Part shown: piece by piece, positions 1 to 64,000 of the stretch
How positions within the stretch are numbered: position 1 is the stretch's first letter
Layout: every line of letters starts with the position of its first letter
Source: Spirochaetia bacterium
Lineage (GTDB): Bacteria; Spirochaetota; Spirochaetia; SZUA-6; Bin103
Assembly: GCA_965203905.1 (NCBI GenBank)
Contig: CBDBDQ010000003.1
Coordinates: forward strand, 42,777 to 106,776
Reading direction: 5' to 3'
Length of the DNA: 64,000 nt
The notes under the pieces: model-generated
Told to the model about the DNA's origin: nothing
Database searches by the model: none
Seen by the model: only the letters and a program-made list of their open reading frames with translations
Translations under genes and position numbers: made by a program

Positions 1-358
1 TCGGCAGAGCATGCGAAGGGTCTCTCTCACCGGCCCGCTTGCGAAGGTAGATCGCCGACTTGACAGCGATGTGCTTTTCGCGTTCTGAGCGGCTGTTGGA
101 TCTCCAGCCATGGTACTCCATGATCGCGGTGGCATCCTTGACCGTGACGAAGATGCCAGCGCCGACCACACGTAGGGCGGCGGCAAACGCCTCGGCGGTC
201 GTGGGCCTCCGCTCGGATTGCTGCTCCTGCTTTTGGCGGCGGGCGGTGATCTCGTTGAGCCTCTCTGCACCACCCAGCTTGGCGGCGGCGATCAGTTCGT
301 CGAGGGACAAAGAAGCGGTAGCCGTTTCATCGGCGTGGTTGTGGTCTCGATCAGCCAT
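1..358 (-). CDS. hypothetical protein, winged-helix-like, runs off the window edge; paralogue of 36220..36600
   Basis: Own translation from ATG 358: MADRDHNHADE...TTAEAFAAALRVVGAGIFVTVKDATAIMEYHGW...AVKSAIYLRKR...HALP, open to base 1; aligns by eye with the 36.2 kb ORF. Confidence 0.6.
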   Translation of the reverse strand, partial: MADRDHNHADETATASLSLDELIAAAKLGGAERLNEITARRQKQEQQSERRPTTAEAFAAALRVVGAGIFVTVKDATAIMEYHGWRSNSRSEREKHIAVKSAIYLRKRAGERDPSHALP

Positions 359-832
359 GGGCGTCTGTGAGCTTGCAGTAGGAACGCTCATGATAAAATT
401 GTCGGCGCGCTGTTGAGACCGGATTATGTCCAAAGCCCCGGCCCCAGGAAGGTCCGGAGTTAGGGGCCACCCCCCGGAGTCGGAGGCGATCTGCTGTGGA
501 TGCAGGAGCACGGACTCTCCTGGTCTTGGAAGAGGACGGACGACAGTCGGCCCGCTAGTGCATTCTGTGTGCTACTGTGTGCGTGGCCTGCGTGGCCGGG
601 CTTGCTGGCGAAACCGGTACGAGGTACCGTACTACGGCCTGGAGCAACCTCTGGCAGACAACCCGCGCGCGAGGTGTGCCGGCGGCCAACGCCGTGCGCC
701 ACTTGGGCGGTTTCCAGCCGCGCGCTGGCGGACCGGGTAAAAGGCAGTGCAAGATACACTGGCTAAGAGAGATTCCGGACGCCACGACTGACTACAACCC
801 CAGGCGTTCGGCCGAGGTCAGGAGATAACCAC

Positions 833-1666
833 GTGCAGAGACACATCGCCCTGGTGACGCTCGTGCTGGCGGTTGCATCGGTGGCGGCGCCGCAGAGCAA
901 GAACGACTTCGAGTACTGGGACGCAAACAGCAACGGCGACTTGACGTGCGCCGAGGCGGAAGGGCGCGACGAAGGACTCCGACTGCCTGCGTATCAGGAC
1001 AACCGGGACAGAACCGGAACGATCTTCGAATGGCTGGAGCGGAAGCGGAGCAGCGACACGGACCGCGACGGCATGGCCTGCGACAGCAGTGCCAACCCGA
1101 ACGGCTACATCCCGGGCAGCAGTACCACGATCACGTCGGAAACAGCATCGGACAAGTGCGATGCGGCCGAGACGTGGATGGGGCTTCTGGTCTGCGCCGA
1201 GCCTGCGCGGCGCACCGGCTACAGTCGCGATGCCTACGGTAGCGCGTATGGACGGCTTGAAGACGAGATCGTTGCTGGGCTGCCGCAGGTCGGAGGCAAG
1301 GTCTATACGCCCTACACGTGTACGCCGTTCGACATCGAAGCAGACGGAACCGCGGCGACCGACATCGAACACATCGTCGCGTTGGCTGAAGCGCACGACT
1401 CGGGCATTACGGCTGGAGATCGGCGCGCACTCGCGTCCGACCCGCTCAACCTGACCATAGCGGTCCCGAGCGTGAACCAGAACGAGAAGGGCGACAGGGA
1501 TGCAGGCGAATGGGGGCCGCTGGAGAATCGGGGCTGGTACGCAGCGCAGGTGGTTGCAGTAAAGCGGAAGTACGGCCTTACGGTAGACCCCGCTGAACGG
1601 GATGCTCTGGCACAGATGCTAAGGAACGACGCTAGCCGAACCGTGACATGCTTGCAAGAAACGTAG
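833..1666 (+). CDS. secreted DUF1524/GmrSD-C-type HNH nuclease with N-terminal excalibur-like Ca-binding segment
   Basis: RBS AGGAG; signal peptide; DANSNGDLTCAEA...DTDRDGMAC; DIEHIVALAEAHDSG...NLTIAVPSVNQNEKGDRDAGEW motifs. Confidence 0.8.
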   Translation: MQRHIALVTLVLAVASVAAPQSKNDFEYWDANSNGDLTCAEAEGRDEGLRLPAYQDNRDRTGTIFEWLERKRSSDTDRDGMACDSSANPNGYIPGSSTTITSETASDKCDAAETWMGLLVCAEPARRTGYSRDAYGSAYGRLEDEIVAGLPQVGGKVYTPYTCTPFDIEADGTAATDIEHIVALAEAHDSGITAGDRRALASDPLNLTIAVPSVNQNEKGDRDAGEWGPLENRGWYAAQVVAVKRKYGLTVDPAERDALAQMLRNDASRTVTCLQET

Positions 1667-2374
1667 GATAATGCAACTCTTATACACGCTGGCACGATGG
1701 CCACGGCACAGACCGGGAGTGGCGGCCGGCTGGGGTTTGATTCATGCTTCCAGGGAGATAGATGGCAGCCACATCATGAGGATGCGAATGCAGCATGGCG
1801 TCGACGAAAACGACGAGTGCGAGCTGACCTTATTCAGCGGCGGCCGAATTGGACCCGCGAAGAGCGTTCAGCGAGAACGTGCGCGGCTGCTTCGCCTCGC
1901 TCTCCCGCACTGACCACACCATCCTGGATGTCGGTGCGCCGGAGCGCATCCGTAGCGCGCTATGCCACCGGGTAGATGTCGGCCACCTTCTCCCGGGCCG
2001 GTGAGCCGCGTGGCAGGATTGCATACCGACCCCGGCGGCAGCCCCGTTACCCGTACACGAGCCCGATGCCGGCGCAGCTGGTAGCAGTAGCTCCACGGCC
2101 GCGCTGACATAGGGCTCCTAGTGTGGCTGTGGCAGATTCGGCAGCGGCGGCCGCCAGCAGCAGGGCGACCGTTTTGCGGTTGCCGCGCATCACAGGTTGC
2201 TACGGCCGCGGAGATACCGACGGGCGAACCAGCTTCTGGCGGTGCTGCGGCGTGACTGCTCCGCACGGCACGGCGATGACCGCGAAGGTCTCGGCGACGG
2301 GGATCTGATGAAGCATGGCTTCCACCTCCTGTAGTCAGCCCTGACCGAAAGGAGTGGAGTCGGGCCGTGTTGAC

Positions 2375-2461
2375 AGTGATCCACCGCGTGCTCAGCACAA
2401 GATGAGGTTCCTGGCTATTCGCTCCGAAGTCGGGTAGCTATTCCCGGCCCCACGTGGAACT
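2375..2461. repeat. copy A of a diverged, approximately 90-bp structured intergenic element (copy B at 6494-6590)
   Basis: Shared GTGCTCAGCACA...TTCCTG...TATTC(G/A)CTCCG...GGGTAGCTA(T/C)TCCCG...CCCACGTGGA. Confidence 0.65.
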
Positions 2462-2480
2462 ACCGCGCGGATGCGGCCAC

Positions 2481-3278
2481 TCATTCACACCCCGGAATGC
2501 GGGCGGTCAAGTCGCAGCCGCGCACGTGGGTCAGGTCCGCTTCCTCAAGGTCCGCCTCCCACAAGTTGGCGGCTTGCAGGTTCGCATCTGCCAACTTGGC
2601 ATCGGCAAGCACAGCACCGCCGCTCAGGTTGGCGCCGGACAGGTCGGCGCCGGTCAGGTCCGCACCGGCCAGCTCCGCGCCGGACAGGTCGGCGCTAGTC
2701 AGGCTGGCACCGGCCAGATTGGCACTGGTCAAGTCGGCGGTCCGGAGATTGGCGGCGTGCAGGTGTGCACCGAGCAGCTTGGCGGCGGGTAGGTCAGCAA
2801 AGGCCAGGATTGCGCCGCCCAGCATTGCGCCGCGCAGGTCCGCTTCGGTCAGGTTCACGCCGAAAAGGAGCGTATAGGCGAGCTCGGCGCCGCGCAGGTC
2901 GGCGCTGGTCAGGTCGGCATGGGCTAGGGTTGCGGCGAACAGCTTGGCTTCGCGCAAGTTCGCGTTGGTCAGGTCAGCGCCGACCAGGGTTGCGCCGCGC
3001 AGGTTAGCGGCTTGCAGGTTAGCGCCGCGTAAGTTAGCACCGACCAGGGTTGCACCGATCAGGACAGCATTGCGCAGGTCGGCGCCGCGTAGGTCAGCCT
3101 CCCACAGCTGCGCACCGGCCAGCTCCGCGCCGGCGCAGTCCGGCATGCATTCCGGCAGGGCGCCTGCGTCAGCCGCGATCGCCGCTAGGAAGGCAATGGC
3201 GAGCAGGCGCAGGCGCGCGCATTGGTCGAGCGGTGGCGTTCGCTGGCGGGCGCACCAGCACGGCCCCGCCACCGTCAC
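2481..3278 (-). CDS. pentapeptide-repeat protein, probably exported (start uncertain)
   Basis: Long A(D/N)LxG-type repeats preceded by hydrophobic LLAIAFLAAIAADAGA. Confidence 0.85.
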   Translation of the reverse strand: MTVAGPCWCARQRTPPLDQCARLRLLAIAFLAAIAADAGALPECMPDCAGAELAGAQLWEADLRGADLRNAVLIGATLVGANLRGANLQAANLRGATLVGADLTNANLREAKLFAATLAHADLTSADLRGAELAYTLLFGVNLTEADLRGAMLGGAILAFADLPAAKLLGAHLHAANLRTADLTSANLAGASLTSADLSGAELAGADLTGADLSGANLSGGAVLADAKLADANLQAANLWEADLEEADLTHVRGCDLTARIPGCE

Positions 3279-3441
3279 GGCGTCTCCTGTGGTTCTGGCC
3301 GGCTGGAAGCGGCCGCCGGGGGACCGGCGCGGCGCACCTCGGCTACCTCACTGCGGATGAACAGCAGTAGCGGCACCAGCATTTCGACCGGGCCAAGCAG
3401 GCCAACGGCGGCGCCGACGATGGCGACGGCTTTCGTGCTCA
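3274..3441 (-). CDS. small membrane peptide or fragment (hydrophobic N-terminus, short coiled coil)
   Basis: MSTKAVAIVGAAVGLLGPVEMLVPLLLFIRSEVAEVRR...ETP*; resembles the 27192 remnant. Confidence 0.35.
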
Positions 3442-3668
3442 TGGCTGGCGCCCACCGATCATTCGTCAGCCTCCCAGCAGCCGGTCAGCCGTCGGGTAGC
3501 GTCGCAGCCCACCACGCCGGTCAAGTTCGCGCCGCGTAGGTCAGCCGTGGCGAGATTGGCAAGGGTAACGAACGCCGCCTGTAAGGAACGCCGCTCAGGT
3601 CGGCGCCCCCGAGATTGGCGAACGCCCAAGCCATGTCCGTACGTTCGTTCTCCGCCATCCGATCACGT

Positions 3669-6446
3669 TCAACGCAGGTCGGCCGATCCTCGGTAGATAC
3701 CATGAATCACCTCGTAGGTTGCCGGGTCGTACGCCTTGAGTTCGTCGGCGCAGTGCAGATCGGGTTGTGTGCCGCCAGCGCTGCCGACGCAGAAATAGAT
3801 TGCCGACATCTCGGCAAAGAACTCCGCATCATTGGTCATAGCATAACCGCTCCAAAGGTTCGCTATGTACGGTTTCTCGAAGTGCTCTTCGATATCCCAC
3901 TGTTTTTCGTGGAGTTTGCCCCAGACCCCGTGGGCCATCTCGTGAACGCAGACGGCAAAGTCGTCTTCCGGGCACAGGATGATGTAGCTGGCTATCCCCC
4001 TTGGCGGAAAGAAGACCGCATCGCAGTCGAGCCCGAGCACGTCGGCGTAAGTGTCAGGGAAGTCGTTGCAAAGATCTTCGGAGGAACCGTACAGAACGGC
4101 AAAAGGAGGTGCATATTGCTGTTCGTTAAGCGGCAACGCTGTGTCCGGGAGCGAGCTGAGGGCGCGCGCGAGGTCTGGGCGGTGTTGCAGCATTGTGGAG
4201 GATGCAAGACTTACCCTGTCGAGTCCGGCCTGTGAGACCGCGTTGTTGCTGGTAGCACAGAGCGTGCCAGTGGCGGACACCCTATCAAGCAGCGGGTATC
4301 GCGTGGGGTAGGGGCAGCGTGGATCGCGGTTCTGTGGGCGATTATCATTGTAAATGCCGATCTCGAAATAATACGGCTCGCCTACGGTGTAGCCGGAGCT
4401 GCTGAACACGCGCACGCCTACGGCGGAGTTCCCGATGGCGTCGTGAATCGTGATCCGCACCGGCGCCGATGTTGCTCCTTTGGGAACCGATATGGACGAA
4501 GGGTGGCTGTAGACATCAAATCCTGGATCACCGAGATTAATCGTGAGCGGCTGTGGCGCTGGAATCGACAGGAGAAGCAGAGCCTCGACCGTTCCTACGG
4601 TGTCCCAGACATCCACTCCTGCGCGACCCCAGTGATTCGTCTGGGCTGACGAGAACGACACCACAGGTAGCGGGGCGCACGTTTCTGGGATGACACCTAT
4701 CGTATTGCCGTTTTCGTCAGCGCTGCTTCGGCAGCCACAGAAAGTCGGATCTGAGCGCAGGGCTTCCTCGCATGATGCGTACCGCTTTTTAATATAGATG
4801 ATAACCAGGACATGGTTGTACTGAGGGTTCTCTCTGGTGGAGGCCGTGTAGCCGCTGACTTCATATCCTTCCCCAGGCACCAAAAGAACGTTGGTGCCGA
4901 TGACCTCACCAGCAGGAATTTTGGTGCCGGCGAGCGTCCTAGCAGAAGCAGGATAGTAGTCTATGAGTGGTACCACGATAGTGGCACTCGAAGCGCCAGC
5001 GGGCACCGTCACCGAACTCTTCAGTACTTCTTGCTCTGGGTGATACGGCGTCGAAAACTCGATCGAAAGAGTCTGCGTGGCAGGCTTCGACAGGTTGATG
5101 AGCACGTCCACCGACTCCTCCGCCCCGAGGACGTGATCCACCCGTGTCTCGGGCTTTGCGAACGACACAACAGGCAGCGCGGCGTCATTGTCAAACACCG
5201 TCACGCTGGCCGAACTCGGAGAGCCGATCGTGTAGCCCGTGCCGGGCCAGATATCCGCCCTCACCGATCCGTCCGGACGGTCCACGTCATCGTCGATGGT
5301 GGCGACCCTCCAGACGGCCGAAGACGTGTTCGCCGCGATGGTCAGAGTCTCTATGCCCCGACGCTCCGGGTCGACCAAGGTGACATCACCCACAGTGGTC
5401 AGTTGTATCGCTAGCGCGCTGGCGGGCGCTGGTGTTGCATGTACCGTGAATGCTGCTAAGCCGCCTTCGGTTACCGCAGCGCCGCCCGTGATGCTCACCA
5501 CAACAGGCGCGGTTGGCGCGGCGTCATTGTCGGCCACCGTTACGCTGGTCGAGCTCGGAGAGCCGACCGTGTAGCCCGTGCCGTGGCGGAGGGCCGCCGT
5601 CAACGATCCGTCCGGCTCGTCTACGTCATCGTCGATGGTGACGACCCTCCAGACGGCCGAAGACGTGTTCGCCGCGATAGTCAGAGTCTGTGCGCCACGA
5701 CTCGCCGCAGCGATAAAGGCTCCACTCTGGGCGATGTTCAGTTGTATCGCCAGCGCAGTGGCCGGCGTGGGCGTTGATTGTACCGTGAAAGTTGCTGTGC
5801 CACCTTCGGTTACCGCGGGCCCGCCCGTGATGCTTAGCACTGGTAAAGACGGCGGCGGCGGTGGTGTTCGGTCGTTGATGGCCACCGTAACCGAGGACGG
5901 GCTCCCAGCCGTCACCTCCGGCGGCAGGTTGCCCAACGCAATCGAAAAGGTCTCGTCGTCCGTGTCGGCATCGTCCATCGTCGTAATACGCCCGCTGCCG
6001 GTAAGACTGTTGGCGGGAATGGTGATGCGCGCCAGCCGACCGTAGTCGTCGGGCTCAGCGGTGCCTGGTGTCAGCGTCAGCGGGACAGTCACCGAGCTGT
6101 TCAGCGTCCGTGACAGTGTTGCCCGCACCGTGACCGGGTCACCCTCGTTCACAGGGTTCGGGGTTGCCGCCAGACTCACCGTCGGCGGTGTTTGCGGGCC
6201 GGTCTCGCCGGGCGGCCCCGGCTCGCCTTGCGGCCCGGCCGGACCCTCTGGCCCCTGCGGCCCGGTTTCCCCTGGCGGTCCTTGCTCCCCCGGTTCGCCT
6301 TGCGGCCCAGCCGGCCCGGTCTCTCCGGGCGCTCCGTCTTCTCCAGCCGGTCCGGGCGGCCCTGGCGGGCCGATCATCCAATCGCACCCCCCCAAAGCTA
6401 TAACCAAGATCAGTCCGAGGACGGTTCGGCGCGCGGCGTGTACCAT
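3669..6446 (-). CDS. lipoprotein with collagen-like GXY repeats, Calx-beta-like repeats and C-terminal zincin (HEXXH) metallopeptidase domain
   Basis: Lipobox LGGC; about 20 Gly-X-Y triplets; repeated ...[13 protein letters not shown]...[16 protein letters not shown] units; VHEMAHG...[12 protein letters not shown] (lethal-factor/MtfA-like). Confidence 0.85.
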
Positions 6447-6493
6447 CTGCTTCCTCCCGGCCGGAGCCGGAAGGCGCCGGGCCGTTTCGAGAG

Positions 6494-6590
6494 CAGTTCA
6501 CCACGTGCTCAGCACACAGAGGATTCCTGTTGGTTCTCTGGCATATTCACTCCGGGATTGGGTAGCTACTCCCGCTCCCACGTGGAGCTG
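6494..6590. repeat. copy B of the structured element, in the 5' leader of the collagen lipoprotein gene
   Basis: Ends CAGTTCACCACGTG / CACGTGGAGCTG can pair; sequence similar to 2375-2461. Confidence 0.65.
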
Positions 6591-7283
6591 TTGTATTCCA
6601 CCAGCGACCCGGCATGAACCGAGACGTGATGAACTACTCTCGTGGGCGTCATTGTATGCACAAGGTGCAGGCAGTCAACCAAACCTTGGGCCGTGAGATG
6701 CGGGAGATACGCAGCGGGCTGCCAGTCCTGGGGAGGCTTCGAGCGCTTCGCCTACGTCAGCGACCTGCGAACGCTGCAGGCTGAGTTAGCCGAGCTGAAG
6801 CGCGCTTCGGGCGAGTAGCGCCAGGGCGAGATTTGCTGGGCCGGTCCCACGGTGTTGGATAGATGCTGAGCCACCTCCAGCGACAGCCGTTCCGCCGGAG
6901 CGACAGGTAAACCGCCACGCCGGGCCCATGGCGCTGTTGTTGATTGAGAGTCCCCAATCGACCGACGGGACCGCGGAGGCCCGCGAGAAGAGCTGCGTTG
7001 CCGGTGCCGGCCGGTCGCTGCGCCTGCACCACGCTGGCGCCATCGTGCGTCACGGTGGGTACGTGACCCGTCGGGCCGGTCATCCTCGTGATTGTCCAGG
7101 GCGGCGCTCAGGAGACGACCGTCTACGGCAAGCGCCACCGAGTGGTAAGCGACAAGCTGCTGATCAAGCTGCAGGCGGGCGAAGATACGGGTGCCATGGC
7201 CCTGATGCCGCGCGACGGTGAAATGGCCCGGCTGGCGGAACGCCAGTCATGGGTCGACGCGGCGTGCCTGGAGGTTACCAGCA

Positions 7284-8000
7284 TCAGATAGCCCGCGCGC
7301 GGGCTTTCCTCAAAGGCAACGTCACGGCGCCGCGCCGGTAGCCTTTCGGGACGCTCTCGATGGATGCCTGCAGCCGTACCCTAAGCGGCTCGGTGCTGCG
7401 CCAATCGAAGGGTGTCCCTTGATCGGTCACGAAGTCCGACATCGGGATTCTGAACCGATATCCCGCACGAAGACGCTCCAGGTAGCGCGGATACCGATAG
7501 CGCCCGTTTAGTACGATCCTGATGGAGAACCAGGCATAGCGGTCGCGGTTCGTGACGAGTAGGTTGCCTTGGCGATCAGTGGCCACTTCGGCGGTCAACG
7601 GCTTGGGAGTGCGGCGACGCCGGTAGACTCTCCGAACCAAGAAGCCGAGCCCCGCGCGAGGGTTCTTCGGGTCGAACATGACGTTCTGACTGCGGCTGTG
7701 CATGTGGTCAGGCCGCCCCTTGGACACTTCCTTCAGGGCTTCACGATCCTGTTCGGAGATGGCTATCCACCGCTTGCCGTTCCACTGTTCCCACCCCCGG
7801 CCGAGGCCATCTGGCTCCAGGATATCGCCGAGCGTGGGGACCAGCACATGCCATGTTCGGTGGCTATGCAGCGTCCCGACACTCGGACCGTAGCGACCGC
7901 TTACGGTGCGGAGCGAGATCCCGCGTACCAGGTCACCGTCGATCGCGGCGCGAGAGGGGTGAGAGCAGACCTTACAGCGGCGGGCCACTTCGGAAACCAT
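7284..8000 (-). CDS. hypothetical protein with phage-type Zn/HTH N-terminus
   Basis: RCKVCSHPSRAAIDGDLVRGISLRTVSGRYGPSVGTLHSHRTWH pattern. Confidence 0.55.
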   Translation of the reverse strand: MVSEVARRCKVCSHPSRAAIDGDLVRGISLRTVSGRYGPSVGTLHSHRTWHVLVPTLGDILEPDGLGRGWEQWNGKRWIAISEQDREALKEVSKGRPDHMHSRSQNVMFDPKNPRAGLGFLVRRVYRRRRTPKPLTAEVATDRQGNLLVTNRDRYAWFSIRIVLNGRYRYPRYLERLRAGYRFRIPMSDFVTDQGTPFDWRSTEPLRVRLQASIESVPKGYRRGAVTLPLRKARARAI

Positions 8001-8213
8001 AGTACCGCCCCTGGATCGACGCACCAAGTGAGCGGTCCGATGCGCGTCAGTTTGAAACCAGAGCCTGGGTAGTAGCCCCCTCCATCGAGCGGCATCGCTC
8101 TTCCAGCGAGCGCCGTTGGCGACCAGCCTGAGGCGACCGAGACGCCGATCGTGGTGGCGAGGGATAGTCGTGCCCGTAAAGGCAGCACTCCCTGTCCCCG
8201 ATATTCGAGGGAC

Positions 8214-8909
8214 ATGCTGTTTGATGGGTTCGCTGGATGGGTCGCCAAGTGGTGGTGGTTGATTACTCTCGTTGTCGTTGTCGTCATCCTGCTCATCCCA
8301 GGGAAGCGTTCTCACCGGCAGAAGAAAAAAGGGCATTCGAGCGGCACAGGACCACAGCAGCGACGCGTGGGCTCGCGGTCATCTGGAGTGCAGCTCCGCC
8401 CCGCGCATCGGGGCGAGACACCCACCTTCCCCGCGCACCGGGTCGATAGCCACACCATTCGCGCTCGCTGGGTAGAGGGCCCTACCCGTACGATCATGGG
8501 CAGAGCGTATGTGACGGACGGCGACGGGATACGGGTCGCCAGAAAGGAAGTGCGCCTCGCCGGCCTTGACGCGCCCGAATGGGATCAGATGGCCAAACAT
8601 CAGAACGGATACTGGTTCAACCACGGGAAGCGCGTGAAGAGCGCGCTCATTCAGGAAATTGGCGGCAAGCATGTCAGTGTGACGGTCGAGAGCGTGGATA
8701 AGTTTGGGCGGCTAGTCGGCACTGTGACCTGCGAGGGCAGAGACATCGGTGAATGGATGGTGCGGGAAGGACTTGCCATCGCCGCCTACCATGACCGCTA
8801 CAGGCAAGTCGAGCGGGGGGCGCGTGAAGCGAGGCGCGGCATGTGGGCACACGCCCACAACTTCGATCCCAGGGCGCACCGACACCGTGAGCGGCGAAGG
8901 ATTGAGTAA
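8214..8909 (+). CDS. membrane-anchored thermonuclease (SNase-like)
   Basis: N-terminal TM; VTDGDGI, VRLAGLDAPE, DKFGRLVG, MVREGLA, AREARRGMW motifs. Confidence 0.9.
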   Translation: MLFDGFAGWVAKWWWLITLVVVVVILLIPGKRSHRQKKKGHSSGTGPQQRRVGSRSSGVQLRPAHRGETPTFPAHRVDSHTIRARWVEGPTRTIMGRAYVTDGDGIRVARKEVRLAGLDAPEWDQMAKHQNGYWFNHGKRVKSALIQEIGGKHVSVTVESVDKFGRLVGTVTCEGRDIGEWMVREGLAIAAYHDRYRQVERGAREARRGMWAHAHNFDPRAHRHRERRRIE

Positions 8910-9029
8910 CGTTTAGCTCGCCGCGTGACGTGCAGTGCCAACAGGGTGGATTCTCAGACTGACGCACTAACGGAGCGGTCTGCTCGTTCCACCGGCCTCT
9001 CGTCGTGTGATAGACTGGTGCTCCCTAAA

Positions 9030-9617
9030 ATGATGACTGTGACCGAACGCCGCAAGCGTGCTGAAATCATGTTGATCCAGCGAGTCATGTATAAGACGCC
9101 CTACCTGAAGCTTTGGCGGACGGCCTACCCCAAAACCAAATGCAACAACGAGAATAGCGCCGGCGAGATGGTCCGGCGCGAACTTCGAAAGCTTCCAGCT
9201 CTCCGCGCCGAGGAGAGAGCCGCGCGCCGTCTGCCACCCCCACCGCAGACCCCGGAGGATAGCGAACCTGAGGTGCCCAGCGAGCCAGCGCCGCCGCCGA
9301 AGATGAAGAAGTGTCTGGGAGTCGCCGGTAGGCAGTGCGATCAGGAAATCGTCGTGTTCCGGAATCGGAAGCGGTGCGCGAGCTGTGCGAAGGAGGTCCG
9401 GCGACTGCAGCAGCGCCCCCACAAACGGAAGTACGGTCGAAATCACCGCGAGGAGCTGCGCACGAAGCGTCGCCAGCGGCGCAGATTTGACAGCTTTATG
9501 GAGGCGAGAAAGAAGGAGCGAGAGCGGGTCGCCGCCCTGCCGGAAGTAGTGTACGAGCCCGGTGGGAAGATCTTTGTGGTGAACCCAGATACGGGCCAGC
9601 GAGAACGCTTACGCTAG
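9030..9617 (+). CDS. hypothetical protein with terminase-small-subunit-like HTH N-terminus and CxxC motif
   Basis: N-terminus resembles the next ORF; CASC motif; basic C-terminus. Confidence 0.5.
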   Translation: MMTVTERRKRAEIMLIQRVMYKTPYLKLWRTAYPKTKCNNENSAGEMVRRELRKLPALRAEERAARRLPPPPQTPEDSEPEVPSEPAPPPKMKKCLGVAGRQCDQEIVVFRNRKRCASCAKEVRRLQQRPHKRKYGRNHREELRTKRRQRRRFDSFMEARKKERERVAALPEVVYEPGGKIFVVNPDTGQRERLR

Positions 9618-9656
9618 GATCGATCCACGGATCTCTATTGGTATACCGACGATAGC

Positions 9657-10163
9657 ATGCCGAAAAGAAAGGCCGAAGAGACCATGACTGACAAGAAGCG
9701 CAAGTTCTTGGCCGAAGAGATTCTTGTCCTGATTGAGCAAGGTAAGACGAGGGCCGAGGCCTGGCGTCTCACCCACCCGGAATCCGATGCCAAGCCGGAC
9801 AGCATGCGAGTCATGTGCAGCAACCTGCTCGCGTGGTACAACAAGAAATATCCAACTGGGTACGAGCAGCTCATGCGGCGCCTGAGGGCACAAGAGAGAC
9901 GTCGTAACCGACGACGCGTGAGGCCCCAAGAGAGTCATCACCAAGGCGGTCGACACGCACGCGATCAGGCGGCGGCGCCAATGCAGCCCGAGACTGATGA
10001 GGAGCGCCTTGAAGAACTGCTACTCGACAGGGAGCTAGAGGGGGATGAAGCACCCCCCTGGGTGGATGAAGAAATCGCCAAGCTGCGCGCTAAGGGGGTG
10101 CGCGCTCGCCAGCAGCGCGACCCAGATCCACCGCCAACAGACGAGGGTACCCGGGGCACCTAG
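9657..10163 (+). CDS. terminase-small-subunit-like HTH protein
   Basis: TDKKRKFLAEEILVLIEQGKTRAEAWRLTHPESDAKPDSMRVMCSNLL resembles TerS N-termini. Confidence 0.5.
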   Translation: MPKRKAEETMTDKKRKFLAEEILVLIEQGKTRAEAWRLTHPESDAKPDSMRVMCSNLLAWYNKKYPTGYEQLMRRLRAQERRRNRRRVRPQESHHQGGRHARDQAAAPMQPETDEERLEELLLDRELEGDEAPPWVDEEIAKLRAKGVRARQQRDPDPPPTDEGTRGT

Positions 10164-10936
10164 CCCAACCCCGCTTCACCTGCTGCTCGGGCGCTTCGCG
10201 CCACGGCACGGCACCGACGCTGACGACGCAGGCTTCGATGATTCTGCGGGCCGGCGCCGGCTCCTCGGCTCGCCACGCCGGACCAGGCCGCAGCAGATCG
10301 CCGTCACCCCCCACAGAGCTGCCCTCACTGGCCCACAGGTCACCGCCCGGTGATCGCGGCGCGAGCCGGCGCCTTCTCACGAATTCTGAGCGTGTTCAGC
10401 AGGCTCAATCGTTCAAATAGGCCGATGTCCTAGGTACAGTTAACGATTAGAGCGCAACGACGAAGGGGCCTAAACATATTACACTTAGATTATATATCGG
10501 TTACGTGATTTCATGCTGTCACGGAGAATAGTTGTGTTTCCACGATGAATCGGGCGATCTGCGCCGCAGTGTGCGCGCGCGTGGATGCGTGCGAGGTGCC
10601 GGCCGCTGGGCAGTCTTCCTCACCACCCCCCTGGTGCAGATCACTGGTGATGCAGTTGCGCTGTCGTGCGGCATGGGCGATGCCCCGGGGCAGGGCTTTA
10701 GCCGTGGCGCCGCAGGCCCTACTAAAGGCCGGGGGTGCGGGGGGGGGCAGCCCCAGGCAGTGCACCTACGCCCTGAGTGACGAGTGCGCGTCCGCATTGA
10801 GGGTCTGCGCTTCGGATCGGGCAGGGTTACGTCCTCAGTGACAACTCTCCGCGCTCCAGCCTCCCGGGATAGCGCCGAGCGCAGCGGATTGGGGACGCGC
10901 CGTCTCCGAAGTTGCCGCTCGGATCTAGAGCACCGC

Positions 10937-11093
10937 GGACACTTCGGACACTTCATTCCTACCCGTTTTGTTTTCTTTGTTTTGCCGTTTCTCGACACTA
11001 GAGGAAGTGTCTAAAGCGTCCCAAGTGTCTTATCGTTTTGTCCACAAGGACTTAGCTGCGGACACTTCCGAATTGAAGTGTCCTGAAGTGTCC
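10937..11093. repeat. iteron-like GGACACTTC/GAAGTGTCC cluster, putative replication origin
   Basis: GGACACTTC at 10937, 10946, 11060; GAAGTGTC(C) at 11004, 11075, 11085; partial copies at 10994 and 11023; T-rich spacer; directly downstream of the VapE gene. Confidence 0.7.
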
Positions 11094-11153
11094 AAGCGCG
11101 GTTGACGGGAGCGCAGCAGCCCTATGCGGGCGTGGAGGCGCTCGCCGGCGCGG

Positions 11154-12538
11154 TCAGTCTGCGGTGGTGGTTGGTGGCCGCCGCCACCGTCTTGCGTTTC
11201 CGATCTTCGTCCGCTCGCAGCCGAGCTGCTGAAGGGCGCGTGTGACGCGCTTTCCCTTGACGGAGGTGGGCGGCGCTTCGGAATTGAAGCCGGCGGCCGC
11301 CATGGCCTCCTTCAGCGAAAACGGTGCGTGCTGCTTCACCAGCCAGTCGTTGAGCTTGTCCTCCAGCACTTCGTCGGCGTTGCGGTACCGTTCGGCTTGT
11401 TCGGCGGCAGCGCCGATCTCCAGCTCGAAGGGCATAACCGGCAAGATGCCCTTCTCGTAGCGTGTCCGAGCTTCCGCCCACAATTGACCGCGGTGGTCCG
11501 CAATCCAGTCACGCACGAAGCGCGCCGGCTGGCGCTTGCCATTGATGATCTTGGCTCCCAACTCCACCGGCGCGAAGCGGCGCAGGCCCGAGGGGTCGGA
11601 CGGCAGGCACGAGCGGTCGTTGCTGGTCGCGGCCAGAGCAAAGCGGCGTGGCATGTGCTCGGGGTCGGATCGGTAAGTCAGCCGGATGCCGCATCATCGC
11701 GGCGTGAGAGATACGCTTTGATTTGCTCCAGGTCGGCCTTGGTGGAGCCGGTCATCTCCGATATTTCGACGATGACCCGGCCTTGCGTCGCTTCCACCCG
11801 TACCTTGTCGTCGGAGGTGAGGGACAAACCGTCGCCGAACCACTCATCGCGATCTTCGGGCAGCAACACGCGCAGGAAAGTCGACTTGCCGATACCCTGG
11901 TCCCCGATCAGAATTGGCACCACGTCCTGCTGGTATCCTGGGCTCTTGCAGCGCCAAACCGCGGTGGTGAGCACGGCGCCCGAGGCCCACTTTACCACGG
12001 CTTGGTCTTGACCGGGGCGGACCTCGAACACGGTGTTGAGCAAAGTGTCCAGGCGCGGAACTCCGTCCCATGTGGGTAGGAGGAACAGCCAGCGCTCGAA
12101 CGGATCTACCTCGCACTGGAAGCCGTACGCATCGATCACCTGTCCGCGTAGCGACATGGAGAAGCGCGCCGGTTTGTTAGGGGCAAAGTTGCAGGACTCG
12201 GCTATCTTCTCGAACAGGTAGGCGCGGCGGCGCGGGTTGGCTTCCTCCCAGACGGCTGGACCGGCGACACAAGTATCGAGGCAGATCTCGTACTTGCAGG
12301 AACGGACGTTGTATCGGATATCCGCGTTCAGTTCTGTCAGCGCGTGAATGAACCCTTCGGCGCTGACCGCGATGATCGGCTTCTGTCCGGCGGCCGTGTC
12401 CCCTCGTTTCGCTGGCGTGGAGCCGTTCTGCTGGCCGATGCTCGCCGGTGGCGCGGGGCGGTCGGTTGCGGCGGCCTGTCGGCGCCGGGTGGCGCCGGGT
12501 GGCGCCGTTTTCGGTTGGTCGTGGTGGTTGACGCACAG
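11154..12538 (-). CDS. VapE-family (SF3) primase-helicase ATPase, frameshifted near 11690
   Basis: WDGVPRLD, LIGDQGIGKST (Walker A), IVEISEM, then frame change to GIRLTYRSDPEHMPRRFALAATSN...DPSGLRRF...QLWAEA; frame is open upstream of 12157. Confidence 0.85.
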
Positions 12539-12839
12539 AACTCTCCCTTCCCCAAAAACGGATCTACTTCGGAGAAGGAGGTGAGCGGCAGCGCCAACAG
12601 AGGTGAAGCGCCTGCTACTAAGCGTATACAGCAGACGGGGCTCAGGTTGACCGCTCCAAGGAGCCGGAGCTAGACCACCAGCACGATACGACGCGCTATT
12701 GGTGCGGTGTTGCGGGTCTTACCCTCCCATGTAAGTCACGACAACATCGTGACCATTTCAGGTATTATTACAGGCAACACCTCGGACGTGTCAATGGGGA
12801 GGTCATTGCATGTGACCGGCTATTGGGGTATGAACTGAA

Positions 12840-13088
12840 GTGATGGAGAAGATTCCTAGAAACGAAGTGGTACGCGTACGCGCCATGGCTTACCGCCGCG
12901 GCATCCGCTTGGTAGCGTCCCGCACGCGTGATCCGGGGGCCGCGGATTACGGCTGTTGGGCTATGCATGACGCTCGCACCGGCGAGTTGCTGCACGCCCC
13001 TGGCCCGATCAGCCCCTACGCTTTGTCCTGGGATCAAGTGAACGAAGCGCTACGAGTTGGCGTCGGCCAGGTGCTTGCAGCGTCGTGA
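12840..13088 (+). CDS. small phage/satellite hypothetical protein, divergent from VapE
   Basis: RVRAMAYRRGIRLVASRTRDPGAADYGCW...LSWDQV pattern recalled from phage hypotheticals. Confidence 0.6.
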   Translation: MMEKIPRNEVVRVRAMAYRRGIRLVASRTRDPGAADYGCWAMHDARTGELLHAPGPISPYALSWDQVNEALRVGVGQVLAAS

Positions 13089-13502
13089 TGTCGGCCAGCG
13101 CGGCATAGCAGCAGCCCCCATAACCACCGGCTGGGGTGACGCGCCGCGGCGCCATCGGATGCACTCACGACGATCAGGGCTCCCACGGTCTCGTTTCCTC
13201 CGGGTGCTCTGGTCGCTGGTACCCTTGGGCAGTCCTGGAAGCGTCACCGGGCGCCGTCTCTTTCAGCCGCAGATCAGCCGCTCTTGGCCCTCAGCGTTGC
13301 TTGCAGCGCGGAAGTGGTGGTTATTTGGCCGCCTGCGAGCGTTCCTGGCCGTCCTGAGCAAGGCTGCGGCAAAAAAAGAGCCGCTCCACCTGGGCGCTCA
13401 AGGTGGAGCGGCTGGCTTGGGAGGGATCAGGACAGTCGAATCGGCGCCGCGCCTTGGTTCAGCGTACGGTTGTGACCAGGACCACGGCAAGCCGCCCGGC
13501 AC

Positions 13503-14567
13503 TCAACCAGGTGCAGGCGGCGGATCGGTGCGCCCGGGCGGCTCGGGGTCGGACTCGTCCCGCGAATCCGCGGGCTTGGCCGGCACCAGCATCGGCGGCG
13601 GTATATACGGCACGTGCAGCAGCTCGGCGGCCCGACGCTTCGCTTCCTCGGGGCGGCGGTCGTAAATTTGTGTGGTCGAGACGTTGGAATGCCCCGCGAG
13701 CTTCTGCACGGCGCTGATGTCCGCGCCGGCGTCGAGTAGCTCGCCGACGAAGCTGCGGCGCAGATCGTGTGGCGAGAAGCGGGTGATGCCGGCTTGGTCG
13801 GCGAGGTAGCGCAGGCGAACCAGCACCGCCTGGGCGGTCATGCGCCGGTGCCGAATCTTTCCTCCCTTGGCGACCGGACACAGCAGCGCCCCCGGCCAGA
13901 TACCGCGGCGGGCCAGCCAAGCGTCGATCGCGGCGCGACCACCCGTCGGGGGATAGACGATGCGATCCTTCCGTCCCTTACCTGAGCGCACCGTGACCGC
14001 GCCGGCATCGTAATCGGCAAGTTCCAGGGCGACGACCTCGCTGCGGCGCAACCCACACCCGTACAGCAGGCCGAGCATGGCCGCATCGCGGGCGCCTACC
14101 GGGGTGTCGTTTCTGCTGCAGGTGTCGAACAGGCGGCGCATGTCGCCGGCGTCGACGTGGCGGCCCGCCGGTAGGGTGCTCGCCGCCACGCTCTTGATAG
14201 CGACCACGCGCATCATCGTGTCGGCGTCGATCAGCCCGAGGTTGAAAGCCTCCTTGATGACGCCGCGCAGGGCCGAGAGCATGTGATTGATGGAGGCGGG
14301 CTTGGTGTCCTCGTCGATCAGCCGGGCCCGTAACGCCATGATGTGCTGATAGCGCAACTCGGTCCAGTCCACGGCCAGCGCATCGGTGGTGATGCCGCCG
14401 GTGAGGATCATGGCAGCGCGGTTGAGCGCGTGCTGCAGGCCGCGGCGACCGACCGAGGACGCCTTGGCGGCGAGGTAGACGGCGGCCGGGTTGCGGTCGA
14501 GGGGTCCCGGCGCGGTGACGGGCACCGGCGGGCTGGCGGGCGGATCGGGGCGGTCGGTGGTGCTCAT
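13503..14567 (-). CDS. tyrosine recombinase/integrase, catalytically intact
   Basis: GLRRSE, GKGRK, HDLRRSF, AGHSNVSTTQIY (R-K-H-R-H-Y); RBS GGAGGA. Confidence 0.95.
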   Translation of the reverse strand: MSTTDRPDPPASPPVPVTAPGPLDRNPAAVYLAAKASSVGRRGLQHALNRAAMILTGGITTDALAVDWTELRYQHIMALRARLIDEDTKPASINHMLSALRGVIKEAFNLGLIDADTMMRVVAIKSVAASTLPAGRHVDAGDMRRLFDTCSRNDTPVGARDAAMLGLLYGCGLRRSEVVALELADYDAGAVTVRSGKGRKDRIVYPPTGGRAAIDAWLARRGIWPGALLCPVAKGGKIRHRRMTAQAVLVRLRYLADQAGITRFSPHDLRRSFVGELLDAGADISAVQKLAGHSNVSTTQIYDRRPEEAKRRAAELLHVPYIPPPMLVPAKPADSRDESDPEPPGRTDPPPAPG

Positions 14568-14702
14568 GCACTGTTCCTCCTGTGTAGTGAATTGCGGCGC
14601 CCGGTTAGGGCGCAGGTAGGGCGAGAGGACAGGGCTCGAACCTGCCGCGGATCTTGACCCGCTTCTCCAGCCAGAATCACTCTCGCCAAGGTGGGACCGC
14701 TG

Positions 14703-15008
14703 CTACCGCAGCGCGCGGTCCCAGCGCCGCGCTGCGATGCGGGCGCGCTGCAAGCTGCGCCAGCCGCAGCCGTAGGTGCGGTGCCAGCGGCGGCGCGCGA
14801 AGTAGCCGCAGCCCAGGATGGGCGGTGCCGGCGCCGTCCCCCTTCCCCTGGCGACGCGATCCCGGAGGATCGTCCTCCAGCCGTCAAACTCGCGCCAACG
14901 CAGGCGCGTGACGTCGCGGGCCATCACCTGCATCAGCACAGCCGCGTAGGCGGCCGTGGCGGCCACCAGCAGCGCCGGCGGCGCTGACCAGATCAGATCA
15001 ATCAGCAC
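14703..15008 (-). CDS. hypothetical membrane protein
   Basis: AGGAGG RBS plus GTG; hydrophobic N-terminus. Confidence 0.5.
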   Translation of the reverse strand: MLIDLIWSAPPALLVAATAAYAAVLMQVMARDVTRLRWREFDGWRTILRDRVARGRGTAPAPPILGCGYFARRRWHRTYGCGWRSLQRARIAARRWDRALR

Positions 15009-15211
15009 GGGCGACCTCCTGCCGGCCCGGTCGGCCCCGGAAGGGGACAGGCGGTAACGGGCGCCCGTGGCAGGCGCCCGTGGTAGGGTGGTGTAGGTCA
15101 CCCGTCGCCTTGCGGGCGAGTATGCAGCCGCACCAGGAAGCGCACGGCGACCCACACCAGGAGGGCGGCAGCCGCGCAGGCCGCCGCCCCCAGGAACAAC
15201 TCCGCCACCGG

Positions 15212-15688
15212 CTACTTCGCGTCCAGCGCCGCCGCCTCCCAGCCCTCCGGGAGCTGCTGGGTCTCGGGGCCGCGCTCCCACACCAGCGGCGACGCGTCGG
15301 CCGCGGCCGCGGCGATGGCCTCGGCGAAGTGGGCGTCGATGTCGACGTGCACCGGCAGCGCAACGGCGTCCGAAGCCGCCAGATCCAGCCCCAGGTCCTC
15401 GGACGCCGCGTCCCAGGCGGGAGGATCGACGAACGGCACCACCAACTCGGCCGCGTAGCCGTAGCCGAGGAAGGTGTAAGCGTCGCGCGGCAGGCCGACC
15501 GGCCCGTCACTGACGGTGACGAATGCGACGTCGGCCGGTGCTGCGTAGAGGGCGGCGAGCGGGTCGCCGTTCCCCGGCGCCGGCGCGGCGTCCGACGTGG
15601 CCGGCGCGGTCTCGTTGCCGGTGCAACCCATGACGATGATCGCCACCAGGGCGATCACGATGATCGGTACTCCAAGCTGCTTCACCAT
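15212..15688 (-). CDS. putative lipoprotein
   Basis: AAGGAG RBS; MVKQLGVPIIVIALVAIIVMGC lipobox. Confidence 0.7.
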   Translation of the reverse strand: MVKQLGVPIIVIALVAIIVMGCTGNETAPATSDAAPAPGNGDPLAALYAAPADVAFVTVSDGPVGLPRDAYTFLGYGYAAELVVPFVDPPAWDAASEDLGLDLAASDAVALPVHVDIDAHFAEAIAAAAADASPLVWERGPETQQLPEGWEAAALDAK

Positions 15689-15717
15689 GGAGAGCTCCTT
15701 GGCCGCAGTAGCGGCTA

Positions 15718-15765
15718 CGGACGTGCGGCAGGAATCGAACCTGCGCATACCCAACCCGGCGTCCG
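15718..15765 (-). ncRNA. tRNA-like mini-structure (T-arm plus closing stem), not a complete tRNA
   Basis: Minus strand CGGACG...GCAGG-TTCGATT-CCTGC-CGCA-CGTCCG. Confidence 0.4.
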
Positions 15766-15771
15766 GACACA

Positions 15772-15803
15772 GACAGGGCGCCCCCGGTGTCGAGGGCGCC
15801 CTG
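15772..15803 (-). terminator. strong GC hairpin
   Basis: ACAGGGCGCCC(C)...GGGCGCCCTGT inverted repeat; U-tract weak. Confidence 0.4.
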
Positions 15804-15889
15804 TAGGCGCGTCGTGCGGTGTGTGTGGTAGGTTGCCGGCGGTCCGCCGGCGCGGTGTCAGCTCGGTTCCGCTTCCAGGTAGCGGCGCC

Positions 15890-16153
15890 TCAGCCCCGCA
15901 GCTCGCGCAGGCGGAACACGCCGTCGGCGTTGATCCGCCCCCGGTCCGCTGCCTCGGCGTAGTGAAGCTCGCCATCGCTGGCGAGAACCTGCAGCGGGTA
16001 GCCGGGGGGCGATGTCAGCGGCGCGAAGCGCGGGTTGCGCTGCGCATAGCCGGCGGGGTAGCTGGCGGTTTCCAGGTCGCCGGCGTGGTAGACCAGGCGG
16101 AAGACGGCGACCTTGCCATCGTTGGTGCGCCACAGTGCCTCGCAATCGCTCAT
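15890..16153 (-). CDS. phage-like hypothetical protein
   Basis: MSDCEALWRTNDGKVAVF...; start/stop overlap with neighbour. Confidence 0.55.
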   Translation of the reverse strand: MSDCEALWRTNDGKVAVFRLVYHAGDLETASYPAGYAQRNPRFAPLTSPPGYPLQVLASDGELHYAEAADRGRINADGVFRLRELRG

Positions 16154-16350
16154 GGGCAGCCCCGTAGCGCCAGCGCGGCGGCGTAGCCGTCCAGGTAGGC
16201 GTGTGCCTCGGCCGCGGTGCCGTGGAAAAGCCACTGACCGCCCCGAAAGACGGTGTAGCCGGCGATCCCTGCGCCGGCGCCGTGTGGCTCGACCTCGACC
16301 CGCAAACCGAGCTTCGCGGCCCGGTCGGCCAACGTCATGGTGCGGGTCAT
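16150..16350 (-). CDS. phage-like hypothetical protein
   Basis: MTRTMTLADRAAKLGLRVE...EAHAYLDGY; ATGA overlaps. Confidence 0.55.
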   Translation of the reverse strand: MTRTMTLADRAAKLGLRVEVEPHGAGAGIAGYTVFRGGQWLFHGTAAEAHAYLDGYAAALALRGCP

Positions 16351-16556
16351 TCTCGATGCTCCGGCGGCGGCGCGCGCTCGTAGGCCTCGACGACCTCGAA
16401 CGCGCAGTCCCTCACGTGGTCGTTGCCCGCGTCCTCGTCGAACACAGCGGCACGCAGGTTTTTGATGGCGGTGTGCAGCTCGCGCTCGACGCGCTTGTTC
16501 TCGCGGCGCTCCTGGCGCTCCTGGCGCCGGCGTTGCGATCCTTCGCGATTTCGCAT
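16347..16556 (-). CDS. phage-like hypothetical protein
   Basis: AGGAGG RBS; coupled to downstream ORF. Confidence 0.55.
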   Translation of the reverse strand: MRNREGSQRRRQERQERRENKRVERELHTAIKNLRAAVFDEDAGNDHVRDCAFEVVEAYERAPPPEHRE

Positions 16557-16659
16557 AGGGTTGGTCCTCCTGTCCTCTGCGGCTCGACTTGGATGGAAAC
16601 GGCCGGCCGCAGAGACGGGGGACGACGGGCTGGGGACAACCCGCCATCCCCTTGTGGAT

Positions 16660-17037
16660 CTAGGTGGCTGCGGCTGCCGGTTCCGCGTCGCGGGACCGGT
16701 GCCGTACCGGCTGGAACTCCACCTGCTCGGCGACGATCACGACCTTGGACCGCGCGTTGCCGTGCGGGTCGTCCCAGCGCTCTTGCTTGAGGCGCCCGAC
16801 CACGCGGATGCCGCGCCCCTTGGCGAGGTGCTCGTGGCACACTTCGGCGAGCTTGCCCCACGTGGTGGTCTCGATGAACGAGACTTCCTCGGTGCGCTCG
16901 CCCTGGCGTTCCGGGTCTCTGTAGGAGCGGTTGCTAGCCAGCACCAGCGTGCACGTCGGCGTGCCCTTCGGCGTGTAGCGCAGCTCAGGCTCGCGGCACA
17001 GATTGCCCTCGATCAAAACACTGTTGAGGTTATTCAA
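16660..17037 (-). CDS. ssb: single-stranded DNA-binding protein (spirochaete-like, no acidic tail)
   Basis: LNNLNSVLIEGNLCREPELRYTPKG...WGKLAE...VVGRLKQERW...IVAEQVEF. Confidence 0.92.
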   Translation of the reverse strand: MNNLNSVLIEGNLCREPELRYTPKGTPTCTLVLASNRSYRDPERQGERTEEVSFIETTTWGKLAEVCHEHLAKGRGIRVVGRLKQERWDDPHGNARSKVVIVAEQVEFQPVRHRSRDAEPAAAAT

Positions 17038-17127
17038 CGTGATAACCCTCCTGTGGCCATGGCTCATTCAGGCACCGGGCGGCCAATCCCGGCACGATAC
17101 GGGCCAGCTACGGCCCGTATTTCGCCA

Positions 17128-17406
17128 CTATTCGGCGATGGCTCCCGTGACCCAGCCGCGCGCGGTGTCGAGCGCAGCAGGCACGGTGCGGTGAGATTCG
17201 GTGCGGCAGTCGCCGCCGTCCTCGCGCAGCAGCAGCACGCTGTACGGCCGGCCGTGGCGCCCCATCAGGGACAGGGAACTGCGCCACACCACGGCGCGCC
17301 GGTTGCCCTGGCGGTAGACCAGGACCCGGCGCGGCGCGCGGGTGAAGCGCGCAGGCTCGCGGGAGAGTTGCAGGCGCAGGCCGTCGCGGATGGCGACCTT
17401 TATCAG
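17128..17406 (-). CDS. hypothetical protein (start uncertain)
   Basis: Fills the gap in a tightly packed operon. Confidence 0.35.
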   Translation of the reverse strand: MIKVAIRDGLRLQLSREPARFTRAPRRVLVYRQGNRRAVVWRSSLSLMGRHGRPYSVLLLREDGGDCRTESHRTVPAALDTARGWVTGAIAE

Positions 17407-17819
17407 GCTGCCTCCGGCTGCCGCAGCAGCGCGCCGGCGCGGCGCAGCCGCTCGGTCACGGTCGTCGGCCCGATCTCCGCGTGGTCGTTCCATGAGGCAA
17501 TCGCGCTCATCGGCAGCGTGCCGGGGTCGAAGAAATCCGGATGCGTCTCCAGGATCGCGTCGACCATCGCGCGCTGCGCGGTCTCGGTGATGGTTCCCAG
17601 CAGTTGCGGGGGCGCGCTGCGCCGCGCCGCGACGTGGATCGCGCCGGAAGCGCACCAGCACACCGCGTCGCCGCTGGTCGGTGCGCAGGGCACGTTGTCG
17701 GCGCCGCGCGCCGTGGAGAAGCGGCACCACCCGGTCTCGATGTACCGGGCGGCGCCGTCCAGGACCTCCGCTGCCGCGGCACGGATGGTCTGAGGCTGCG
17801 GTTGCGCCACCACCACCAT
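17403..17819 (-). CDS. phage hypothetical protein (DUF6197-like), paralogue of 19087..19497
   Basis: GWCRFSTARGADNVPCAPTSGDAVCWCASGAI...WND motif. Confidence 0.65.
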   Translation of the reverse strand: MVVVAQPQPQTIRAAAAEVLDGAARYIETGWCRFSTARGADNVPCAPTSGDAVCWCASGAIHVAARRSAPPQLLGTITETAQRAMVDAILETHPDFFDPGTLPMSAIASWNDHAEIGPTTVTERLRRAGALLRQPEAA

Positions 17820-18265
17820 CAGGCAGCGCTCCGGGCCACGTAGTCGCCGAGCGGGTAGTCGGTGACCGCCGGCCTGCCGCTGCGCAGCCGGATCAGCTCC
17901 CGCAGGTGCCGGCGGATGTCGGTCTCCAGTTGGAAGCGGGCCAAGACCCACTGTCCAGCCGCAGCCTCCCAGTTGGCGCTGCCGGTGGGCTTGGCCCGCA
18001 GCCGCGCCTGCGCCTCGCAGCGCCGGAAGTAGGTCACGGTCTCCCGGTCCGCCTTCAGCGTCCGCTCGACCATGGTGACCAAGCTCGGCAGCGTGCCGTA
18101 GGCGGCGACGCCACGGGCGCAGCCGCGCTCGACCCGGCTGCCGTCGTGCATGGTCCACACGGTGCTGTAGGTGCGATCCTCGACCGTGACGGCCGCGGCG
18201 CGCAGTCGCGCCATGCGCTCGGCGTCGTCCAGGTCCTGCCTGATGAAGCGTTGTGCAGCGGTCAT
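17819..18265 (-). CDS. phage-like hypothetical protein
   Basis: GGAGG RBS; TGATG coupling. Confidence 0.55.
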   Translation of the reverse strand: MTAAQRFIRQDLDDAERMARLRAAAVTVEDRTYSTVWTMHDGSRVERGCARGVAAYGTLPSLVTMVERTLKADRETVTYFRRCEAQARLRAKPTGSANWEAAAGQWVLARFQLETDIRRHLRELIRLRSGRPAVTDYPLGDYVARSAA

Positions 18266-18370
18266 TCAGGTTCCCTCCAGAATTGCCCCGGCGCCCTGTA
18301 GCGCCTGCGAGCTTCGGCCGGCAAGGGTGGGGTTGAACCACGCTCAACGCTGGTCCCGCCGGCTCCAGTT

Positions 18371-18595
18371 TCACGAAGCTGCCTCGCTGTCGGCCGGCAC
18401 TTCCCCGCGCCAGCCCCATGCCTCAGCCACGTCCAGCGCCAAGCCCCCGGCGCCCCGCTCCGCGTACCATGCGACCTCGCCGTCCTGCTTGGCGTAGATC
18501 GCCCAGTAGATCGAGGCGACCGATGAGCGCGTTTCCTCCCGCCGGATGACCAGCGTCTCGCGCCCGTTCTGTCCGTGGATCAACTCCCCTGCCAT
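18371..18595 (-). CDS. phage-like hypothetical protein
   Basis: Immediately follows the RadC stop codon. Confidence 0.5.
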   Translation of the reverse strand: MAGELIHGQNGRETLVIRREETRSSVASIYWAIYAKQDGEVAWYAERGAGGLALDVAEAWGWRGEVPADSEAAS

Positions 18596-19093
18596 TCAGC
18601 CCTCCCAGCCGATGCCGCGCTGCCGCAGGCTCACAAAGCCGCGCCGCGCGACGATCACGTGGTCGTACAGGTCGATGTCGTGGTACTCCGCTGCCGTCCT
18701 CACCTTCCGCGTCACCCGCGTATCAGACCCGCTCGGGCACGGGTCGCCCGAGGGGTGGTTGTGCACCACGATGAAGTAGGGCGCGCCCCTCACGATGGCA
18801 GGGCGCAGGATCTCCGCGACCCGGATCGAGGCGGCGTTGACCGTGCCCTGGTAGACCGTCACGGCCTCCAGCAGCTCCGACTTGGTGTTCAGCAGCAGCA
18901 CGCGAAGCTGCTCCTGCAACAAGCCGCCCATGTCCATGCACTGGTTCGCCACGGCCTCCGGCGTGTTCAGCACGGGGGGATCACCAGCGGCGCCGCCACG
19001 GCCCGGAGGGGTGGCGGCGCCGTACTGCAAGGCGATCTCCTGGAGCAACTGTTGGTTGCGCTTCAGCGCGTCCAGCAGATCCGTCATCAGCAC
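18596..19093 (-). CDS. radC: RadC-like JAB/MPN domain protein
   Basis: QEQLRVLLLNTK...GTVN...VHNHPSGDPCPSGSD...DHVIV. Confidence 0.92.
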   Translation of the reverse strand: MLMTDLLDALKRNQQLLQEIALQYGAATPPGRGGAAGDPPVLNTPEAVANQCMDMGGLLQEQLRVLLLNTKSELLEAVTVYQGTVNAASIRVAEILRPAIVRGAPYFIVVHNHPSGDPCPSGSDTRVTRKVRTAAEYHDIDLYDHVIVARRGFVSLRQRGIGWEG

Positions 19094-19497
19094 GCCTCCG
19101 TGAGCGGCTTCAGCGTCCGCGCGGCGCGGATCAGCGTGTCCTTCACGGTCGCCTGCCGCTGGCCGTCCAGGTCGTTCCAGTACGCAATCACCCCGCCCCG
19201 ATCCTCCGTCAGGCCGGTGGTCTCACGGATCAGCTTCTCCAGAACGGCACACGCGGCCCGCCTGACTGCGGTCTCATCGCCGCCGCTCAGCTTCAGCAGC
19301 CCCACGCGGTAGCTGGCGATCAGCAGGGCGCCCGTCGCGCACCAGCAGCACGCATCCGGCGCGGTAGGCGACACCGGGACACCGGCGCCGTTCTGCGCTG
19401 CCGCTCCCTGCGTCCATCCGATGCCCACAAAGCAGGCGGCGCGCTCCAGGAGCGCCGCCGCCTTGTCGTTGACCTCCAGGTTGGTCAGTACCCGCAT
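19087..19497 (-). CDS. phage hypothetical protein (DUF6197-like)
   Basis: GWTQGAAAQNGAGVPVSPTAPDACCWCATGAL...WND. Confidence 0.65.
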   Translation of the reverse strand: MRVLTNLEVNDKAAALLERAACFVGIGWTQGAAAQNGAGVPVSPTAPDACCWCATGALLIASYRVGLLKLSGGDETAVRRAACAVLEKLIRETTGLTEDRGGVIAYWNDLDGQRQATVKDTLIRAARTLKPLTEAC

Positions 19498-20642
19498 CAG
19501 TCCAGGGCCTCGCTCGGCAGCCGGATGTCGTAGCACTCGTCGGCGTTCATGCACCCGCCGTCGGTCATGTGGACCGTGCCCTCGACGCCGATCCGCTCCA
19601 CGGTCCGCCATCGGCCGTCGCTCGGATCGCGCACCCGGTCACCCACGTGCACGGGATACTCGTCCTCATCCTCAACGACCTCGGCAGGCGGGTCGTACAC
19701 GTCCGGTTGCTCGGTGTGCCCCGGCCACTCGGCAGCGTGCGTCCACCGGTCGGCAGCCGTCTCAGCATCGGTGTGGTTGGGAAACCGCTTGGTGTGGCGC
19801 CGCTCTGGCAGGCGATGCCGGTCCAGCACGTAAGCCTCGACCGTGTAGGTGCGCTCCACCATCGCCGGCGACAGGCGCCGCTCAGCGGTCGCGAGCGTGG
19901 CGTTGCGCCCGTTGATCCACTCATCCGATACCCAGCGCACACGGCGCGTAGGAGCGCGCTCTGGCGGCTCGCATTCGCAGGTCGGGCACGGCGGATCGTC
20001 CTCCCCGTGGTCGACGTGATAGAGGCAGACCGCGATGTCGTGCTTGGCCTCCGTGGCGTCGCAGCGGCACAGCGCGCAGCGTTGCGGGTGGTCGGGCAGC
20101 AACTCGTTGCCGGTGAAGGTGTCGACCGTCACGTCGCCGGTGGCGTCGATCCGATACAGGCCATCCTCATCGCCGTGTGCGCGCCGGTAGTCCTGCGCCG
20201 CCTCCACGCGGTCCTTCTCGTCCTTGAACGGCCCGCTCAGGACCGGCTCCACGTCGCCCATGATCGACAGCAGGTGCAGCTTCCGGTCCGGGGAGCGGGG
20301 CAGGTCCCGCAACTCGCTCAGAAGCTGGCGCCCGTCCTCAAGCTGCTCGTCGTCGGCGCAGTACAGCGTCACCATGTGCGCAAGCTGCTGCACCACGCGG
20401 TGGCACTCCTGCTCGGTTGCGATGGCCTGCGCCGCCCGTAGCACGTCGATGTCGCGGATGGTGGGGTCGAGCATCAGGTCGCGCTCGCGCGCCGCCTGCG
20501 CCTCCCGGGCCTCGGCCTGCTCCTGCAGCACCGCGTTGAGCGCGGCGCGGAGTGTCTCTGCCTCGCCCCGATCCACCAGGATCGACACGTTCGGCATGTT
20601 CAGGTTGACCCGCCCGTTGGCGTGTAGCGTCGCCGTCGCCAT
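19497..20642 (-). CDS. phage-like hypothetical protein with CxxC motifs
   Basis: Acidic 381-aa ORF coupled on both sides. Confidence 0.6.
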   Translation of the reverse strand: MATATLHANGRVNLNMPNVSILVDRGEAETLRAALNAVLQEQAEAREAQAARERDLMLDPTIRDIDVLRAAQAIATEQECHRVVQQLAHMVTLYCADDEQLEDGRQLLSELRDLPRSPDRKLHLLSIMGDVEPVLSGPFKDEKDRVEAAQDYRRAHGDEDGLYRIDATGDVTVDTFTGNELLPDHPQRCALCRCDATEAKHDIAVCLYHVDHGEDDPPCPTCECEPPERAPTRRVRWVSDEWINGRNATLATAERRLSPAMVERTYTVEAYVLDRHRLPERRHTKRFPNHTDAETAADRWTHAAEWPGHTEQPDVYDPPAEVVEDEDEYPVHVGDRVRDPSDGRWRTVERIGVEGTVHMTDGGCMNADECYDIRLPSEALD

Positions 20643-20899
20643 CACGAACGCCCCTCGGCCACGCAACCGGCACACCGACCGTCTGTGGTCGGTGTCGCCA
20701 TCGTGGCCTCGCACACGTAGCACACGTGGTCGTGAACCACGTCGTCGACGTCGTTCGCCACCGGCCCGTAGCCCATCTCTTGCAGCAGGTCGCGAGCGTT
20801 GCGCAGCACGTCGAGCCGCTCCTGCACCGATGGTGGAGGCTGCCGGTCAGCAGCCTCCACCATCACTCGCAGGGTCTCTTTGTCGGTAGGTCCGATCAC
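20642..20899 (-). CDS. phage-like hypothetical protein, zinc-ribbon C-terminus
   Basis: CYVC...CAGC; overlaps neighbours. Confidence 0.55.
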   Translation of the reverse strand: MIGPTDKETLRVMVEAADRQPPPSVQERLDVLRNARDLLQEMGYGPVANDVDDVVHDHVCYVCEATMATPTTDGRCAGCVAEGRS

Positions 20900-21204
20900 A
20901 GCCCGACGACCTCGAACAGGCCAAGCTCCTGAAGCTCAAGGCCGGCCTGTACCCATGCCTCGCTGTCCGCGGCGCGGCTGCCGGCGTCGTCCTCTTCGCT
21001 CAGCGCCGGCAGCTCCATCGCCATGGAAGCGCCCCACGGCCTCTCTTCGACGATCTCAAGCGCGCTGCCGGCGGCGATCGGCGTGCTGCCGTCGTCCCCG
21101 CGCAGGCACCATGAATCGAGCGCTCGCGTGGCCGTGACAACGTTTCCGGCTTCGAGGCGCCCGTCCACGTCGCCGGGTTCGACCCAAACAGTTCTACCGT
21201 TCAT
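20896..21204 (-). CDS. first ORF of the leftward phage-like operon
   Basis: GGAGG RBS, ATG at 21204. Confidence 0.55.
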   Translation of the reverse strand: MNGRTVWVEPGDVDGRLEAGNVVTATRALDSWCLRGDDGSTPIAAGSALEIVEERPWGASMAMELPALSEEDDAGSRAADSEAWVQAGLELQELGLFEVVGL

Positions 21205-21237
21205 CGGTATCCCTCCTGCTCCCGCGCTCAGGCGGGA

Positions 21238-21340
21238 GTGGTATGCGGCATGCCGTGGTGTCGAACCACGTCCCTGTCGGGAGCACCTGCGCGCGCCGCT
21301 GTTGGTTGATCTGCACCCCGTGTGCCGCTCCCGGCACATC
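21238..21340 (-). ncRNA. structured leader with tRNA T-arm-like hairpin
   Basis: CGTGG-TTCGACA-CCACG followed by GCATGCCGCATACCA; flanking hairpins. Confidence 0.35.
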
Positions 21341-21488
21341 GCTCTACGAGTGGGCTGCGGTGCCCTTCATCCACCCGAGACGCCATAGCAGCGGATCGAA
21401 GCTCGGTGGCTCCCCGCCCGGCTCTGTGTGTGTGGCGCGCGCTGCGTTGCGCGCCTGCTGCCTCCTTCGCAAGCGTTTTATCGCTGTC

Positions 21489-21527
21489 GACAATTAACAT
21501 TGTCATAATGTAAATGAGCAAAGTCAA
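21489..21527 (-). promoter_or_regulatory. sigma70-type promoter with palindromic operator
   Basis: Minus-strand TTGACT-17 nt-GACAAT in an AT-rich patch; GACAAT-TAAC-ATTGTC palindrome overlaps the -10 box. Confidence 0.65.
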
Positions 21528-22642
21528 GCACCCTCAGGCACTTTTTTGGCAGGCCGGCAGACTCCCGCAGATCAGGGCATTACGCGGCTTTCACGCCGTC
21601 CTTTCGCCTCGCGGCGCCGACCGTGGACCGCTCGTCGGCGCGCTCGGTGCGCCCCGATAAAGGTCCGTCACTGTGTGCCGTGATCTGTGCGGTGTCCCTT
21701 GCCGGCCAACATGGCCCGGCACGCCGGCATCGAGGCGGAGTTCACCGACGGCGCATCCGCTCGCGGCGCGGCGTTTGACGTGTGCGCGTCAACCGGCGCG
21801 GCTGCGCACCCGGCTCTCGTCGGGATCGCGCCCGGCGGCGCACGGCCGGCGGCTGCCGCTTCCCCCCACCCGCCCGGGCGCTCGCTCACCCCGCGACGCC
21901 GAATCTGGCGGCGCCCCAGCCGGCGCCAGCGTGGGCTCGCCACCCGGCGCGGCACCTACCCACGGCCCGACGCTCGCCCTTCCCCCGTCACTAACCTATG
22001 CTCAGGCCTGCGCTCAGCGTTCAGCGTGGTGCGGTGCGCGTGGTGCTCACGCTCATGGCCATGCGCTCAGCGGTGCGCGTGGTGTGGTGGTAGGGTCAAC
22101 GCCCGTGTCGCTCGCCCGTTCAGCTTCGCGTCATCGACGGGCAGCCCGCCGCCGGACGGCCGCATCCGTCTCCGGCCGTCCGCAGATCCCCCAGGGACCC
22201 CCGGCCACCCCCACCCCGCCCCCCGCTCAGTTCCCGCCCCGCGTTGCGCGCGGGGCTTCATACGCCGGCGCGCGTGCCGGAAAGTTTCTGAAATCCGAGA
22301 AAATGGATCCGGAACTGGGGCCGCAAGGGACCCACCGGCAGAATCTGAAAGTGGAAAGTCAGGGACCCGCGGGAACGGACTCCGGGCGCGGGCTGGGAAC
22401 CAGGGACCTACCAGGGATAGGACTCAAGCCTCAAGGGGATGAGCCGAAGGTAGTGTCCGTTTTTCTGAGAAGTCCGTTGACAGGCGGTGCCGGCACTTAT
22501 ATATGCCGGAGATATGCAAAATTTTGGGAATTAGATCCAATAATAACCAAGGAGGGGCGTCGTGGTGAATGATGCAATGCGACGGGATAGGCGGATGGAG
22601 TTGGTTCGGCAGTTGGCTCTGGAGGGGCGAAGCCCAGGCAGA

Positions 22643-22858
22643 TCAGCATTCTTCTTCGGGTGGCCACCTCTCCCCAAGAACCCAAGCGTAGAAATTCTCG
22701 TCCGTTGTCGCTGCCTGCCATATAGATTCGGCAATTTCAAGAGTGGGTAATAACCGGTTCCCAAGCCGACCTTGTGGCTCTGAGAGAGATCGCATCATCT
22801 CCAACACCTCCTCACAGAAAGCAGCATAGTTCCGATTCTTCAGGGAAGCATGATGCAC
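22643..22858 (-). CDS. hypothetical protein (possibly frameshifted; upstream ATG near 22920)
   Basis: Lower-GC ORF; GGAG RBS upstream of 22920. Confidence 0.35.
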   Translation of the reverse strand: MHHASLKNRNYAAFCEEVLEMMRSLSEPQGRLGNRLLPTLEIAESIWQAATTDENFYAWVLGERWPPEEEC

Positions 22859-23571
22859 GATCCGATGATCAGCCGATGAGCCTTGCCAAGATCCTCTGTG
22901 TCGATGGGCCGGTCAGGCATACGTGATTATTGAGATCTCCTTACCCGTCGGCTTTCGGCGTCACGTGCTTAGCCAGCCGCTTCCCCTTGTTCACTTCTCT
23001 ACTCAGCGACTGATAAGAAGTATCGCCTGCTGCTGGTACATGTGGCTGGACGCATGAACCGCAACAACTGTGTGATGCGGCTGCGGCTGTGTGCCTGTGC
23101 GCAGACCATCGCGCGCATCAGCAGGGTATGGGAGGTGTTTGATCTCCCCACGCAAGCTTCGCGCACCAAGCCCTAGCCGCTAGCGCGCGGGCGCCTTTCT
23201 CTTTCAGCCATTCAACCCCGTTCCCAGTACCACCGTAGGCACCGCCACGCGCCGAGAACTGGCCTGCGGGCGGCTATCGCTGCCTGTGAACGGCCTGCTG
23301 CGCGCTTCTGAGCGTCGTGTTCGCAGCGCAATCTGACTCGGCACCGCCTCGCACCTCTCCGGCGCCAGTCCGCCGGCCTGCTTCATGGCCCGCGGGAGCT
23401 GCCGGCGGCTTCCGGCCGCCTTAGGCGAGGATTTGGGGCCAGGATGTCCGGTTGACACTACGGTCACAATCTGATATGGATACAATGTCGGCGGTCCACT
23501 GGAAGCGACGGACGGTGGCCTATCGGCCTGCCGATCACGGAAGCCATGACTGGTTGGAACGGAGCGCGGAG

Positions 23572-24414
23572 GTGTCTAAGGTGCCGATAGTTGACCTTTC
23601 CAGGGTCGGCGATGCCGCCGTCCTGTTGGTAGACAGGCTGACGGACCCCAACCAGAAGCGAGAGCGAGCCGACGCAAGGGCGTACGCCAAGCAGGCTCGT
23701 ACGAGGTCTGATATCGAGCGACGATCGCTACTCACCGAAGAGAAGGTGAGGGTGTCACGTCAAGAGAACGCCGAACGAATCGCGGCCAAGGCAGCGCGAA
23801 AGGTCCAGAAGAACGCCAGGCCAGATGATGTGTCTCCGGATTGGTACGCCCATGCACGCGAAAGGCTCTGGAACGTGTCGGACGAAGATTTGCAAGAAGT
23901 ATGGGCTCACATTCTTGCTGGTGAGGTCAACTCGCCAGGGAGCTTTTCCAAGCGAACGCTGAGTATCGTTGGGGACCTTGAAAAAAGAGATGCCGAGACG
24001 TTTTCGACCATGTGCAGGTTCTCTGTCACTCTTGCTGATGGAGAGATGTGTCCAACGATCTTTCGCGCAGGTGATCCGATCTACCACGAGGCTGGGATCG
24101 ATTACGATTCTCTTATCAACTTGGCCAGCATGGGTCTTATCAAGTTCGACGGCGTGAGCAACACTTCCTTTACTGTTAGAGGATCGGGGTACTATCCAGC
24201 ATCGTACTTCGGCAGGCGTATCGATTTAGCGATCCCGACAGGCCGCGAAATCCACATAGGGCTAGGGCTGGTAAAGCTATCCAGAGCAGGAGATGAGCTG
24301 TTGAAGATTTGCGCTCTTGTCCCAATCGATGGATATTTTGACTATATCTTGAACGAATGGAAGAGCCTCGGCGCGGAGGAAATCGTCATTCGGCCGCTTT
24401 CCGTGGGGCGGTAG
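23572..24414 (+). CDS. DUF2806-family protein
   Basis: RQENAERI...DW...VSDEDLQEVWAHILAGEVNSPGSFSKRTL. Confidence 0.8.
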   Translation: MSKVPIVDLSRVGDAAVLLVDRLTDPNQKRERADARAYAKQARTRSDIERRSLLTEEKVRVSRQENAERIAAKAARKVQKNARPDDVSPDWYAHARERLWNVSDEDLQEVWAHILAGEVNSPGSFSKRTLSIVGDLEKRDAETFSTMCRFSVTLADGEMCPTIFRAGDPIYHEAGIDYDSLINLASMGLIKFDGVSNTSFTVRGSGYYPASYFGRRIDLAIPTGREIHIGLGLVKLSRAGDELLKICALVPIDGYFDYILNEWKSLGAEEIVIRPLSVGR

Positions 24415-24437
24415 CTGTGGTTACCATCTCCGTGGGC

Positions 24438-24772
24438 ATGGAGCCTCAATTCTCCCTCGTAGACGATTCCGAACCGACAGCACCATCTACCGAGCCCGGG
24501 TTACCAGCCACTCAGCAGCATATGGGAGGGCGGTGACGGGGAGTTGCTCGACGAGATGCTCACCTTCTACCCGGTCATCAAGCCGGACCCGATCCTGGAC
24601 GCCACCTACAACACCGGCCGGATCTGGGCCGGCACCCGCTGGCCGGTCACCAGCATGGACATCGACCCCCAGTACGGCACTGACATCGTGGCCGACAACC
24701 GGGAGATGCCGGGGATAGCCGACGAGTCATACGCAGTGGTGGTCTACGATCCGCCGCACGTCGGACCCCAGG
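24438..24772 (+). pseudogene. truncated amino-DNA methyltransferase
   Basis: ILDATYNTG...DID...VVYDPPH, then lost at the junction. Confidence 0.65.
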
Positions 24773-24774
24773 AG

Positions 24775-24927
24775 GTCTCGGAGATAGTAGAGGGCATAAA
24801 TGCTGCTCTCCCTCGGTGCTTCCTCGTACGACAGGTCAAGGAGCGGGCTGCCTTCGAGCCTCTCGATCACCTGCGCCTTGATGCCTCGGTCCAGGTCGAA
24901 GTCGAATCGGTGCGGGTCGTCTGTCAT
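24775..24927 (-). pseudogene. N-terminal fragment of Eco29kI-like GIY-YIG restriction endonuclease
   Basis: MTDDPHRFDFDL...APRESSIYALYY, truncated. Confidence 0.5.
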
Positions 24928-25073
24928 AGACTGCGGATTGTACGGGCATCCGGGGGTGCCTGCCCAGTCCCGGATGCCGGTCCACCCGCCGACTGACACG
25001 CCAAGCCCGGCAGCATCCTGCGTGTGACTTCGGTATATAATTCCCAAAAGAAAAACAAACTGAGCCTATTGAT

Positions 25074-25841
25074 ATGGGCGTGAAGAAGATACGAAACGAG
25101 TTCCACGAGTATGCCAAGGGACTGGAGAGGATCAAGCGTGACGTTGGGAAAATCATACTGAAGGCTAATTCTCAAACCACGGTAGAGGATCGACTTGAGG
25201 ATATCATTCCGTGTCTAAAGCGTATTCTTGAGCAAGTCGTTTATGGGTGTCTGGTAATTCAGATACCAGTCTACGGGAAAGTGGTTTCTGCTCGTCGATG
25301 GCAGAACAAGAAAGCCAGTGAGCTTGTTAAGATGATAGAACTTGGGTTCTACCCGACTCCGAATCCGGATAAGGCGGGTCCATACATCAAGGTTACTAAA
25401 TCAGTGCGCGATGGCGATGCTCTTACCCGAGAGCAATGGCTTACCGCCTGGGACTTCGCCAACCAGATTCAGCATGTTCAAAATCCCGCCAGTCCTAAAC
25501 GTAAGCCGAATGCGAAGAAATCTCTTGACGATGCTCTGAAGTGGACGCAAAGAACTATCAACTTGCTCAGTTTTCACTACATGATTACGAATGACCAGAT
25601 ATTCTCTGGGCAAGTGACTATGCAGCCGGCCAGCCCATTAGGACCAAGCGCCCAAGTCGCAGTCTTTCAACGTGTAACACCGTGGTCCCCGGTTCAACGC
25701 TTGCCTGATGGAAGTAGGCTCACCTTGCAACGGAACGAGAACGGTGACTGGAAGGATGTTCAAGATCCAAAGGAAGGCGCGATAGCCGTTATGCCGTTTC
25801 ATGGGATCTATACACATCGTGGTTTGGCACGTCAGACCTAG
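25074..25841 (+). CDS. hypothetical protein, low GC
   Basis: 255-aa ORF between two 15-bp direct repeats. Confidence 0.7.
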   Translation: MGVKKIRNEFHEYAKGLERIKRDVGKIILKANSQTTVEDRLEDIIPCLKRILEQVVYGCLVIQIPVYGKVVSARRWQNKKASELVKMIELGFYPTPNPDKAGPYIKVTKSVRDGDALTREQWLTAWDFANQIQHVQNPASPKRKPNAKKSLDDALKWTQRTINLLSFHYMITNDQIFSGQVTMQPASPLGPSAQVAVFQRVTPWSPVQRLPDGSRLTLQRNENGDWKDVQDPKEGAIAVMPFHGIYTHRGLARQT

Positions 25842-26136
25842 GCTGTTTTGATAGCTGTTTTCTGGCAACGAGCTATTGTCGTTTTGCACAAGCTGTGATA
25901 TGCTCTCCGGCATGTCAGAAGACTAGAAACCCAAGCCGCGAGGCCGGCCGCCCACCAAGGACCAGACGGTGTTCGAGCCGTTGAACGTGGACCCGGTGCA
26001 GCTTGCCCGTGCGATGCTGCAACCACGGCCCGAGAGCCGTTCCAAGCCAGACAGTCAGAAGCCGTCCCGGTGAGGGCGATCCTCGTTCGCGGTTACTATT
26101 CGATATAATTCCCAAAATTTTATCGACGTTGGTCCG

Positions 26137-26409
26137 GTGATCACAGTCATCGACATGCCGATAGAGACGGTAGAGGACAACATCGACCGCGTGCTCGCTA
26201 AGTCCGGTGTAGCGGGCTTGTCTGACAGAAACGATCTGCGATGGGCCATCCTGCAGACGGCTCTGGACTTTGCAGATTCAGAGGACTTGCGAATCCCTGA
26301 CCGCTGGCGGCTGGATCTGCTTCTTCTGAAATGGAAGGGTGGACACCAGGACCTATGGCGGGCAGATCGGCAGGGGTCCCCGTGCCCACCGCAATCAGCC
26401 TGCTCGTGA
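26137..26409 (+). CDS. hypothetical protein or fragment
   Basis: ORF after TATAAT-containing repeat. Confidence 0.4.
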   Translation: MITVIDMPIETVEDNIDRVLAKSGVAGLSDRNDLRWAILQTALDFADSEDLRIPDRWRLDLLLLKWKGGHQDLWRADRQGSPCPPQSACS

Positions 26410-26598
26410 GACCATCTTCCCAGCATCAGAATCCCCGTCCATCGTGATCCACGCTTCACCAACTCCGGGTCCGGGTTCGGGGGAGAGTTGAGAATAGGGC
26501 TGCGTGGCGATTTCTGCGATCAACCATCTATATCCCCTTGACCGATTCGGCGAGCGGTGAGCATACTTCACCGCATGGCGATTTTAGACACTGCCGCA

Positions 26599-26895
26599 AT
26601 GGAGCGGCTGACCATTTCGCTACCGCGTGAGTTGCGGGCGAAGCTGCAGCGGATTGCGCGGGACCACGGCGCCAGCGAGGCCGCGGTGATTCGAGCAGCG
26701 CTGGAGTTTGGGGTGCCGGAGCTAGAGAGGCAGTTGCTTGCCGAGGCGACCAGCGGGCCGCGGTTCGACTACTCCAAGTCACGCCGCGGGCCGCTGGAGC
26801 TGGCGCGGCCGATCCTGGAGCAGCACGAGACCGAGGCCGACCCGCCGCCCGAGAACGTGGCGGAGGCGGAGGACCATCAGACGCCGGCGGAGTGA
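26599..26895 (+). CDS. ribbon-helix-helix (CopG-like) regulator
   Basis: MERLTISLPRELRAKLQRIARDHGASEAAVIRAAL. Confidence 0.8.
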   Translation: MERLTISLPRELRAKLQRIARDHGASEAAVIRAALEFGVPELERQLLAEATSGPRFDYSKSRRGPLELARPILEQHETEADPPPENVAEAEDHQTPAE

Positions 26896-27091
26896 AACGG
26901 GCTGCACGAGCGGGTAGCTCACTTGGCCGGAGTACCAGGAGACGCATTTGCTGCCGCCCTGGGGCGGGTGCCCGCACCGAGTTGGGGGAGGTGCGCCGGG
27001 CACACCTCCGGTTCCCCAGCGCTCGCCCCCCCTCGGGAATCACCGCGCGGCACCGAGCGCCTGCTGGCGGCAAGTCGCCGAGTGATTTGCC

Positions 27092-27119
27092 ACTTCCGAT
27101 AACTGTGGTTCTGTCGTCC
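27092..27119 (+). other. dif/Xer-like site S1
   Basis: ACTTCCGATAA-CTGTGG-TTCTGTCGTCC. Confidence 0.7.
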
Positions 27120-27191
27120 TCGGGATCGCCGCTTGCCTACGCCGTGGATCCCTCCCCCCTGAAGCCGCCGGCCGTGATAACGGTGTCCGGC

Positions 27192-27501
27192 ATGAGCACC
27201 GCCCTGGAAATCCTGATTGGTGCCGGCGGCACGGTGGCCGCCTTGCTGGCCGTGCTGCTGCCGGTAATCCGGGCGCAGGGCTCAAACCTGCGCCGTTGAG
27301 CTGGATATACGCTACGCGGGGACCTGCGCGCCGATGTGGCATCGTTTGCGCGCCGACGTGGGCGAAGTGCCGCGACCTGCACGCGCTGAGCGATCGTGTG
27401 GCCCGCATCGAGGGTGCGCCTACGACCGGCCCTGGCGGCCCACCAACGGCTCGCCTGCAGCGGCACCCCAGGGCGGTCCCCCGGAGGCCACCGCCGAGTG
27501 A
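27192..27501 (+). pseudogene. decayed small TM/coiled-coil gene (...DRVARIEG...)
   Basis: MSTALEILIGAGGTVAALLAVLL..., frameshifted; 3' part duplicated at 28770-28877. Confidence 0.5.
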
Positions 27502-27507
27502 CCTGCC

Positions 27508-27531
27508 ACTTCCAGAGTGCTTCTGTTCACT
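27508..27531 (+). other. dif-like site S2 (4-bp deletion in left arm)
   Basis: ACTTCCA-GAGTGC-TTCTGTTCACT after CGCCGAGTGACCTGCC. Confidence 0.55.
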
Positions 27532-28067
27532 GCGATCACCACCGCAAGCTGAGTTCCCCGTACGCGCGCGCTGCCCATACGAAGGCATTGACCAAGTTTT
27601 CGTAGCGGCGGTAGAGTGGCGTTCTAAGTGGCGGGGCTGTAGCCAGGTAGCAACTGACCAGGCCCGATACCAAACGTCAAATCGCCATCGCGGGCGTCGG
27701 CGTCCATACAGTGTGTGCTGCATACGGATGCGCGGGTCGCGCTGCTCGGTTGCATCAAAATGCAGGCGCGTGGGTTGACCCTGCGGGGCGCAGGGTGGTA
27801 GGGGGTTTGCCTATGCTGGCAATAGTACTGGCAATCGTAGGTGCGCTAATCGTGGTTGCAATTGACGTAGTGGTACGTTACCTGCAGTCCGATGATAGCC
27901 TACACAGCAGGCGGAAAGGACGGCTTTAAGTTCCGGTTGCAGGAACGCTGGCGCCGGCCCGGCGACTGCGCTATGGGTCCGATGCGTGTTGTGATGCTGT
28001 TAGTGGTGGGCTCGCCTGCAGCGGCACTTGCGGCGCCAGTCGAGGATGGTGACGCTGTTGGCCCGCA

Positions 28068-28733
28068 ATGGAGGGTGTACCATACACAGTGGCTCGCGAA
28101 ACTATCAATCCAGATCACCAGAGCGCGTACCCGTTGCTCTTTTTGAATGTGATTCACTTCAAGGACGCAGCACGGTTAGTCGAGTCGGAGGTTTCCAGGT
28201 ATCGCGCTGACCAGGGCTTGCAACATACCGAGGATCCTTTGGAGAGTTTTCCTAACAAGGACTATTGGATGTCAGCAAAGGCCGTATCACACTTTAACCT
28301 TGGAACTGCGTTGGAACTAATGATGAAGTTGGTTTTGGTTATCAACGGTACACCGGTTGGACAGACGCACTCACTGCTTGCACTGCACAATTCTCTGTCA
28401 TCGAAGTGGAAACGACGCATGCAGGAAATGTTCAGCAAGGCAGAGAAGAATCATGGATTGTTAAAGTTTGTCCGAATTAGGCGTTCTGATGCGGCTGATC
28501 TACCAGATCCCGGCGACGATCGTGACGTCATCGGGTTGAGAGGTACACTGGCGTACCTTGACGATGATGCTGTGCTGTCAAAGGCGCGATACCTATGGAA
28601 ACATATGAGTGAAGGTAAGTGGCTGTACTACTTGGATGACATTACAATTCTTACCGACTTAATTGATCAGGTATTAGCGAAACTAGTTGCAGAGAACCAG
28701 ATTCCTGGACTGACGGTAGGGAAGCAAGACTAA
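28068..28733 (+). CDS. HEPN-like protein
   Basis: FNLGTALELMMK...THSLLALHNSL...RY pattern; low GC. Confidence 0.6.
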   Translation: MEGVPYTVARETINPDHQSAYPLLFLNVIHFKDAARLVESEVSRYRADQGLQHTEDPLESFPNKDYWMSAKAVSHFNLGTALELMMKLVLVINGTPVGQTHSLLALHNSLSSKWKRRMQEMFSKAEKNHGLLKFVRIRRSDAADLPDPGDDRDVIGLRGTLAYLDDDAVLSKARYLWKHMSEGKWLYYLDDITILTDLIDQVLAKLVAENQIPGLTVGKQD

Positions 28734-28883
28734 ACCTTTGGCCCTGGCACCCACGCCAGACTTGTAGAGGAGCGCGTTGCCCGCATCGAGGTGCGCTGAG
28801 CGGCCCCTGGCGTCCCACCAAACGGCTCGCCTGCAGCGGTGCCCAAGGGTGGCACCTCGGAGGCCACCGCCGAGTGACCTGCC

Positions 28884-28911
28884 AATTCCTATTAGACTGC
28901 TTCTGTCGCCT
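28884..28911 (+). other. dif-like site S3
   Basis: AATTCCTATTA-GACTGC-TTCTGTCGCCT. Confidence 0.65.
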
Positions 28912-28960
28912 GGAGCGCTGTGCTGGTTCACTTTCCGCCGGATTGATCGTCGAAATTAGG

Positions 28961-29845
28961 TTAGGGCGCTTGGTACGGAACGGACAGCATTACGGATGCC
29001 GGCACCCCTTCGGGCCTGCCCTTCGTCCGGGCATCGAGTTGCCGTTTCTCCAGTTGGGTCAAGTACGTCCGGCGTAGATCGTTCGGAGTAACCGGGTCGA
29101 CGCCCGCCTGCTTGGCGATGGTGCGCACCCGATCCATCACCGCCTGGGCGGTCATGGCCTTCGGCTGGAGCTTTTCGCCCTTGGCAACCGGGCACAGCAG
29201 GGCTCCGGGCCAGTCGCCGCGGCGCGCGATCCAGGCGCCGATCGCTTCCTTGCCGCCGTCTGTCGCGTAGACCTGCCGCTCGTCGTGGCGAATGACGATG
29301 GCCCCGGACACCTGGTCGTAGTCCGCGAGCTGCAGCGCGGCTGCTTGCGAGCGCTGCAGGTCGGCGCAGTAGAGTAGCGCGAGCATGGCTGCATCACGGG
29401 CGCCGATAAGATCGGTACCAAGCGCCGCGAACAAGCGGCGAACCTCGTCCCGTTGGACGTATCGTCCTGCACGCCGGCGCGGCTGTGGCTTCTCGTTCCG
29501 TTGGTCCTCGACAGCGATCCGCGTCTTGTCGTCGACCAGCCCGAGTTCCCATGCTATGCGCACCGTACTCCGGACCCCCGAAAGCATGTGGTTGACGGTG
29601 CCGGCGGCGACGCCGCGGTCGAGCATGACCGAACGCATTTTTTGGACCTGCTGCAGGTCTATCTGCGACCAGTCGAACGCCGTCGCATCTGTGACGGCGT
29701 CGTCCGTGAAGATTGCCACTGCGCAGTCGAGTTCCCGTTCCATGCCGAGGCGTCCGGACGGGTGGAGGCGGTCGAGATAGACGGCAGCGGGATTCTGTAC
29801 TGGCGCGGTGTTGCTGGGCGCGACCGACTCGTCCGCGGCTTGCAC
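28961..29845 (-). CDS. tyrosine-recombinase paralogue lacking catalytic residues (copy 1)
   Basis: Homologous to 13503..14567 but LQRSQ, NDLRR, no GKGRK loop, no GH...Y segment. Confidence 0.85.
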   Translation of the reverse strand: MQAADESVAPSNTAPVQNPAAVYLDRLHPSGRLGMERELDCAVAIFTDDAVTDATAFDWSQIDLQQVQKMRSVMLDRGVAAGTVNHMLSGVRSTVRIAWELGLVDDKTRIAVEDQRNEKPQPRRRAGRYVQRDEVRRLFAALGTDLIGARDAAMLALLYCADLQRSQAAALQLADYDQVSGAIVIRHDERQVYATDGGKEAIGAWIARRGDWPGALLCPVAKGEKLQPKAMTAQAVMDRVRTIAKQAGVDPVTPNDLRRTYLTQLEKRQLDARTKGRPEGVPASVMLSVPYQAP

Positions 29846-29855
29846 TTTGGCAGCT

Positions 29856-30254
29856 TCAGAAGCTCGCTACTGTGGCGGTCGACAAGCTCTGCCTTCCGGT
29901 AAGACTGCAACCTATCTCCGATTTTAGAAGAGTTCCTGCTCTCGTCTCTTCACCTCCGATAGCACGTTCGCGGCAGCTTCCCTCTCTACCAATAGAGAGA
30001 TGATTTTGCTCATTCGTAGGCAGCTCGAGGCGCTCCCGAGATTCCTCCACCGAAGCAGGGAATCGTTTGTACGCGACGATAGCGGCATGTCCATCATTGA
30101 CCACTTGTATGCTATGCGGGATGGCTTGGGAAGCTCGATACAGTTTTCCCCGAAATTGGTTGCACTTCTCCTCAAGGCTCGCCAACCGGTTTTCTGCCCG
30201 CCTCAGTTCCAGTAACAGATCGGCCATGTTTCTCTCGCGTTCGTCGTTGCTCAT
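29856..30254 (-). CDS. hypothetical coiled-coil protein (3' end uncertain, possibly truncated at S4)
   Basis: MSNDERERNMADLLLELRRAE...; low GC. Confidence 0.45.
   Translation of the reverse strand: MSNDERERNMADLLLELRRAENRLASLEEKCNQFRGKLYRASQAIPHSIQVVNDGHAAIVAYKRFPASVEESRERLELPTNEQNHLSIGREGSCRERAIGGEETRAGTLLKSEIGCSLTGRQSLSTATVASF
29892..29908 (+). other. dif-like half site S4
   Basis: CCTTCCGGTAA-GACTGC then unrelated sequence. Confidence 0.5.
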
Positions 30255-30403
30255 CGCTTCATCCTTTAGCTATCTTCTGAGGATCGCGGTCTTGAATACG
30301 ATGGGTATTGACTCTGATCAAATGGCAGGTCACGACCAATAATCAGTGCGTCTCCTACAATATGATCTCAGCAGATATTGGAATGTGGCGGCTTCAGGCC
30401 GCC

Positions 30404-31384
30404 TCATTTCTTATAGCCTACGAGACGCACCTCTGTCAACGCGGTACTTCGACTTCCGATAATCCGCTTCTGTCCCCTGGGAGCGCCGTGTGGTTTCACC
30501 CCCCGCTGGCTTGATTCTCGGATTTTGGCGCTTGGTGCTGAACGGATAGCACCCCTTCGGGCCTGCCCTTTCGTCCGGGCGTCGAGTTGCTTCTTCTCCA
30601 GCTCGGTTAAGTACGTCAGGCGTAGATCGTTCGGGGTAACCGGGGCGACGCCCGCCTGCACTGTGATGCTGCGCACCCGCACCATGACGGCCTGGGCGGT
30701 CATGCCCCGCTGTCGGATGCGTTCGCCCGTACCGACGGGCGCCAGGAGTGCGCCCGGCCAGTCGCCACGGATCGCGATCCAGGCGTGGATCGCTTCCTTA
30801 CCGCCATCTGTCGCGTGGACCTGCCGCTCGTCGTCGCGAACGGTGACGGCCCCGGACACCTCGTCGTAGTCCGCGAGCTGGAGCGCGACTGCTTCCGAGC
30901 GCTGAAGGCCGGCGCCGTAGAGCAATGCAAGCAAGGCTGCATCACGGGCGCCAATTGGATCGGTACCGGGGGCCGTCGCGAACAGGCGCCGAACCTCATT
31001 TCGTTTGACGTATCGTCCTGCACGCCGGCGCTGTTGCGGTTTCTCGTTCGGTTCGTCCTCGACAGCGATCCACGTCTTGTCGTCTACCAGCCCGAGTTCC
31101 CAAGCTATGCGCACCGTACTCCGGACACCCGAGAGCATGTGGTTGACGGTGCCGGCTGCAGCGTTGCGGTCGACCATAGCCGAACGCAGCTTTTCGACCT
31201 GCAGCCGGCTTATCTGCGACCAGTCGAACGCCGTCGCGTCTGTGCCGGCTTGGTCAGTGAAGATTGCGACCACGCGGGCGAGTTCCCGGCGCATGCTGCG
31301 GCGCCCCGACGGGAGGAGGCCGTCGAGATAAACGGCGGCGGGATTCTGGTCGCTGGGGGCGTCCGACTCGTCCGCGGCTTTCAC
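30404..31384 (-). CDS. tyrosine-recombinase paralogue lacking catalytic residues (copy 2; C-terminal frameshift relative to copy 1)
   Basis: GLQRSE, NDLRL, no GH...Y; close paralogue of 28961..29845. Confidence 0.85.
   Translation of the reverse strand: MKAADESDAPSDQNPAAVYLDGLLPSGRRSMRRELARVVAIFTDQAGTDATAFDWSQISRLQVEKLRSAMVDRNAAAGTVNHMLSGVRSTVRIAWELGLVDDKTWIAVEDEPNEKPQQRRRAGRYVKRNEVRRLFATAPGTDPIGARDAALLALLYGAGLQRSEAVALQLADYDEVSGAVTVRDDERQVHATDGGKEAIHAWIAIRGDWPGALLAPVGTGERIRQRGMTAQAVMVRVRSITVQAGVAPVTPNDLRLTYLTELEKKQLDARTKGQARRGAIRSAPSAKIRESSQRGVKPHGAPRGQKRIIGSRSTALTEVRLVGYKK
30452..30478 (+). other. dif-like site S5 (5-bp spacer)
   Basis: ACTTCCGATAA-TCCGC-TTCTGTCCCCT. Confidence 0.65.
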
Positions 31385-32108
31385 TTCGGCAGATCCAGAA
31401 GCTCGCTGCCGTGGCCGTCGACAAGCTCTGCCACCGTCTCGGTATCCCACTGTTCTCTCGAAAGCACCATGCCCGGCTTCGGATCCAACGCGGCCGCGGA
31501 GGCCGCGGCCGCCGGGACAGCAGACGCCGTAACAGGCCCGCGGTGTCGGCGATGCCAACGACGACAGCATCTCGCGGGTCTGGAATGTCGTCGCTGAACA
31601 GTACCGCCAGTTATACGCCGCTTCACGTCCCGGTCAGCGGCGAGATCGGCGGTCGGGTACCGCGGCGATGGGAACACCCACAGGAGAACCGCCCCTCGCG
31701 GCGTTGGAGAATGCCCTCACTCGACGATACGTTCCAGTACACAGGCGCGGATGCGCTGGCCTTGATCGGCCGTATGCCGCACTCAGTAACGGGTGTCCCG
31801 CGCCTCTGACGCCTGTGCGATTTACGCGAGTGTCGGATCGAGAAGGTCTGGCGCAGGCGTCGCATCGGCCACGAAGAGCTGTTCGGTCCATGAGAACCGC
31901 ACCCGCCAAGGGAGTAACGCAACGACCAGTCGGGCACCCGCGCGAACTACCAGCTTTCGGCATCCGCCAAGAGCCGCACTACGTAAATCTTGGTTTGGGC
32001 GGGCGGTTCGCAAAGCGCGCTTGGCCGAGCCGATGGAGACATTTGGTCACCACCTGTCAGCGTTCACTGTGTTCCGACCGGCGCCGTGGGCCTCCTCTCG
32101 GTTGGACA

Positions 32109-33902
32109 TTAGTAACCCATTGCTTTCTTCAGTTCATGATCGACCCAAAGTCGACTGAATACAACGTTGTATTGCCCTCGACCTAACGAGGTCTCCCCAT
32201 TAAAACCCTTGATCCACGGCTGGACTACAGCAAACCGTGGCGCGATCGGACCAAACAACATCCAATAGCTATCGATACTATTCTGACCCAACTCTCTCAT
32301 GATGGCGTTCTGCTCCTCGGCAGTAACCGGCTCGACACGTCGCTCCGCATCATCAACCACCGAATAGGTATGCAATGTATTCTGTATCCAGTCCGCGACA
32401 TCAAAAGGGATCCCCTTATGTGCGGCCACCGCACTTATCATCTCGAATTCTCCCCTCTCTAAACGGTGATTATATCCTTCCTTGTCCAACATGACAACTT
32501 CAGCATCTACGTCGATCCCACTCCAGTATTCGGAAAGCAATTCCAGGTATTGCAAATCGAACACTCCTGAAGAAACCAACTCAGTCCGAAAGCCATCTGG
32601 ATATCCTGCCTCGATGAGTAGCTGTTTGGCGCGATCACGATCAAATCTATAGCCGTCCTTCACCGGATCGCTCCACTCTTCGAATGGAACGATTGCTTCT
32701 GCAAGCGTCCTACTAAACAGTCCTTGCGGAACTGTGTCTGCATGACCGCCGTACAACCTGTCGTTGGCCTGCTCAACATCTATCGCCATCTGCATTGCCA
32801 TTCGCACTCTAATATCGCTAAATGGCGCGCGCTGAGTGTTTATCCCAACAGCATTCTCTGACCGTACGTAAAACACATGAGGCATGAGATGTCGGTGCTG
32901 GACCAGAAAGCCCTCAAGAACATGAAGGTCTTTTAGTTGAGAGTTTCCGATAGGACCAACGTAATCTATCTTTGCCGTACTAAGCGCTGCCAGACGGCTT
33001 TGCTCGTCCACAAGAACGAGCGCCCTCAACTCATCGATATACGGCAAACGTCTGTTGTCCGCATCGAAGCCCCAGTAGTTGGGATTTCTTAACCAAGTAA
33101 TCGAGCTTCCTTCTACCCAGTCAGTCAGAACAAACGGGCCGGTTCCTAGGAGATTCTTCCAATCCGCTACATCACCGAACTCTTCGATAACCTCCGGCGG
33201 ATATATCCAGGAGCTCCAGCCGTCGAATAAAAGGCGGAACGCGTGAGGATTAGGCTCCTCTAAACTGAACACAACTGTGTATCTGTCGGTTGCCTCGACA
33301 GATGCAAAATTCAGTCGATTTATGTCATACTTCAGTTTGTCATCGCCGAGACCTAAAATGCGATGGAAGTTGTATGCGACATCATAAGCGGTAAGTTCGC
33401 GTCCGTTAAGTGGCGCCTTGTCATGCCATTGAACCTCCCTACGAACACTGACAACGTAAGTTCGCGGATCACGCTGCTCCCAGCTCTCCGCCAAGGCACC
33501 GGCTGTGTGCTCCTCGTGGTTGAGCACCTGAAAGTCGAAAAGGTCGCGTCCTAACGCCCAGTTTGCAATTCCCAGTTTCTCAACAACTCCCGAAATGTAG
33601 ATATACGCAAATTGAGAAAGGAGCATATCAGTACCTCTGTTATTGTGTGCTAGAGCGAACGTGATTACACCGCTGTGATTCACCGTTGTCGGGTCCCATT
33701 CGCATGGCGATGAACAACGCCAATTGCAGCAGTCCGTAAAACAAGCATCCGACGAGCAGTAGACACCGTCATCGCGCTCCTCATCGCCGCTTGCACACAA
33801 TACGGTGGTCACACAGAAAAAACATGCAACAAGAGCCGTCTGAGTGTTATTCAGCAGAAATCTCATCGAGAAACTAGGATGATCCGCCATCATTATACAC
33901 AC
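32109..33902 (-). CDS. orphan ABC transporter substrate-binding protein, family 5 (start uncertain)
   Basis: LAESWE, WHDKAPLNGRELTA, GTGPF, PFSDIRVRMAM, AKQLLIEAGYPDGF; lower GC; no permease nearby. Confidence 0.88.
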   Translation of the reverse strand: MCIMMADHPSFSMRFLLNNTQTALVACFFCVTTVLCASGDEERDDGVYCSSDACFTDCCNWRCSSPCEWDPTTVNHSGVITFALAHNNRGTDMLLSQFAYIYISGVVEKLGIANWALGRDLFDFQVLNHEEHTAGALAESWEQRDPRTYVVSVRREVQWHDKAPLNGRELTAYDVAYNFHRILGLGDDKLKYDINRLNFASVEATDRYTVVFSLEEPNPHAFRLLFDGWSSWIYPPEVIEEFGDVADWKNLLGTGPFVLTDWVEGSSITWLRNPNYWGFDADNRRLPYIDELRALVLVDEQSRLAALSTAKIDYVGPIGNSQLKDLHVLEGFLVQHRHLMPHVFYVRSENAVGINTQRAPFSDIRVRMAMQMAIDVEQANDRLYGGHADTVPQGLFSRTLAEAIVPFEEWSDPVKDGYRFDRDRAKQLLIEAGYPDGFRTELVSSGVFDLQYLELLSEYWSGIDVDAEVVMLDKEGYNHRLERGEFEMISAVAAHKGIPFDVADWIQNTLHTYSVVDDAERRVEPVTAEEQNAIMRELGQNSIDSYWMLFGPIAPRFAVVQPWIKGFNGETSLGRGQYNVVFSRLWVDHELKKAMGY

Positions 33903-34711
33903 CTATAATATGATCATTATCGATTCGAAGTACCTTGGGGGCGTCATTTTTGTTCTTGCCATACCAGTTGTAGACTAACAGAAATGTGTCATAGGGGCCC
34001 CGCCATAGTAGACTAATTTTAGCGTCAAGAGGGTATCTCTGTATCATACGAAAGAGACGACCGAATTCAGTGTTAGGAACGGACGTAAGGTCGTCTGAAA
34101 TGCTCGTTCTAAAAAGGACTTCGACGGCGGTTGGATTCTCATCTGTCAACTTCTAAAAAAGCCTGGTAATGCCCCGCTCCTTTTGAAATGAAGTAGGCAG
34201 AATAAAACAATAGAGACCACATACATATCTTCAACACCAATTTACCGGTAGTGGAGCAAAACGGGCGCCGTAGCGGATGTTGTATACTGCACCGTCTCTT
34301 GGCAAAGAACAACCAGTAAGCCAGACAATACAGAACCAAGAAGCACAATATAACGCCCATTCCGAGAAATACGTACATGTACACATCCCGAATACTAAGA
34401 TCCGGTAATCTTCCTATTACGGAAAAGGTATGAACGAATACGGTGTAGTCATTCGTGGTAAGGCTCGATCGCGGCACACCAAACCGAGCGAAGTACTCAT
34501 TCCGATACCACCAGCCGGAAAAGTAGATGAGTGCGAGAAGAAATAGCCAGTCGGTTGGTGTTGTTCGTCTCACGGAATCGTGCCCGCATAGACGACGTCT
34601 ATTCATCTGTAATATGTAGCGTCGTCCTCTTCGAAAAAGCCGTCTTGGGGGATTGCTCCAGAATGGGGAGTCGCGATGCCGTGCTTGATCAGCCGCAGTA
34701 GATTCTCTCAT
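33874..34711 (-). CDS. hypothetical membrane protein in two frames (34139..34711 and 33874..34149)
   Basis: TM segments (LALIYFSGWWYRNEYFARFGV); low GC. Confidence 0.5.
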
Positions 34712-34804
34712 CAGTGATTCTAAGCTTAGCCGTGTTGGGGAGATTCGTCCAGAGGTCGACGGTTCGTCAAGAGCAGTGTGGATCCCACCGCCGAGTGACC
34801 TGCC

Positions 34805-34832
34805 ACTACCGATAATTCACACTCTGTCGCCT
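34805..34832 (+). other. dif-like site S7
   Basis: ACTACCGATAA-TTCACA-CTCTGTCGCCT after CGCCGAGTGACCTGCC. Confidence 0.7.
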
Positions 34833-35317
34833 CACCCCGCGGGGGGATCGCCGCGAGCCTTGACCCCGTGGCACCAGTCGAGGATGGTGACGCCTGTGAC
34901 CACGGACGAATGGGAGTGGAACTTGACCGGGTGACGATGCGGCAGATAGCGATCCGCGTAGGCCACAGCTGGACCAGTTCTACTACTTCCACCTGGACGA
35001 GTATGAGGTCTACCGGCGCTGGGAGAGAGTGCTGAAACGTCGCGCAGCAGCGATTGAGCGAGAACACGACCGGAGCGCGGCGTTCGCCGAGGCAGCCCAC
35101 GCCAGCCGGACTTCCGGTAAGACTTGGCCGGTCGGCCAAATTTGAACGGCACGACTCATGAAGGACTTCTGGCCGAATTCTGTTCAGGCAGCGGACCCGG
35201 AAAGCGATCGCACGGCGCCAGCTCGCCGGTGCATAGGGGACGCGGCACCGTGACGCGAGCGCAAAAGCGCGCTCGGGACGCCGCCGAGCAGGCTTACGCC
35301 GAACGCACCTTGATTGC

Positions 35318-36130
35318 TTGCGCGCTACGCGACTTCGAGGCAGCCCGGCGACTACCCCGCGCGTCCACCCGTTGATGTTCGTGTCGCCGGAGCGCGGGCG
35401 CTGCTGGGCGGCGCTGACCCTGGTGGCGGAGAGGAACACCCCCGCGCCACCGCCTCCACACTTGCTCGCCGCGGTGGGCGCCGAGCTCGCCGACGATGCG
35501 CCCGGCGTGGCCGCCTTACGCGGCGTCCCGGTGCACCGCGCCGAGACGCTCGACGGCACCTACTTCGCCCACCGCGTGGCCGACGCGCACAAGCGCCGAG
35601 TGTGGCGCCGGCGGATACGCAACGCGCACCGGTACGACTGGGGTTATGACTGGCGTGAAGCGCAAGCCGAGGCGCATAGGCGATCCGGCGCCAAGGCCGG
35701 GAATATCGCCAGCCAGTGTGCTGCAGATGCGGACCGCCGCGACCTGGCGCCGCTCTACCGTGCTGATGCCGAGCACCACGCTGCCGAGGCCGAACGGCTG
35801 GAGCGCGACGTAGCGGCCGCGCGCGCCCAGCGCCTCCTAGTGCGCCGGCGGTGGCGGATCGCGGGCCGGATCGCGGGCCGGATCGCGGGCGGTTGCGGCG
35901 CTGTGCTGCTGGTGCTGACGTTCGTGTCGCGCTGGCATTTGGACCTGCGCCGCGTGGTCAGCACCCCGTTGTCCGGTTTCGTGGTAGTGGCGTTCCTGGT
36001 AGGTGTCTTCCTGGTATCGTTCGGCGCCGAGGAAGGCGACCGGCGGTTCATGCTGGGCGGTGCGCTGCTGGCCGTGGGCGCGGCGGCACTGTTCGGCGCT
36101 TGGTGGTGCTGGTGGTGGTGCGCTCGATGA
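35318..36130 (+). CDS. hypothetical membrane protein
   Basis: Three C-terminal TM helices; 12-bp GGATCGCGGGCC (RIAG) x3 microrepeat. Confidence 0.5.
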   Translation: MRATRLRGSPATTPRVHPLMFVSPERGRCWAALTLVAERNTPAPPPPHLLAAVGAELADDAPGVAALRGVPVHRAETLDGTYFAHRVADAHKRRVWRRRIRNAHRYDWGYDWREAQAEAHRRSGAKAGNIASQCAADADRRDLAPLYRADAEHHAAEAERLERDVAAARAQRLLVRRRWRIAGRIAGRIAGGCGAVLLVLTFVSRWHLDLRRVVSTPLSGFVVVAFLVGVFLVSFGAEEGDRRFMLGGALLAVGAAALFGAWWCWWWCAR

Positions 36131-36219
36131 ACGACTCAGCCTACGCGGTAGCGCGCAGCGTCCGGTAAACGGGTGTTCTGCGAGGCTTGACGCCGCGCCA
36201 GTCGAGAATGGTTACGCCT

Positions 36220-36600
36220 GTGAGGGCTGACCGGCCGGGCGGCACCGTGCCCGCACCCGAGTACATCGAGACGGCCGACTACTTCGCCAAGGCGCTTGAG
36301 CTGTGCGGCCCCGGTGCCTGGATCACAGTCCAGGGTGCCATCCAGGTCATGCTGCAAATCGGTTGGAACACCATCGTCAAGGAGAAGGAGAAGGCAGTCT
36401 ACTCTGCGGTCTACAAGAGGATGCGGAAGACCAGGCGTCATCCAGCGCTCGCGTTGCCGATCGACATGAGCCGCAGCCGCGACGGCCTCTGGTGTAACCG
36501 TCCGGCTCTCTCGCTGCCACTTCCGGGAAGGCAATTTCTGACTACATGCTTCGGCGTCAAGGGGATACCTTCGCCAAGCGTCGCACAACGGCCAGAGTGA
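36220..36600 (+). CDS. hypothetical winged-helix-like protein, paralogue of 1..358
   Basis: ETADYFAKALELCGPGAWITVQGAIQVMLQIGW...KAVYSAVYKRMR...LALP. Confidence 0.55.
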   Translation: MRADRPGGTVPAPEYIETADYFAKALELCGPGAWITVQGAIQVMLQIGWNTIVKEKEKAVYSAVYKRMRKTRRHPALALPIDMSRSRDGLWCNRPALSLPLPGRQFLTTCFGVKGIPSPSVAQRPE

Positions 36601-37342
36601 TGCGCGCATCGCCAGCGGCGCTGTGTGCATCAGAAGTCGGCACACCCCTGCACTCGGCGGCCTCTTCCAGATTCGACCATGCCGTGTCCCGGCCATGAGT
36701 GTCCGCCTCAGCTTGCATCGCACAGCGCCAGGGCACTGCCGGTAGTATCATCCCGTGGCGCGCGGCGGTCTGTTCCAGCATGCTCCGGTCAAACTCGGCG
36801 TTCCAAGCAATCACCGACGAGGCATTTTCCAACAGCCGCGCCAACTCGGCGTGTACTGCGGGCCATGGCCGTGCTCCCATAGCCCGCAGTCGTGCACGGG
36901 TCAACCCGTGCACATCGCTGGCATCGCGTGGGATCGGCCCTTGCGGCAGACTCACGGTATTGAGAAGCACACACCCCGTGGTGTCGATCACGGCCACCTC
37001 CAGCACTTCGCTACGCCGGCCCAATCCGGTAGTCTCCGTGTCGATTACAAACACATCTCTACGATCCAGCAGCTCCCCAAGTGTCTCGGCCTGCCAAGGT
37101 GCTCGCGCCTTGCGTGAGTCCTGCGAAGCAGCCCTGACCGGCTCCGGGTCAGGGGACGGCGCGGGGGTGGGTTTCGGGCTAGGTTCGGATGAATCCCAAG
37201 GGATCCCGCCTGATTTCCAAGGTGCCGTCGCCCGTTGTGCCGGAGTACTCGTAGGCTTCACCTGCCGCAAGGCAGACCGGGTGAGCCCATAGAGCAGTAG
37301 CACGAATCCACCCAGGATCAACACGCTAAGGACTATGCCCAT
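36557..37342 (-). CDS. DEDDh 3'-5' exonuclease with N-terminal TM anchor
   Basis: VIDTETTG, AWNAEFDR, HSAAGDA. Confidence 0.9.
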   Translation of the reverse strand: MGIVLSVLILGGFVLLLYGLTRSALRQVKPTSTPAQRATAPWKSGGIPWDSSEPSPKPTPAPSPDPEPVRAASQDSRKARAPWQAETLGELLDRRDVFVIDTETTGLGRRSEVLEVAVIDTTGCVLLNTVSLPQGPIPRDASDVHGLTRARLRAMGARPWPAVHAELARLLENASSVIAWNAEFDRSMLEQTAARHGMILPAVPWRCAMQAEADTHGRDTAWSNLEEAAECRGVPTSDAHSAAGDARITLAVVRRLAKVSP

Positions 37343-37480
37343 CCAGCTATCTTACTACGAGTGCGCTCCGCCGAAGAGCTGCACGGAAAGCGACCCGCTC
37401 GGGTGAGGCGTTTCCGACACCTCGTCGCCGTTCATGGACTCGTTGCCCTTGCAGCCGTGAAGCCGTCCATCTATCTGCCA

Positions 37481-37508
37481 ACGTCCGGTAACTGCCGTTC
37501 TGTCGCCT
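37481..37508 (+). other. dif-like site S10
   Basis: ACGTCCGGTAA-CTGCCG-TTCTGTCGCCT. Confidence 0.7.
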
Positions 37509-37770
37509 CTCCCGTGGACGGTCGCCAGTCGGCCGCGGTGCCGCCTTCGGTAGTCCGCTTCACCGGCGGCTACAACGCTATCTGCTCGTCGCGCTGGAAG
37601 CCGGTCCACCGGACGCTTCCCGTGCCGTGGCGATGCACGTTGGCCGTTGTCGTGTGCCCCAGCCAACGCTCACGCATCCGCGTTTGATTCGAGGGTGATA
37701 GTTGCGATACTACCGGCCAGCGACGAGGACAACGCCAGCGTCCTCCTACATAGCGCCTAAGGGAGAGGTG

Positions 37771-38350
37771 ATGAGTGCTGGAACCATAGATGTTCGCCGG
37801 TCCGTGGGCCTGTTGGGCTTCGCGTTCCCTTTCGTGATGATGCTCGTAGGGATGTGGCGCTTCAGAGTGCCGATACCCTACGCACTCAGCTCTTACTACC
37901 ACACGCCGCTGGCCCTGCTGTTCGCAGGATTCATGGTCGCCATCGGCCTCGGACTAGTGGCGTAAAAAGGATACCCCGAGGCCCGTCACGAGGATTGGAT
38001 CAGCAGTCTGGCGGGCGTCGCGGCGATCTGCGTAGGAATGTTTCCGCCGCGCGAACACAGTGACGACTCTTTTTCCGTACTCAACGGGATTCACGCCGTC
38101 AGCGCCGTGGTAACGATGGCGCTCATGTGTTACTTCACCTGCCAGTTTCAGCAGGGAAACGAGCGTGTGGGAAAGAAGCAAGCACGCAACAGAGTCTACA
38201 AAGTATGCTTGTGGATCATGGTTCGGGGGCTACTCGCATCAATTGTCCTCAGTTGGCAGCGCGAACACGCGGAGCGATGGGTTGCTTGTGCGGTGACCAT
38301 CTCCGAGGTGCTTACGATTTTGCCCTTCGCCTTGGTAATAATATCGTTGA
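37771..38350 (+). pseudogene. DUF998-like multi-TM protein with internal stop
   Basis: LSSYYHT...GLVA*KGY; reading continues in frame after the TAA. Confidence 0.55.
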
Positions 38351-38510
38351 TTGAGTGGATCGCATGGTCACCCATGCCGGCGTATAGGTATGCAGGGGCC
38401 TACGGAGCCAGCTCGGCGACCAGGTCGCGTGCCCGCCGGACATCGCCCCGCGCCCTGGCCTCCCCGATACAGCAGGTCGACCAACTCGTCGAACGTCGGC
38501 CAGTCGGGTG

Positions 38511-38930
38511 TCAGAGAGGTTCCGGCGTCTGGGTCCAGTTCGACAGGACCACGCGGATCAACAGGTTCAGCAGCATCGGAAGCAGCAATTTCCAAATGAA
38601 GGCACCGAGGATCGACAACCCAACAACCCCAAAAATACGGCCTATCACTATCTCGACTATGCTGATGCGGTCTTCTATGGTGAGAGGCTTACCGTCGCCG
38701 GGGTCGTTTGTCGGCAGGGCAGCCTCCATGATGCGCTTGCGGCGCCTACGGCGGTCTGCCCATATCACGGTGCCAACCGCAAGCATGCCTACCGCCGCCA
38801 CAGCCTGCACCCACTCGGCCGCATGGAGTGGCGGTCCCGACACCGAAGTTTTCGGCTGGGATTCGTCCGCGGCCATCCCTACCGTGGCGACCAGTACCGC
38901 CAGTGCTGCCACGACCATGGAACGTCTCAT
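38511..38930 (-). CDS. small membrane protein
   Basis: Signal peptide plus two TM segments; GGAGG RBS. Confidence 0.55.
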   Translation of the reverse strand: MRRSMVVAALAVLVATVGMAADESQPKTSVSGPPLHAAEWVQAVAAVGMLAVGTVIWADRRRRRKRIMEAALPTNDPGDGKPLTIEDRISIVEIVIGRIFGVVGLSILGAFIWKLLLPMLLNLLIRVVLSNWTQTPEPL

Positions 38931-39013
38931 CGTTCCCTCCTTCCGCCCCGTGGCGGCCAGTTGAAACAAGTTGCCGTTGACAGGGGTGCGACGGAACTGC
39001 GAGGCTCCACCTA

Positions 39014-39262
39014 TTATGGCTGAGAGAACCGATCGTCCTCGACCGCCCTACGAATTGTCGCGACGAGCATCCGAAGGTCTCCTTCGTATGAGAGAGTCCC
39101 GGACGTTGTGCTAACGATTGACACGCGTCGTCTAAGAGACGCAGTAAACCATCTGGCGTCCTTTCCTCCACCGGCAACTCCCCGACCGACCTGATCATCC
39201 ATACTACGGCCGCCACGAAGTCGGATGCTGCCTCCGGGCTGGGCCGCAATTCCAAACCTCAC
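39014..39262 (-). CDS. hypothetical protein
   Basis: Short ORFs in two overlapping frames; frame uncertain. Confidence 0.3.
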   Translation of the reverse strand: MRFGIAAQPGGSIRLRGGRSMDDQVGRGVAGGGKDARWFTASLRRRVSIVSTTSGTLSYEGDLRMLVATIRRAVEDDRFSQP

Positions 39263-39303
39263 CCCTGCACAAATGCTATCATTTTTCGAACGTCGGTGTC
39301 AAT

Positions 39304-39957
39304 TCACTGCCCGAACGTCACCTCGACGCCCCGCGCCTTGCTGCGGGCTTCCAGCACCCTGACTTCTCCCCGGTAGAGCCGGACGGTCGGGAAGGGAACG
39401 TCGCTCAGCGTGCTCCAGAGCTTCACCATGTCGGTCGCGGTCTGTCTTGCCTGTAGGCGATCCGCCAGCAACTCCCGTGCGTGCGACTCCCTCACCCAGA
39501 GGTTCAGCAGCGCGCCGTCCGCGCCCAGCCCCTCGAAGAAGCCGGCCTCGAACGCGCCGCAGAACAACAGCGCGGCCGTCAGGTTGGCTTGGCCGCGTGC
39601 GAGGATCAGCCTACAGCTTTCATCCTCCTGCTCGATCAGTTCAGAGGGTGAGGTCGTTCCAGTGGGTGGCGGGGCCGGCGTCTCAGCCGGCTTGGGCTCG
39701 GCCTTCGGTTCACCGACCGGCTCCGGCTCCGACGCAGCTTTCTGCTCTGGATCGGGGTCCTGATCGGCGGCGACCTCCTGTGGTGCGCTCGCTACCTCGG
39801 TTTCTTCTTCCTCCGGATCGTCCGTCGTCACCACGATGACGGCGATCAGCACAAGGACCGTCCACAACCCTCCCACCGTGACCATCAGGGTGGTCCGTAG
39901 CCGCGACGGCTTCTTCGGTTTGTTCCCTTTGAGTGCCGGCGCTTCGTTGTCGCCCAT
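39304..39957 (-). CDS. single-pass membrane protein with Pro/Glu-rich linker
   Basis: GGAGGT RBS; TM LMVTVGGLWTVLVLIAVIVV. Confidence 0.65.
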   Translation of the reverse strand: MGDNEAPALKGNKPKKPSRLRTTLMVTVGGLWTVLVLIAVIVVTTDDPEEEETEVASAPQEVAADQDPDPEQKAASEPEPVGEPKAEPKPAETPAPPPTGTTSPSELIEQEDESCRLILARGQANLTAALLFCGAFEAGFFEGLGADGALLNLWVRESHARELLADRLQARQTATDMVKLWSTLSDVPFPTVRLYRGEVRVLEARSKARGVEVTFGQ

Positions 39958-40039
39958 GCGAACCTCCGGTTGGGCGACGGGAGCGAAGCAGAGGGATGCG
40001 AAGCAGAGCAGGAGAAGCAAGGCGGTCGACGCCCGTGGG

Positions 40040-40280
40040 TCTGGAGCACAACTTCGGCCACGGCCACCAGCATCTGTCAGAGGCGTTGTTCGTGCTCAAT
40101 TTGCTCGCTTTCTTCATGCACCAGATTTTTGAACTGGTGGATGGCCTGTATCAGCGCGTGCGCACCTTCTTCAGTTCCCGGCGCGCGTTCTGGGACGAGG
40201 TGCGCTCCGCCTTCCGGCTGTTTCTGTTCAGCTCCTGGGACCAGGTGCTCGTGCGCATGAACTTGCCCCCGCAGCCGTTG
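40040..40280 (+). pseudogene. ISNCY-type transposase C-terminal remnant
   Basis: LEHNFGHGHQHLS...LNLLAFFMHQI...SRRAFW. Confidence 0.7.
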
Positions 40281-40650
40281 CCCCCGTATCAGGACCGCTA
40301 GTGGCTGCCCGCTCCGAGTTGTGCCGCGGCGGCCACTCGACTTCCCGCGTACCGACAACGATGCAACGCACCTGCGCGGGGATCGGTATGCGCCATGCCG
40401 CGCCCACAACGGGTCGCTCAACCGAGCCGACCCGGAATCCGCTCGTTCGACGCCCGCTGGCTCGTTCTGTCGAAGTGCCCTCGCCACCACTTGGCCGTGT
40501 CGGCCCCCAGACTTTCTTTCCAGGCCGCCAACTGCCCCTCACCGAGAACTGCTGGGGACGATCCTGAAGGGTTGACGGCCGGCTGCCGCTATGGGCATTG
40601 ATTGCGTTGACCGCTCGGTCCAGAGAGGCCGTTGCCAAGAGGGGACAACC

Positions 40651-41009
40651 ATGGCACTACGCAAAGGCCATCTACTCACGATGGCGTACGACCACGACGC
40701 TACGCGGTACCGCTATCCAGAGGACGTGGCCGATCTCCGGCCATGAAGGGGATCTACATGATCCTTGACGGCGAGGACAGCTGCATCTATGTCGGCAAGG
40801 CCGACGGCGAGACGATCCGTTCGCGACTACAGAGTGATGTGCGAGGGGATGACGAGAAGAACACCCGCTGCATCAACGGCTACTCTCCAGCGAAGTTCAT
40901 CTTCGTGACGGAAGACCAGATCACGAACGCGACGATCGCCGATCTCGAATCCCTTTTCATCCAAGACTATTGGAGTGATGGCCAAGCCCGCTGTAATGAC
41001 AGACGGTAG
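40651..41009 (+). CDS. small GIY-YIG nuclease (probable frameshift near 40738; ATG 40743 is in frame)
   Basis: KGIYMILD...IYVGKA...IRSRL...LESLFI...CN. Confidence 0.75.
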
Positions 41010-41017
41010 TCGCCTCT

Positions 41018-41296
41018 CTACCACCTATCTCGCTGCGACATCGCTCTCCCGACGTGCAGGGCTTGCGGCGGCTTCTCCTTGTTACGGACATCTCGGAGTC
41101 GATTGAGTTCCCGAATGGCTGCAGCAGCGTGTTGATATGCTAAGCGGGCAACCAATTCCGGCTCGGTGACCGACCCGTTGGCAAGCAGGCCCTGGATGGC
41201 TGCTGCTACAAAGAGCTGGCCATCATCCTTAGACGGGACGATCTCATCCGCTACTTCGATGTCGAGGTTCTCCATTGCGGTGTTGAGGTTCTCCAT
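41018..41296 (-). CDS. phage-like hypothetical protein
   Basis: FVAAAIQGLLAN...VARLAYQHA; GGAGG RBS. Confidence 0.6.
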   Translation of the reverse strand: MENLNTAMENLDIEVADEIVPSKDDGQLFVAAAIQGLLANGSVTEPELVARLAYQHAAAAIRELNRLRDVRNKEKPPQALHVGRAMSQRDRW

Positions 41297-41335
41297 GCTA
41301 CCACCTCCCGTGATCAGACCTGAGGGCCGCCATGG

Positions 41336-41620
41336 TCAACCCGCGTGCTCGGCTGGCGGCATGCCGAAGTGCTGTTCGATGTCGCGACGCAGGTCGCTGA
41401 CGCGATCGTCAACGTCGTCGATCTTGCGCCCCAGAAGGCTGAACTTGTGATCCATCCGCTTCTCGAAGGCGGTCATCCGTCGTTCGACTGCCTCAATCCG
41501 GCTATCCATCGCGTCCAGCCGGGCTTCCATCGTGTCCAGCCGGGCTGCAATGGGTTCCAGCGCGGTCGTGATCGCGTCTTGGATGATGGTCTGGAGTTCG
41601 TGCCGCTCGGTCTCTGTCAA
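41336..41620 (-). CDS. small coiled-coil protein
   Basis: Heptads RLDTMEA/RLDAMDS/RIEAVER. Confidence 0.55.
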   Translation of the reverse strand: MTETERHELQTIIQDAITTALEPIAARLDTMEARLDAMDSRIEAVERRMTAFEKRMDHKFSLLGRKIDDVDDRVSDLRRDIEQHFGMPPAEHAG

Positions 41621-41649
41621 ACCTGCATGATCGGCGCACCACTCACCCC

Positions 41650-43383
41650 GACGACATGAAACGCGGACGACGTGTCGGCCCGGAGTCTCAAGCGTTTCGG
41701 TGCGGAGGCGTGTCGTGGCATCCTCAAGGGGCGGAAGCGGGCACAGTCGTCGTAGCTCTTTTCGGTGGCGGGAGACGACTCCCTTCCCCGTTGTCAAACT
41801 GACGCTGCGCGCTGGGCATCGAGCCCCGAACCGTACCCGGCCTGTGGCCGTGGACGAGCAGCAAATCGAACCCCGCTTGGCGGCGGGTGTTTCCTGCACC
41901 CGGCGTGCTCGCCCGCTTCCGCCGTCAAGGAGGGTAGCTGATGAGTTACACCACTGTCGACAGCGACAGCAACACCTTGTGCACCGATGACATGCACGTG
42001 GTGTGTGCCCGCGCTGCCGGCCTCGACGTGCACAAGATGCACGTCACCGCCACGGTGCGGCTGTGCGAGGCCGGTAGCGGACCGGCGCGCACGGCTACGC
42101 GGGAGTTCAGCGCGCTGCCGGACGGCCTGCGCGCCATGACCGAGTGGCTGTGCGGACACGGCGTCACGGCAGCGGCCATGGAAGGCACCGGGGTCTACTG
42201 GAAGGCGCCGTTCGAGGCGCTCGAAGACGCGGGCATCCAGGCCGATCTGCACCATGCGCAGCAGGTCAAGCAGATCCGCGGGAAGAAGACGGATGTCAAC
42301 GACAGCCTGTGGCTGGCGCGTATCTGCCAGTTTGGTCTGGCGTTGCCGAGCTACGTTCCGCCGCGTCTGTTCCGGCAGCTGCGGCAGTTGACCCGCTACC
42401 GCCGCAAACTGGTCGACGAGCGCAGCCGGGCGCGCAACCGGGTCCACAAGACTCTTGACCACGACGGCTTGCGGCTCGGCGGCGTGTTGAGCGACATCTT
42501 CGGCGTCAACGGGCGGCGCATCCTCGACGGGTTGGTTGCCGGGCACTCGCCGCGTTACATCCTGGCCAATCTGACGCACCACGTGGCCGCCAAGCTGGCG
42601 CCGCTGACCCAGGCACTGGCCGCCACGCTCGACCCGCTCGCGCTGTTCGCGCTGGGCATGCAGATGGAGGCCGTCGACCGCGCCGACACCGCCCTGGTGG
42701 CGCTGGACAAGCGCATCCGGACCGTACTGGCCGATTACCAACGCTCGCTACGGCTGCTGCAAACGATTCCGGGTATCGATTACGGCAGTGCCTGCACCAT
42801 CCTGGCCGAGATCGGGCCGGACCTGGGGGCGTTCCGCAAAGCGTGTTCTATCGGCCCCTGGGCCGGCGTGGCCCCGGGGAACAACAACAGCGCCGGCAAA
42901 CGTCGCTCCGGGCGCGCGCGGAAAGGGAATCCGACGCTGCGTGCCACGCTGGCCGAGTGCGCCCACGGGGCGGTGCGGACCAAGAGTTCGCAGTTCTACG
43001 GCCATCACCGGATGTTGGCCGGGCGCATCGGCTACAAAAAGGCCATCCTCGCCAGTGCCCACAAGCTGTTGCGAGTAATCCACGCCGTACTGCGTGATGA
43101 TCGGCCGTACACCGATCCGGACATCGACTACGAAAAGCTCGTCGTCGAGCGCAACGCGCCGCGCTGGCTGCGCATGCTCACCCGGCACGGCTTTCTCGCC
43201 GAAGTGCAAGCAGCAGCGCGCGGCTGAAACGAACGGTTCCGTATCACGCGGCGCCGTGACGGGCCATAGAACGGGGCTGCCCGCACCGCCGAGCCGATCT
43301 GGAACCTCACCTGCTCGTGCCCAAGGGCCGCCAACCCGCGGTCACGCTTCCGTGCGCCCAAAGCACCGGCGCGTTTCACAGCA
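41650..43383 (+). mobile_element. IS110-family element (ends approximate)
   Basis: Subterminal inverted repeat TGAAACGCG (41657) / CGCGTTTCA (43370); long non-coding ends around the transposase. Confidence 0.8.
41941..43227 (+). CDS. IS110-family recombinase/transposase
   Basis: AGLDVHK, MEGTGVYW, KKTDVND, IPGI, GVAPGNNNSAGK...KGN. Confidence 0.96.
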   Translation: MSYTTVDSDSNTLCTDDMHVVCARAAGLDVHKMHVTATVRLCEAGSGPARTATREFSALPDGLRAMTEWLCGHGVTAAAMEGTGVYWKAPFEALEDAGIQADLHHAQQVKQIRGKKTDVNDSLWLARICQFGLALPSYVPPRLFRQLRQLTRYRRKLVDERSRARNRVHKTLDHDGLRLGGVLSDIFGVNGRRILDGLVAGHSPRYILANLTHHVAAKLAPLTQALAATLDPLALFALGMQMEAVDRADTALVALDKRIRTVLADYQRSLRLLQTIPGIDYGSACTILAEIGPDLGAFRKACSIGPWAGVAPGNNNSAGKRRSGRARKGNPTLRATLAECAHGAVRTKSSQFYGHHRMLAGRIGYKKAILASAHKLLRVIHAVLRDDRPYTDPDIDYEKLVVERNAPRWLRMLTRHGFLAEVQAAARG

Positions 43384-43854
43384 TCAGAGTGCCCAAGGGT
43401 GTGGAATGAACTTCGTCTCGGTCATGAGACGGCGCTCCGCGGCCGTCAGCAGTACCTCTTTGCGGTCCAGCTCCTTCCGCAGCCATTCCTTCTCCGCGCG
43501 CAGCTCCGCATTCTCGATGGTGAGGGTTGCGTCACGATCGCGCAGCTCGGCGTTCTCAGCGCGTAGACGGGCAGCTTCGCGTGCATCTGACTGAATAGCA
43601 CGCTGCATCTCTTCGCGGTGAGCCGGGTGCATCCCAGCCGCCCCGCCCAGGATCGCATTTTGAGTGAGCAACATCCCGGATACTCCCAGCACAGCTTGCC
43701 TCTTGGCCATCTCTCCAGCCATGTTACCCAGCACAGCTTGCCTCTTAGCCATCTCTCCAGCCATGTTACCTATCACAGCTCGCCGCTCTGCCATCTCTCC
43801 AGCCATGTTACCTATCACGTAGCTGAACAACCCTCCGCGTACCGAATCACTCAT
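43384..43854 (-). CDS. hypothetical protein with 3 x 14-aa (42-bp) tandem repeats and coiled coil
   Basis: GNMAGEMA(E/K)R(R/Q)AV(I/L) x3. Confidence 0.6.
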   Translation of the reverse strand: MSDSVRGGLFSYVIGNMAGEMAERRAVIGNMAGEMAKRQAVLGNMAGEMAKRQAVLGVSGMLLTQNAILGGAAGMHPAHREEMQRAIQSDAREAARLRAENAELRDRDATLTIENAELRAEKEWLRKELDRKEVLLTAAERRLMTETKFIPHPWAL

Positions 43855-43997
43855 CTTTTCTGGGTTGGCGGTCGCTTCTTCGCGGACCGTCGCGCCTCGT
43901 AGTCCTGGCGGGTCTGGCGGTTGATCTCCTTGACTTCCTCGGGCGGCAGCGACAGCGCCGCCTTGATCGCCAGGTTGAACCGTTCAGCGTTGGTCAT
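43851..43997 (-). CDS. small basic peptide downstream of IS1595 remnant
   Basis: MTNAERFNLAIKAALSLPPEEVKEINRQ...; ATGA overlap with next ORF. Confidence 0.4.
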   Translation of the reverse strand: MTNAERFNLAIKAALSLPPEEVKEINRQTRQDYEARRSAKKRPPTQKR

Positions 43998-44373
43998 TGG
44001 TCACTCCGTTATCGCTCATATCAGCCTGCCTTGCGCTTCAGGTCTTCGACGTCCCGCTCGACGTTGGCCAGCCGTTCGTCTGTTTCAACCCGAGCAGCCG
44101 CCAGCCCCCGTACGGCCTGCAGGATCTTCTTCTGCCCGGCCTCCAGGCCGTCGACCTTGCCCTCCAGCCGGTCCTGGCCGGCCTTCAACTCCAACAGCAG
44201 ATCGTCTCCGCTCCTGATCAGTCATCGCCGTATCCTCTCGCCCCAACCCCATCATACCACAAACATGATAATTCCGCAACCCATCAAGATTTAGCGGACG
44301 GGACGGAAGCTTAGCTCAGGCTAATTTCATCCTACGACAAGATGCGAACTTTGTCAACCGTCGCAACCGTCGC

Positions 44374-45050
44374 CTATGCTTTCGCAGTTTTTCTTTTCGT
44401 TTTACGCTTGGTGCCCGGCTTCGGGCCGCGGCCGGTCTTGCCGCGCACCTGGTTGTAGGTGAGGCGCCGGCCGAGGATGCCGCGGATCGCCGACGTGAAC
44501 CGCTCGCGATCGGTCATGCGGCTGTGGTTGAACCGCCAGCTCTGCTCGTCCAGGTAGCGGAACAGGTGGAAGGGTTCGAGCGACACCCACGTGCCGTTGA
44601 TGCAGCGTTTCAGCAGGCTCCAGAAGTTCTCCAGGCTGTTGGTGTGCACCCGGCCATCCACGTGCGCGATCAGCGCCTCTGGCATCCCGGCACGGCGCGC
44701 GCTCAACGCCTTGCTCGACGCGTAGCTCCTGCGATAGTACCATGCCGCCTCCACCAACAGCCGCCGCAGGTGGCCGTTCCCGGTCTTGGTGGTCCCGCCC
44801 TGCCAACGCCGGGAACCACTGGTACGTTCGCTCGGCACCACTCCCAAGAACCCCATGAACTCCGGCGCAGTCGCGAAGCGCCGGAAGTCTCCCACCTCGC
44901 AGACAAACGCCGGGCCGTCAGATAGTCGATCCCTCGGAGGCACCGCGGCCGCGCCACCGGCTGCGCGTAAGACGCCCTGCTGGCGAGCTGTTGAATCCGC
45001 TCGGCCATCAGGCTCTGCTTCTCCTCCAGCTCCAGACTACTCGGGCGGGG
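44374..45050 (-). pseudogene. chimeric transposase remnant: IS110 C-terminus fused to IS1595 C-terminus
   Basis: EVGDFRRF...GVVPSERTSG...KTGNGHLRRLLVEAAW joined to VHTNSLENFWSLLKR...HLFRYLDEQSWRFN. Confidence 0.8.
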
Positions 45051-45301
45051 CCACCGACTTCGCTGGTTACCCAGCAGCCGAACCCCTCGTGTCAAGGTAG
45101 CTTGGCGACCATCAGAGAACTGGCTGACCCTAGCTATCCCTACTGTCACTCCTTCCCGATCCGGGAATTCCGCTTGCAGGTAAGGAGCTTAGGTATCTCA
45201 GACCGAGTTTTGACAAGTCAGCGCAAGCAAGACCGCCGCCAACCCCACTTGACACTCTCTCCCAGAATGCGTAGTTTCCTCGCCACATTAGAACAACGTA
45301 A

Positions 45302-46348
45302 ATGGCGCGACAGCACCCGCACACCAGCAAGAACACCGACACCATACAGCGGCCAGTCCCGGAACCCCATGAACCATCAACAGAGAAGCGCCGAATTCTA
45401 TCCATCGACGGAGGTGGAATCCTCGGCACGTTCCCGGCATCTTTTCTGGCGGAACTGGAGAAGAAGCTAGACAATCCAATAGGCTCCTATTTTGATCTGA
45501 TCGTAGGTACGTCAACTGGTGGCATAATCGCGATCGCGCTCGGTCTTGGGCACAAAGCGTCAGAGATTCTCGAACTCTACGAACAACACGGACCAAGGAT
45601 ATTCGGAGGATCTCGCCTGACCCGTAGTTTTCGACATGTATTTCGCTTTAAGTATGGCCCAGAACTTCTCCGCGAAGCCTTGCAAGATATATTTGGAGAA
45701 GAACTAATAGGTGGCTCCAAAACTCGCCTAGTGATTCCAGCATGGAGCCCCGTTGCCCAGTCTGTATACATCTACAAAACCGCCCATCACCGAAAGTTCC
45801 ACACAGACTATCAATCTCTTGCCGTTGATGCGGCTATGGCTACATCAGCGGCACCCACGTACTTTCCTCATCACATCACTCGACATGGCGTGCGGCTGAT
45901 CGACGGAGGCGTATGGGCGAACAACCCTACTTCCATAGCTGCCGTGGAGGCTATTGCGGTACTTGGATGGTCTCCGACCTCAATGCATATCCTAAGCATT
46001 GGCTGTTTGGATGAAACTTACACGATCCCCAGGTCTGCAGGGTTCGGTTCATTCGGCCCCGTTGCTATCAAGTTATTCATGGACGGCCAGTCTCACAGTT
46101 CCCTCGGAATGGCCAAGTTACTTATGGATGACGAGCACTGCGGTAAATCGTTGTATAGGATCGACCATGCAGTACCTCCCAATAAATACAAGATGGACGA
46201 TGCAAACACTATCACCGATCTAAAGGGTCTCGGTCATTTCCACGCACGAGACAGGTCGCTCGAGCTCATACCTACGTTTTTTGATACGCCTGCCGGGGCG
46301 TTCGAGCCGTTTTACAAGATTACAGAAGGAGATTATCTTGCCGATTAG
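45302..46348 (+). CDS. patatin-like phospholipase, CBASS effector (CapV-like)
   Basis: ILSIDGGGILG, GTSTG, SAAPTYF, DGGVWANNP; adjacent to a CD-NTase. Confidence 0.92.
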   Translation: MARQHPHTSKNTDTIQRPVPEPHEPSTEKRRILSIDGGGILGTFPASFLAELEKKLDNPIGSYFDLIVGTSTGGIIAIALGLGHKASEILELYEQHGPRIFGGSRLTRSFRHVFRFKYGPELLREALQDIFGEELIGGSKTRLVIPAWSPVAQSVYIYKTAHHRKFHTDYQSLAVDAAMATSAAPTYFPHHITRHGVRLIDGGVWANNPTSIAAVEAIAVLGWSPTSMHILSIGCLDETYTIPRSAGFGSFGPVAIKLFMDGQSHSSLGMAKLLMDDEHCGKSLYRIDHAVPPNKYKMDDANTITDLKGLGHFHARDRSLELIPTFFDTPAGAFEPFYKITEGDYLAD

Positions 46349-47522
46349 CAAGTCCAAGTACACCGCGTCTTTGAATGGTATATCACAGGATATCGACATA
46401 GCTCCAAGCAAGTACCAACAGGCAGTCGATAGATACGAGGCGGTTGGCAGGTGGCTGGAAGGCGGAGAGTACGAGTATTGCAACAGTGTGCCATCAATCT
46501 ATCCGCAGGGTTCCTTCCGTCTGGGTACAGTCGTGAGACCGATAAGGAACGGGAAGGAGTCGGACTATGATATAGACCTTGTGTGCGAGCTGCCTATTCC
46601 GAAGCATTTGAAGGGACCCAAAGCGGTGAAGTTGATGATTGGGAATCGCCTTCAAGCCAACAGGGTCTATCGCGACCGCCTTGATGCCGAAGGAAAAAGA
46701 TGCTGGACTCTTGAATACGCCGAACAAGATGGAATCGGGTTCCACATGGACATATTACCTTCTATTACTGACAGCGGATATAGCGAAACAGCGATCGCGA
46801 TTACCGATAGACAGGGATCAGCATATTATTGGTCGGCAAGTGACCCTCGCGGTTACGCAGCGTGGTTCGAGAGTCTCAATAAGCAGGCTTTTGAGCAGGT
46901 TGCTGTACTTCAGAAAGCGTCTATCCGTGACAGAGAACCTGCGGTGTTTGCATCGATTGAGGATGTTCCAGATCAGCTTGTACGCACCCCACTACAACGA
47001 AGTATTCAGATAATGAAGCGCCACCGAGACGTCATGTTCGAAAATAGCTCCTATGAGCCAATTTCTATGATCATCACTACGCTCGCCGGCCATCTCTACA
47101 ACGGCGAACCGGATGTGTACTCAGCACTCTCCGGCATCGTCAGCCAGTTCGACGAACATTCCGTCCTGATGAAGAGCCAATCGTTGCCAAATCATCGTCT
47201 TGCAGCACGTGGGCTTATACGCCGAATGCCCGACGGGACGTGGTACATCGCAAACCCAGTAAACCCCGAGGAGAATTTCGCCGATCGATGGCACGAAGAT
47301 GGCCACGCGCGAGCCGACGCTTTTTTTCGATGGACCGCTCAGATAAAGGACGATCTGGTAAAGATACTGGAGGACGGACGACGTAACCCTGAGCGCACTC
47401 TCTCCAAGTCCCTAGGCATACCAGCCAATTCGTCTCGTCTTGACTTCTTGGTAGCGTCGGAGGCGCGCCTCGGTCCCAATATTCATATAGCACCAAGAGC
47501 ACCCAAACCGTGGAGCTGTTGA
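46338..47522 (+). CDS. cGAS/DncV-like nucleotidyltransferase (CD-NTase)
   Basis: YPQGSFRLGT...DYDIDLV, FHMDILP, SDPRGYAAWF, PISMIITTL, NPVNPEENFADRW, PKPW tail; AGGAG plus TTG. Confidence 0.95.
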   Translation: MPISKSKYTASLNGISQDIDIAPSKYQQAVDRYEAVGRWLEGGEYEYCNSVPSIYPQGSFRLGTVVRPIRNGKESDYDIDLVCELPIPKHLKGPKAVKLMIGNRLQANRVYRDRLDAEGKRCWTLEYAEQDGIGFHMDILPSITDSGYSETAIAITDRQGSAYYWSASDPRGYAAWFESLNKQAFEQVAVLQKASIRDREPAVFASIEDVPDQLVRTPLQRSIQIMKRHRDVMFENSSYEPISMIITTLAGHLYNGEPDVYSALSGIVSQFDEHSVLMKSQSLPNHRLAARGLIRRMPDGTWYIANPVNPEENFADRWHEDGHARADAFFRWTAQIKDDLVKILEDGRRNPERTLSKSLGIPANSSRLDFLVASEARLGPNIHIAPRAPKPWSC

Positions 47523-48190
47523 GCCACGAACAACTGTTGTCCGAAATCAAAGAACTACAGAGATTTCACATAGGACTATCATGCGTCGAAAAGAAAGATA
47601 GTGACACCTATATCTCTGGACCATTACCGTTCTATGCTCACTACGGCGATCGAGAATCCATTGCATCGTGCTTCGATGTCTCACTGTGCATAGATAAGTC
47701 GTATCCAGAAGTCCTGCCCGTAACCCGCGAAATCGGAGGAGCTATCAATGAATCATACCGACACGTGAATGATCACGGCACGCTTTGCCTGAGCGTTCCA
47801 GTCGAGGAGCGTCTTATATTTGGCGAGGAGCCGTCGCTTCTAGGCTATGTTAACCGTCTCTTGATCCCATATCTCTACGGTTACCGATATTGGGAGAAGC
47901 ATGGAACGCACCCATTCGGAGAACGGGCACACGGCGAGGACGGAGTAGTCCAATTCTACGTAGAGGAGTTCGGTCTTAAAGACGAATCGAAGGTAGTGGA
48001 CTTCCTAATGTTCCTTTGTACACACGGATATGAAGGGCGTCTTCCGTGTCCATGTGGTAGCGGAGACAGGCTCAAGAAGTGCCGCCATGGAAAGGTGCTA
48101 CGTAGATTGGATCAACATCACATACGGAAGGCTGTACGGACGGATCTCGGAAGAATCATAGCACGTCGTAGCATCACGGACAGCGGATAA
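47510..48190 (+). CDS. E2 ubiquitin-conjugating-like protein with C-terminal SEC-C motif (CBASS ancillary)
   Basis: YPEVLP, HVNDHGTLCL, PFGERAHG, PCPCGSGDRLKKC. Confidence 0.82.
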   Translation: MELLSHEQLLSEIKELQRFHIGLSCVEKKDSDTYISGPLPFYAHYGDRESIASCFDVSLCIDKSYPEVLPVTREIGGAINESYRHVNDHGTLCLSVPVEERLIFGEEPSLLGYVNRLLIPYLYGYRYWEKHGTHPFGERAHGEDGVVQFYVEEFGLKDESKVVDFLMFLCTHGYEGRLPCPCGSGDRLKKCRHGKVLRRLDQHHIRKAVRTDLGRIIARRSITDSG

Positions 48191-49047
48191 CAGGCAATAG
48201 GAACTTATCCCATGGCACTCTTGAATGCCCCTGCGGCCGGTGTAGACAGTGAACGGCCAGCAGACCACGTGCTTCCCGATCTTCGAGCAGTGTCTTGATC
48301 TGATCGACCGGCTCTGGTGGCCCTTTCCGTATACTGGCCACTGCCACTACGGCGACGCCAGGCTCGCCACCCCGCCTTGCGGCACCCCTTTCTTCCCGTT
48401 CGCCTTCAGATCGTTGGCGTCCCCGTAGCGGATCACGACGCCGTTATCAGTGCTTGATTCTGTCCACGCCGATCCCGCGTGCGATGCCTCTCCCTCCTGT
48501 ACGGATCGGGAGAGCGTACGCTCGAGGATTGGACCTGAGGTGGCTATCTATTCCGGACGGCAGGTTCTGCAGCCGGAAGCCTAGCCCGGCCGCCTCGCCC
48601 GGTTGTTTTGCTTCCTGAAACCGTACGCACGCTGAGCGCACGACCGGACGATCATCATACGTATGAATGCGCGAGAGGGCCGCGACACATTAGCTTGAAG
48701 TTCCAGCGGACCGTCGCCGCGCAGCTCGTCGTCGTCGTTGACCGCTCCGGATGACATCGCCTGTCGTCGCTGCGTCGGACGGTGTCATCTCCGGCGCCGG
48801 CGATCACGCAATTGTACCCGTGTTACGGCCGCGCGCGATTCTGTTGCACTTGATCCATCTCACCGCAAGGGCTGATCGACCACAATACATCAGAACTGCT
48901 CTTCGACCGAGTGTGACCGCCGAGCGGGCGAGCGCTTCTCGACCTTCCCCGCCACAGAGGCGCCTTGCGTCGCTGCCTCGTGTTATTCGGTCGCTGGGAA
49001 GCCCCACGGCACCACGCTTTGCATGGCATGCGGAATCCGCTTTTTCA

Positions 49048-50409
49048 TCAATCCCTGCAGTGAAGGCCAGTGGCGGGTTGTCGGTCCGCCACGCGTGAGT
49101 TGATACGAGAATGTCGGGAATCCGACAAAGCGCCATCCGAGATCATCTTCAGCAGATCAATTGAGAGGCGGTCCACCAACCGCCTCTCGCCCTCCGGATC
49201 CGCCATCTCGGTCAGGTCAACGAAGAGCGCCCACAGCCTCTTCGGGTTCCCAGGACCCTCCAATCGCCACTCTGCGGGATCCTTCGGCGTCGCCGCTGGA
49301 CTCGGATAGATGAGAGCGCCTATGGGGCAATCTTCGACCCATGCACCGGTGACTACTTGACGAACATCATCTGCGACGGGTACTCTGCGCCAAGTCTTGT
49401 ACTTCGCGTCCAATATTGCAATCGTGCTATCGACATGGGCCAATCTAATGTCCGGGTCATTGTACAATGCGAGTTCCCTTCCAACAGGTCGACCGATGGT
49501 CACCGCTCCCCGCTTGATGTAGCTTCCGGGAAGTACGGAGCGTACAGCTGACTGCACCAACAACCGCACCATAGACTCAAAGACCACCGCGCTGTTCCAC
49601 AGGAATCCAGGCATTTCCTGCGTCCCCATCCCATGTCGCAGCCCGCGACCGGCAAGCAATAGTTGGCCGACGGTAACCGCAGGCTGCAGCAAGGCATGAT
49701 GTGGAGAAAGTGTGATTCGTTCCGCCTCCGTCCACCCCGGTGGAACCGAGGAAACTCCACGAAACGCCATAGCTTCCTCCATCAGGTCGTGACCTAGCGG
49801 CGTAGACCGCACGTTCGTTGCCAATTGCTGCGCCGACCAACGCAACAGTCTATTCACGACCACATCCTCCGAGTAGGCATCATATTCACACGGAACCGAG
49901 CCTGGATGCAGCAACACGTCCAAGATTCGACTCACGTCAAGATGTCCACGCACAGTGCGTAAAGTGCGTCGCTCAGACACGTACCCCATAGGCCGGCCAC
50001 TGGGGCGGCTGGCCCGTAGCGAATTTAGCAACACATAGCCCAGGAGATCAGGAAACCGACTCTCCAATAGAACATCTCCTGTCACTTCCGAGCCGAGCAC
50101 CGGGAACCTGTACACGCGAGTCAGAATGGCCCACAGCGCAGCCTGCCATGACGCGCCGCCAGCATCGCTACCTGCCAAGAACTTCGGTACTACCTCAATG
50201 AGGGCGTCGCCCAGCCTAACAAAGCCCGTTACATTCCTCGCGGTTAACGCGCCATCCGTGTAAGCAAAAGGAACATGTGAAAGGCCAAGGACAGCCCGCC
50301 ACACCTCACTCTGCTGTACCAGCAAAGCACGCTCATGCTCGTTGAGACGGAATGGAACCCCGGCGTCATTCTCGACGACCGCAACAATATGCTGTTCCGA
50401 ACGGGTCAC
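49048..50409 (-). CDS. McrC-like PD-(D/E)xK nuclease subunit
   Basis: IEVVPKF, RGHLD, VFE, PDI...LDAKYK...DVRQ; GTGA overlap with the McrB stop. Confidence 0.85.
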   Translation of the reverse strand: MTRSEQHIVAVVENDAGVPFRLNEHERALLVQQSEVWRAVLGLSHVPFAYTDGALTARNVTGFVRLGDALIEVVPKFLAGSDAGGASWQAALWAILTRVYRFPVLGSEVTGDVLLESRFPDLLGYVLLNSLRASRPSGRPMGYVSERRTLRTVRGHLDVSRILDVLLHPGSVPCEYDAYSEDVVVNRLLRWSAQQLATNVRSTPLGHDLMEEAMAFRGVSSVPPGWTEAERITLSPHHALLQPAVTVGQLLLAGRGLRHGMGTQEMPGFLWNSAVVFESMVRLLVQSAVRSVLPGSYIKRGAVTIGRPVGRELALYNDPDIRLAHVDSTIAILDAKYKTWRRVPVADDVRQVVTGAWVEDCPIGALIYPSPAATPKDPAEWRLEGPGNPKRLWALFVDLTEMADPEGERRLVDRLSIDLLKMISDGALSDSRHSRINSRVADRQPATGLHCRD

Positions 50410-52160
50410 AAGTGGGATGCCATGTAGCGAAATGTCACCCGAACGCGCCCAATGTCCTCCTCGGCTAACGTTCCGAGTGATACTGTTTCGATCACAGAAC
50501 GGTCTCCGCCTACCTGACCAAACAAACCCTCTCTGCGCTGAAACGCGTACCCCTCCGGAACGGCGCCTCCGATACCGAGTATACGAATCAGTTCGTCTTG
50601 ACGAGTAAGGAACCGCTCCTGGAGCTGTGGCATGATGCCTTGGTCCCATATCACTGCTAACCGCCTAAAGCCTTCGTCTTCTCCTTGGTCCTGACGAACA
50701 GACATGAAGTAGGTGTGCCCGATTTCAAAATCGGACCCGAGCGTAGTAGCCAGTTGATAATTCAGACGATCCAAGATCAGTACCGCACACTCGGCCGCGG
50801 TCAGCTCTTCCTCATTACTAACCCTAGCGTTGGTCCTGTTTAAGTCAACCCCCAACCAGCCCCGCAAATGGTCAAGATCCGGAGACATATCGATCCGCTC
50901 AAAACGACGAGATAAGGCGCTATCTAAAGGCGCCACCGTCCGATCAACCGAGTTCATACTTGCCAACGTATACACGTGTCGTGGGAAGTACCATGGGTTG
51001 GGCAACTCGACCTCACCGCCACCAGCCATCTCGATGCACTCACGCGTACCTTCAGCGGTGTTCACAGAAACCAACGGTACCGGCAATCTACGAGGATTCT
51101 GCTTGCTCTGATCGTCAACGTCGCGGTAGGTATGTTCCATGAACGTAATGAACTCGCCGAACACTCTTGAGACGTTACCGCGGTTGATCTCATCGATTAG
51201 GAGTAACGCCGACCGTTCCCTATAGTCCCCCGACCACACCCGTACCGCCATGTCCAATAAGCGGCCGGCTCGCGGGCGCAAAGTAAATCCGCGATTGACC
51301 GGGTCCACGACTGGTCGCAAACCGAGCACAAAGTCCTCGTAGCCGTAGCTCTGATGTAAGGTGACCCAATCTCGAGCAATCGGTGACGGAAAGGGAACTG
51401 CGTGAAACGGCCGGTCCTTATCTTCAGGATCGAACAACACCGCTGGTGAGCTGTGTTCGGACTCGATAAGCTCCCATACGCAGCTCATCGCGTAGGTCTT
51501 ACCCGTACCAGCGGGACCGTATAGAAGAACGTTCGGTTTCCGTCGCCAAGCGTCGAATACGTCCTTTACGATCGGCGGGTACCCTGAGTAGGAGCGTGGA
51601 CGGATGAGACCACCTGCAGAGTCGCGGCCAAAGAGCGGTCCCAATCCAGCGCGCGTAGGCCAAGTTATTGGCATCGTGAAGCCCTTGGTAAACCCGGCAT
51701 AGTAGTCGCCGGACTGACTCTTTACGATATATATACGGATCCCTTCTGAAACTAGGTGCTCGACGGCTTGTCGATCTTGTACACGATCCGGTGCAGCTGG
51801 GAAACCGTTTTCGCTTGTCCATGCGGGATGCCGAGAGCCGCGTGGGGCCTGCCGGTTCTGGTTCGTAATGCGGTATCTGCGGTCGTTCGCACGATTGAGC
51901 TCAAATGACAAGGGTCCAGATCGGGCCGTGTTGCCAATCACCTTCGCTTGAATACTCACAGACGGCCAACCTTGGCTGCCAACATCTGGGGCGCGGAGCC
52001 CGAGCATTGTGAAGAGACCCTCCCGAACACTATCGGGTACATCGATGTACAACTGACCGCCCCCTCCGCGAGGGCCAACATCCATGGATCGCTCAATGTT
52101 GAAAAAGTCACCGACAGTGATCTTCCGATGCCAAATGCACTCGATCCCTATAAGACTCAA
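50406..52160 (-). CDS. McrB-like AAA+ GTPase with distinct N-terminal DNA-binding domain
   Basis: GPAGTGKT, HQSYGYEDFVLG, IDEINRGN, MNSVDR, ALSRRF, IGHTYF. Confidence 0.92.
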   Translation of the reverse strand: MSLIGIECIWHRKITVGDFFNIERSMDVGPRGGGGQLYIDVPDSVREGLFTMLGLRAPDVGSQGWPSVSIQAKVIGNTARSGPLSFELNRANDRRYRITNQNRQAPRGSRHPAWTSENGFPAAPDRVQDRQAVEHLVSEGIRIYIVKSQSGDYYAGFTKGFTMPITWPTRAGLGPLFGRDSAGGLIRPRSYSGYPPIVKDVFDAWRRKPNVLLYGPAGTGKTYAMSCVWELIESEHSSPAVLFDPEDKDRPFHAVPFPSPIARDWVTLHQSYGYEDFVLGLRPVVDPVNRGFTLRPRAGRLLDMAVRVWSGDYRERSALLLIDEINRGNVSRVFGEFITFMEHTYRDVDDQSKQNPRRLPVPLVSVNTAEGTRECIEMAGGGEVELPNPWYFPRHVYTLASMNSVDRTVAPLDSALSRRFERIDMSPDLDHLRGWLGVDLNRTNARVSNEEELTAAECAVLILDRLNYQLATTLGSDFEIGHTYFMSVRQDQGEDEGFRRLAVIWDQGIMPQLQERFLTRQDELIRILGIGGAVPEGYAFQRREGLFGQVGGDRSVIETVSLGTLAEEDIGRVRVTFRYMASHL

Positions 52161-52208
52161 TTTGTCACCGCCTCAGAGGGCACCCAAGCGTCTCACCGAT
52201 CGTTGCAC

Positions 52209-52907
52209 CTAACCAGACCCCGGAAACAACTCGACTTGGTCGACCAAATTACGCGCTTTGGTTCTCGACGGACTCCACGTTCCGACCTCACGGCCCCATA
52301 CCTCATATCCCGGTCGCCTAACGCGAGCGAACAGCTCCAAACGCGGTCCAGGTGAGATCGCTTCAACGAGCTCGTACAGCTCATCGGGCTTCTCAGAGTG
52401 GTCGCGCCGCTCGGCAAAGACTACACCCATGACATCGTGATTCAGAGCGGCCAACTTTCCTCTTACGGCGAACACAACAAACTCCGAAACCCAACGGACA
52501 TACAATCCCATACCCATACGCACCGCCGCCCGCAAATCTTGCTGTTCCAAAACATGCCTTACGGCATCCTTCTTTACCTTTATCCACGGGATAATACCCT
52601 TTGGTGCGAATCCCCACGCTTTCGCAACTTCGTGCGCCTCGACCATAAAAGCACCTGTTGTCCATAGCCACAGGTGGGCTTGGTCGGCGATGACATCCTT
52701 CACAGGCAGGCGAACGATTTCGTCGAGCCTCATGGTACGGTAGTGGTTCGCGGCTCCCCTGTTGCCACCACGCGAGTGATGCACCGGGCTATAACCACTG
52801 GTTCCACCGGCGGAGTACTTCCTGCTGTAATCCCACGGTGGATCGGCGACCACTGTGGCGAACGGACCAGTAGGAAGTCTCGGCGTCTGACTATCTTTAG
52901 AAATCAT
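52209..52907 (-). CDS. MT-A70-family adenine methyltransferase
   Basis: VVADPPW, HLWLWTT, AWGF, GMG, HSEKP, LELFAR. Confidence 0.92.
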   Translation of the reverse strand: MISKDSQTPRLPTGPFATVVADPPWDYSRKYSAGGTSGYSPVHHSRGGNRGAANHYRTMRLDEIVRLPVKDVIADQAHLWLWTTGAFMVEAHEVAKAWGFAPKGIIPWIKVKKDAVRHVLEQQDLRAAVRMGMGLYVRWVSEFVVFAVRGKLAALNHDVMGVVFAERRDHSEKPDELYELVEAISPGPRLELFARVRRPGYEVWGREVGTWSPSRTKARNLVDQVELFPGSG

Positions 52908-52913
52908 CGTAGA

Positions 52914-54626
52914 TCAACTATGTGGAATATCTGACGCAAGACGACTTCCTAGAGTCCCCCGCAACTCAACAATCCCTCGCAACGATTGGGCTGATCCGAT
53001 TACCTCCTGGACCCACTTCCGTTCGGAAGCAGTCAGACGGTATAAGGCGACCACCAAGTCTTCGATCTGCTCCTCGACAAGCTCGCCACGCGAACGCCTG
53101 CGAGAAAGCATCGCTATGGCCTTCGCCGCGCTCGAGAGCACCTTGCCAGTCGCGAAAGGTGAAGGCACCGGCAGAGACTTGATGATCGTCGGCGTAATGT
53201 AGGGATGGGAGCGCCATTCGATGTCACCGGACCAGCGGAGATGAAAGGCGAGCATCACACGGGAGTTTAGTACTCCCGCGACGTAGTCTAAGACAGACCG
53301 AGGGATTCCCGGTTTAGGAATAAAGTGATAAACTGTTTGAATCGTCAACGAACCCGACCGATCTACGGCAGCCCGAAGCCCAACGCCCGTCTTGCGTACG
53401 AGGAGCTTCGGGACTCTGGATAAACTGAGATCCTTGTACCGAATGCCGAGGAGACCAATCCGAAGCTCACGCGATGGGTGGCACCGATAACGATCGACGT
53501 CTTCGCCAACAATAACCTTACGCCAAGATGGATGATCGGTGGCATGAGATGGTCTTATTACGTAGTGAACGCGAGCGTGTGAAGGAAATGCCGTTCCACA
53601 AAGTGGACAAGCAACGGAGGAAATGAATTGCTTTCTTGGAACCGGACGATAAGCGCGGCACGTACTACATCGCAGCATGGTGCCATGCTTACCAACCTCG
53701 ACACCACGGCCAATCCAAAAAACCTGATCCCAACCGATCGGTGTGGTACGCAGCATGCGATCGACCGCTGACTCGTCGGAGCGTAAATCGAGTGTGAATT
53801 CGGCGTTGGGATTCGCGATAAACCGACTAAGTGGTACCTCGTGGGACTGCAATTTTCTGAAATCCTCGATAGATTTCTGATGGTTCAAGAATGCCCGTCG
53901 TTCTACGGCGCGTAACCGGAAACACTCAACATTGGTGTGGTTGCGAAGTCCGCTGTGCAACACCAGCACGAACGTTCCGCGGTAGACTCCGGGGAATAGG
54001 CCTTCGCCCAAGCGGGCCATGAAGAGGGGCTGAGTGTACCGCAACAGGAATCTACGAAATCGCGTATGCTCGGGCAGGAGGACAGAGTCGGGCAGTATGA
54101 ACGCCATAGGGATATTGGAGAACAGCTTGAGCACACGTTCGATGAAGATCTCGTACAAGTCGAATTGGCCTCGTGCCAGTTCATAGCCTGCGGCGCGCAG
54201 TCCACGGCGGCTCGTAGGATCCACGCCGTTCCACGGCGGGTTCATGATTACGGCATCTGGGTGCCACGGGAGTTGACTCAAGCTTTCGCCACGGAGGCTA
54301 TCGCCGAGGTCGAAGTCGGCGGAATCTCGGAGGGTCTGCGCTGCGACGGCGAGCGCCATTGGGTCGATGTCCCTACCACAAACCTCCACCGGTTGGTTGC
54401 AGTTGTCGCAGTTACGTGCGACCGCGGATAGTAACTCACCCGCGCCGCACGCGGGGTCCAAGACCCGTAGGACAGCCTTAGGAGGCGTGTGTCGCAACAG
54501 CTGAGAAGCCGTCCAATCCGCCAACGCCGGGGGTGTGTAGACGGCCCCCACTGGGTCAGCGACCACTGCTCGACGTGTGGAGACACCCACTACGTCGGAG
54601 GAAATCTGTGCAGTGTTGCCGACCAC
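52914..54626 (-). CDS. N6-adenine DNA methyltransferase (gamma class, TaqI/Eco57I-like TRD)
   Basis: YTPPALA, VLDPACGAG, IMNPPW, DLYEIFIER, GVLNS; CxxC...CxxC insertion. Confidence 0.9.
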   Translation of the reverse strand: MVGNTAQISSDVVGVSTRRAVVADPVGAVYTPPALADWTASQLLRHTPPKAVLRVLDPACGAGELLSAVARNCDNCNQPVEVCGRDIDPMALAVAAQTLRDSADFDLGDSLRGESLSQLPWHPDAVIMNPPWNGVDPTSRRGLRAAGYELARGQFDLYEIFIERVLKLFSNIPMAFILPDSVLLPEHTRFRRFLLRYTQPLFMARLGEGLFPGVYRGTFVLVLHSGLRNHTNVECFRLRAVERRAFLNHQKSIEDFRKLQSHEVPLSRFIANPNAEFTLDLRSDESAVDRMLRTTPIGWDQVFWIGRGVEVGKHGTMLRCSTCRAYRPVPRKQFISSVACPLCGTAFPSHARVHYVIRPSHATDHPSWRKVIVGEDVDRYRCHPSRELRIGLLGIRYKDLSLSRVPKLLVRKTGVGLRAAVDRSGSLTIQTVYHFIPKPGIPRSVLDYVAGVLNSRVMLAFHLRWSGDIEWRSHPYITPTIIKSLPVPSPFATGKVLSSAAKAIAMLSRRRSRGELVEEQIEDLVVALYRLTASERKWVQEVIGSAQSLRGIVELRGTLGSRLASDIPHS

Positions 54627-54708
54627 TCTTTAGGAACCCTGTCGTATTCGAAGCGTAATGTCGGTGAAATCGTCATAGCAGCCTAGGGCTGCCGCATAGT
54701 ATTTCTCG

Positions 54709-55350
54709 GTGACGGGTAGGTCAACGGCAACGTTCGCCACCGAGGCCCGCATCGACGCCGAACGCCGTGCTCGGGCCGCTGCCCGCGAAGCCCACCGAAG
54801 ACTTCGAGGTGGAGCTTGTCCAGGTCACCGTGCACTCGGGCCTCACCGTGCGCAAGGCGTCCTGCTCAGGCCGTCACGGCTGACCGGCCACACCCTGCGC
54901 GTCCACCTCGACGACGTTCGGATAGAGTTGTTCGTCGGCACCGTGCCAGTGAGGACCTTACGCCGCGGTCGCTCCCATAGCGACGGCGCCGCAGCCATGT
55001 GTCGACCATCACCATCTCATCGACGCACCGCGCGGCAAGCCGATAGCCTTGATGCACCTCGTCTACCGCGATCGGTTCCCTCGCTACGCCAAGCTATCTG
55101 CTAATCATCGAGCTCGGCTACCTGCCGGTCGGGCCGCATGCAGCGCACCTGTTCCAACTCGTCTCAACGAGCGGAAGCATCCTGATCACGTCGAACCGCT
55201 CGGTTGGCGAGTGGGCGAGGTGTTCGGCGACACGGTGGTGGCCACTGCGTTCCTCGACCGGCTCCTACACCACAGTCACGCGCTGACGATTAACGGAGAG
55301 AGCTTCTGCCTGGGTGGGATAAGTGACGGGCAGAACTCAGGCGGTCGGCA
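54709..55350 (+). pseudogene. IS21-family remnant (istA and istB fragments)
   Basis: PSRLTGHTLRVHL...IELFVG; GEVFGDTVVATAFLDRLLHHSH...GES. Confidence 0.8.
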
Positions 55351-55744
55351 CCGCCAAGCCGCGGCACGAGGCAGAAGATGGCATGAGCATTGCGAGCGGC
55401 AGCAACTGCCCGCCCGCCCCCGGCCGTGGCGTCAGCATCGCCTGAGCGGCGCGGCCGCCACGCGTGTCCAAGCTCGACGGTCCGGTGGAGTCAGCGCAGC
55501 GGAACCACGCGAGGAGTTCTACCGAGCCTTCGATCTGCCCTGCCCAATAGTCGCGAATCGGAACGGAACTGTTTGAGCCATGCCGCTTGGCTCAGCATCA
55601 CGTCGGAACGCTCTGGGCCCGCGTCTTGACGGTGTCCCAAGTCGCGTGCGAGAAGGTGAGGGACATGGACGCGGCGGTGGCAGAGCCGCGGTCGATGCCG
55701 TCCACAGTCACGATGACCGGCTCCGCACGCGCGTCTCGGCGCTA

Positions 55745-56906
55745 GTGTCCCGTCACTAAAATGCTTGACCAGTAAAGGTAGGGGTGCCATCGTTGTCCTA
55801 CCCTGGGGAGGGGAACGACTGTGGCGAACCACTACACGCGACAGATTCCAGATCTGTCGGAGGCTCAGCGGCAAGAACTGCAGCGCTGGGTGAGACGATC
55901 CAAGACTGCGCAAGCGCTGGTGTTGCGGGCGCGGATCGTGCTGGAGACGGCTGCCGGCAAGAGCGACCTGGAGGTAGCCGGCGAACTGGGCACGACCCGC
56001 GGTACCGTCGGCAAGTGGCGGCGGCGGTTTCTGAGCGCCGGCTGCGATGGCTTACTGGACGAGCCGCGACCGGGAACTCCACGCACGATTGGGGACGACG
56101 ACGTGGAGCGGGTGGTGGTGCAAACCTTGGAGACGATTCCGGCAGATGCTACGCATTGGAGCACGCGCTCGATGGCCAAGGCGTGTGGGATGAGCGCGGC
56201 GACGGTAAGCCGCATCTGGCGTGCGTTCGGTCTGAAGCCGCATCGTTGCGAGACCTTCAAGCTGTCGCGCGATCCGCTGTTCATCGAGAAGGTACGCGAC
56301 ATCGTGGGTCTGTACCTGCATCCGCCCGAGCGCGCGGTGGTGTTGTGCGTGGACGAGAAGCCGCAGATTCAAGCGTTGGAGCGCAGCCAGCCGGTGCTGC
56401 CGATGCGTCCCGGGCTTGCGGAGCGACGCACCCACGACTACCGCCGCCACGGCACCACGTCGTTGTTTGCGGCCCTGGACGTAGCCACCGGTGAGGTGCT
56501 CGGCAGATGCTTCCCGCGCCACCGGGCGGTGGAGTTCCGCCGGTTCCTCGACGCCATCGCGAAAGCCGTCCCGGAGGACCTCGACATTCATCTGGTGCTG
56601 GACAACTACGGCACTCACAAGACGGCGATGATTCACGATTGGCTGGCTGGCCAGCCGCGCTTCCACCTGCACTTCACGCCCACCAGCGCATCCTGGATCA
56701 ACCAGGTCGAACGGTGGTTCGCAGCGCTTACCGAACAGCAGATCCGACGCGGCACGCACCGCAGCACTGAGGAACTGGAACAGGCGATAAAGGAGTACCT
56801 GAGGGTCCACAATGAGAACCCAAAGCCGTTCATCTGGACCAAGAGCGCCGACCAGATCCTCGAATCACTCAAGATTTACTGCGAACGGATTTCTGAGACA
56901 GGACAC
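55745..56906 (+). mobile_element. IS630-family insertion sequence
   Basis: Imperfect 18-bp IR GTGTCCCGTCACTAAAAT / ATTTCTGAGACAGGACAC; TA duplication within CTAG on both sides. Confidence 0.92.
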
Positions 56907-56909
56907 TAG
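55821..56909 (+). CDS. IS630 transposase
   Basis: [45 protein letters not shown]. Confidence 0.96.
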
Positions 56910-57009
56910 CTAGACCGAAGCGAGTCAAGGACGACCAAGGGGTTGCGAAAGCAATAACTGGATAACGGTGTAACCCGTAAACCATTATCTTATTTACAAA
57001 TAGACGCAA

Positions 57010-57205
57010 TAACGGTGTAGTCGAACAGGCTGGAGAACCCGAGGCGCAGGTGGAGGTGGCGGGCGTGGATCTCGCGCAGGTGGTCGAGGACGGCGAGCTG
57101 CAGCGCCTGCTCGTGCAGGACGAGGGACCTGGTGTGCGCCAGCAGCACCTGGTCGGGGAGCCCGGAGAGGGAGGAGGAGAAGCCGGTAGCGGTCGCGGCA
57201 GCCAT
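57010..57205 (-). pseudogene. 5' fragment of a DUF222/HNH-type gene, truncated at the island boundary
   Basis: LPDQVLLAHTRSLV..EQ...LDHLREIHARHLHLRLGFSSLFDY then abrupt AT-rich sequence. Confidence 0.65.
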
Positions 57206-57787
57206 GGCGTAAATATACTCATGGCTGAGAAATGGACGGTTTCGGCGAGTCCCGGACCGGCCCCGGAAAGGGTGCAGGCCGGCGCTGGCGGGGTGCTGAC
57301 GGGCCTGGAGGGCGTGGCGGGATGCTCGAAGGGTCGGAGGGGCCGGAACGTGCGGCTGGGGGCCGTCACGAGCGGCGCCAAACCCGTCAAGTGCTCAGCG
57401 AGCTTTTTTTGACACTTTTTGCAGAATCCTGCCCCGCGGCGCCGACGTGGCAGCAACGCATCGGTGGAGACCGGCGTTGCGGTGGGCGGCTACCCGCTCA
57501 TTCCTGGACACATCGTGCAGCGAACGAAACCACACACCCTGAAGGCGGCGATCCGGCAGGCGCTGCCGCCGGGGCCGTCACCGCGGCTCGGCCCCACACA
57601 GGACTCAGACGTCGTTCAGCATGGGATGGCCCTGGGTCGCACCGGTCGCACCCGGAGCGGTTGCGGTGCAGTTGCGGTGCGGTCGACGGTGCGGTACGCT
57701 CGGTGATCCGGCCCTGAGCCGAACATCGGAGCTTTGCACCGGGCACGCCAGGCCTGACGGGCCAATTCGCTCGCACGGAGGTCTCGG

Positions 57788-59860
57788 ATGAAAACGAGAA
57801 GTCTCTCGGTCACGGTTCTCGTCGCGTTCATGAGCGCTGTCGCTCCGCTCCTGTTTGCCGCGGGCGACGCGGACGCACCGCGCGCTACGGAAGGCACGGC
57901 TGCCACGGCCACCACGGCAGCCGCCGACATGGTGCTGGTTGCCGGTCGCTATACCTGGCCGCAGAACTGGTTGGAGACTCCCACCGCATCACAGCTCGGT
58001 ATCACGGCGTTCGACGAAGCTCCGATGCTGGCGGAGATGGTGGCAGCCGGGGAGCTGCCGCCCGTGGAGGACCGGCTGCCCGACGATCCGCTGGTGATCG
58101 CCCCGTTCTCGGAGGTGGGCCAATACGGCGGCACGCTGCGCGTGGCCCGGCTGTCACCGGGGGACTGGGGCGACATGTACCGCGGGCAGCATGCCTTCAT
58201 GTTCCGGCCCGATCCCACTTCCAACCTGATCATCCCCTACCTGGCAAAGGGCATCGAGGTCTCGGACGACAACCGCGTCGTCACGATCTCCTACCGGGAG
58301 GGCGCCCGCTGGTCGGACGGTGAGCCGTTTACCGTGCGCGACACGATGTGGGTGTACGAGCACACGATGCAGGATCCGGAGATCAGGAACTTCAACCGCG
58401 GCCAGTTCACCCTGGGCGGCGAGCTTGCCAAGTTCGAGGCGCTCGGCGACTACACGCTGCGCATCTCCTTTCCCGTCGCCCTCACCCAGCCCAAGCTGAG
58501 CGTCCTCATGGCGTATACGCGCTCGCGCCAGGGCCGCTTCTACGCTCCGGTGCACTTTCTCCAGCAGTTCCATCCCAAGTTCAACCCGGACGCCGAGAAG
58601 CTGGCAGCGGAGGAAGGCTACGACGACTGGATCAAGCACTTCGACGATCGGCTCAACTTCGATCCACGGCGCAAGTACATCCAGCCGGAGATGGGCCCGT
58701 GGTACATGTCCGACCGCGACTCGAAGGGCATTACGCGGGTGCGCAACCCCTATTTCTGGGCCGTGGACACCGCCGGCAACCAGCTACCCTATATCGACAA
58801 CCTCACCATGAGCTACTTCGCGCAGAGCGAGGTCGCCATTCTCAGCATGATGCAGGGCAGCGTGGATCTGGGAGGCCGGCTCCCCGATCCGGCGGACTTC
58901 GCGCTCTACAAGGAGAACGAGTCGATCGGCGACTACACGTTGCGCGAGTGGCAGGATCTCAAGACGGCGCGGATGATCTACATGTTCAACCTCAATCATG
59001 AAGATCCGGTGAAGCGGCAGGTGTTCCTCGACAAGCGGTTCCGCCACGCAATGTCGCTGGCCATCAACCGTGAGGAGATCAACGAGTTCGCGTTCAACGG
59101 GCTGGCAACGCCGCAGCAGTTCACGGTGGCCGCGGGAGCGGGGTTCTACGATCCGGCGTGGGCCACGGCGTTTGCCGACTACGACCCGGCGCGGGCGCGG
59201 GCGATGCTGGACGAGATCGGGTTGCGTGATACCGACGGCGATGGCGTCCGCGAGGGACCGGACGGCAGCCCGTTTGCGCTGTCGATGAGCACAAGTTCCT
59301 CGTCGGTGATCGGGCCGATGGGTTTCAACATCAGCGAGCTGGTACGGGACTACTGGCAGGAGGTCGGCGTGCGCGTCGATCTCAAGATGGTCTCCGAAGA
59401 GCTCTACGCCGAGCTCAGGGCTGCCAACCAGCTCGACGTGCACGCGGGCGTGGCCGGCGACTACAACCCCAACCGCCTGGCCTCCAATCCGGGTTTCGGC
59501 ACCCTCAAGGCTTACGCCGAGGACTGGAATCGGTGGTGGCAACACGAGCTCTGGGTGCAACAAGGCCGCCAGGGCAAGGAACCACCCGCGGGCGAGGCAC
59601 CTCCGGAGGAGTGGGAGAAATTCATCCGCACCGGCTGGGGGTGGCCCAACGCCACCGACGACGAGGAGTTCAACCGGCTGGGCGTAGAGCGGTGGGCGCT
59701 GCAGGCGGAGCTGCTGCCGGCGATCGGCACCGTGGCGTACGTGGTGCGGCCGATCATCGTCAACAACCGCGTGCGCAACGTCCCCGAAGTGCTCCCGTTC
59801 GCCTTCGAGAGCATGCTCTGGATTCAGGCAACCCCCGTTCAATTCTACATCGCCGAGTAG
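57788..59860 (+). CDS. ABC transporter substrate-binding protein, family 5
   Basis: Signal peptide; APMLAEMVAAGELPPVEDRLP; WSDGEPFT; RNPYFWAVDTAGNQLPYID. Confidence 0.95.
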   Translation: MKTRSLSVTVLVAFMSAVAPLLFAAGDADAPRATEGTAATATTAAADMVLVAGRYTWPQNWLETPTASQLGITAFDEAPMLAEMVAAGELPPVEDRLPDDPLVIAPFSEVGQYGGTLRVARLSPGDWGDMYRGQHAFMFRPDPTSNLIIPYLAKGIEVSDDNRVVTISYREGARWSDGEPFTVRDTMWVYEHTMQDPEIRNFNRGQFTLGGELAKFEALGDYTLRISFPVALTQPKLSVLMAYTRSRQGRFYAPVHFLQQFHPKFNPDAEKLAAEEGYDDWIKHFDDRLNFDPRRKYIQPEMGPWYMSDRDSKGITRVRNPYFWAVDTAGNQLPYIDNLTMSYFAQSEVAILSMMQGSVDLGGRLPDPADFALYKENESIGDYTLREWQDLKTARMIYMFNLNHEDPVKRQVFLDKRFRHAMSLAINREEINEFAFNGLATPQQFTVAAGAGFYDPAWATAFADYDPARARAMLDEIGLRDTDGDGVREGPDGSPFALSMSTSSSSVIGPMGFNISELVRDYWQEVGVRVDLKMVSEELYAELRAANQLDVHAGVAGDYNPNRLASNPGFGTLKAYAEDWNRWWQHELWVQQGRQGKEPPAGEAPPEEWEKFIRTGWGWPNATDDEEFNRLGVERWALQAELLPAIGTVAYVVRPIIVNNRVRNVPEVLPFAFESMLWIQATPVQFYIAE

Positions 59861-59878
59861 TCGGCGGAGGGACAGCAG

Positions 59879-61162
59879 ATGGCGAAACTCGTCGGACTGT
59901 ATACCGAACCGCGGATCGTACTAAAACATCCGGGCTATTTCGATGCCCTGATCGACACCGTGGGCCTGACCCACGTGCTGATGGCGGGCTACACCTTTTC
60001 ACCCGAGACGCGCGCCAGGAATCCCATGCCGCCCGGCCAGGAAGCGACGGTACCGACACCCGGCGAGGACGACGACGGCGACTTGCGGCGCGCCCTCGAT
60101 ATCGCCCACGACAAGGGACTGCAGGTCTGGATACGTGGCTGGGGGTGGCACGACGACGCGGGCCGGCATCCGGCCATGTGCATGCAGGATATGCACGGAC
60201 AGCCGATCAGCGCAGTTCCCAAGCTGCGTTACGGCCTGGAGCAGCACCTCATCGCATTCTGTCCCAATCACGAAGGATTGAACGAATGGCTGCGTTCAGC
60301 CTATGCCGAAATGATCGCCAACTACGATGTCGAGGGGCTCAACCTCTCGCACTGCCGCTACACGGCGCCTTCGTTCCTGCACAACCTGTTCGGTTGCGCC
60401 TGCGCGCGCTGTCAGGCGGTGGCCCGCGAGCAGGGCTACGACTTCGCGCGCATGCGTACCAGTGCCCTGGCCTTTTGGGATCGGCTCCATCACCTGGACG
60501 CCGCGACGGTGCGGATGGCGAACGGGGACGGATGGGGACTGGTCGACCTGTCGCAGCGGCTGGGTGTCGACGCGGGCCTGGTCGACTGGTTCGAGTTCCG
60601 GGCACGGGTGATCAGCGATCATCTGCGCCGCTTCAGGGACGCGGTACATGAAGCTGCGGGACGGGAGGTCGTCTTTGGAACCGATACCTTTCCGCCCAGC
60701 TTCTCGCTGTTGGTAGGCCACAACTATCGCGATTTTCTGAGCTGGTCCGGCTACACCAGTCCGCTCATCTCGCACGTGGAGATCTTCATCCTGGCGACCT
60801 TTGCCAGCTATGCCGACCTGCTCTGCCAGTGGAACCCGGGATTGGACGAAACCGATGCGTTGCAGCTCGTCTATCGGTTGTTCGGCTACGACCACCTGGA
60901 TCTGCCGCAAACCCTGGCTGGCTTGGGGGTAGGCACGGCGGACCTCGAGATGCGCTTCGAGAAGTTGTACGACGTCGTGGCCCTGGAGATGCAGCGGGCA
61001 CGCCGGTATAACGATGGCTCGATTCCTTCGTACCCGGTGATCAAGGCGGGCACCTGGCCGAAGGAGACGGTGCAACGACTGATGCAGTTCGCTGAAGCGC
61101 AAGGCCATGATGGCATCATCTTGCAGGGCACGGAGGCCTTGCTGGATTACCCCGGCATCTGA
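59879..61162 (+). CDS. glycoside-hydrolase-like TIM-barrel protein
   Basis: FCPNH...NYDVEGLNLSHCRY, CACARC, WFEFR pattern. Confidence 0.6.
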   Translation: MAKLVGLYTEPRIVLKHPGYFDALIDTVGLTHVLMAGYTFSPETRARNPMPPGQEATVPTPGEDDDGDLRRALDIAHDKGLQVWIRGWGWHDDAGRHPAMCMQDMHGQPISAVPKLRYGLEQHLIAFCPNHEGLNEWLRSAYAEMIANYDVEGLNLSHCRYTAPSFLHNLFGCACARCQAVAREQGYDFARMRTSALAFWDRLHHLDAATVRMANGDGWGLVDLSQRLGVDAGLVDWFEFRARVISDHLRRFRDAVHEAAGREVVFGTDTFPPSFSLLVGHNYRDFLSWSGYTSPLISHVEIFILATFASYADLLCQWNPGLDETDALQLVYRLFGYDHLDLPQTLAGLGVGTADLEMRFEKLYDVVALEMQRARRYNDGSIPSYPVIKAGTWPKETVQRLMQFAEAQGHDGIILQGTEALLDYPGI

Positions 61163-61188
61163 CGGCGAGCAATCTGAGGAGAGAGTGC

Positions 61189-62284
61189 ATGGCGAAAGAC
61201 GGTGAGCATATTCTGTTCATAGGAACCTTCACTCGGGATACCGCCAGTGAAGGCATCTACACCGCCCGCTTCGATACGGTTTCCGGAGAGCTCAGTCTCA
61301 CCGGCGCCCTCTACGCCGCGGACAATCCGACGTATCTGGCCTTGGCCCCGTCGAGGAAAATCCTCTACGCCGTGAACGAGGTGAACGACGTGGCAGGCAA
61401 GGCCAGCGGAGCGATCACGGCGTTCGCCATCGATCCGGGGGACGGAGCACTGCGAACCCTGAACCAGAAGCCCACGGGGGGGCCCGGCCCCTGTTACCTC
61501 TCGCTGGATGCAACGGGACGGTTCGTGCTTGCGACGAACTTCTTCGATCCTGCCAGAAACGGCGGCAGCATCTGCGTTCTCCCGACCGCACCCGACGGGC
61601 AGCTCGAGGATGTGTCCGACTTCCACCTGCTCGAAGGTACCGGCCGCATTCCGATGGAGCAGGAGAAGCCACGCGTACACAGCATCATCTCCGATCCATC
61701 CAAACCGGTTCGTGCTGGGCGCCAACGTCGGCACCGACAGAATCCACGTGTACCGCCTCCAGCCTGAGCACGGAAAGCTGGAGCGCCACGATCCGTGGGC
61801 GCAACTTGCTACCGGTTCCGGACCGCGGCACACGTGCTTCTCACCCGACGGGCGCTGGCTCTTCGCCGTCAACGAGCAGGACTCCTCGGCAACCCTGTGC
61901 TCGTGGGACCGGGTGGCCGGAAAGCTGACGCCGGTGCAGCACATATCCACCCTTCCGGAAGGTTTCGACGAGACCAACCACTGTGCGGATATCCACGTTG
62001 CCCCCTCGGGCCGCTACCTGTACTGCTCCAACCGGGGCCATGACAGCATTGCCATCTTCTCGTTTGACCCGATAAAGGGCGAGCTTCAAGCCAAGGGCCA
62101 TGAGCATACCGGGGGCAAGGCTCCGCGCGGTTTCACCCTGGATCCGACAGGAAGATTCCTGCTGGCGGGAAACCATTTTTCAGACTGCATAAATGTATTC
62201 GCCCTGGATCCGGATTCAGGCCTGCCAGTGTATACCGGCTGCAGCGTCCAGGTGCCCGCCCCTGTTTGCTTAAAGTTCCTTTAG
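61189..62284 (+). CDS. pgl: 6-phosphogluconolactonase-family lactonase, frameshifted near 61700
   Basis: NPTYLA, GPCYLSLD, GSGPRH, SNRGHDSIAIF, PRGF spread over two frames. Confidence 0.85.
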
Positions 62285-62293
62285 CTTTTGGCT

Positions 62294-63438
62294 TTAGCGG
62301 TAGGGGTCGGCCGCGTCGCGCAGGCCGTCGCCGAGGAAGTTGAACGCGAGCACCGTAACCATGACGAAGCCACCGGGAATCAATAGCCAGACGTCCGTGT
62401 AGAATAGCCTTGCGTTTTGTGCCTCGTTCAGCAGCACGCCCCAACTGATCACCGGCGGCCGCAGCCCGAGTCCCAGGAAGCTGAGCGACGTTTCCCCCAG
62501 GATCATCCCGGGTATCGCCAACGTGAGGTGTACTATCAGGTAGCTGAGGAAGGCGGGCAGCAGGTGCCGCAAGATGACCGCCATATCGCCGGATCCGGAG
62601 ATTACCGCCGCCCGAACATAGTCCTCTTCTCGCAGCGACAGGATCTTGCCACGGACCACACGTGCGAGTCCCGCCCAGCCGACGCTGGAGAGGATCACGG
62701 TAATGATGAAGTACACCCGGACCGCGGGCCACTCCAGCGGGACAGCGGCGGCAAGCCCCATCCAGATGGGGAATCGTCGGGAGCGATATCAGAAACTCGA
62801 TGATCCGCTGGATCAACATATCCACCTTGCCGCCAAAGAAGCCGGAAAACGCCACCGAGGATGCATCCCAGAATGAAGCTGATGAGCACACCAACGAAGC
62901 CGACCGAGAGTGATATCCGGGCCGCGTAGAGCACGCGGGAAAAGAGATCCCTGCCCAGCTTGTCGGTACCGAACAGGTAGAACACGGGTTCCTCGTCAAT
63001 CCCGATCAGGTGCACGTCGGCAGGAAACAGGCCCCAGAGCTTGTAGGGATCACCTCGATGGAAGAACCTGATCGGGAACTTCCGAGTGGTGTCGACGCCG
63101 TACTCCATGCCGAATGTCACCGGGTTGCGCTGGCGCGTCAGGCCGTACACGAACGGTCTCAACTGCAACGCACCCTGATCGAGGAATCGGATCCTCTGTG
63201 GAGGGCAATAAAGGAAATCTGAGTTCCGCTCCATCGGATTCTTGGTGGAGAAGAACTCGGGCAACAATACCCCCACGAAGAACAGGAACACTATGGTGAC
63301 TGAGCCCACCATCGCCAGCTTGTGTTGCTTGAACTTGCGCCACATCAGCCGCCACTGGGAGGCCACGAAATACTGCTCATCCTCGGAGCGGCGCTGGTCG
63401 AACGCCGCTGCCCGCGGCACGGTCGTGGTCTGTTTCAA
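62294..63438 (-). CDS. ABC transporter permease (OppC-like), frameshifted
   Basis: SQWRLMWRKFKQHKLA, FGTDKLGRDLFSR, ETSLSFLGLG, GDGLRDAADPY. Confidence 0.9.
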
Positions 63439-64000
63439 CTGCCCACCCGCTCGAACCTGATCCGGGGATCGACAACGACGAGCATGAAATCGGACACGAA
63501 GGTGCCGATTATGGTCAGGAAGCTCAGGAACATGACGATGGTTCCGGCAAGAAACATGTCCTCGACCAACAGAGCCTGATACATCAACGGCCCAACGGTA
63601 GGAAGGCTGAGCACCAGGGCCACAATCGTGTTCCCCGACACGATCGCGGGCAGCAGCCAGCCGATAGTGCTGACGACCGGGTTCAGTGCCACGCGCACCG
63701 GATATCGGAACAGAATCGTTCGTTCGGCCAGTCCCTTGGCGCGCGCCGTAATGACGTAATGCTTGCGCAACTCGTCCAGGAGCATGCCCCGAAATACTCG
63801 GATCAGGCCGGCGGTCCGCTGGTGCCAACGATGATGATGGGTACCGGGTAGGTGCTTGAGCATGTCGACGACCTTGCCCAAGCTCCACGGGGCCGCGGAG
63901 TACTCGGAGCTGAACAGGCCCCGATGCTGATACCGAAGGCATTGTTGAAGAAGATCATGAGCATCAGTGCGAGCAGGAAGTTGGGTGTCGCCAGCCCGGT
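63435..64000 (-). CDS. ABC transporter permease (OppB-like), partial and frameshifted
   Basis: YVITARAKGL, ALNPVVSTIGW, VVDPRIR. Confidence 0.9.
   Translation of the reverse strand, partial: RAGDTQLPARTDAHDLLQQCLRYQHRGLFSSEYSAAPWSLGKVVDMLKHLPGTHHHRWHQRTAGLIRVFRGMLLDELRKHYVITARAKGLAERTILFRYPVRVALNPVVSTIGWLLPAIVSGNTIVALVLSLPTVGPLMYQALLVEDMFLAGTIVMFLSFLTIIGTFVSDFMLVVVDPRIRFERVGS

Follow-up and report, generated by a model that had tools for sequence, protein, structure and literature searches.

A one-way array of short repeats in an uncultured spirochaete appears to be built from hybrid variants of the lineage's own dif, the chromosomal XerC/XerD site, which bound unrelated gene modules in the variable part of a large island. 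We lean towards an origin of the array by cassette exchange at these hybrid sites, with the host's Xer recombinases as the most likely enzymes; a housekeeping recombination site may have become a gene-collecting device in this organism.

The window, that is, the whole stretch of 64,000 nucleotides analysed, contains four matches to an 11-6-11 pattern at up to three mismatches (27092, 28884, 34805 and 37481), all on the plus strand, and none of 100 dinucleotide shuffles contained any such match. The motif is real and chance is excluded as its source, in agreement with an earlier note that had described it from the sequence as recurring in a single orientation. Using a weight matrix in which spacers of 5–8 nt were permitted and a strong site was one of 20 bits or more, we found six strong sites in the window, and the full tally is six well-kept and four decayed sites, on the plus strand throughout. 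These are listed here together with the conserved minus-strand region that includes a rejected candidate:

27092..27119, plus strand: dif-like site, the first well-kept one of the array; 6-nt spacer, 2 mismatches, 35.7 bits, left arm matching host dif at 11 of 11 positions
27508..27531, plus strand: decayed dif-like site with 4 nt deleted within the left arm, preceded by a U segment (see below); aligned with other copies
28884..28911, plus strand: dif-like site; spacer GACTGC, 3 mismatches, 31.1 bits; the right arm belongs to a recombinase-like cassette
29892..29908, plus strand: half site; left arm (13.0) and the same spacer GACTGC as at 28884, right arm replaced (-0.3)
30452..30478, plus strand: dif-like site; 5-nt spacer, 34.2 bits, left arm matching dif at 11 of 11 positions
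31385..31470, minus strand: conserved region upstream of a recombinase-like gene, including the rejected '31435 site'
34805..34832, plus strand: dif-like site; 6-nt spacer, 34.0 bits
35110..35126, plus strand: left arm and spacer only; left-arm score 18.5, right-arm score -4.4
36158..36186, plus strand: weak decayed site; 7-nt spacer, under 12 bits, counted solely by the conserved cassette leader after it
36519..36546, plus strand: dif-like site; 22.7–23.7 bits, 10 nt beyond the stop of the exonuclease gene
37481..37508, plus strand: dif-like site, the last of the array; 1 mismatch, 32.7 bits

Nine of the ten sites originally proposed are thereby upheld (27508, 29892, 35110 and 36158 as decayed), and the site at 36519 had been overlooked. 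The tenth, at 31435, proved on alignment of six copies to be a conserved stretch upstream of a recombinase-like gene; in copies C and F2 of this cassette the true site lies about 75 nt beyond the equivalent position, and it is missing from the window copy. The GC content per 1 kb ranges from 0.49 to 0.70 over the array, as the differing GC of its cargo had suggested. The repeat exceeds 28 bp at some copies, with an upstream flank conserved for about 115–150 nt at 27508 and 28884 and for about 25 nt at 27092 and 34805.

The canonical dif of this genome is a single chromosomal copy with an AT-rich spacer at C5:5,579,639. Strong positive GC skew stops at 5.58 Mb, and dif lies 0.2 Mb before the maximum of this genome's cumulative skew (maximum at 5.78 Mb, minimum at 1.50 Mb). 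Of 24 related genomes of the family, 17 each have a single AT-spacer copy, and across 15 sequences the 28 bp of dif are conserved and its flanks are not. Being single-copy, kept in relatives and situated at the replication terminus (the terminus as seen in this genome), the reference site is the true dif of the lineage. When 28 sites were compared with it, 15 had a left arm equal to that of dif at 10 or 11 of its 11 positions and 14 an inner right arm equal to it at 7/7 positions, but right-arm position 8 was G in 18 and position 9 was C in 20, where dif has TA. The spacers are 5 nt long in one site, 6 nt in 17 and 7 nt in ten, and are GC-rich where that of dif is AT-rich. Across the 28 sites the arms are far better conserved than spacers or flanks, five positions being invariant or nearly so (left 5; right 3 and 7); the contrast between conserved arms and variable spacers drawn from the window alone thus holds more widely, and it argues for selection on protein binding. 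With two 11-nt arms matching host dif around a central region, which in sites of this type spans 6–8 nt, the sites have what we read as an XerC/XerD-type, dif-like layout. The earlier note had assigned them to the dif/Xer type, and this comparison with the dif at the GC-skew terminus, which it had proposed, bears that out: they look like variants of the host's single dif placed between unrelated modules. Their right arm, described there as unusual, is so at positions 8–9, where the hybrid departs from dif; its first seven bases are already those of the lineage's dif.

A scan of the 8-Mb genome returned 34 hits of at least 20 bits, against four in a reversed-genome control, and six loci hold 28 of these 34 strong sites. 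Arrays reach up to 11 sites, and 26 of the 27 sites in multi-site clusters share one orientation; the sites bound modules of about 0.3–4.4 kb, mostly single genes of about 1 kb. No second site occurs near the true dif, and every array lies elsewhere. Four arrays lie within, or next to, copies of a single large island that have diverged from one another and have wholly different module sets; their cargo includes an Mrr nuclease, M28 and S8 peptidases, a WD40 protein and a methylase. In this island the array of the window forms the variable part. The flanks of contig C3 are 96–98% identical to chromosome pieces, and small co-oriented site clusters occur in three other species of the genus. The backbone of the island comprises the following features:

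3662..22367, strand not assigned: conserved island backbone, common to C5:1.924-1.943 Mb at 72–89% identity and partly to C5:4.768-4.778 Mb and C4:1.6-6.6 kb
13503..14567, minus strand: Xer-like tyrosine recombinase (Pfam E 4.2e-30)
16660-17067, minus strand: SSB
18596-19093, minus strand: RadC-like protein
19087-19611, minus strand: DUF6197 protein

Where modules are shared between loci, homology starts or stops at the sites, with several end points 1–10 nt from site centres; the left arm travels with the upstream module and the right arm, usually together with the spacer, with the downstream one. At 28884, 96% identity to a C5 copy begins within the spacer while the two left arms disagree at 6 of their 11 positions, and at 30452 homology to other recombinase-like cassettes begins 1 nt from the site centre. 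Similarly, 35062-35120 is 92% identical to the stretch preceding the site at C5:4803761. The recombinase-like cassette is flanked by a site at each end in copy C; copy F2 retains the right-hand site alone, because the 3' end of its gene is truncated.

The cargo and the conserved segments beside the sites are as follows:

27351..27507, plus strand: U segment; 3' portion of the coding sequence for a small membrane and coiled-coil protein (SmO family, gene broken here)
28068..28733, plus strand: cargo gene of low GC, 221 aa; no family found
28769..28883, plus strand: second U segment, a frameshifted remnant of the SmO 3' end (repeat family D6)
32109..33902, minus strand: orphan solute-binding protein SBP_bac_5 (E 2.9e-57)
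34859..34899, plus strand: conserved cassette leader directly after a site, the shared start of several cassette genes (repeat family D7)
35318..36130, plus strand: cargo gene, 270 aa, with codon-position GC as in a real gene; weak ExoD match, no family at threshold
36557..37342, minus strand: DEDDh 3'-5' exonuclease, from profile searches

Among the labels first given to this cargo, the tyrosine-recombinase fold, the SBP_bac_5 binding protein and the DEDDh exonuclease stood, and nothing in Pfam, PADLOC or NCBIfam backed the HEPN-like label of 28068-28733. Intact copies of SmO have their stop codon 6 nt ahead of the left arm, and intact orthologues from two other species end in ...PEATAE, followed by the stop and then the site; in relatives the family is mostly unlinked to sites (2 of 28 loci with one). 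Part of the conservation adjacent to the sites is thus no more than that of this shared small gene, which counts against the reading favoured below. Further copies of the cassette leader lie at 28033-28061 and 36195-36223, the latter 90% identical to 34871-34899; a sigma-70 consensus scan did not flag the leader at 34859..34899.

A recurrent cassette, about 50 nt from the right arm, encodes a catalytically dead Xer-like protein, of which the window holds two copies:

28961..29845, minus strand: dead Xer-like protein gene, copy 1; 294 aa, open frame, ending ...VPYQAP
30404..31384, minus strand: dead Xer-like protein gene, copy 2 (P0001); 326 aa as called, with a C-terminal frameshift, reading through the site at 30452

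Copy 1 covers the Pfam Phage_integrase profile at positions 2–148 of 172 only, and on alignment to PDB structures the lysine hairpin is absent and the first histidine is N. The same holds for the family: each of its 21 aligned members has N where the first histidine would be, and the lysine hairpin is absent, as is the segment carrying the second histidine and the tyrosine; profile matches of these proteins end ahead of the tyrosine region. Copy 1 has no stops and is 82% identical to P0003, and a comparison of copies 2 and 1 over 270 codons gives a dN/dS of 0.39. Of about six copies in this genome, a single one has an open full-length frame, namely copy 1, which is altered at two glycines invariant across the family. 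The description of these genes as dead recombinases is correct in that the catalytic residues are absent, but decay is not the whole account: they form a conserved family in which these residues are missing by design. We infer that the protein may be an accessory factor that binds DNA to mark, license or block sites.

In the reading that we favour, modules would move as small circles that integrate into, or excise from, an array site by Xer-type tyrosine recombination. Since the sites are direct, a single module can in principle enter or leave as a circle. No catalytically complete recombinase was found within the modules, and the most likely catalyst would be host XerC/XerD, a pair present in every genome and found in this host with full catalytic residues; the intact Xer-like recombinase of the island may help. 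With differing spacers and an altered right arm, the array would be shielded from recombination with the true dif. Counting against this reading, spacers differ between most neighbouring sites, which would prevent these from undergoing two-strand exchange of the classical kind. We also counted against cassette exchange that 4 of the 10 window sites are decayed, that the arrays lie away from dif, unlike classical Xer-exploiting elements, that all but one of the dead-paralogue copies in this genome lack an open full-length frame, and that the public data, all assembled contigs, gave no direct sign of activity. A more specific version, to which we give only tentative credence, is an Xer-based gene capture system (a 'dif integron') in which single-gene circles would be gathered in one-way arrays at hybrid sites in mobile islands; the dead Xer paralogue would bind the altered right arm, and together with it either host XerC/XerD or the recombinase of the island, as the active partner, would recombine the sites away from the septum, leaving the true dif untouched.

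Alternatively, the array could be a self-contained, integron-like platform in which the recombinase at 13503-14567 is dedicated to the array sites, acting alone or with the dead paralogue; the resemblance to dif would then stem only from shared ancestry of recombinase and site, with no role for host XerC/XerD. The enzyme is catalytically complete (the alignment shows R, K, H-x-x-R, H and Y; the best NCBIfam match is XerC at 148.5 bits, under the model's cut-off), and its frame is open in three of the four island copies, no copy having been found on C4. The geometry is constant, with the recombinase on one strand and the sites on the other, 10–13 kb upstream of its start, in three island copies and one second-species locus; moreover, right-arm positions 8–9 differ systematically from dif, as expected for another binding specificity, and the dead paralogue derives from the 13503-14567 type (47% identity). 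On the other hand, the gene lies 12.5 kb from the first array site, and no such recombinase was found within the 20–40 kb examined around the site clusters of the related genomes G001 (four further loci), G005 and G006. Conversely, G012, G018 and G033 have the recombinase type but dif as the sole match at the three-mismatch level, and no motif enrichment was detected around 160 distant homologues (1.83 Mb; 9 hits against 17 in the control). The left arm of many sites is, in addition, identical to that of host dif. We regard a dedicated platform as unlikely.

Less probable still is that the array is a fossil of past insertions at a dif-like site, or of duplication and homologous recombination among repeated small-gene units, now inert and with sites decaying neutrally. 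The decayed sites in the window would fit such a history, as would the broken state of most dead-paralogue and SmO copies in this genome. So would the boundary at 29893, beyond which the recombinase-like cassette shares no homology with any other copy and which looks like a deletion at a 5-nt microhomology, unlike site-specific exchange. Public assembled contigs likewise contained no excision junctions, contig joints being explicable by paralogous repeats. It is the conservation of the arms above spacers and flanks, the wholly different module sets of the four island copies and the same site type in several species that speak against an inert relic. Finally, single-gene modules with a repeated motif between them would also fit a classical integron whose attC sites are unusual, or a regulatory or REP-like repeat spread over the genome, and integrons are described in some spirochaetes, but this explanation is refuted at the level tested and we give it almost no weight: the integron integrase model TIGR02249 (cut-off 265) scores the backbone recombinase at 80.5 bits and the dead paralogue at 23, the layout of the sites is the 11-6-11 of dif rather than that of long imperfect palindromes, the strong hits are few and clustered rather than scattered as in a REP, and the window contains no Rfam family and no tRNA.

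The array nevertheless resembles integrons, and the term 'integron-like' used for it at the outset is sound as an analogy: a conserved platform with a tyrosine recombinase adjoins a unidirectional array of small cassettes, mostly of one gene, which differ between copies and each carry a recombination site at the end. It lacks an IntI-type integrase and attC-type sites. attC sites are imperfect palindromes of 57–141 nt recombined as folded single strands, whereas the conserved core here is 27–29 nt with dif layout, suggestive of short double-strand sites, and the longer flank is coding sequence; in addition, the cassette genes lie on both strands, several with their own conserved leader. Elements that exploit Xer (IMEX) have no active integrase of their own, lie between directly repeated dif-like sites, can stack in tandem and insert at the chromosome's dif. 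As in these integrative mobile elements, which include the CTX and TLC phages and the gonococcal island (PMC6744903, PMC9226527, PMC4246890), direct dif-like sites flank modules without a catalytically complete recombinase; unlike them, the arrays are in islands elsewhere than the chromosomal dif, and the modules are mostly single genes rather than phages. In the Acinetobacter pdif system, many 11-6-11 XerC/XerD-type sites divide accessory DNA into small modules, whose combinations vary among related replicons; the spacers vary, same-spacer sites are thought to recombine, and the sites alternate in orientation to give C and D modules that are necessarily added in pairs (PMC13141974). Our array shares with that system dif-like sites with varying spacers that bound small modules in differing combinations. 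It differs in that the clustered sites are direct, without C/D alternation, as the earlier note had remarked for the window; in its right-arm positions 8–9, unlike host dif; and in its carrier, apparently a large island with chromosome-like flanks rather than a Rep_3 plasmid, in an uncultured spirochaete. The multimer-resolution sites cer and psi have dif-like cores that are active only between direct repeats (10.64898/2026.02.23.706985), and some of our sites similarly have about 115–150 nt conserved on the left-arm side; this flank, however, is the coding end of a small gene and is absent from most sites, and one resolution site per replicon would suffice where here there are 6–11. A precedent for a hybrid dif-like site on a mobile element is Tn6022 of Acinetobacter baumannii, which has a dif-like site with one half matching host dif and the other not, adjoined by an Xer-like gene; recombination was shown with the element's XerC-like protein and host XerD, and that study also reports a protein resembling tyrosine recombinases that has been repurposed to bind DNA (PMC11014353). 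The array sites are alike in keeping the left arm and changing right-arm positions 8–9 (GC in 18–20 of 28 sites, TA in dif); but Tn6022 has a single site and an adjacent active XerC-like protein, whereas here arrays reach 11 sites, the site-adjacent protein is without the Lys, both His and the Tyr, and the active paralogue is encoded 12.5 kb away.

The 11-6-11 pattern (left arm, spacer, right arm), searched for with at most three mismatches, was found in the window at 27092, 28884, 34805 and 37481, always on the plus strand, and not at all in shuffled sequence; the same search over the full assembly (7.99 Mb in five contigs, C1 to C5, of which C5 is the chromosome and the window is C3:42777-106776) returned 12 matches. 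A weight matrix trained on 14 genome sites, chosen by coordinate, gave 17 matches at 20 bits or more, 14 of them the training sites, and one match in a reversed-genome control. When spacers of 5-8 nt were allowed, there were 34 strong matches compared with four in the control, and the window contained the following sites.

Dif-like sites in the window (good sites from the weight matrix with 5-8 nt spacers)
27092, plus strand: good site
27508: decayed site, left arm with a 4-nt deletion
28884, plus strand: good site
29892: partial site, left arm and spacer only
30452, plus strand: good site with a 5-nt spacer
34805, plus strand: good site
35110: partial site, left arm and spacer only
36158: weak site
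36519, plus strand: good site
37481, plus strand: good site

Five positions proposed in the earlier note (27092, 28884, 30452, 34805 and 37481) are good sites, and four others (27508, 29892, 35110 and 36158) are decayed, partial or weak; 31435 has to be removed from the list, as it is part of a conserved region upstream of a recombinase-like gene. Genome-wide, 28 of the 34 strong matches fall into six loci, one is the chromosomal dif described below and five are isolated, a number close to the control level of four.

Loci of dif-like sites in the source genome
C3, window: 6 sites, all on the plus strand
C4, 12 kb: 9 sites at 20 bits or more, 11 at 18 bits or more, all on one strand
C5, 4.789-4.800 Mb: 6 sites
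C5, 1.902-1.916 Mb: 4 sites, one inverted
C5, 5.354-5.363 Mb: 2 sites
C5, 0.615 Mb: 1 site

The direct orientation that had been noticed in the window holds generally, with 26 of the 27 sites in multi-site clusters agreeing. The genome's only inverted pair of strong sites (C5:1913598 and C5:1913867, ~240 bp apart) is in the 1.9-Mb array of C5. Viral contigs gave seven single matches, in low-GC contigs and never in arrays, which are most likely due to chance.

We compared these sites with the dif of the lineage. When 24 genomes of the same family were scanned, 17 each had exactly one copy of the motif, with the same arms and an AT-rich spacer, and aligning 15 of these loci showed conservation of the 28 bp and none of the flanks. 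The source genome has its single AT-spacer copy at C5:5,579,639, at the end of a strong positive GC skew that runs up to 5.58 Mb and is flat beyond (the cumulative skew of C5 has its maximum at 5.78 Mb and its minimum at 1.50 Mb). This is what a chromosomal dif looks like, and the weight-matrix scan of the genome found no additional dif-like site near it. At C5:6.458-6.461 Mb the genome has a pair of neighbouring Xer genes, both with a full set of catalytic residues. Since the single conserved AT-spacer copy at the end of the GC skew has the same arms, the right arm, previously described as unusual, is the normal right arm of the lineage, and only its positions 8-9 depart from dif. Among the 28 strong non-dif sites, the left arm equals that of dif at 10-11 of 11 positions in 15, and right-arm bases 1-7 match dif fully in 14; position 8 is G in 18/28 and position 9 is C in 20/28, where dif has T and A. 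Spacers of 6 nt (n = 17) and 7 nt (n = 10) prevail over 5 nt (n = 1), are mostly GC-rich and vary between sites, although a few types recur. Because the left arm and inner right arm are dif-like and positions 8-9 and the spacer are altered, the array sites are, by sequence, hybrid dif-like sites. An alternative, in which tandem integrative elements of an ordinary integrase family use the motif as their att core, was dropped because the single conserved copy per genome marks the motif as dif-like and because the supposed integrases are catalytically dead. Insertion at a tRNA or small-RNA gene, considered because an upstream repeat ends in CCA, was also dropped, as no tRNA, tmRNA or Rfam family was found.

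The arrays have few modules in common and their cargo varies. In the window it comprises a 221-aa protein without known family, an orphan solute-binding protein, a 270-aa protein with no family at threshold and a DEDDh exonuclease; profile search thus bore out the orphan binding protein and the exonuclease previously named as cargo, and a gene described as HEPN-like (28068-28733) had no match in three libraries. Other arrays carry an Mrr nuclease, M28 and S8 peptidases, a 1492-aa WD40 protein and a methylase. Immediately before the first site of the window lies a ribbon-helix-helix (CopG-type) gene (26557-26895), overlapped by a frame (26892-27299) that crosses site 27092; the two may be a truncated toxin-antitoxin pair. 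The commonest recurrent module is a 1-kb unit with a recombinase-like gene. One further genomic copy of it (copy C) has sites at both ends (4799327 and 4800350), and another (copy F2) has the right-hand site (5354170) only, because the 3' end of the gene is missing together with the left-hand site. Between the window copy and that at C5:1.916 Mb, 96% identity begins inside the spacer, and 6 of the 11 left-arm positions are different; in other copies homology begins 1 nt from the site centre or stops 9-10 nt from it. The window copy has an identical spacer on both sides (28884 and the half-site 29892), and its right border resembles a deletion at a 5-nt microhomology. The 1.9-Mb array of C5 and the C4 array share a 693-nt cargo segment (89% identity), with different neighbours. 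This pattern of modules and borders, drawn from few independent cases, fits exchange at the sites. The sequencing data, four runs of one study and all in the form of assembled contigs, contained no clean excision or circle junction. Contig joints link repeated parts (the recombinase-like gene and the U and leader segments described below) at depths above the contig's own, and for these reasons can derive from paralogues or other strains; in run X2 some modules had low cover, which is unusable as evidence.

The conserved segment U, present before some sites, and the leader, present after some, are the two ends of a small gene, SmO, whose product has a membrane helix followed by a coiled coil. 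Intact SmO genes in two related genomes (G001 and G006) end with a stop codon 6 nt before the left arm, show in-frame length changes and belong with more than 100 homologue clusters. In some cassettes cargo lies between leader and U, and several other cassette genes begin with the leader, two of them with lipoprotein-like signal peptides. U as accessory or structured DNA of the kind found at cer was rejected, since it is the coding end of a gene, although it may still be relevant to recombination. The family is multi-copy in relatives, where of 28 loci only two have a site after the gene, so that SmO was rejected as an obligatory partner of the sites; nor is it a neighbour of the true dif, as no homologue lies beside dif in the source genome or in 15 loci of 14 relatives. 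For both reasons we take SmO to be the most frequent cassette gene rather than a piece of the machinery. No named family was found for it, a protein atlas giving only unnamed clusters (scores 0.90-0.91), and a promoter scan did not flag the leader, with counts near shuffle expectation. Dense SmO-family clusters occur in G004 (C1:122194-177924, 19 matches), G006 (C156:22800-65628, 12) and G012 (C1:1757027-1758433, 9), with no dif-like site after the genes in the loci read.

The recombinase-like genes of the window were aligned with the host Xer proteins and with the recombinase of the adjacent backbone.

Xer-like genes in the window
13503-14567, minus strand: backbone recombinase, all catalytic residues present
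28961-29845, minus strand: dead paralogue, copy 1
30404-31384, minus strand: dead paralogue, copy 2

Copies 1 and 2 fall in a family for which metagenome assemblies supply at least 40 clusters, with 56-84% identity and a usual length of 290-300 aa; the family shares 47% identity with the backbone recombinase. Its members keep both catalytic arginines, lack the Gly-Lys hairpin, have Asn for the first histidine (invariant in 21/21) and lack an 18-residue segment, the one carrying the nucleophilic tyrosine and the second histidine. Alignments with profiles and with solved XerA/XerD structures end before this segment. Because these losses are shared across the family and dN/dS between copies 1 and 2 is 0.39 (270 codons), the dead paralogue is a conserved pseudo-enzyme; the description 'dead recombinases' was right about the missing catalytic residues, but mere decay does not account for them. 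In the source genome copy 1 is the sole open full-length frame and has two family-invariant glycines changed, copy 2 has a terminal frameshift and the remaining copies have stops. Of 92 genomes from the order, this is the only one in which the dead type was found, and the search for DNA of close relatives gave nothing above 47% identity in genome contigs or above 41% in metagenome contigs. The gene ends ~50 nt from the right arm, and C-terminal read-through peptides of a few homologues look like a translated site.

Upstream of the array, window positions 3662-22367 are collinear with C5:1,942,511-1,924,409 (72-89% identity) and partly collinear with C5:4,767,671-4,778,172 and C4:6563-1586, from which we take it that one large island exists in four diverged copies. 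Its backbone genes, on the minus strand of the window, include the Xer-like recombinase, an SSB, a RadC-like gene and DUF6197; a search of 10 backbone frames, several later judged to be on the wrong strand, gave no match in PHROGs. In three copies the array follows the backbone on its downstream side, with the relative strand unchanged, and on C4 the adjacency would cross the contig end. In G001, a second species, one locus combines a recombinase of this type (65% identity) with three backbone genes in unchanged order, and three co-oriented sites come after them. C3 may be a strain variant rather than a plasmid, because it has long stretches 96-98% identical to chromosome pieces and assembly contamination is 7.9%; long stretches 91-100% identical to C5 occur on all of C1-C4, which may likewise be strain variants.

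Several other elements were seen in and around the island. At the left edge of the shared backbone is a gene (3669-6446) whose 925-aa product has a LapA-like domain as well as collagen-triple-helix repeats, and at the right edge of the island-shared region a ~620-bp repeat (57012-57640) with some 70+ chromosome copies (70-96% identity), perhaps a target of insertions or a small non-autonomous mobile element. Between backbone and array, 31-nt inverted repeats (22518-22548 and 26091-26121, 90% complementary) surround 3.5 kb of lower-GC DNA with a DUF2806/Abi-alpha-like gene (23452-24414) that looks like a separate inserted element. Outside the backbone, genes of defence type and an IS110-family element are found in the window. 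The latter (41616-43383, transposase 41941-43227) has copies at C5:668353-670118 (99.8% identical) and C5:1998283-2000049 (95%). A fused IS110/IS1595 transposase fragment lies at 44374-44943, and three tandem 42-nt repeats (84-100% identical) at 43685-43818. The defence-type set (46281-54626) comprises a SMODS/DncV-like nucleotidyltransferase (46281-47522), an AAA_5 ATPase (50406-52160), an MT-A70 methylase (52209-52907) and an N6 methylase with a TaqI-like specificity domain (52914-54626). Elsewhere on C5, clusters of at least three adjacent tyrosine-recombinase genes (5304392-5309720, 6312482-6318005 and 2711371-2714154), two of them near-identical copies, resemble 'recombinase in trio' elements.

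The best-supported reading is that tyrosine recombination at the dif-like sites would let modules in and out in the form of circles. Host XerC/XerD would be the simplest catalysts, since the left arm and inner right arm are those of the host dif and since site clusters occur without an island-type recombinase, and the reverse: none was present in the 20-40 kb fetched around clusters in G001 (four loci), G005 and G006, and three genomes have such a recombinase and no such sites. Beside distant recombinase homologues the motif gave 9 matches compared with 17 in the control in 1.83 Mb, and in G012, where the recombinase lies 5.5 kb from dif, no second site was found within 60 kb. The change at positions 8-9, together with a dead paralogue ending so near the right arm, suggests a second specificity. 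The variety of spacers speaks against two-strand exchange occurring freely among all the sites; it would fit exchange limited to sites with the same spacer, or else a single-strand exchange finished by replication, as in cholera-toxin phage integration. For the dif modules of Acinetobacter, recombination between sites with the same spacer has been proposed (PMC13141974). A study of Tn6022 describes a hybrid dif-like site, tested to work with an element-encoded XerC-like protein and host XerD, and a recombinase-like protein reused for DNA binding (PMC11014353).

Xer/dif is the near-universal system of chromosome-dimer resolution, and the few known cases of its hijacking by mobile DNA are those of filamentous phages at dif, of plasmid dif modules in Acinetobacter and of one transposon-borne hybrid site. 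The layout here would be new: up to 11 hybrid dif-like sites in one-way arrays with single-gene modules. These arrays are set in the islands of an environmental spirochaete with a large genome, alongside a conserved recombinase paralogue that has lost its active site. A full-text literature search (main texts of a limited collection) found no earlier account of dif-like cassettes in one-way arrays, nor of such sites next to a dead Xer paralogue. The cargo of nucleases, methylases, peptidases, exonuclease and secreted small proteins suggests an accessory or defence gene store. If active, the arrays would represent integron-style gene collection arisen independently on the Xer platform, and a natural example of a mobile system kept apart from the essential dif by an altered outer arm and GC-rich spacers; if this is true, the pseudo-recombinase would have a testable role. 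The arrays are of clear interest for the study of Xer and of mobile elements. The label 'integron-like' is an analogy for the layout, an array of gene cassettes; by profile search this is not an integron. Known Xer-exploiting elements would work similarly, although the arrays here are located away from dif, and so would the Acinetobacter dif modules, in which, however, the sites alternate, whereas here they do not.

Follow-up and report, generated by a model that had tools for sequence, protein, structure and literature searches.

Catalytically dead members of enzyme families often prove to be regulators. Among the tyrosine recombinases, to our knowledge, few dead forms have been worked out, MrpR and TnsF being two examples. 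Both are described as non-catalytic DNA binders with a tyrosine-recombinase fold (PMC10516654, PMC10293859). MrpR (YopR), the master repressor of the Bacillus phage SPbeta, is presented as a protein that has this fold, has lost the recombinase function, and binds a repeated DNA element (PMC10516654), and TnsF of Tn6022-like Tn7 transposons as an inactivated tyrosine-recombinase domain co-opted for DNA-site choice, with Tsy as its active relative (PMC10293859). The domesticated Crypton recombinase genes of eukaryotes are reported as tyrosine-recombinase genes retained after mobility was lost (PMC3212892), while pdif modules and IMEX are reported as units between sites whose movement depends on a recombinase encoded elsewhere (PMC7399989; 10.64898/2026.06.12.731946).

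Herein, we analyzed a 64,000-nucleotide stretch of a Spirochaetia genome (the window), in which two recombinase derivatives were found between recombination sites. The dead form here appears to be itself mobile, tied to its own site pair, and still under constraint. According to the account cited, MrpR is a phage regulator present in single copy, with its Tyr and Lys retained (PMC10516654), whereas the gene here has lost the Tyr segment and lies in a multi-copy, site-flanked cassette. For TnsF, a zinc-finger region of ~200 aa at the N terminus and cooperation with Tn7 proteins are described (PMC10293859); in contrast, the dead protein of 294 aa has no N-terminal extension, and no Tn7 family was found among the 30 annotated ORFs of the window. 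Crypton-derived genes are eukaryotic host genes, not mobile cassettes. The pdif modules and IMEX are not known to carry a recombinase relative and use the host dif machinery, whereas the cassette here carries a dead paralogue of the enzyme presumed to move it.

The likeness to XerC/XerD lies in homology across both domains, a core site made of an imperfect inverted repeat and a spacer, and a conserved C-terminal tail, and the closest solved structures were XerA of Pyrococcus abyssi (4a8e) and XerD (1a0p). However, the dead protein is without the nucleophile, the Lys loop, and the first His, and all curated Xer cut-offs were missed: the XerC/XerD models TIGR02224/TIGR02225 gave 58.8 bits (cut-off 335) and 63.8 bits (cut-off 330), and the intact paralogue was also below them with 148.5 bits. 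The target here lies where a small gene ends and is not a site of chromosome dimer resolution. Integron arrays resemble the locus in having short one-orientation cassettes that each end in a site, beside a recombinase-bearing platform. However, 10-13 kb separate the recombinase from the site here, a gene end serves as the first site, and the aligned sites, read directly, lack what we take to be the outer end motifs of integron attC. The integron-integrase model TIGR02249 scored 17.4 and 23.6 bits, and 80.5 bits for the intact recombinase, against a cut-off of 265. An integron was set aside on this model score and the site type.

Two derivatives of an intact recombinase share catalytic lesions

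An intact Xer-like tyrosine recombinase of 354 aa is encoded at 13503..14567 on the (-) strand (PF00589, 105.2 bits; alignment). Its gene is the last of an SSB/RadC gene string, and all six catalytic residues are present in the alignment (R174, K200, H267, R270, H293, and Y302). Copy 1 (28961..29845, (-) strand; profile match and alignment) is a 294-aa recombinase derivative without the nucleophile, and copy 2 (30404..31393, (-) strand; alignment) has the same lesions. Both are paralogues of the intact recombinase, as the earlier note on this DNA had proposed: the motifs that it listed are visible in the alignment, PF00589 was matched with 42.4 and 44.9 bits, respectively (Pfam cut-off 27.1), and the protein identities to the intact recombinase were 47% and 43%. 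Between the two copies, identity was 77% for the protein and 81-88% for the DNA. The PF00589 match ended at profile position 148 of 172 in both copies and reached position 167 in the intact paralogue.

The lesions first read by eye were also seen when the copies were aligned to the intact protein. In both copies, LRRSE is changed to LQRS(Q/E), the GKGRK loop is lost through a 12-nt deletion, PHDLR has become PNDLR (His to Asn in HxxR), and the GH...Y segment, where the second His and the nucleophilic Tyr would lie, is absent; copy 1 retains the L.VPY tail, as had been claimed. Of the catalytic set R, K, H, R, H/W, and Tyr, the second Arg alone is kept throughout the dead proteins. Having no Tyr nucleophile, Lys loop, or first His, the dead product is predicted to be unable to cut DNA. 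A split gene completed elsewhere was ruled out, as the missing part is internal and the tail is still present.

The tail raises the question of a residual enzyme, in which the conserved tail Tyr would substitute as the nucleophile. This residue is nearly invariant in the dead clade and lies 33 residues past the second Arg, close to the 32 of the true nucleophile in the aligned intact protein. However, the dead proteins have neither the Lys loop nor the first His nor the His/Trp position, they vary at the first Arg, and the intervening segment is Pro-rich. In the DNA alignment, the tail is homologous to the tail of the intact protein, not to its Tyr helix. Such an activity is extremely improbable.

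An open frame of about 290 codons had been assigned to each copy, which is right for copy 1 (294 aa), the sole fully open copy in the genome that keeps the conserved tail, but not for copy 2. Homology places the start of copy 2 at GTG 31393 and not at ATG 31570 farther upstream; an extra A at 30569-30571 leads to a +1 frameshift, and there is also a 15-nt deletion. Its homologous frame covers only ~274 codons; the copy has lost the tail and stays open in a foreign frame as far as 30404. Copy 1 is likely the working copy, and copy 2 is decaying.

A site array derived from the end of a small gene

The earlier note placed each copy between dif-like sites. The sites are real and do flank the copies, but the analysis gave no support for a likeness to dif. 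They reproduce the 3' end of a small gene together with the sequence that follows it. The 13-nt core pattern had 5 matches in the window against 0.42 expected, a number reached in 0 of 100 shuffles. One canonical site copy (27078..27102, (+) strand; C3:69854), with 2 mismatches to the 25-nt core, lies just after an RHH gene. It is followed by a frameshifted remnant of a small membrane/coiled-coil gene (27192..27501, (+) strand), whose stop codon is inside the site core and is overlapped by the next canonical copy (27494..27518, (+) strand). Canonical site D (28846..28912, (-) strand; 25-nt core 28870-28894) lies ~75 nt past the copy 1 stop codon, and the copy 1 gene and the small-gene end converge there. 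A further copy with 1 mismatch (34791..34815, (+) strand) closes the array in the window. An inverted 13-nt match at 30321-30333 has one mismatch and no flank similarity, and is possibly due to chance.

The window has four sites of one orientation and C4 also has four, downstream of the small gene. A full-length 82-aa homologue of this gene is found on C4 and in G001, and the two sister species G001 and G006 each have a single site copy, which overlaps the stop codon of the 82-aa gene. At ≤3 mismatches, there were 8 site matches in this genome, 1 each in G001 and G006, and 0 in the other 38 genomes.

The annotated content of the island that holds the array comprises SSB, RadC, VapE, CBASS, McrBC, and a methylase. 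An island integrase of 435 aa is also present. Considering that no conjugation genes were seen among the annotated ORFs, the label ICE was dropped and "integrative island" was preferred. No site adjoins the intact recombinase, the distance being ~13 kb here and ~10 kb in G001; in G006, the site is present and a close intact-type gene is absent.

Dead genes as the cargo of a repeated cassette

Six near-full copies of the dead gene were found in the genome. The 12-nt deletion of the loop and the loss of the Tyr segment are identical in all six, and they share a single origin. Frameshifts or stops interrupt four of them. Each copy forms a ~1.1-kb unit between two directly oriented sites, the homology between copies breaks at a common GGCAG core with flanking sequences that differ among copies, and the upstream and downstream sites of each copy are unlike one another. 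Upstream of copy 1, a canonical left half is joined to the cassette-specific right half in a recombinant junction (29878..29915, (-) strand; GGCAG 29889-29893), and the start codon lies 43 nt further on; the repeat boundary (family D3) falls at 29893. Upstream of copy 2 lies site U (31411..31477, (-) strand), a diverged full-length site with GGCAG at 31428-31432, and downstream lies a left half-site (30452..30477, (-) strand) that departs from the canonical site at the core. The downstream divergence is at or just past the core in copy 2, C5_4799, and C5_5354. Site U had five matches in the genome, all beside dead genes, and four further dead-gene loci, of which three are near-full copies and one is a fragment, have the same arrangement on their upstream side. 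The linkage of the dead genes to recombination sites that the earlier note had suggested is physically present in this genome.

The unit thus occurs in several contexts, breaks at the recombination core, and has no active recombinase of its own, for which we use "non-autonomous site-specific cassette" as a working label and not as the name of a curated family. As judged from the sequence, the dead gene is the sole cargo of a repeated, trans-mobilized ~1.1-kb cassette. Since the dead product is predicted to be unable to cut DNA, spread after inactivation would have needed a recombinase in trans. Neither an excision footprint (U left half plus canonical right half) nor an ungapped copy-1-type junction was found in the genome at ≤6 mismatches.

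Conservation and constraint in the dead clade

The dead proteins are monophyletic (SH-aLRT 100). Two partly degenerate sisters on long branches, P0123 (97) and P0051 (93), lie on the stem of the clade, and P0257, P0201, P0208, and P0216 lie elsewhere among Xer-like enzymes. P0051 and the latter four are full-length frames that have lost several catalytic positions and keep a VPY/VPF tail; P0123 ends at 264 aa, without the tail. A clade with an LQRS/NDLR signature had been anticipated, and a monophyletic clade sharing the lesions does exist, but the LQRS part varies within it: at the first catalytic Arg position, the 35 dead-clade proteins have Q (16), R (11), K (4), or L (4). The Arg-to-Gln change, although present in both copies, is therefore not a family signature. 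The neighbors of this position and the VPY tail are conserved. Between the dead and intact clades, 81 columns are conserved with an identical residue in both, and 33 are conserved in both with different residues, mostly in the N-terminal half. In the dead clade, the catalytic position appears to have been freed and the fold kept.

The in-frame dN/dS between copy 1 and copy 2 was 0.45 (bootstrap 95% CI 0.30-0.67), not near 1, compared with 0.57-1.32 in the other five reading frames. The antisense ORF as a real gene was ruled out by this six-frame control. On the internal branch leading to copy 1, dN/dS was 0.42 (CI 0.23-0.81). The intact paralogues showed 0.25-0.30, a stronger constraint than that of the dead copies, and two clearly broken copies were still at 0.60, indicating that part of the constraint signal predates their decay. 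The data support that the copies are not plain neutral pseudogenes. The suggestion of a binding partner in place of a pseudogene gains from the dN/dS value, the lesion-sharing clade, and the linkage to the sites, but it loses from the variable LQRS motif, the decay of copy 2, and the four broken copies.

The broken copies and the lost tail of copy 2 would also fit a relic family, that is, a mini-integrative element of integrase and attachment site that was formerly autonomous, lost catalysis, and is now decaying, with frames still open through youth or gene conversion. Many database members are truncated: among proteins with ≥54% identity, 29 of 55 cover <94% of the query, although broken genes and contig ends are indistinguishable there, and in the library clustered at 50% identity the family consists of one full-length cluster and 14 fragment clusters. 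The dead type was found only in this genome (G000) among the 41 genomes searched. No dead-type locus was found in the best 80 of 154 genome contigs of relatives (best identity 43%) or in the best 80 of 296 metagenome contigs (best identity 47%), and the 639 plasmid records were all below 60% identity; L101, with a match through to the tail, is of the active type. In addition, some island segments on C3 and C5 are 95-98% alike, as similar as copy 1 and C5_1915 (96%), so that the similarity of these two copies need not mean a recent move. However, a relic does not readily account for an in-frame dN/dS below that of the other five frames, for the low value on the internal branch to copy 1, or for two partly degenerate sisters on long branches preceding the crown of the clade. 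Nor does it explain why the tail and most of the fold appear conserved while the first catalytic Arg position drifts, or how copies reached different contexts after inactivation. We consider a relic possible, if unlikely.

A proposed role at the cassette sites

The constraint and the position between recombination sites suggest that the dead protein has probably been retained to bind DNA, as a helper or a brake carried by a small mobile cassette. We prefer a non-autonomous cassette that is moved in trans and whose nucleophile-less product is probably a site-binding subunit. The fuller proposal, in which the cassette lies in the small-gene site array on a large island and the dead protein is kept as a non-catalytic site-binding subunit, stands at about an even chance. 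Under this proposal, the cassette, with the diverged site U as its upstream boundary and canonical site D at the other end, would have inserted into a site array grown at the 3' end of the small membrane-protein gene, and the array would belong to a large integrative island that also holds the intact paralogue. The dead protein would be a recombinase-fold subunit without catalysis that recognizes the cassette's own diverged sites and joins a synapse with an active paralogue; strand exchange would then be possible only for the active pair, and such a synapse would favor integration or hinder excision. The C-terminal helix of bacterial tyrosine recombinases is described as docking in trans into a neighboring subunit (PMC3646895).

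Instead of helping, the dead protein might occupy sites or poison the active tetramer, thereby blocking recombination or repressing neighbors, and be kept for the island or host as MrpR is. The selection and conservation data would be shared with the preferred explanation, and site U, 30-50 nt upstream of the start codon, would allow autoregulation. The 8 site matches here, against the single matches of G001 and G006 without the dead gene, fit stabilized arrays (three genomes only), and MrpR is a precedent. Truncated transposase inhibitors of other elements would be a further parallel. However, a pure blocker leaves the arrival of the cassette at at least six places after inactivation unexplained, no operator-like repeats were identified apart from the recombination sites, and no sequence relation to MrpR was detected among the solved structures at E up to 1e-5. 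A brake or repressor is rather improbable.

The preferred site-binding subunit can be extended to a two-component system, in which the nucleophile-less paralogue is both the targeting subunit and the sole cargo of a selfish cassette hijacking the island's active recombinase, and in which such pseudo-recombinases arose repeatedly among Xer-like enzymes. Taken jointly, these two claims are tentative and on the whole unlikely. If the dead form steers or restrains an active paralogue, it would show how site-specific recombination splits into targeting and catalytic parts, how cassette arrays outside integrons grow, and how a binding protein by itself can let a non-autonomous element earn its keep. 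The locus offers a defined set of parts, namely one native site, two derived sites, one dead protein, and one live protein.

Other signals at the locus

Scanning 28700-31800 for promoters yielded 0 sites, and terminator-like sites there numbered 3 against 2.1 expected, so that the scan was uninformative. No Rfam family was found over the whole window. Reads over 25000-37000 assembled into short contigs, whose joints fall at repeats with short sides and possibly stem from other copies. The one-base insertion of the C5_1915 type and its linked variants were seen in read contigs of X1 and X3 (one sample).

Lesions and clade of the dead paralogues

Copy 1 (28961-29845, minus strand, 294 aa) and copy 2 (30404-31570, minus strand) were aligned with the intact tyrosine-recombinase paralogue (13503-14567), to which they are 47% and 43% identical, respectively. 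All catalytic lesions that the earlier note had named were borne out in both copies: LRRSE has become LQRS(Q/E), the GKGRK loop is shorter by four residues, PHDLR has become PNDLR, and the GH...Y-bearing stretch of ~23 residues is gone. The RPE...L.VPY tail is still present in copy 1. The catalytic-domain matches of copies 1 and 2 (42.4 and 44.9 bits) stop at profile position 148 of 172; that of the intact paralogue reaches position 167 with 105.2 bits. No cut-off of the Xer and integron NCBIfam models was passed. The claim that both copies are open stood for copy 1, which is fully open, but not for copy 2. The homologous start of copy 2 is a GTG at 31393, and its tail was lost through a frame-shifting extra A at 30569-30571 and a 15-nt deletion, downstream of which a foreign frame is open as far as 30404.

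In a protein search of which the best 120 of 229 matches were considered, 55 of the 120 listed, including copy 2, were at least 54% identical to copy 1, and 26 of these 55 had a query coverage of at least 94%. In a library clustered at 50% identity, the dead family comprised the full-length cluster P0005 and 14 fragment clusters, and all matches outside the family were at most 52% identical. A search for a clade with the LQRS/NDLR signature had been proposed; the loop loss, the His change and the Tyr-segment loss were common to all aligned full-length members, but the first catalytic Arg position was unconstrained (Q in 16, R in 11, K in 4 and L in 4 of 35 proteins). The ...MLSVPYQAP C-terminal end was conserved in the same proteins. 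Mean column conservation was 0.79 in the dead clade and 0.78 in the intact clade; 81 conserved columns were common to both, and a further 33, mainly in the N-terminal half and the linker, were conserved in each clade with differing residues.

In a quick-search tree of 47 proteins, with SH-aLRT values as the only support measure, the dead clade was monophyletic with a support of 100. Its first sister was P0123 (support 97), a truncated protein with a mutated loop and His changed to Thr, followed by P0051 (support 93), which has lost the second Lys and has a larger Tyr-segment deletion, with the His and the tail kept. Outside P0051 stood an active protein and then the intact clade. This order suggests that the active site decayed stepwise in a lineage whose reading frame stayed intact. 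The nucleophile column had no Tyr in 55 of 233 sufficiently covered proteins, about 38 of them in the dead clade. Six Tyr-less proteins from outside the clade were aligned, and four from public collections (P0257, P0201, P0208 and P0216) were full-length, with several catalytic positions replaced or deleted and a VPY/VPF tail, suggesting that catalysis was lost recurrently in this Xer-like subfamily.

Selection on the dead frame

The dN/dS between copies 1 and 2, proposed earlier as a check, was 0.45 (bootstrap 95% CI 0.30-0.67; dS 0.31; 255 shared codons), a Nei-Gojobori value from within-genome paralogues and, like those that follow, open to gene conversion and method bias. Copy 1 gave 0.46 against C5_4799 and 0.23 against C5_1915, two dead copies on contig C5, and the broken pair C5_5354 and C5_5361 gave 0.60 (0.41-0.88). 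By a distance fit, the internal branch to copy 1 and C5_1915 had 0.42 (0.23-0.81); the terminal branch of copy 2 had 0.46 (0.27-0.82). The three intact paralogues gave 0.25-0.30 over the folded 290 codons. In a six-frame control, the annotated frame had 0.45 and zero stops, the antisense frame mirroring its third positions 0.57, and the remaining four 1.06-1.32. These results indicate that the dead coding frame has been under moderate purifying selection since catalysis was lost, somewhat relaxed relative to the active enzymes.

The family in the genome

A search of the genome (7.99 Mb, 5 contigs) with copy 1 returned 17 matches, namely six near-full dead copies, fragments and three intact-type genes. 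In the DNA alignment, the 12-nt loop deletion and the Tyr-segment loss were identical in all six near-full copies, which form one family of single origin. Only copy 1 has a fully open frame. C5_1915 carries a one-base insertion, found too in public contigs of one sample, C5_4799 a one-base deletion and a TAG, and C5_5354 and C5_5361 several defects each; some of the single-base indels lie in short homopolymers, where assembly errors could account for them.

Contig C3, which holds the window (C3:42777-106776), is patchily collinear with C5:1.893-1.962 Mb, C5:4.748-4.817 Mb and part of contig C4. C3 and the two C5 regions each have a 435-aa recombinase at one end, with the intact Xer-like gene behind an SSB/RadC string and the dead cassettes 15-31 kb away. 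No conjugation genes were seen, and the region was therefore named an integrative island.

Cassette junctions and origin of the site

By BLAST with copy 1 and its flanks, the copies are homologous from a point ~50-90 nt before the start codon through to a repeat that lies ~75 nt beyond the stop. This repeat, the canonical site, consists of a small-gene 3' end (with TGA inside the core) and ~35 nt downstream. The genome has about 13 copies of it; when up to 6 mismatches were allowed, a scan with its 25-nt core found 13 matches, of which one is chance-like. The entire canonical site lies downstream of copy 1, C5_1915 and C5_5361; downstream of copy 2, C5_4799 and C5_5354, the left half is kept and divergence begins at or just past the core. 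Flank alignments placed a diverged, full-length site, U, upstream of five of the six near-full copies, followed by a cassette-specific right half and then the start codon. The upstream junction of copy 1 differs, with the canonical left half fused at GGCAG to the cassette-specific right half. Site U has five matches in the genome, all adjoining dead genes; its spacer differs from the canonical one in the last two positions, and the site arms are mutually dissimilar. As the junctions match the expectation for site-specific exchange at one core, we read the unit as a mobile cassette, which would have moved after catalysis was lost. Two lower-GC, cassette-like genes also lie between sites (28068-28733 and 29856-30254), and neither matched a Pfam family.

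At up to 3 mismatches, the core occurred eight times in this genome and once in each of the sister-species genomes G001 and G006, and was absent from the remaining 38 of the relatives searched. The single copies in G001 and G006 each lie across the stop codon of a small membrane/coiled-coil gene that is full-length, with 82 aa in G001. The small gene of G001 lies ~10 kb upstream of an intact-type recombinase in divergent orientation, and the window has the same relative order; G006 has the site, yet no close intact-type recombinase gene was found. On C4, three more sites, separated by unrelated genes, come after a complete small gene. The arrays are insertions piled up at the small-gene end. 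The C4 array (G000:C4:43000-54000) contains ORFs of 139, 300 and 311 aa.

Possible role of the dead protein

The dead protein cannot form a phosphotyrosyl link. Most of both domains remain, as do the second Arg, the conserved Glu and a C-terminal tail, which is shortened and contains Pro. The earlier reading of a non-catalytic DNA-binding partner is partly supported, by the constrained frame and by the ties of the genes to recombination sites, but most copies are decaying. A product acting in trans would need only one working copy per genome, which would explain that decay. Heterology between site arms and spacers would limit complete two-step exchange in tyrosine recombinases. In the model we favour, dead subunits would sit on the cassette-specific arms of a synapse in which active subunits perform one pair of strand exchanges, and the dead product would act in trans. 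The same data are compatible with the opposite role, that of a brake or repressor. The C-terminal helix of bacterial tyrosine recombinases is described as docking in trans into the neighbouring subunit (PMC3646895). The tail of the dead protein may still do so. Inactive recombinase-fold DNA binders are known in MrpR (PMC10516654) and TnsF (PMC10293859); unlike these, as described there, the dead recombinase paralogue of the present case is the sole gene of a site-flanked cassette that exists in multiple copies, and this is its new aspect.

Other cargo and repeats

The window also carries a VapE-like gene, defence genes and transposases. The VapE-like gene is present as two adjacent ORFs (11154-12157), suggesting a frameshift. 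In a low-GC segment (45302-48190), a patatin-like phospholipase is followed by a SMODS/DncV-like nucleotidyltransferase and then by a third ORF, an arrangement that resembles a CBASS defence operon. More defence cargo of the island lies at 49048-54626, where an N6 methylase bearing a TaqI-like specificity domain comes after a McrBC-like pair made up of a McrBC component and an AAA_5 ATPase. Inverted repeats of 31 nt, 90% complementary, surround a 3.6-kb lower-GC stretch (22518-26121) with a DUF2806/Abi_alpha-like gene and a 255-aa ORF without known family; the stretch could represent an insertion element or a cassette of a different type. The segment 41618-43383, with an IS110-family transposase (41941-43227), has a 99.8% identical copy at C5:668353-670118.

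A ~0.6-1.5 kb repeat (window 57012-57635 and G000:C3:28093-29559), found at ~45 places on C5 with 82-95% identity, marks both edges of the island-like region on C3 and adjoins family-5 solute-binding protein genes. The gene at 2481-3278 has 15-nt periodic repeats in 31 registers and is presumably of the pentapeptide-repeat type; it adjoins a 925-aa collagen/LapA-like gene (3669-6446) with internal 339-nt repeats. A 42-nt unit is present in three tandem copies of 84-94% identity at 43685-43818. Three adjacent tyrosine-recombinase genes occur three times on C5 (G000:C5:5306185-5308537, 6315647-6317999 and 2711398-2713842), in what we take to resemble recombinase-in-trio elements.
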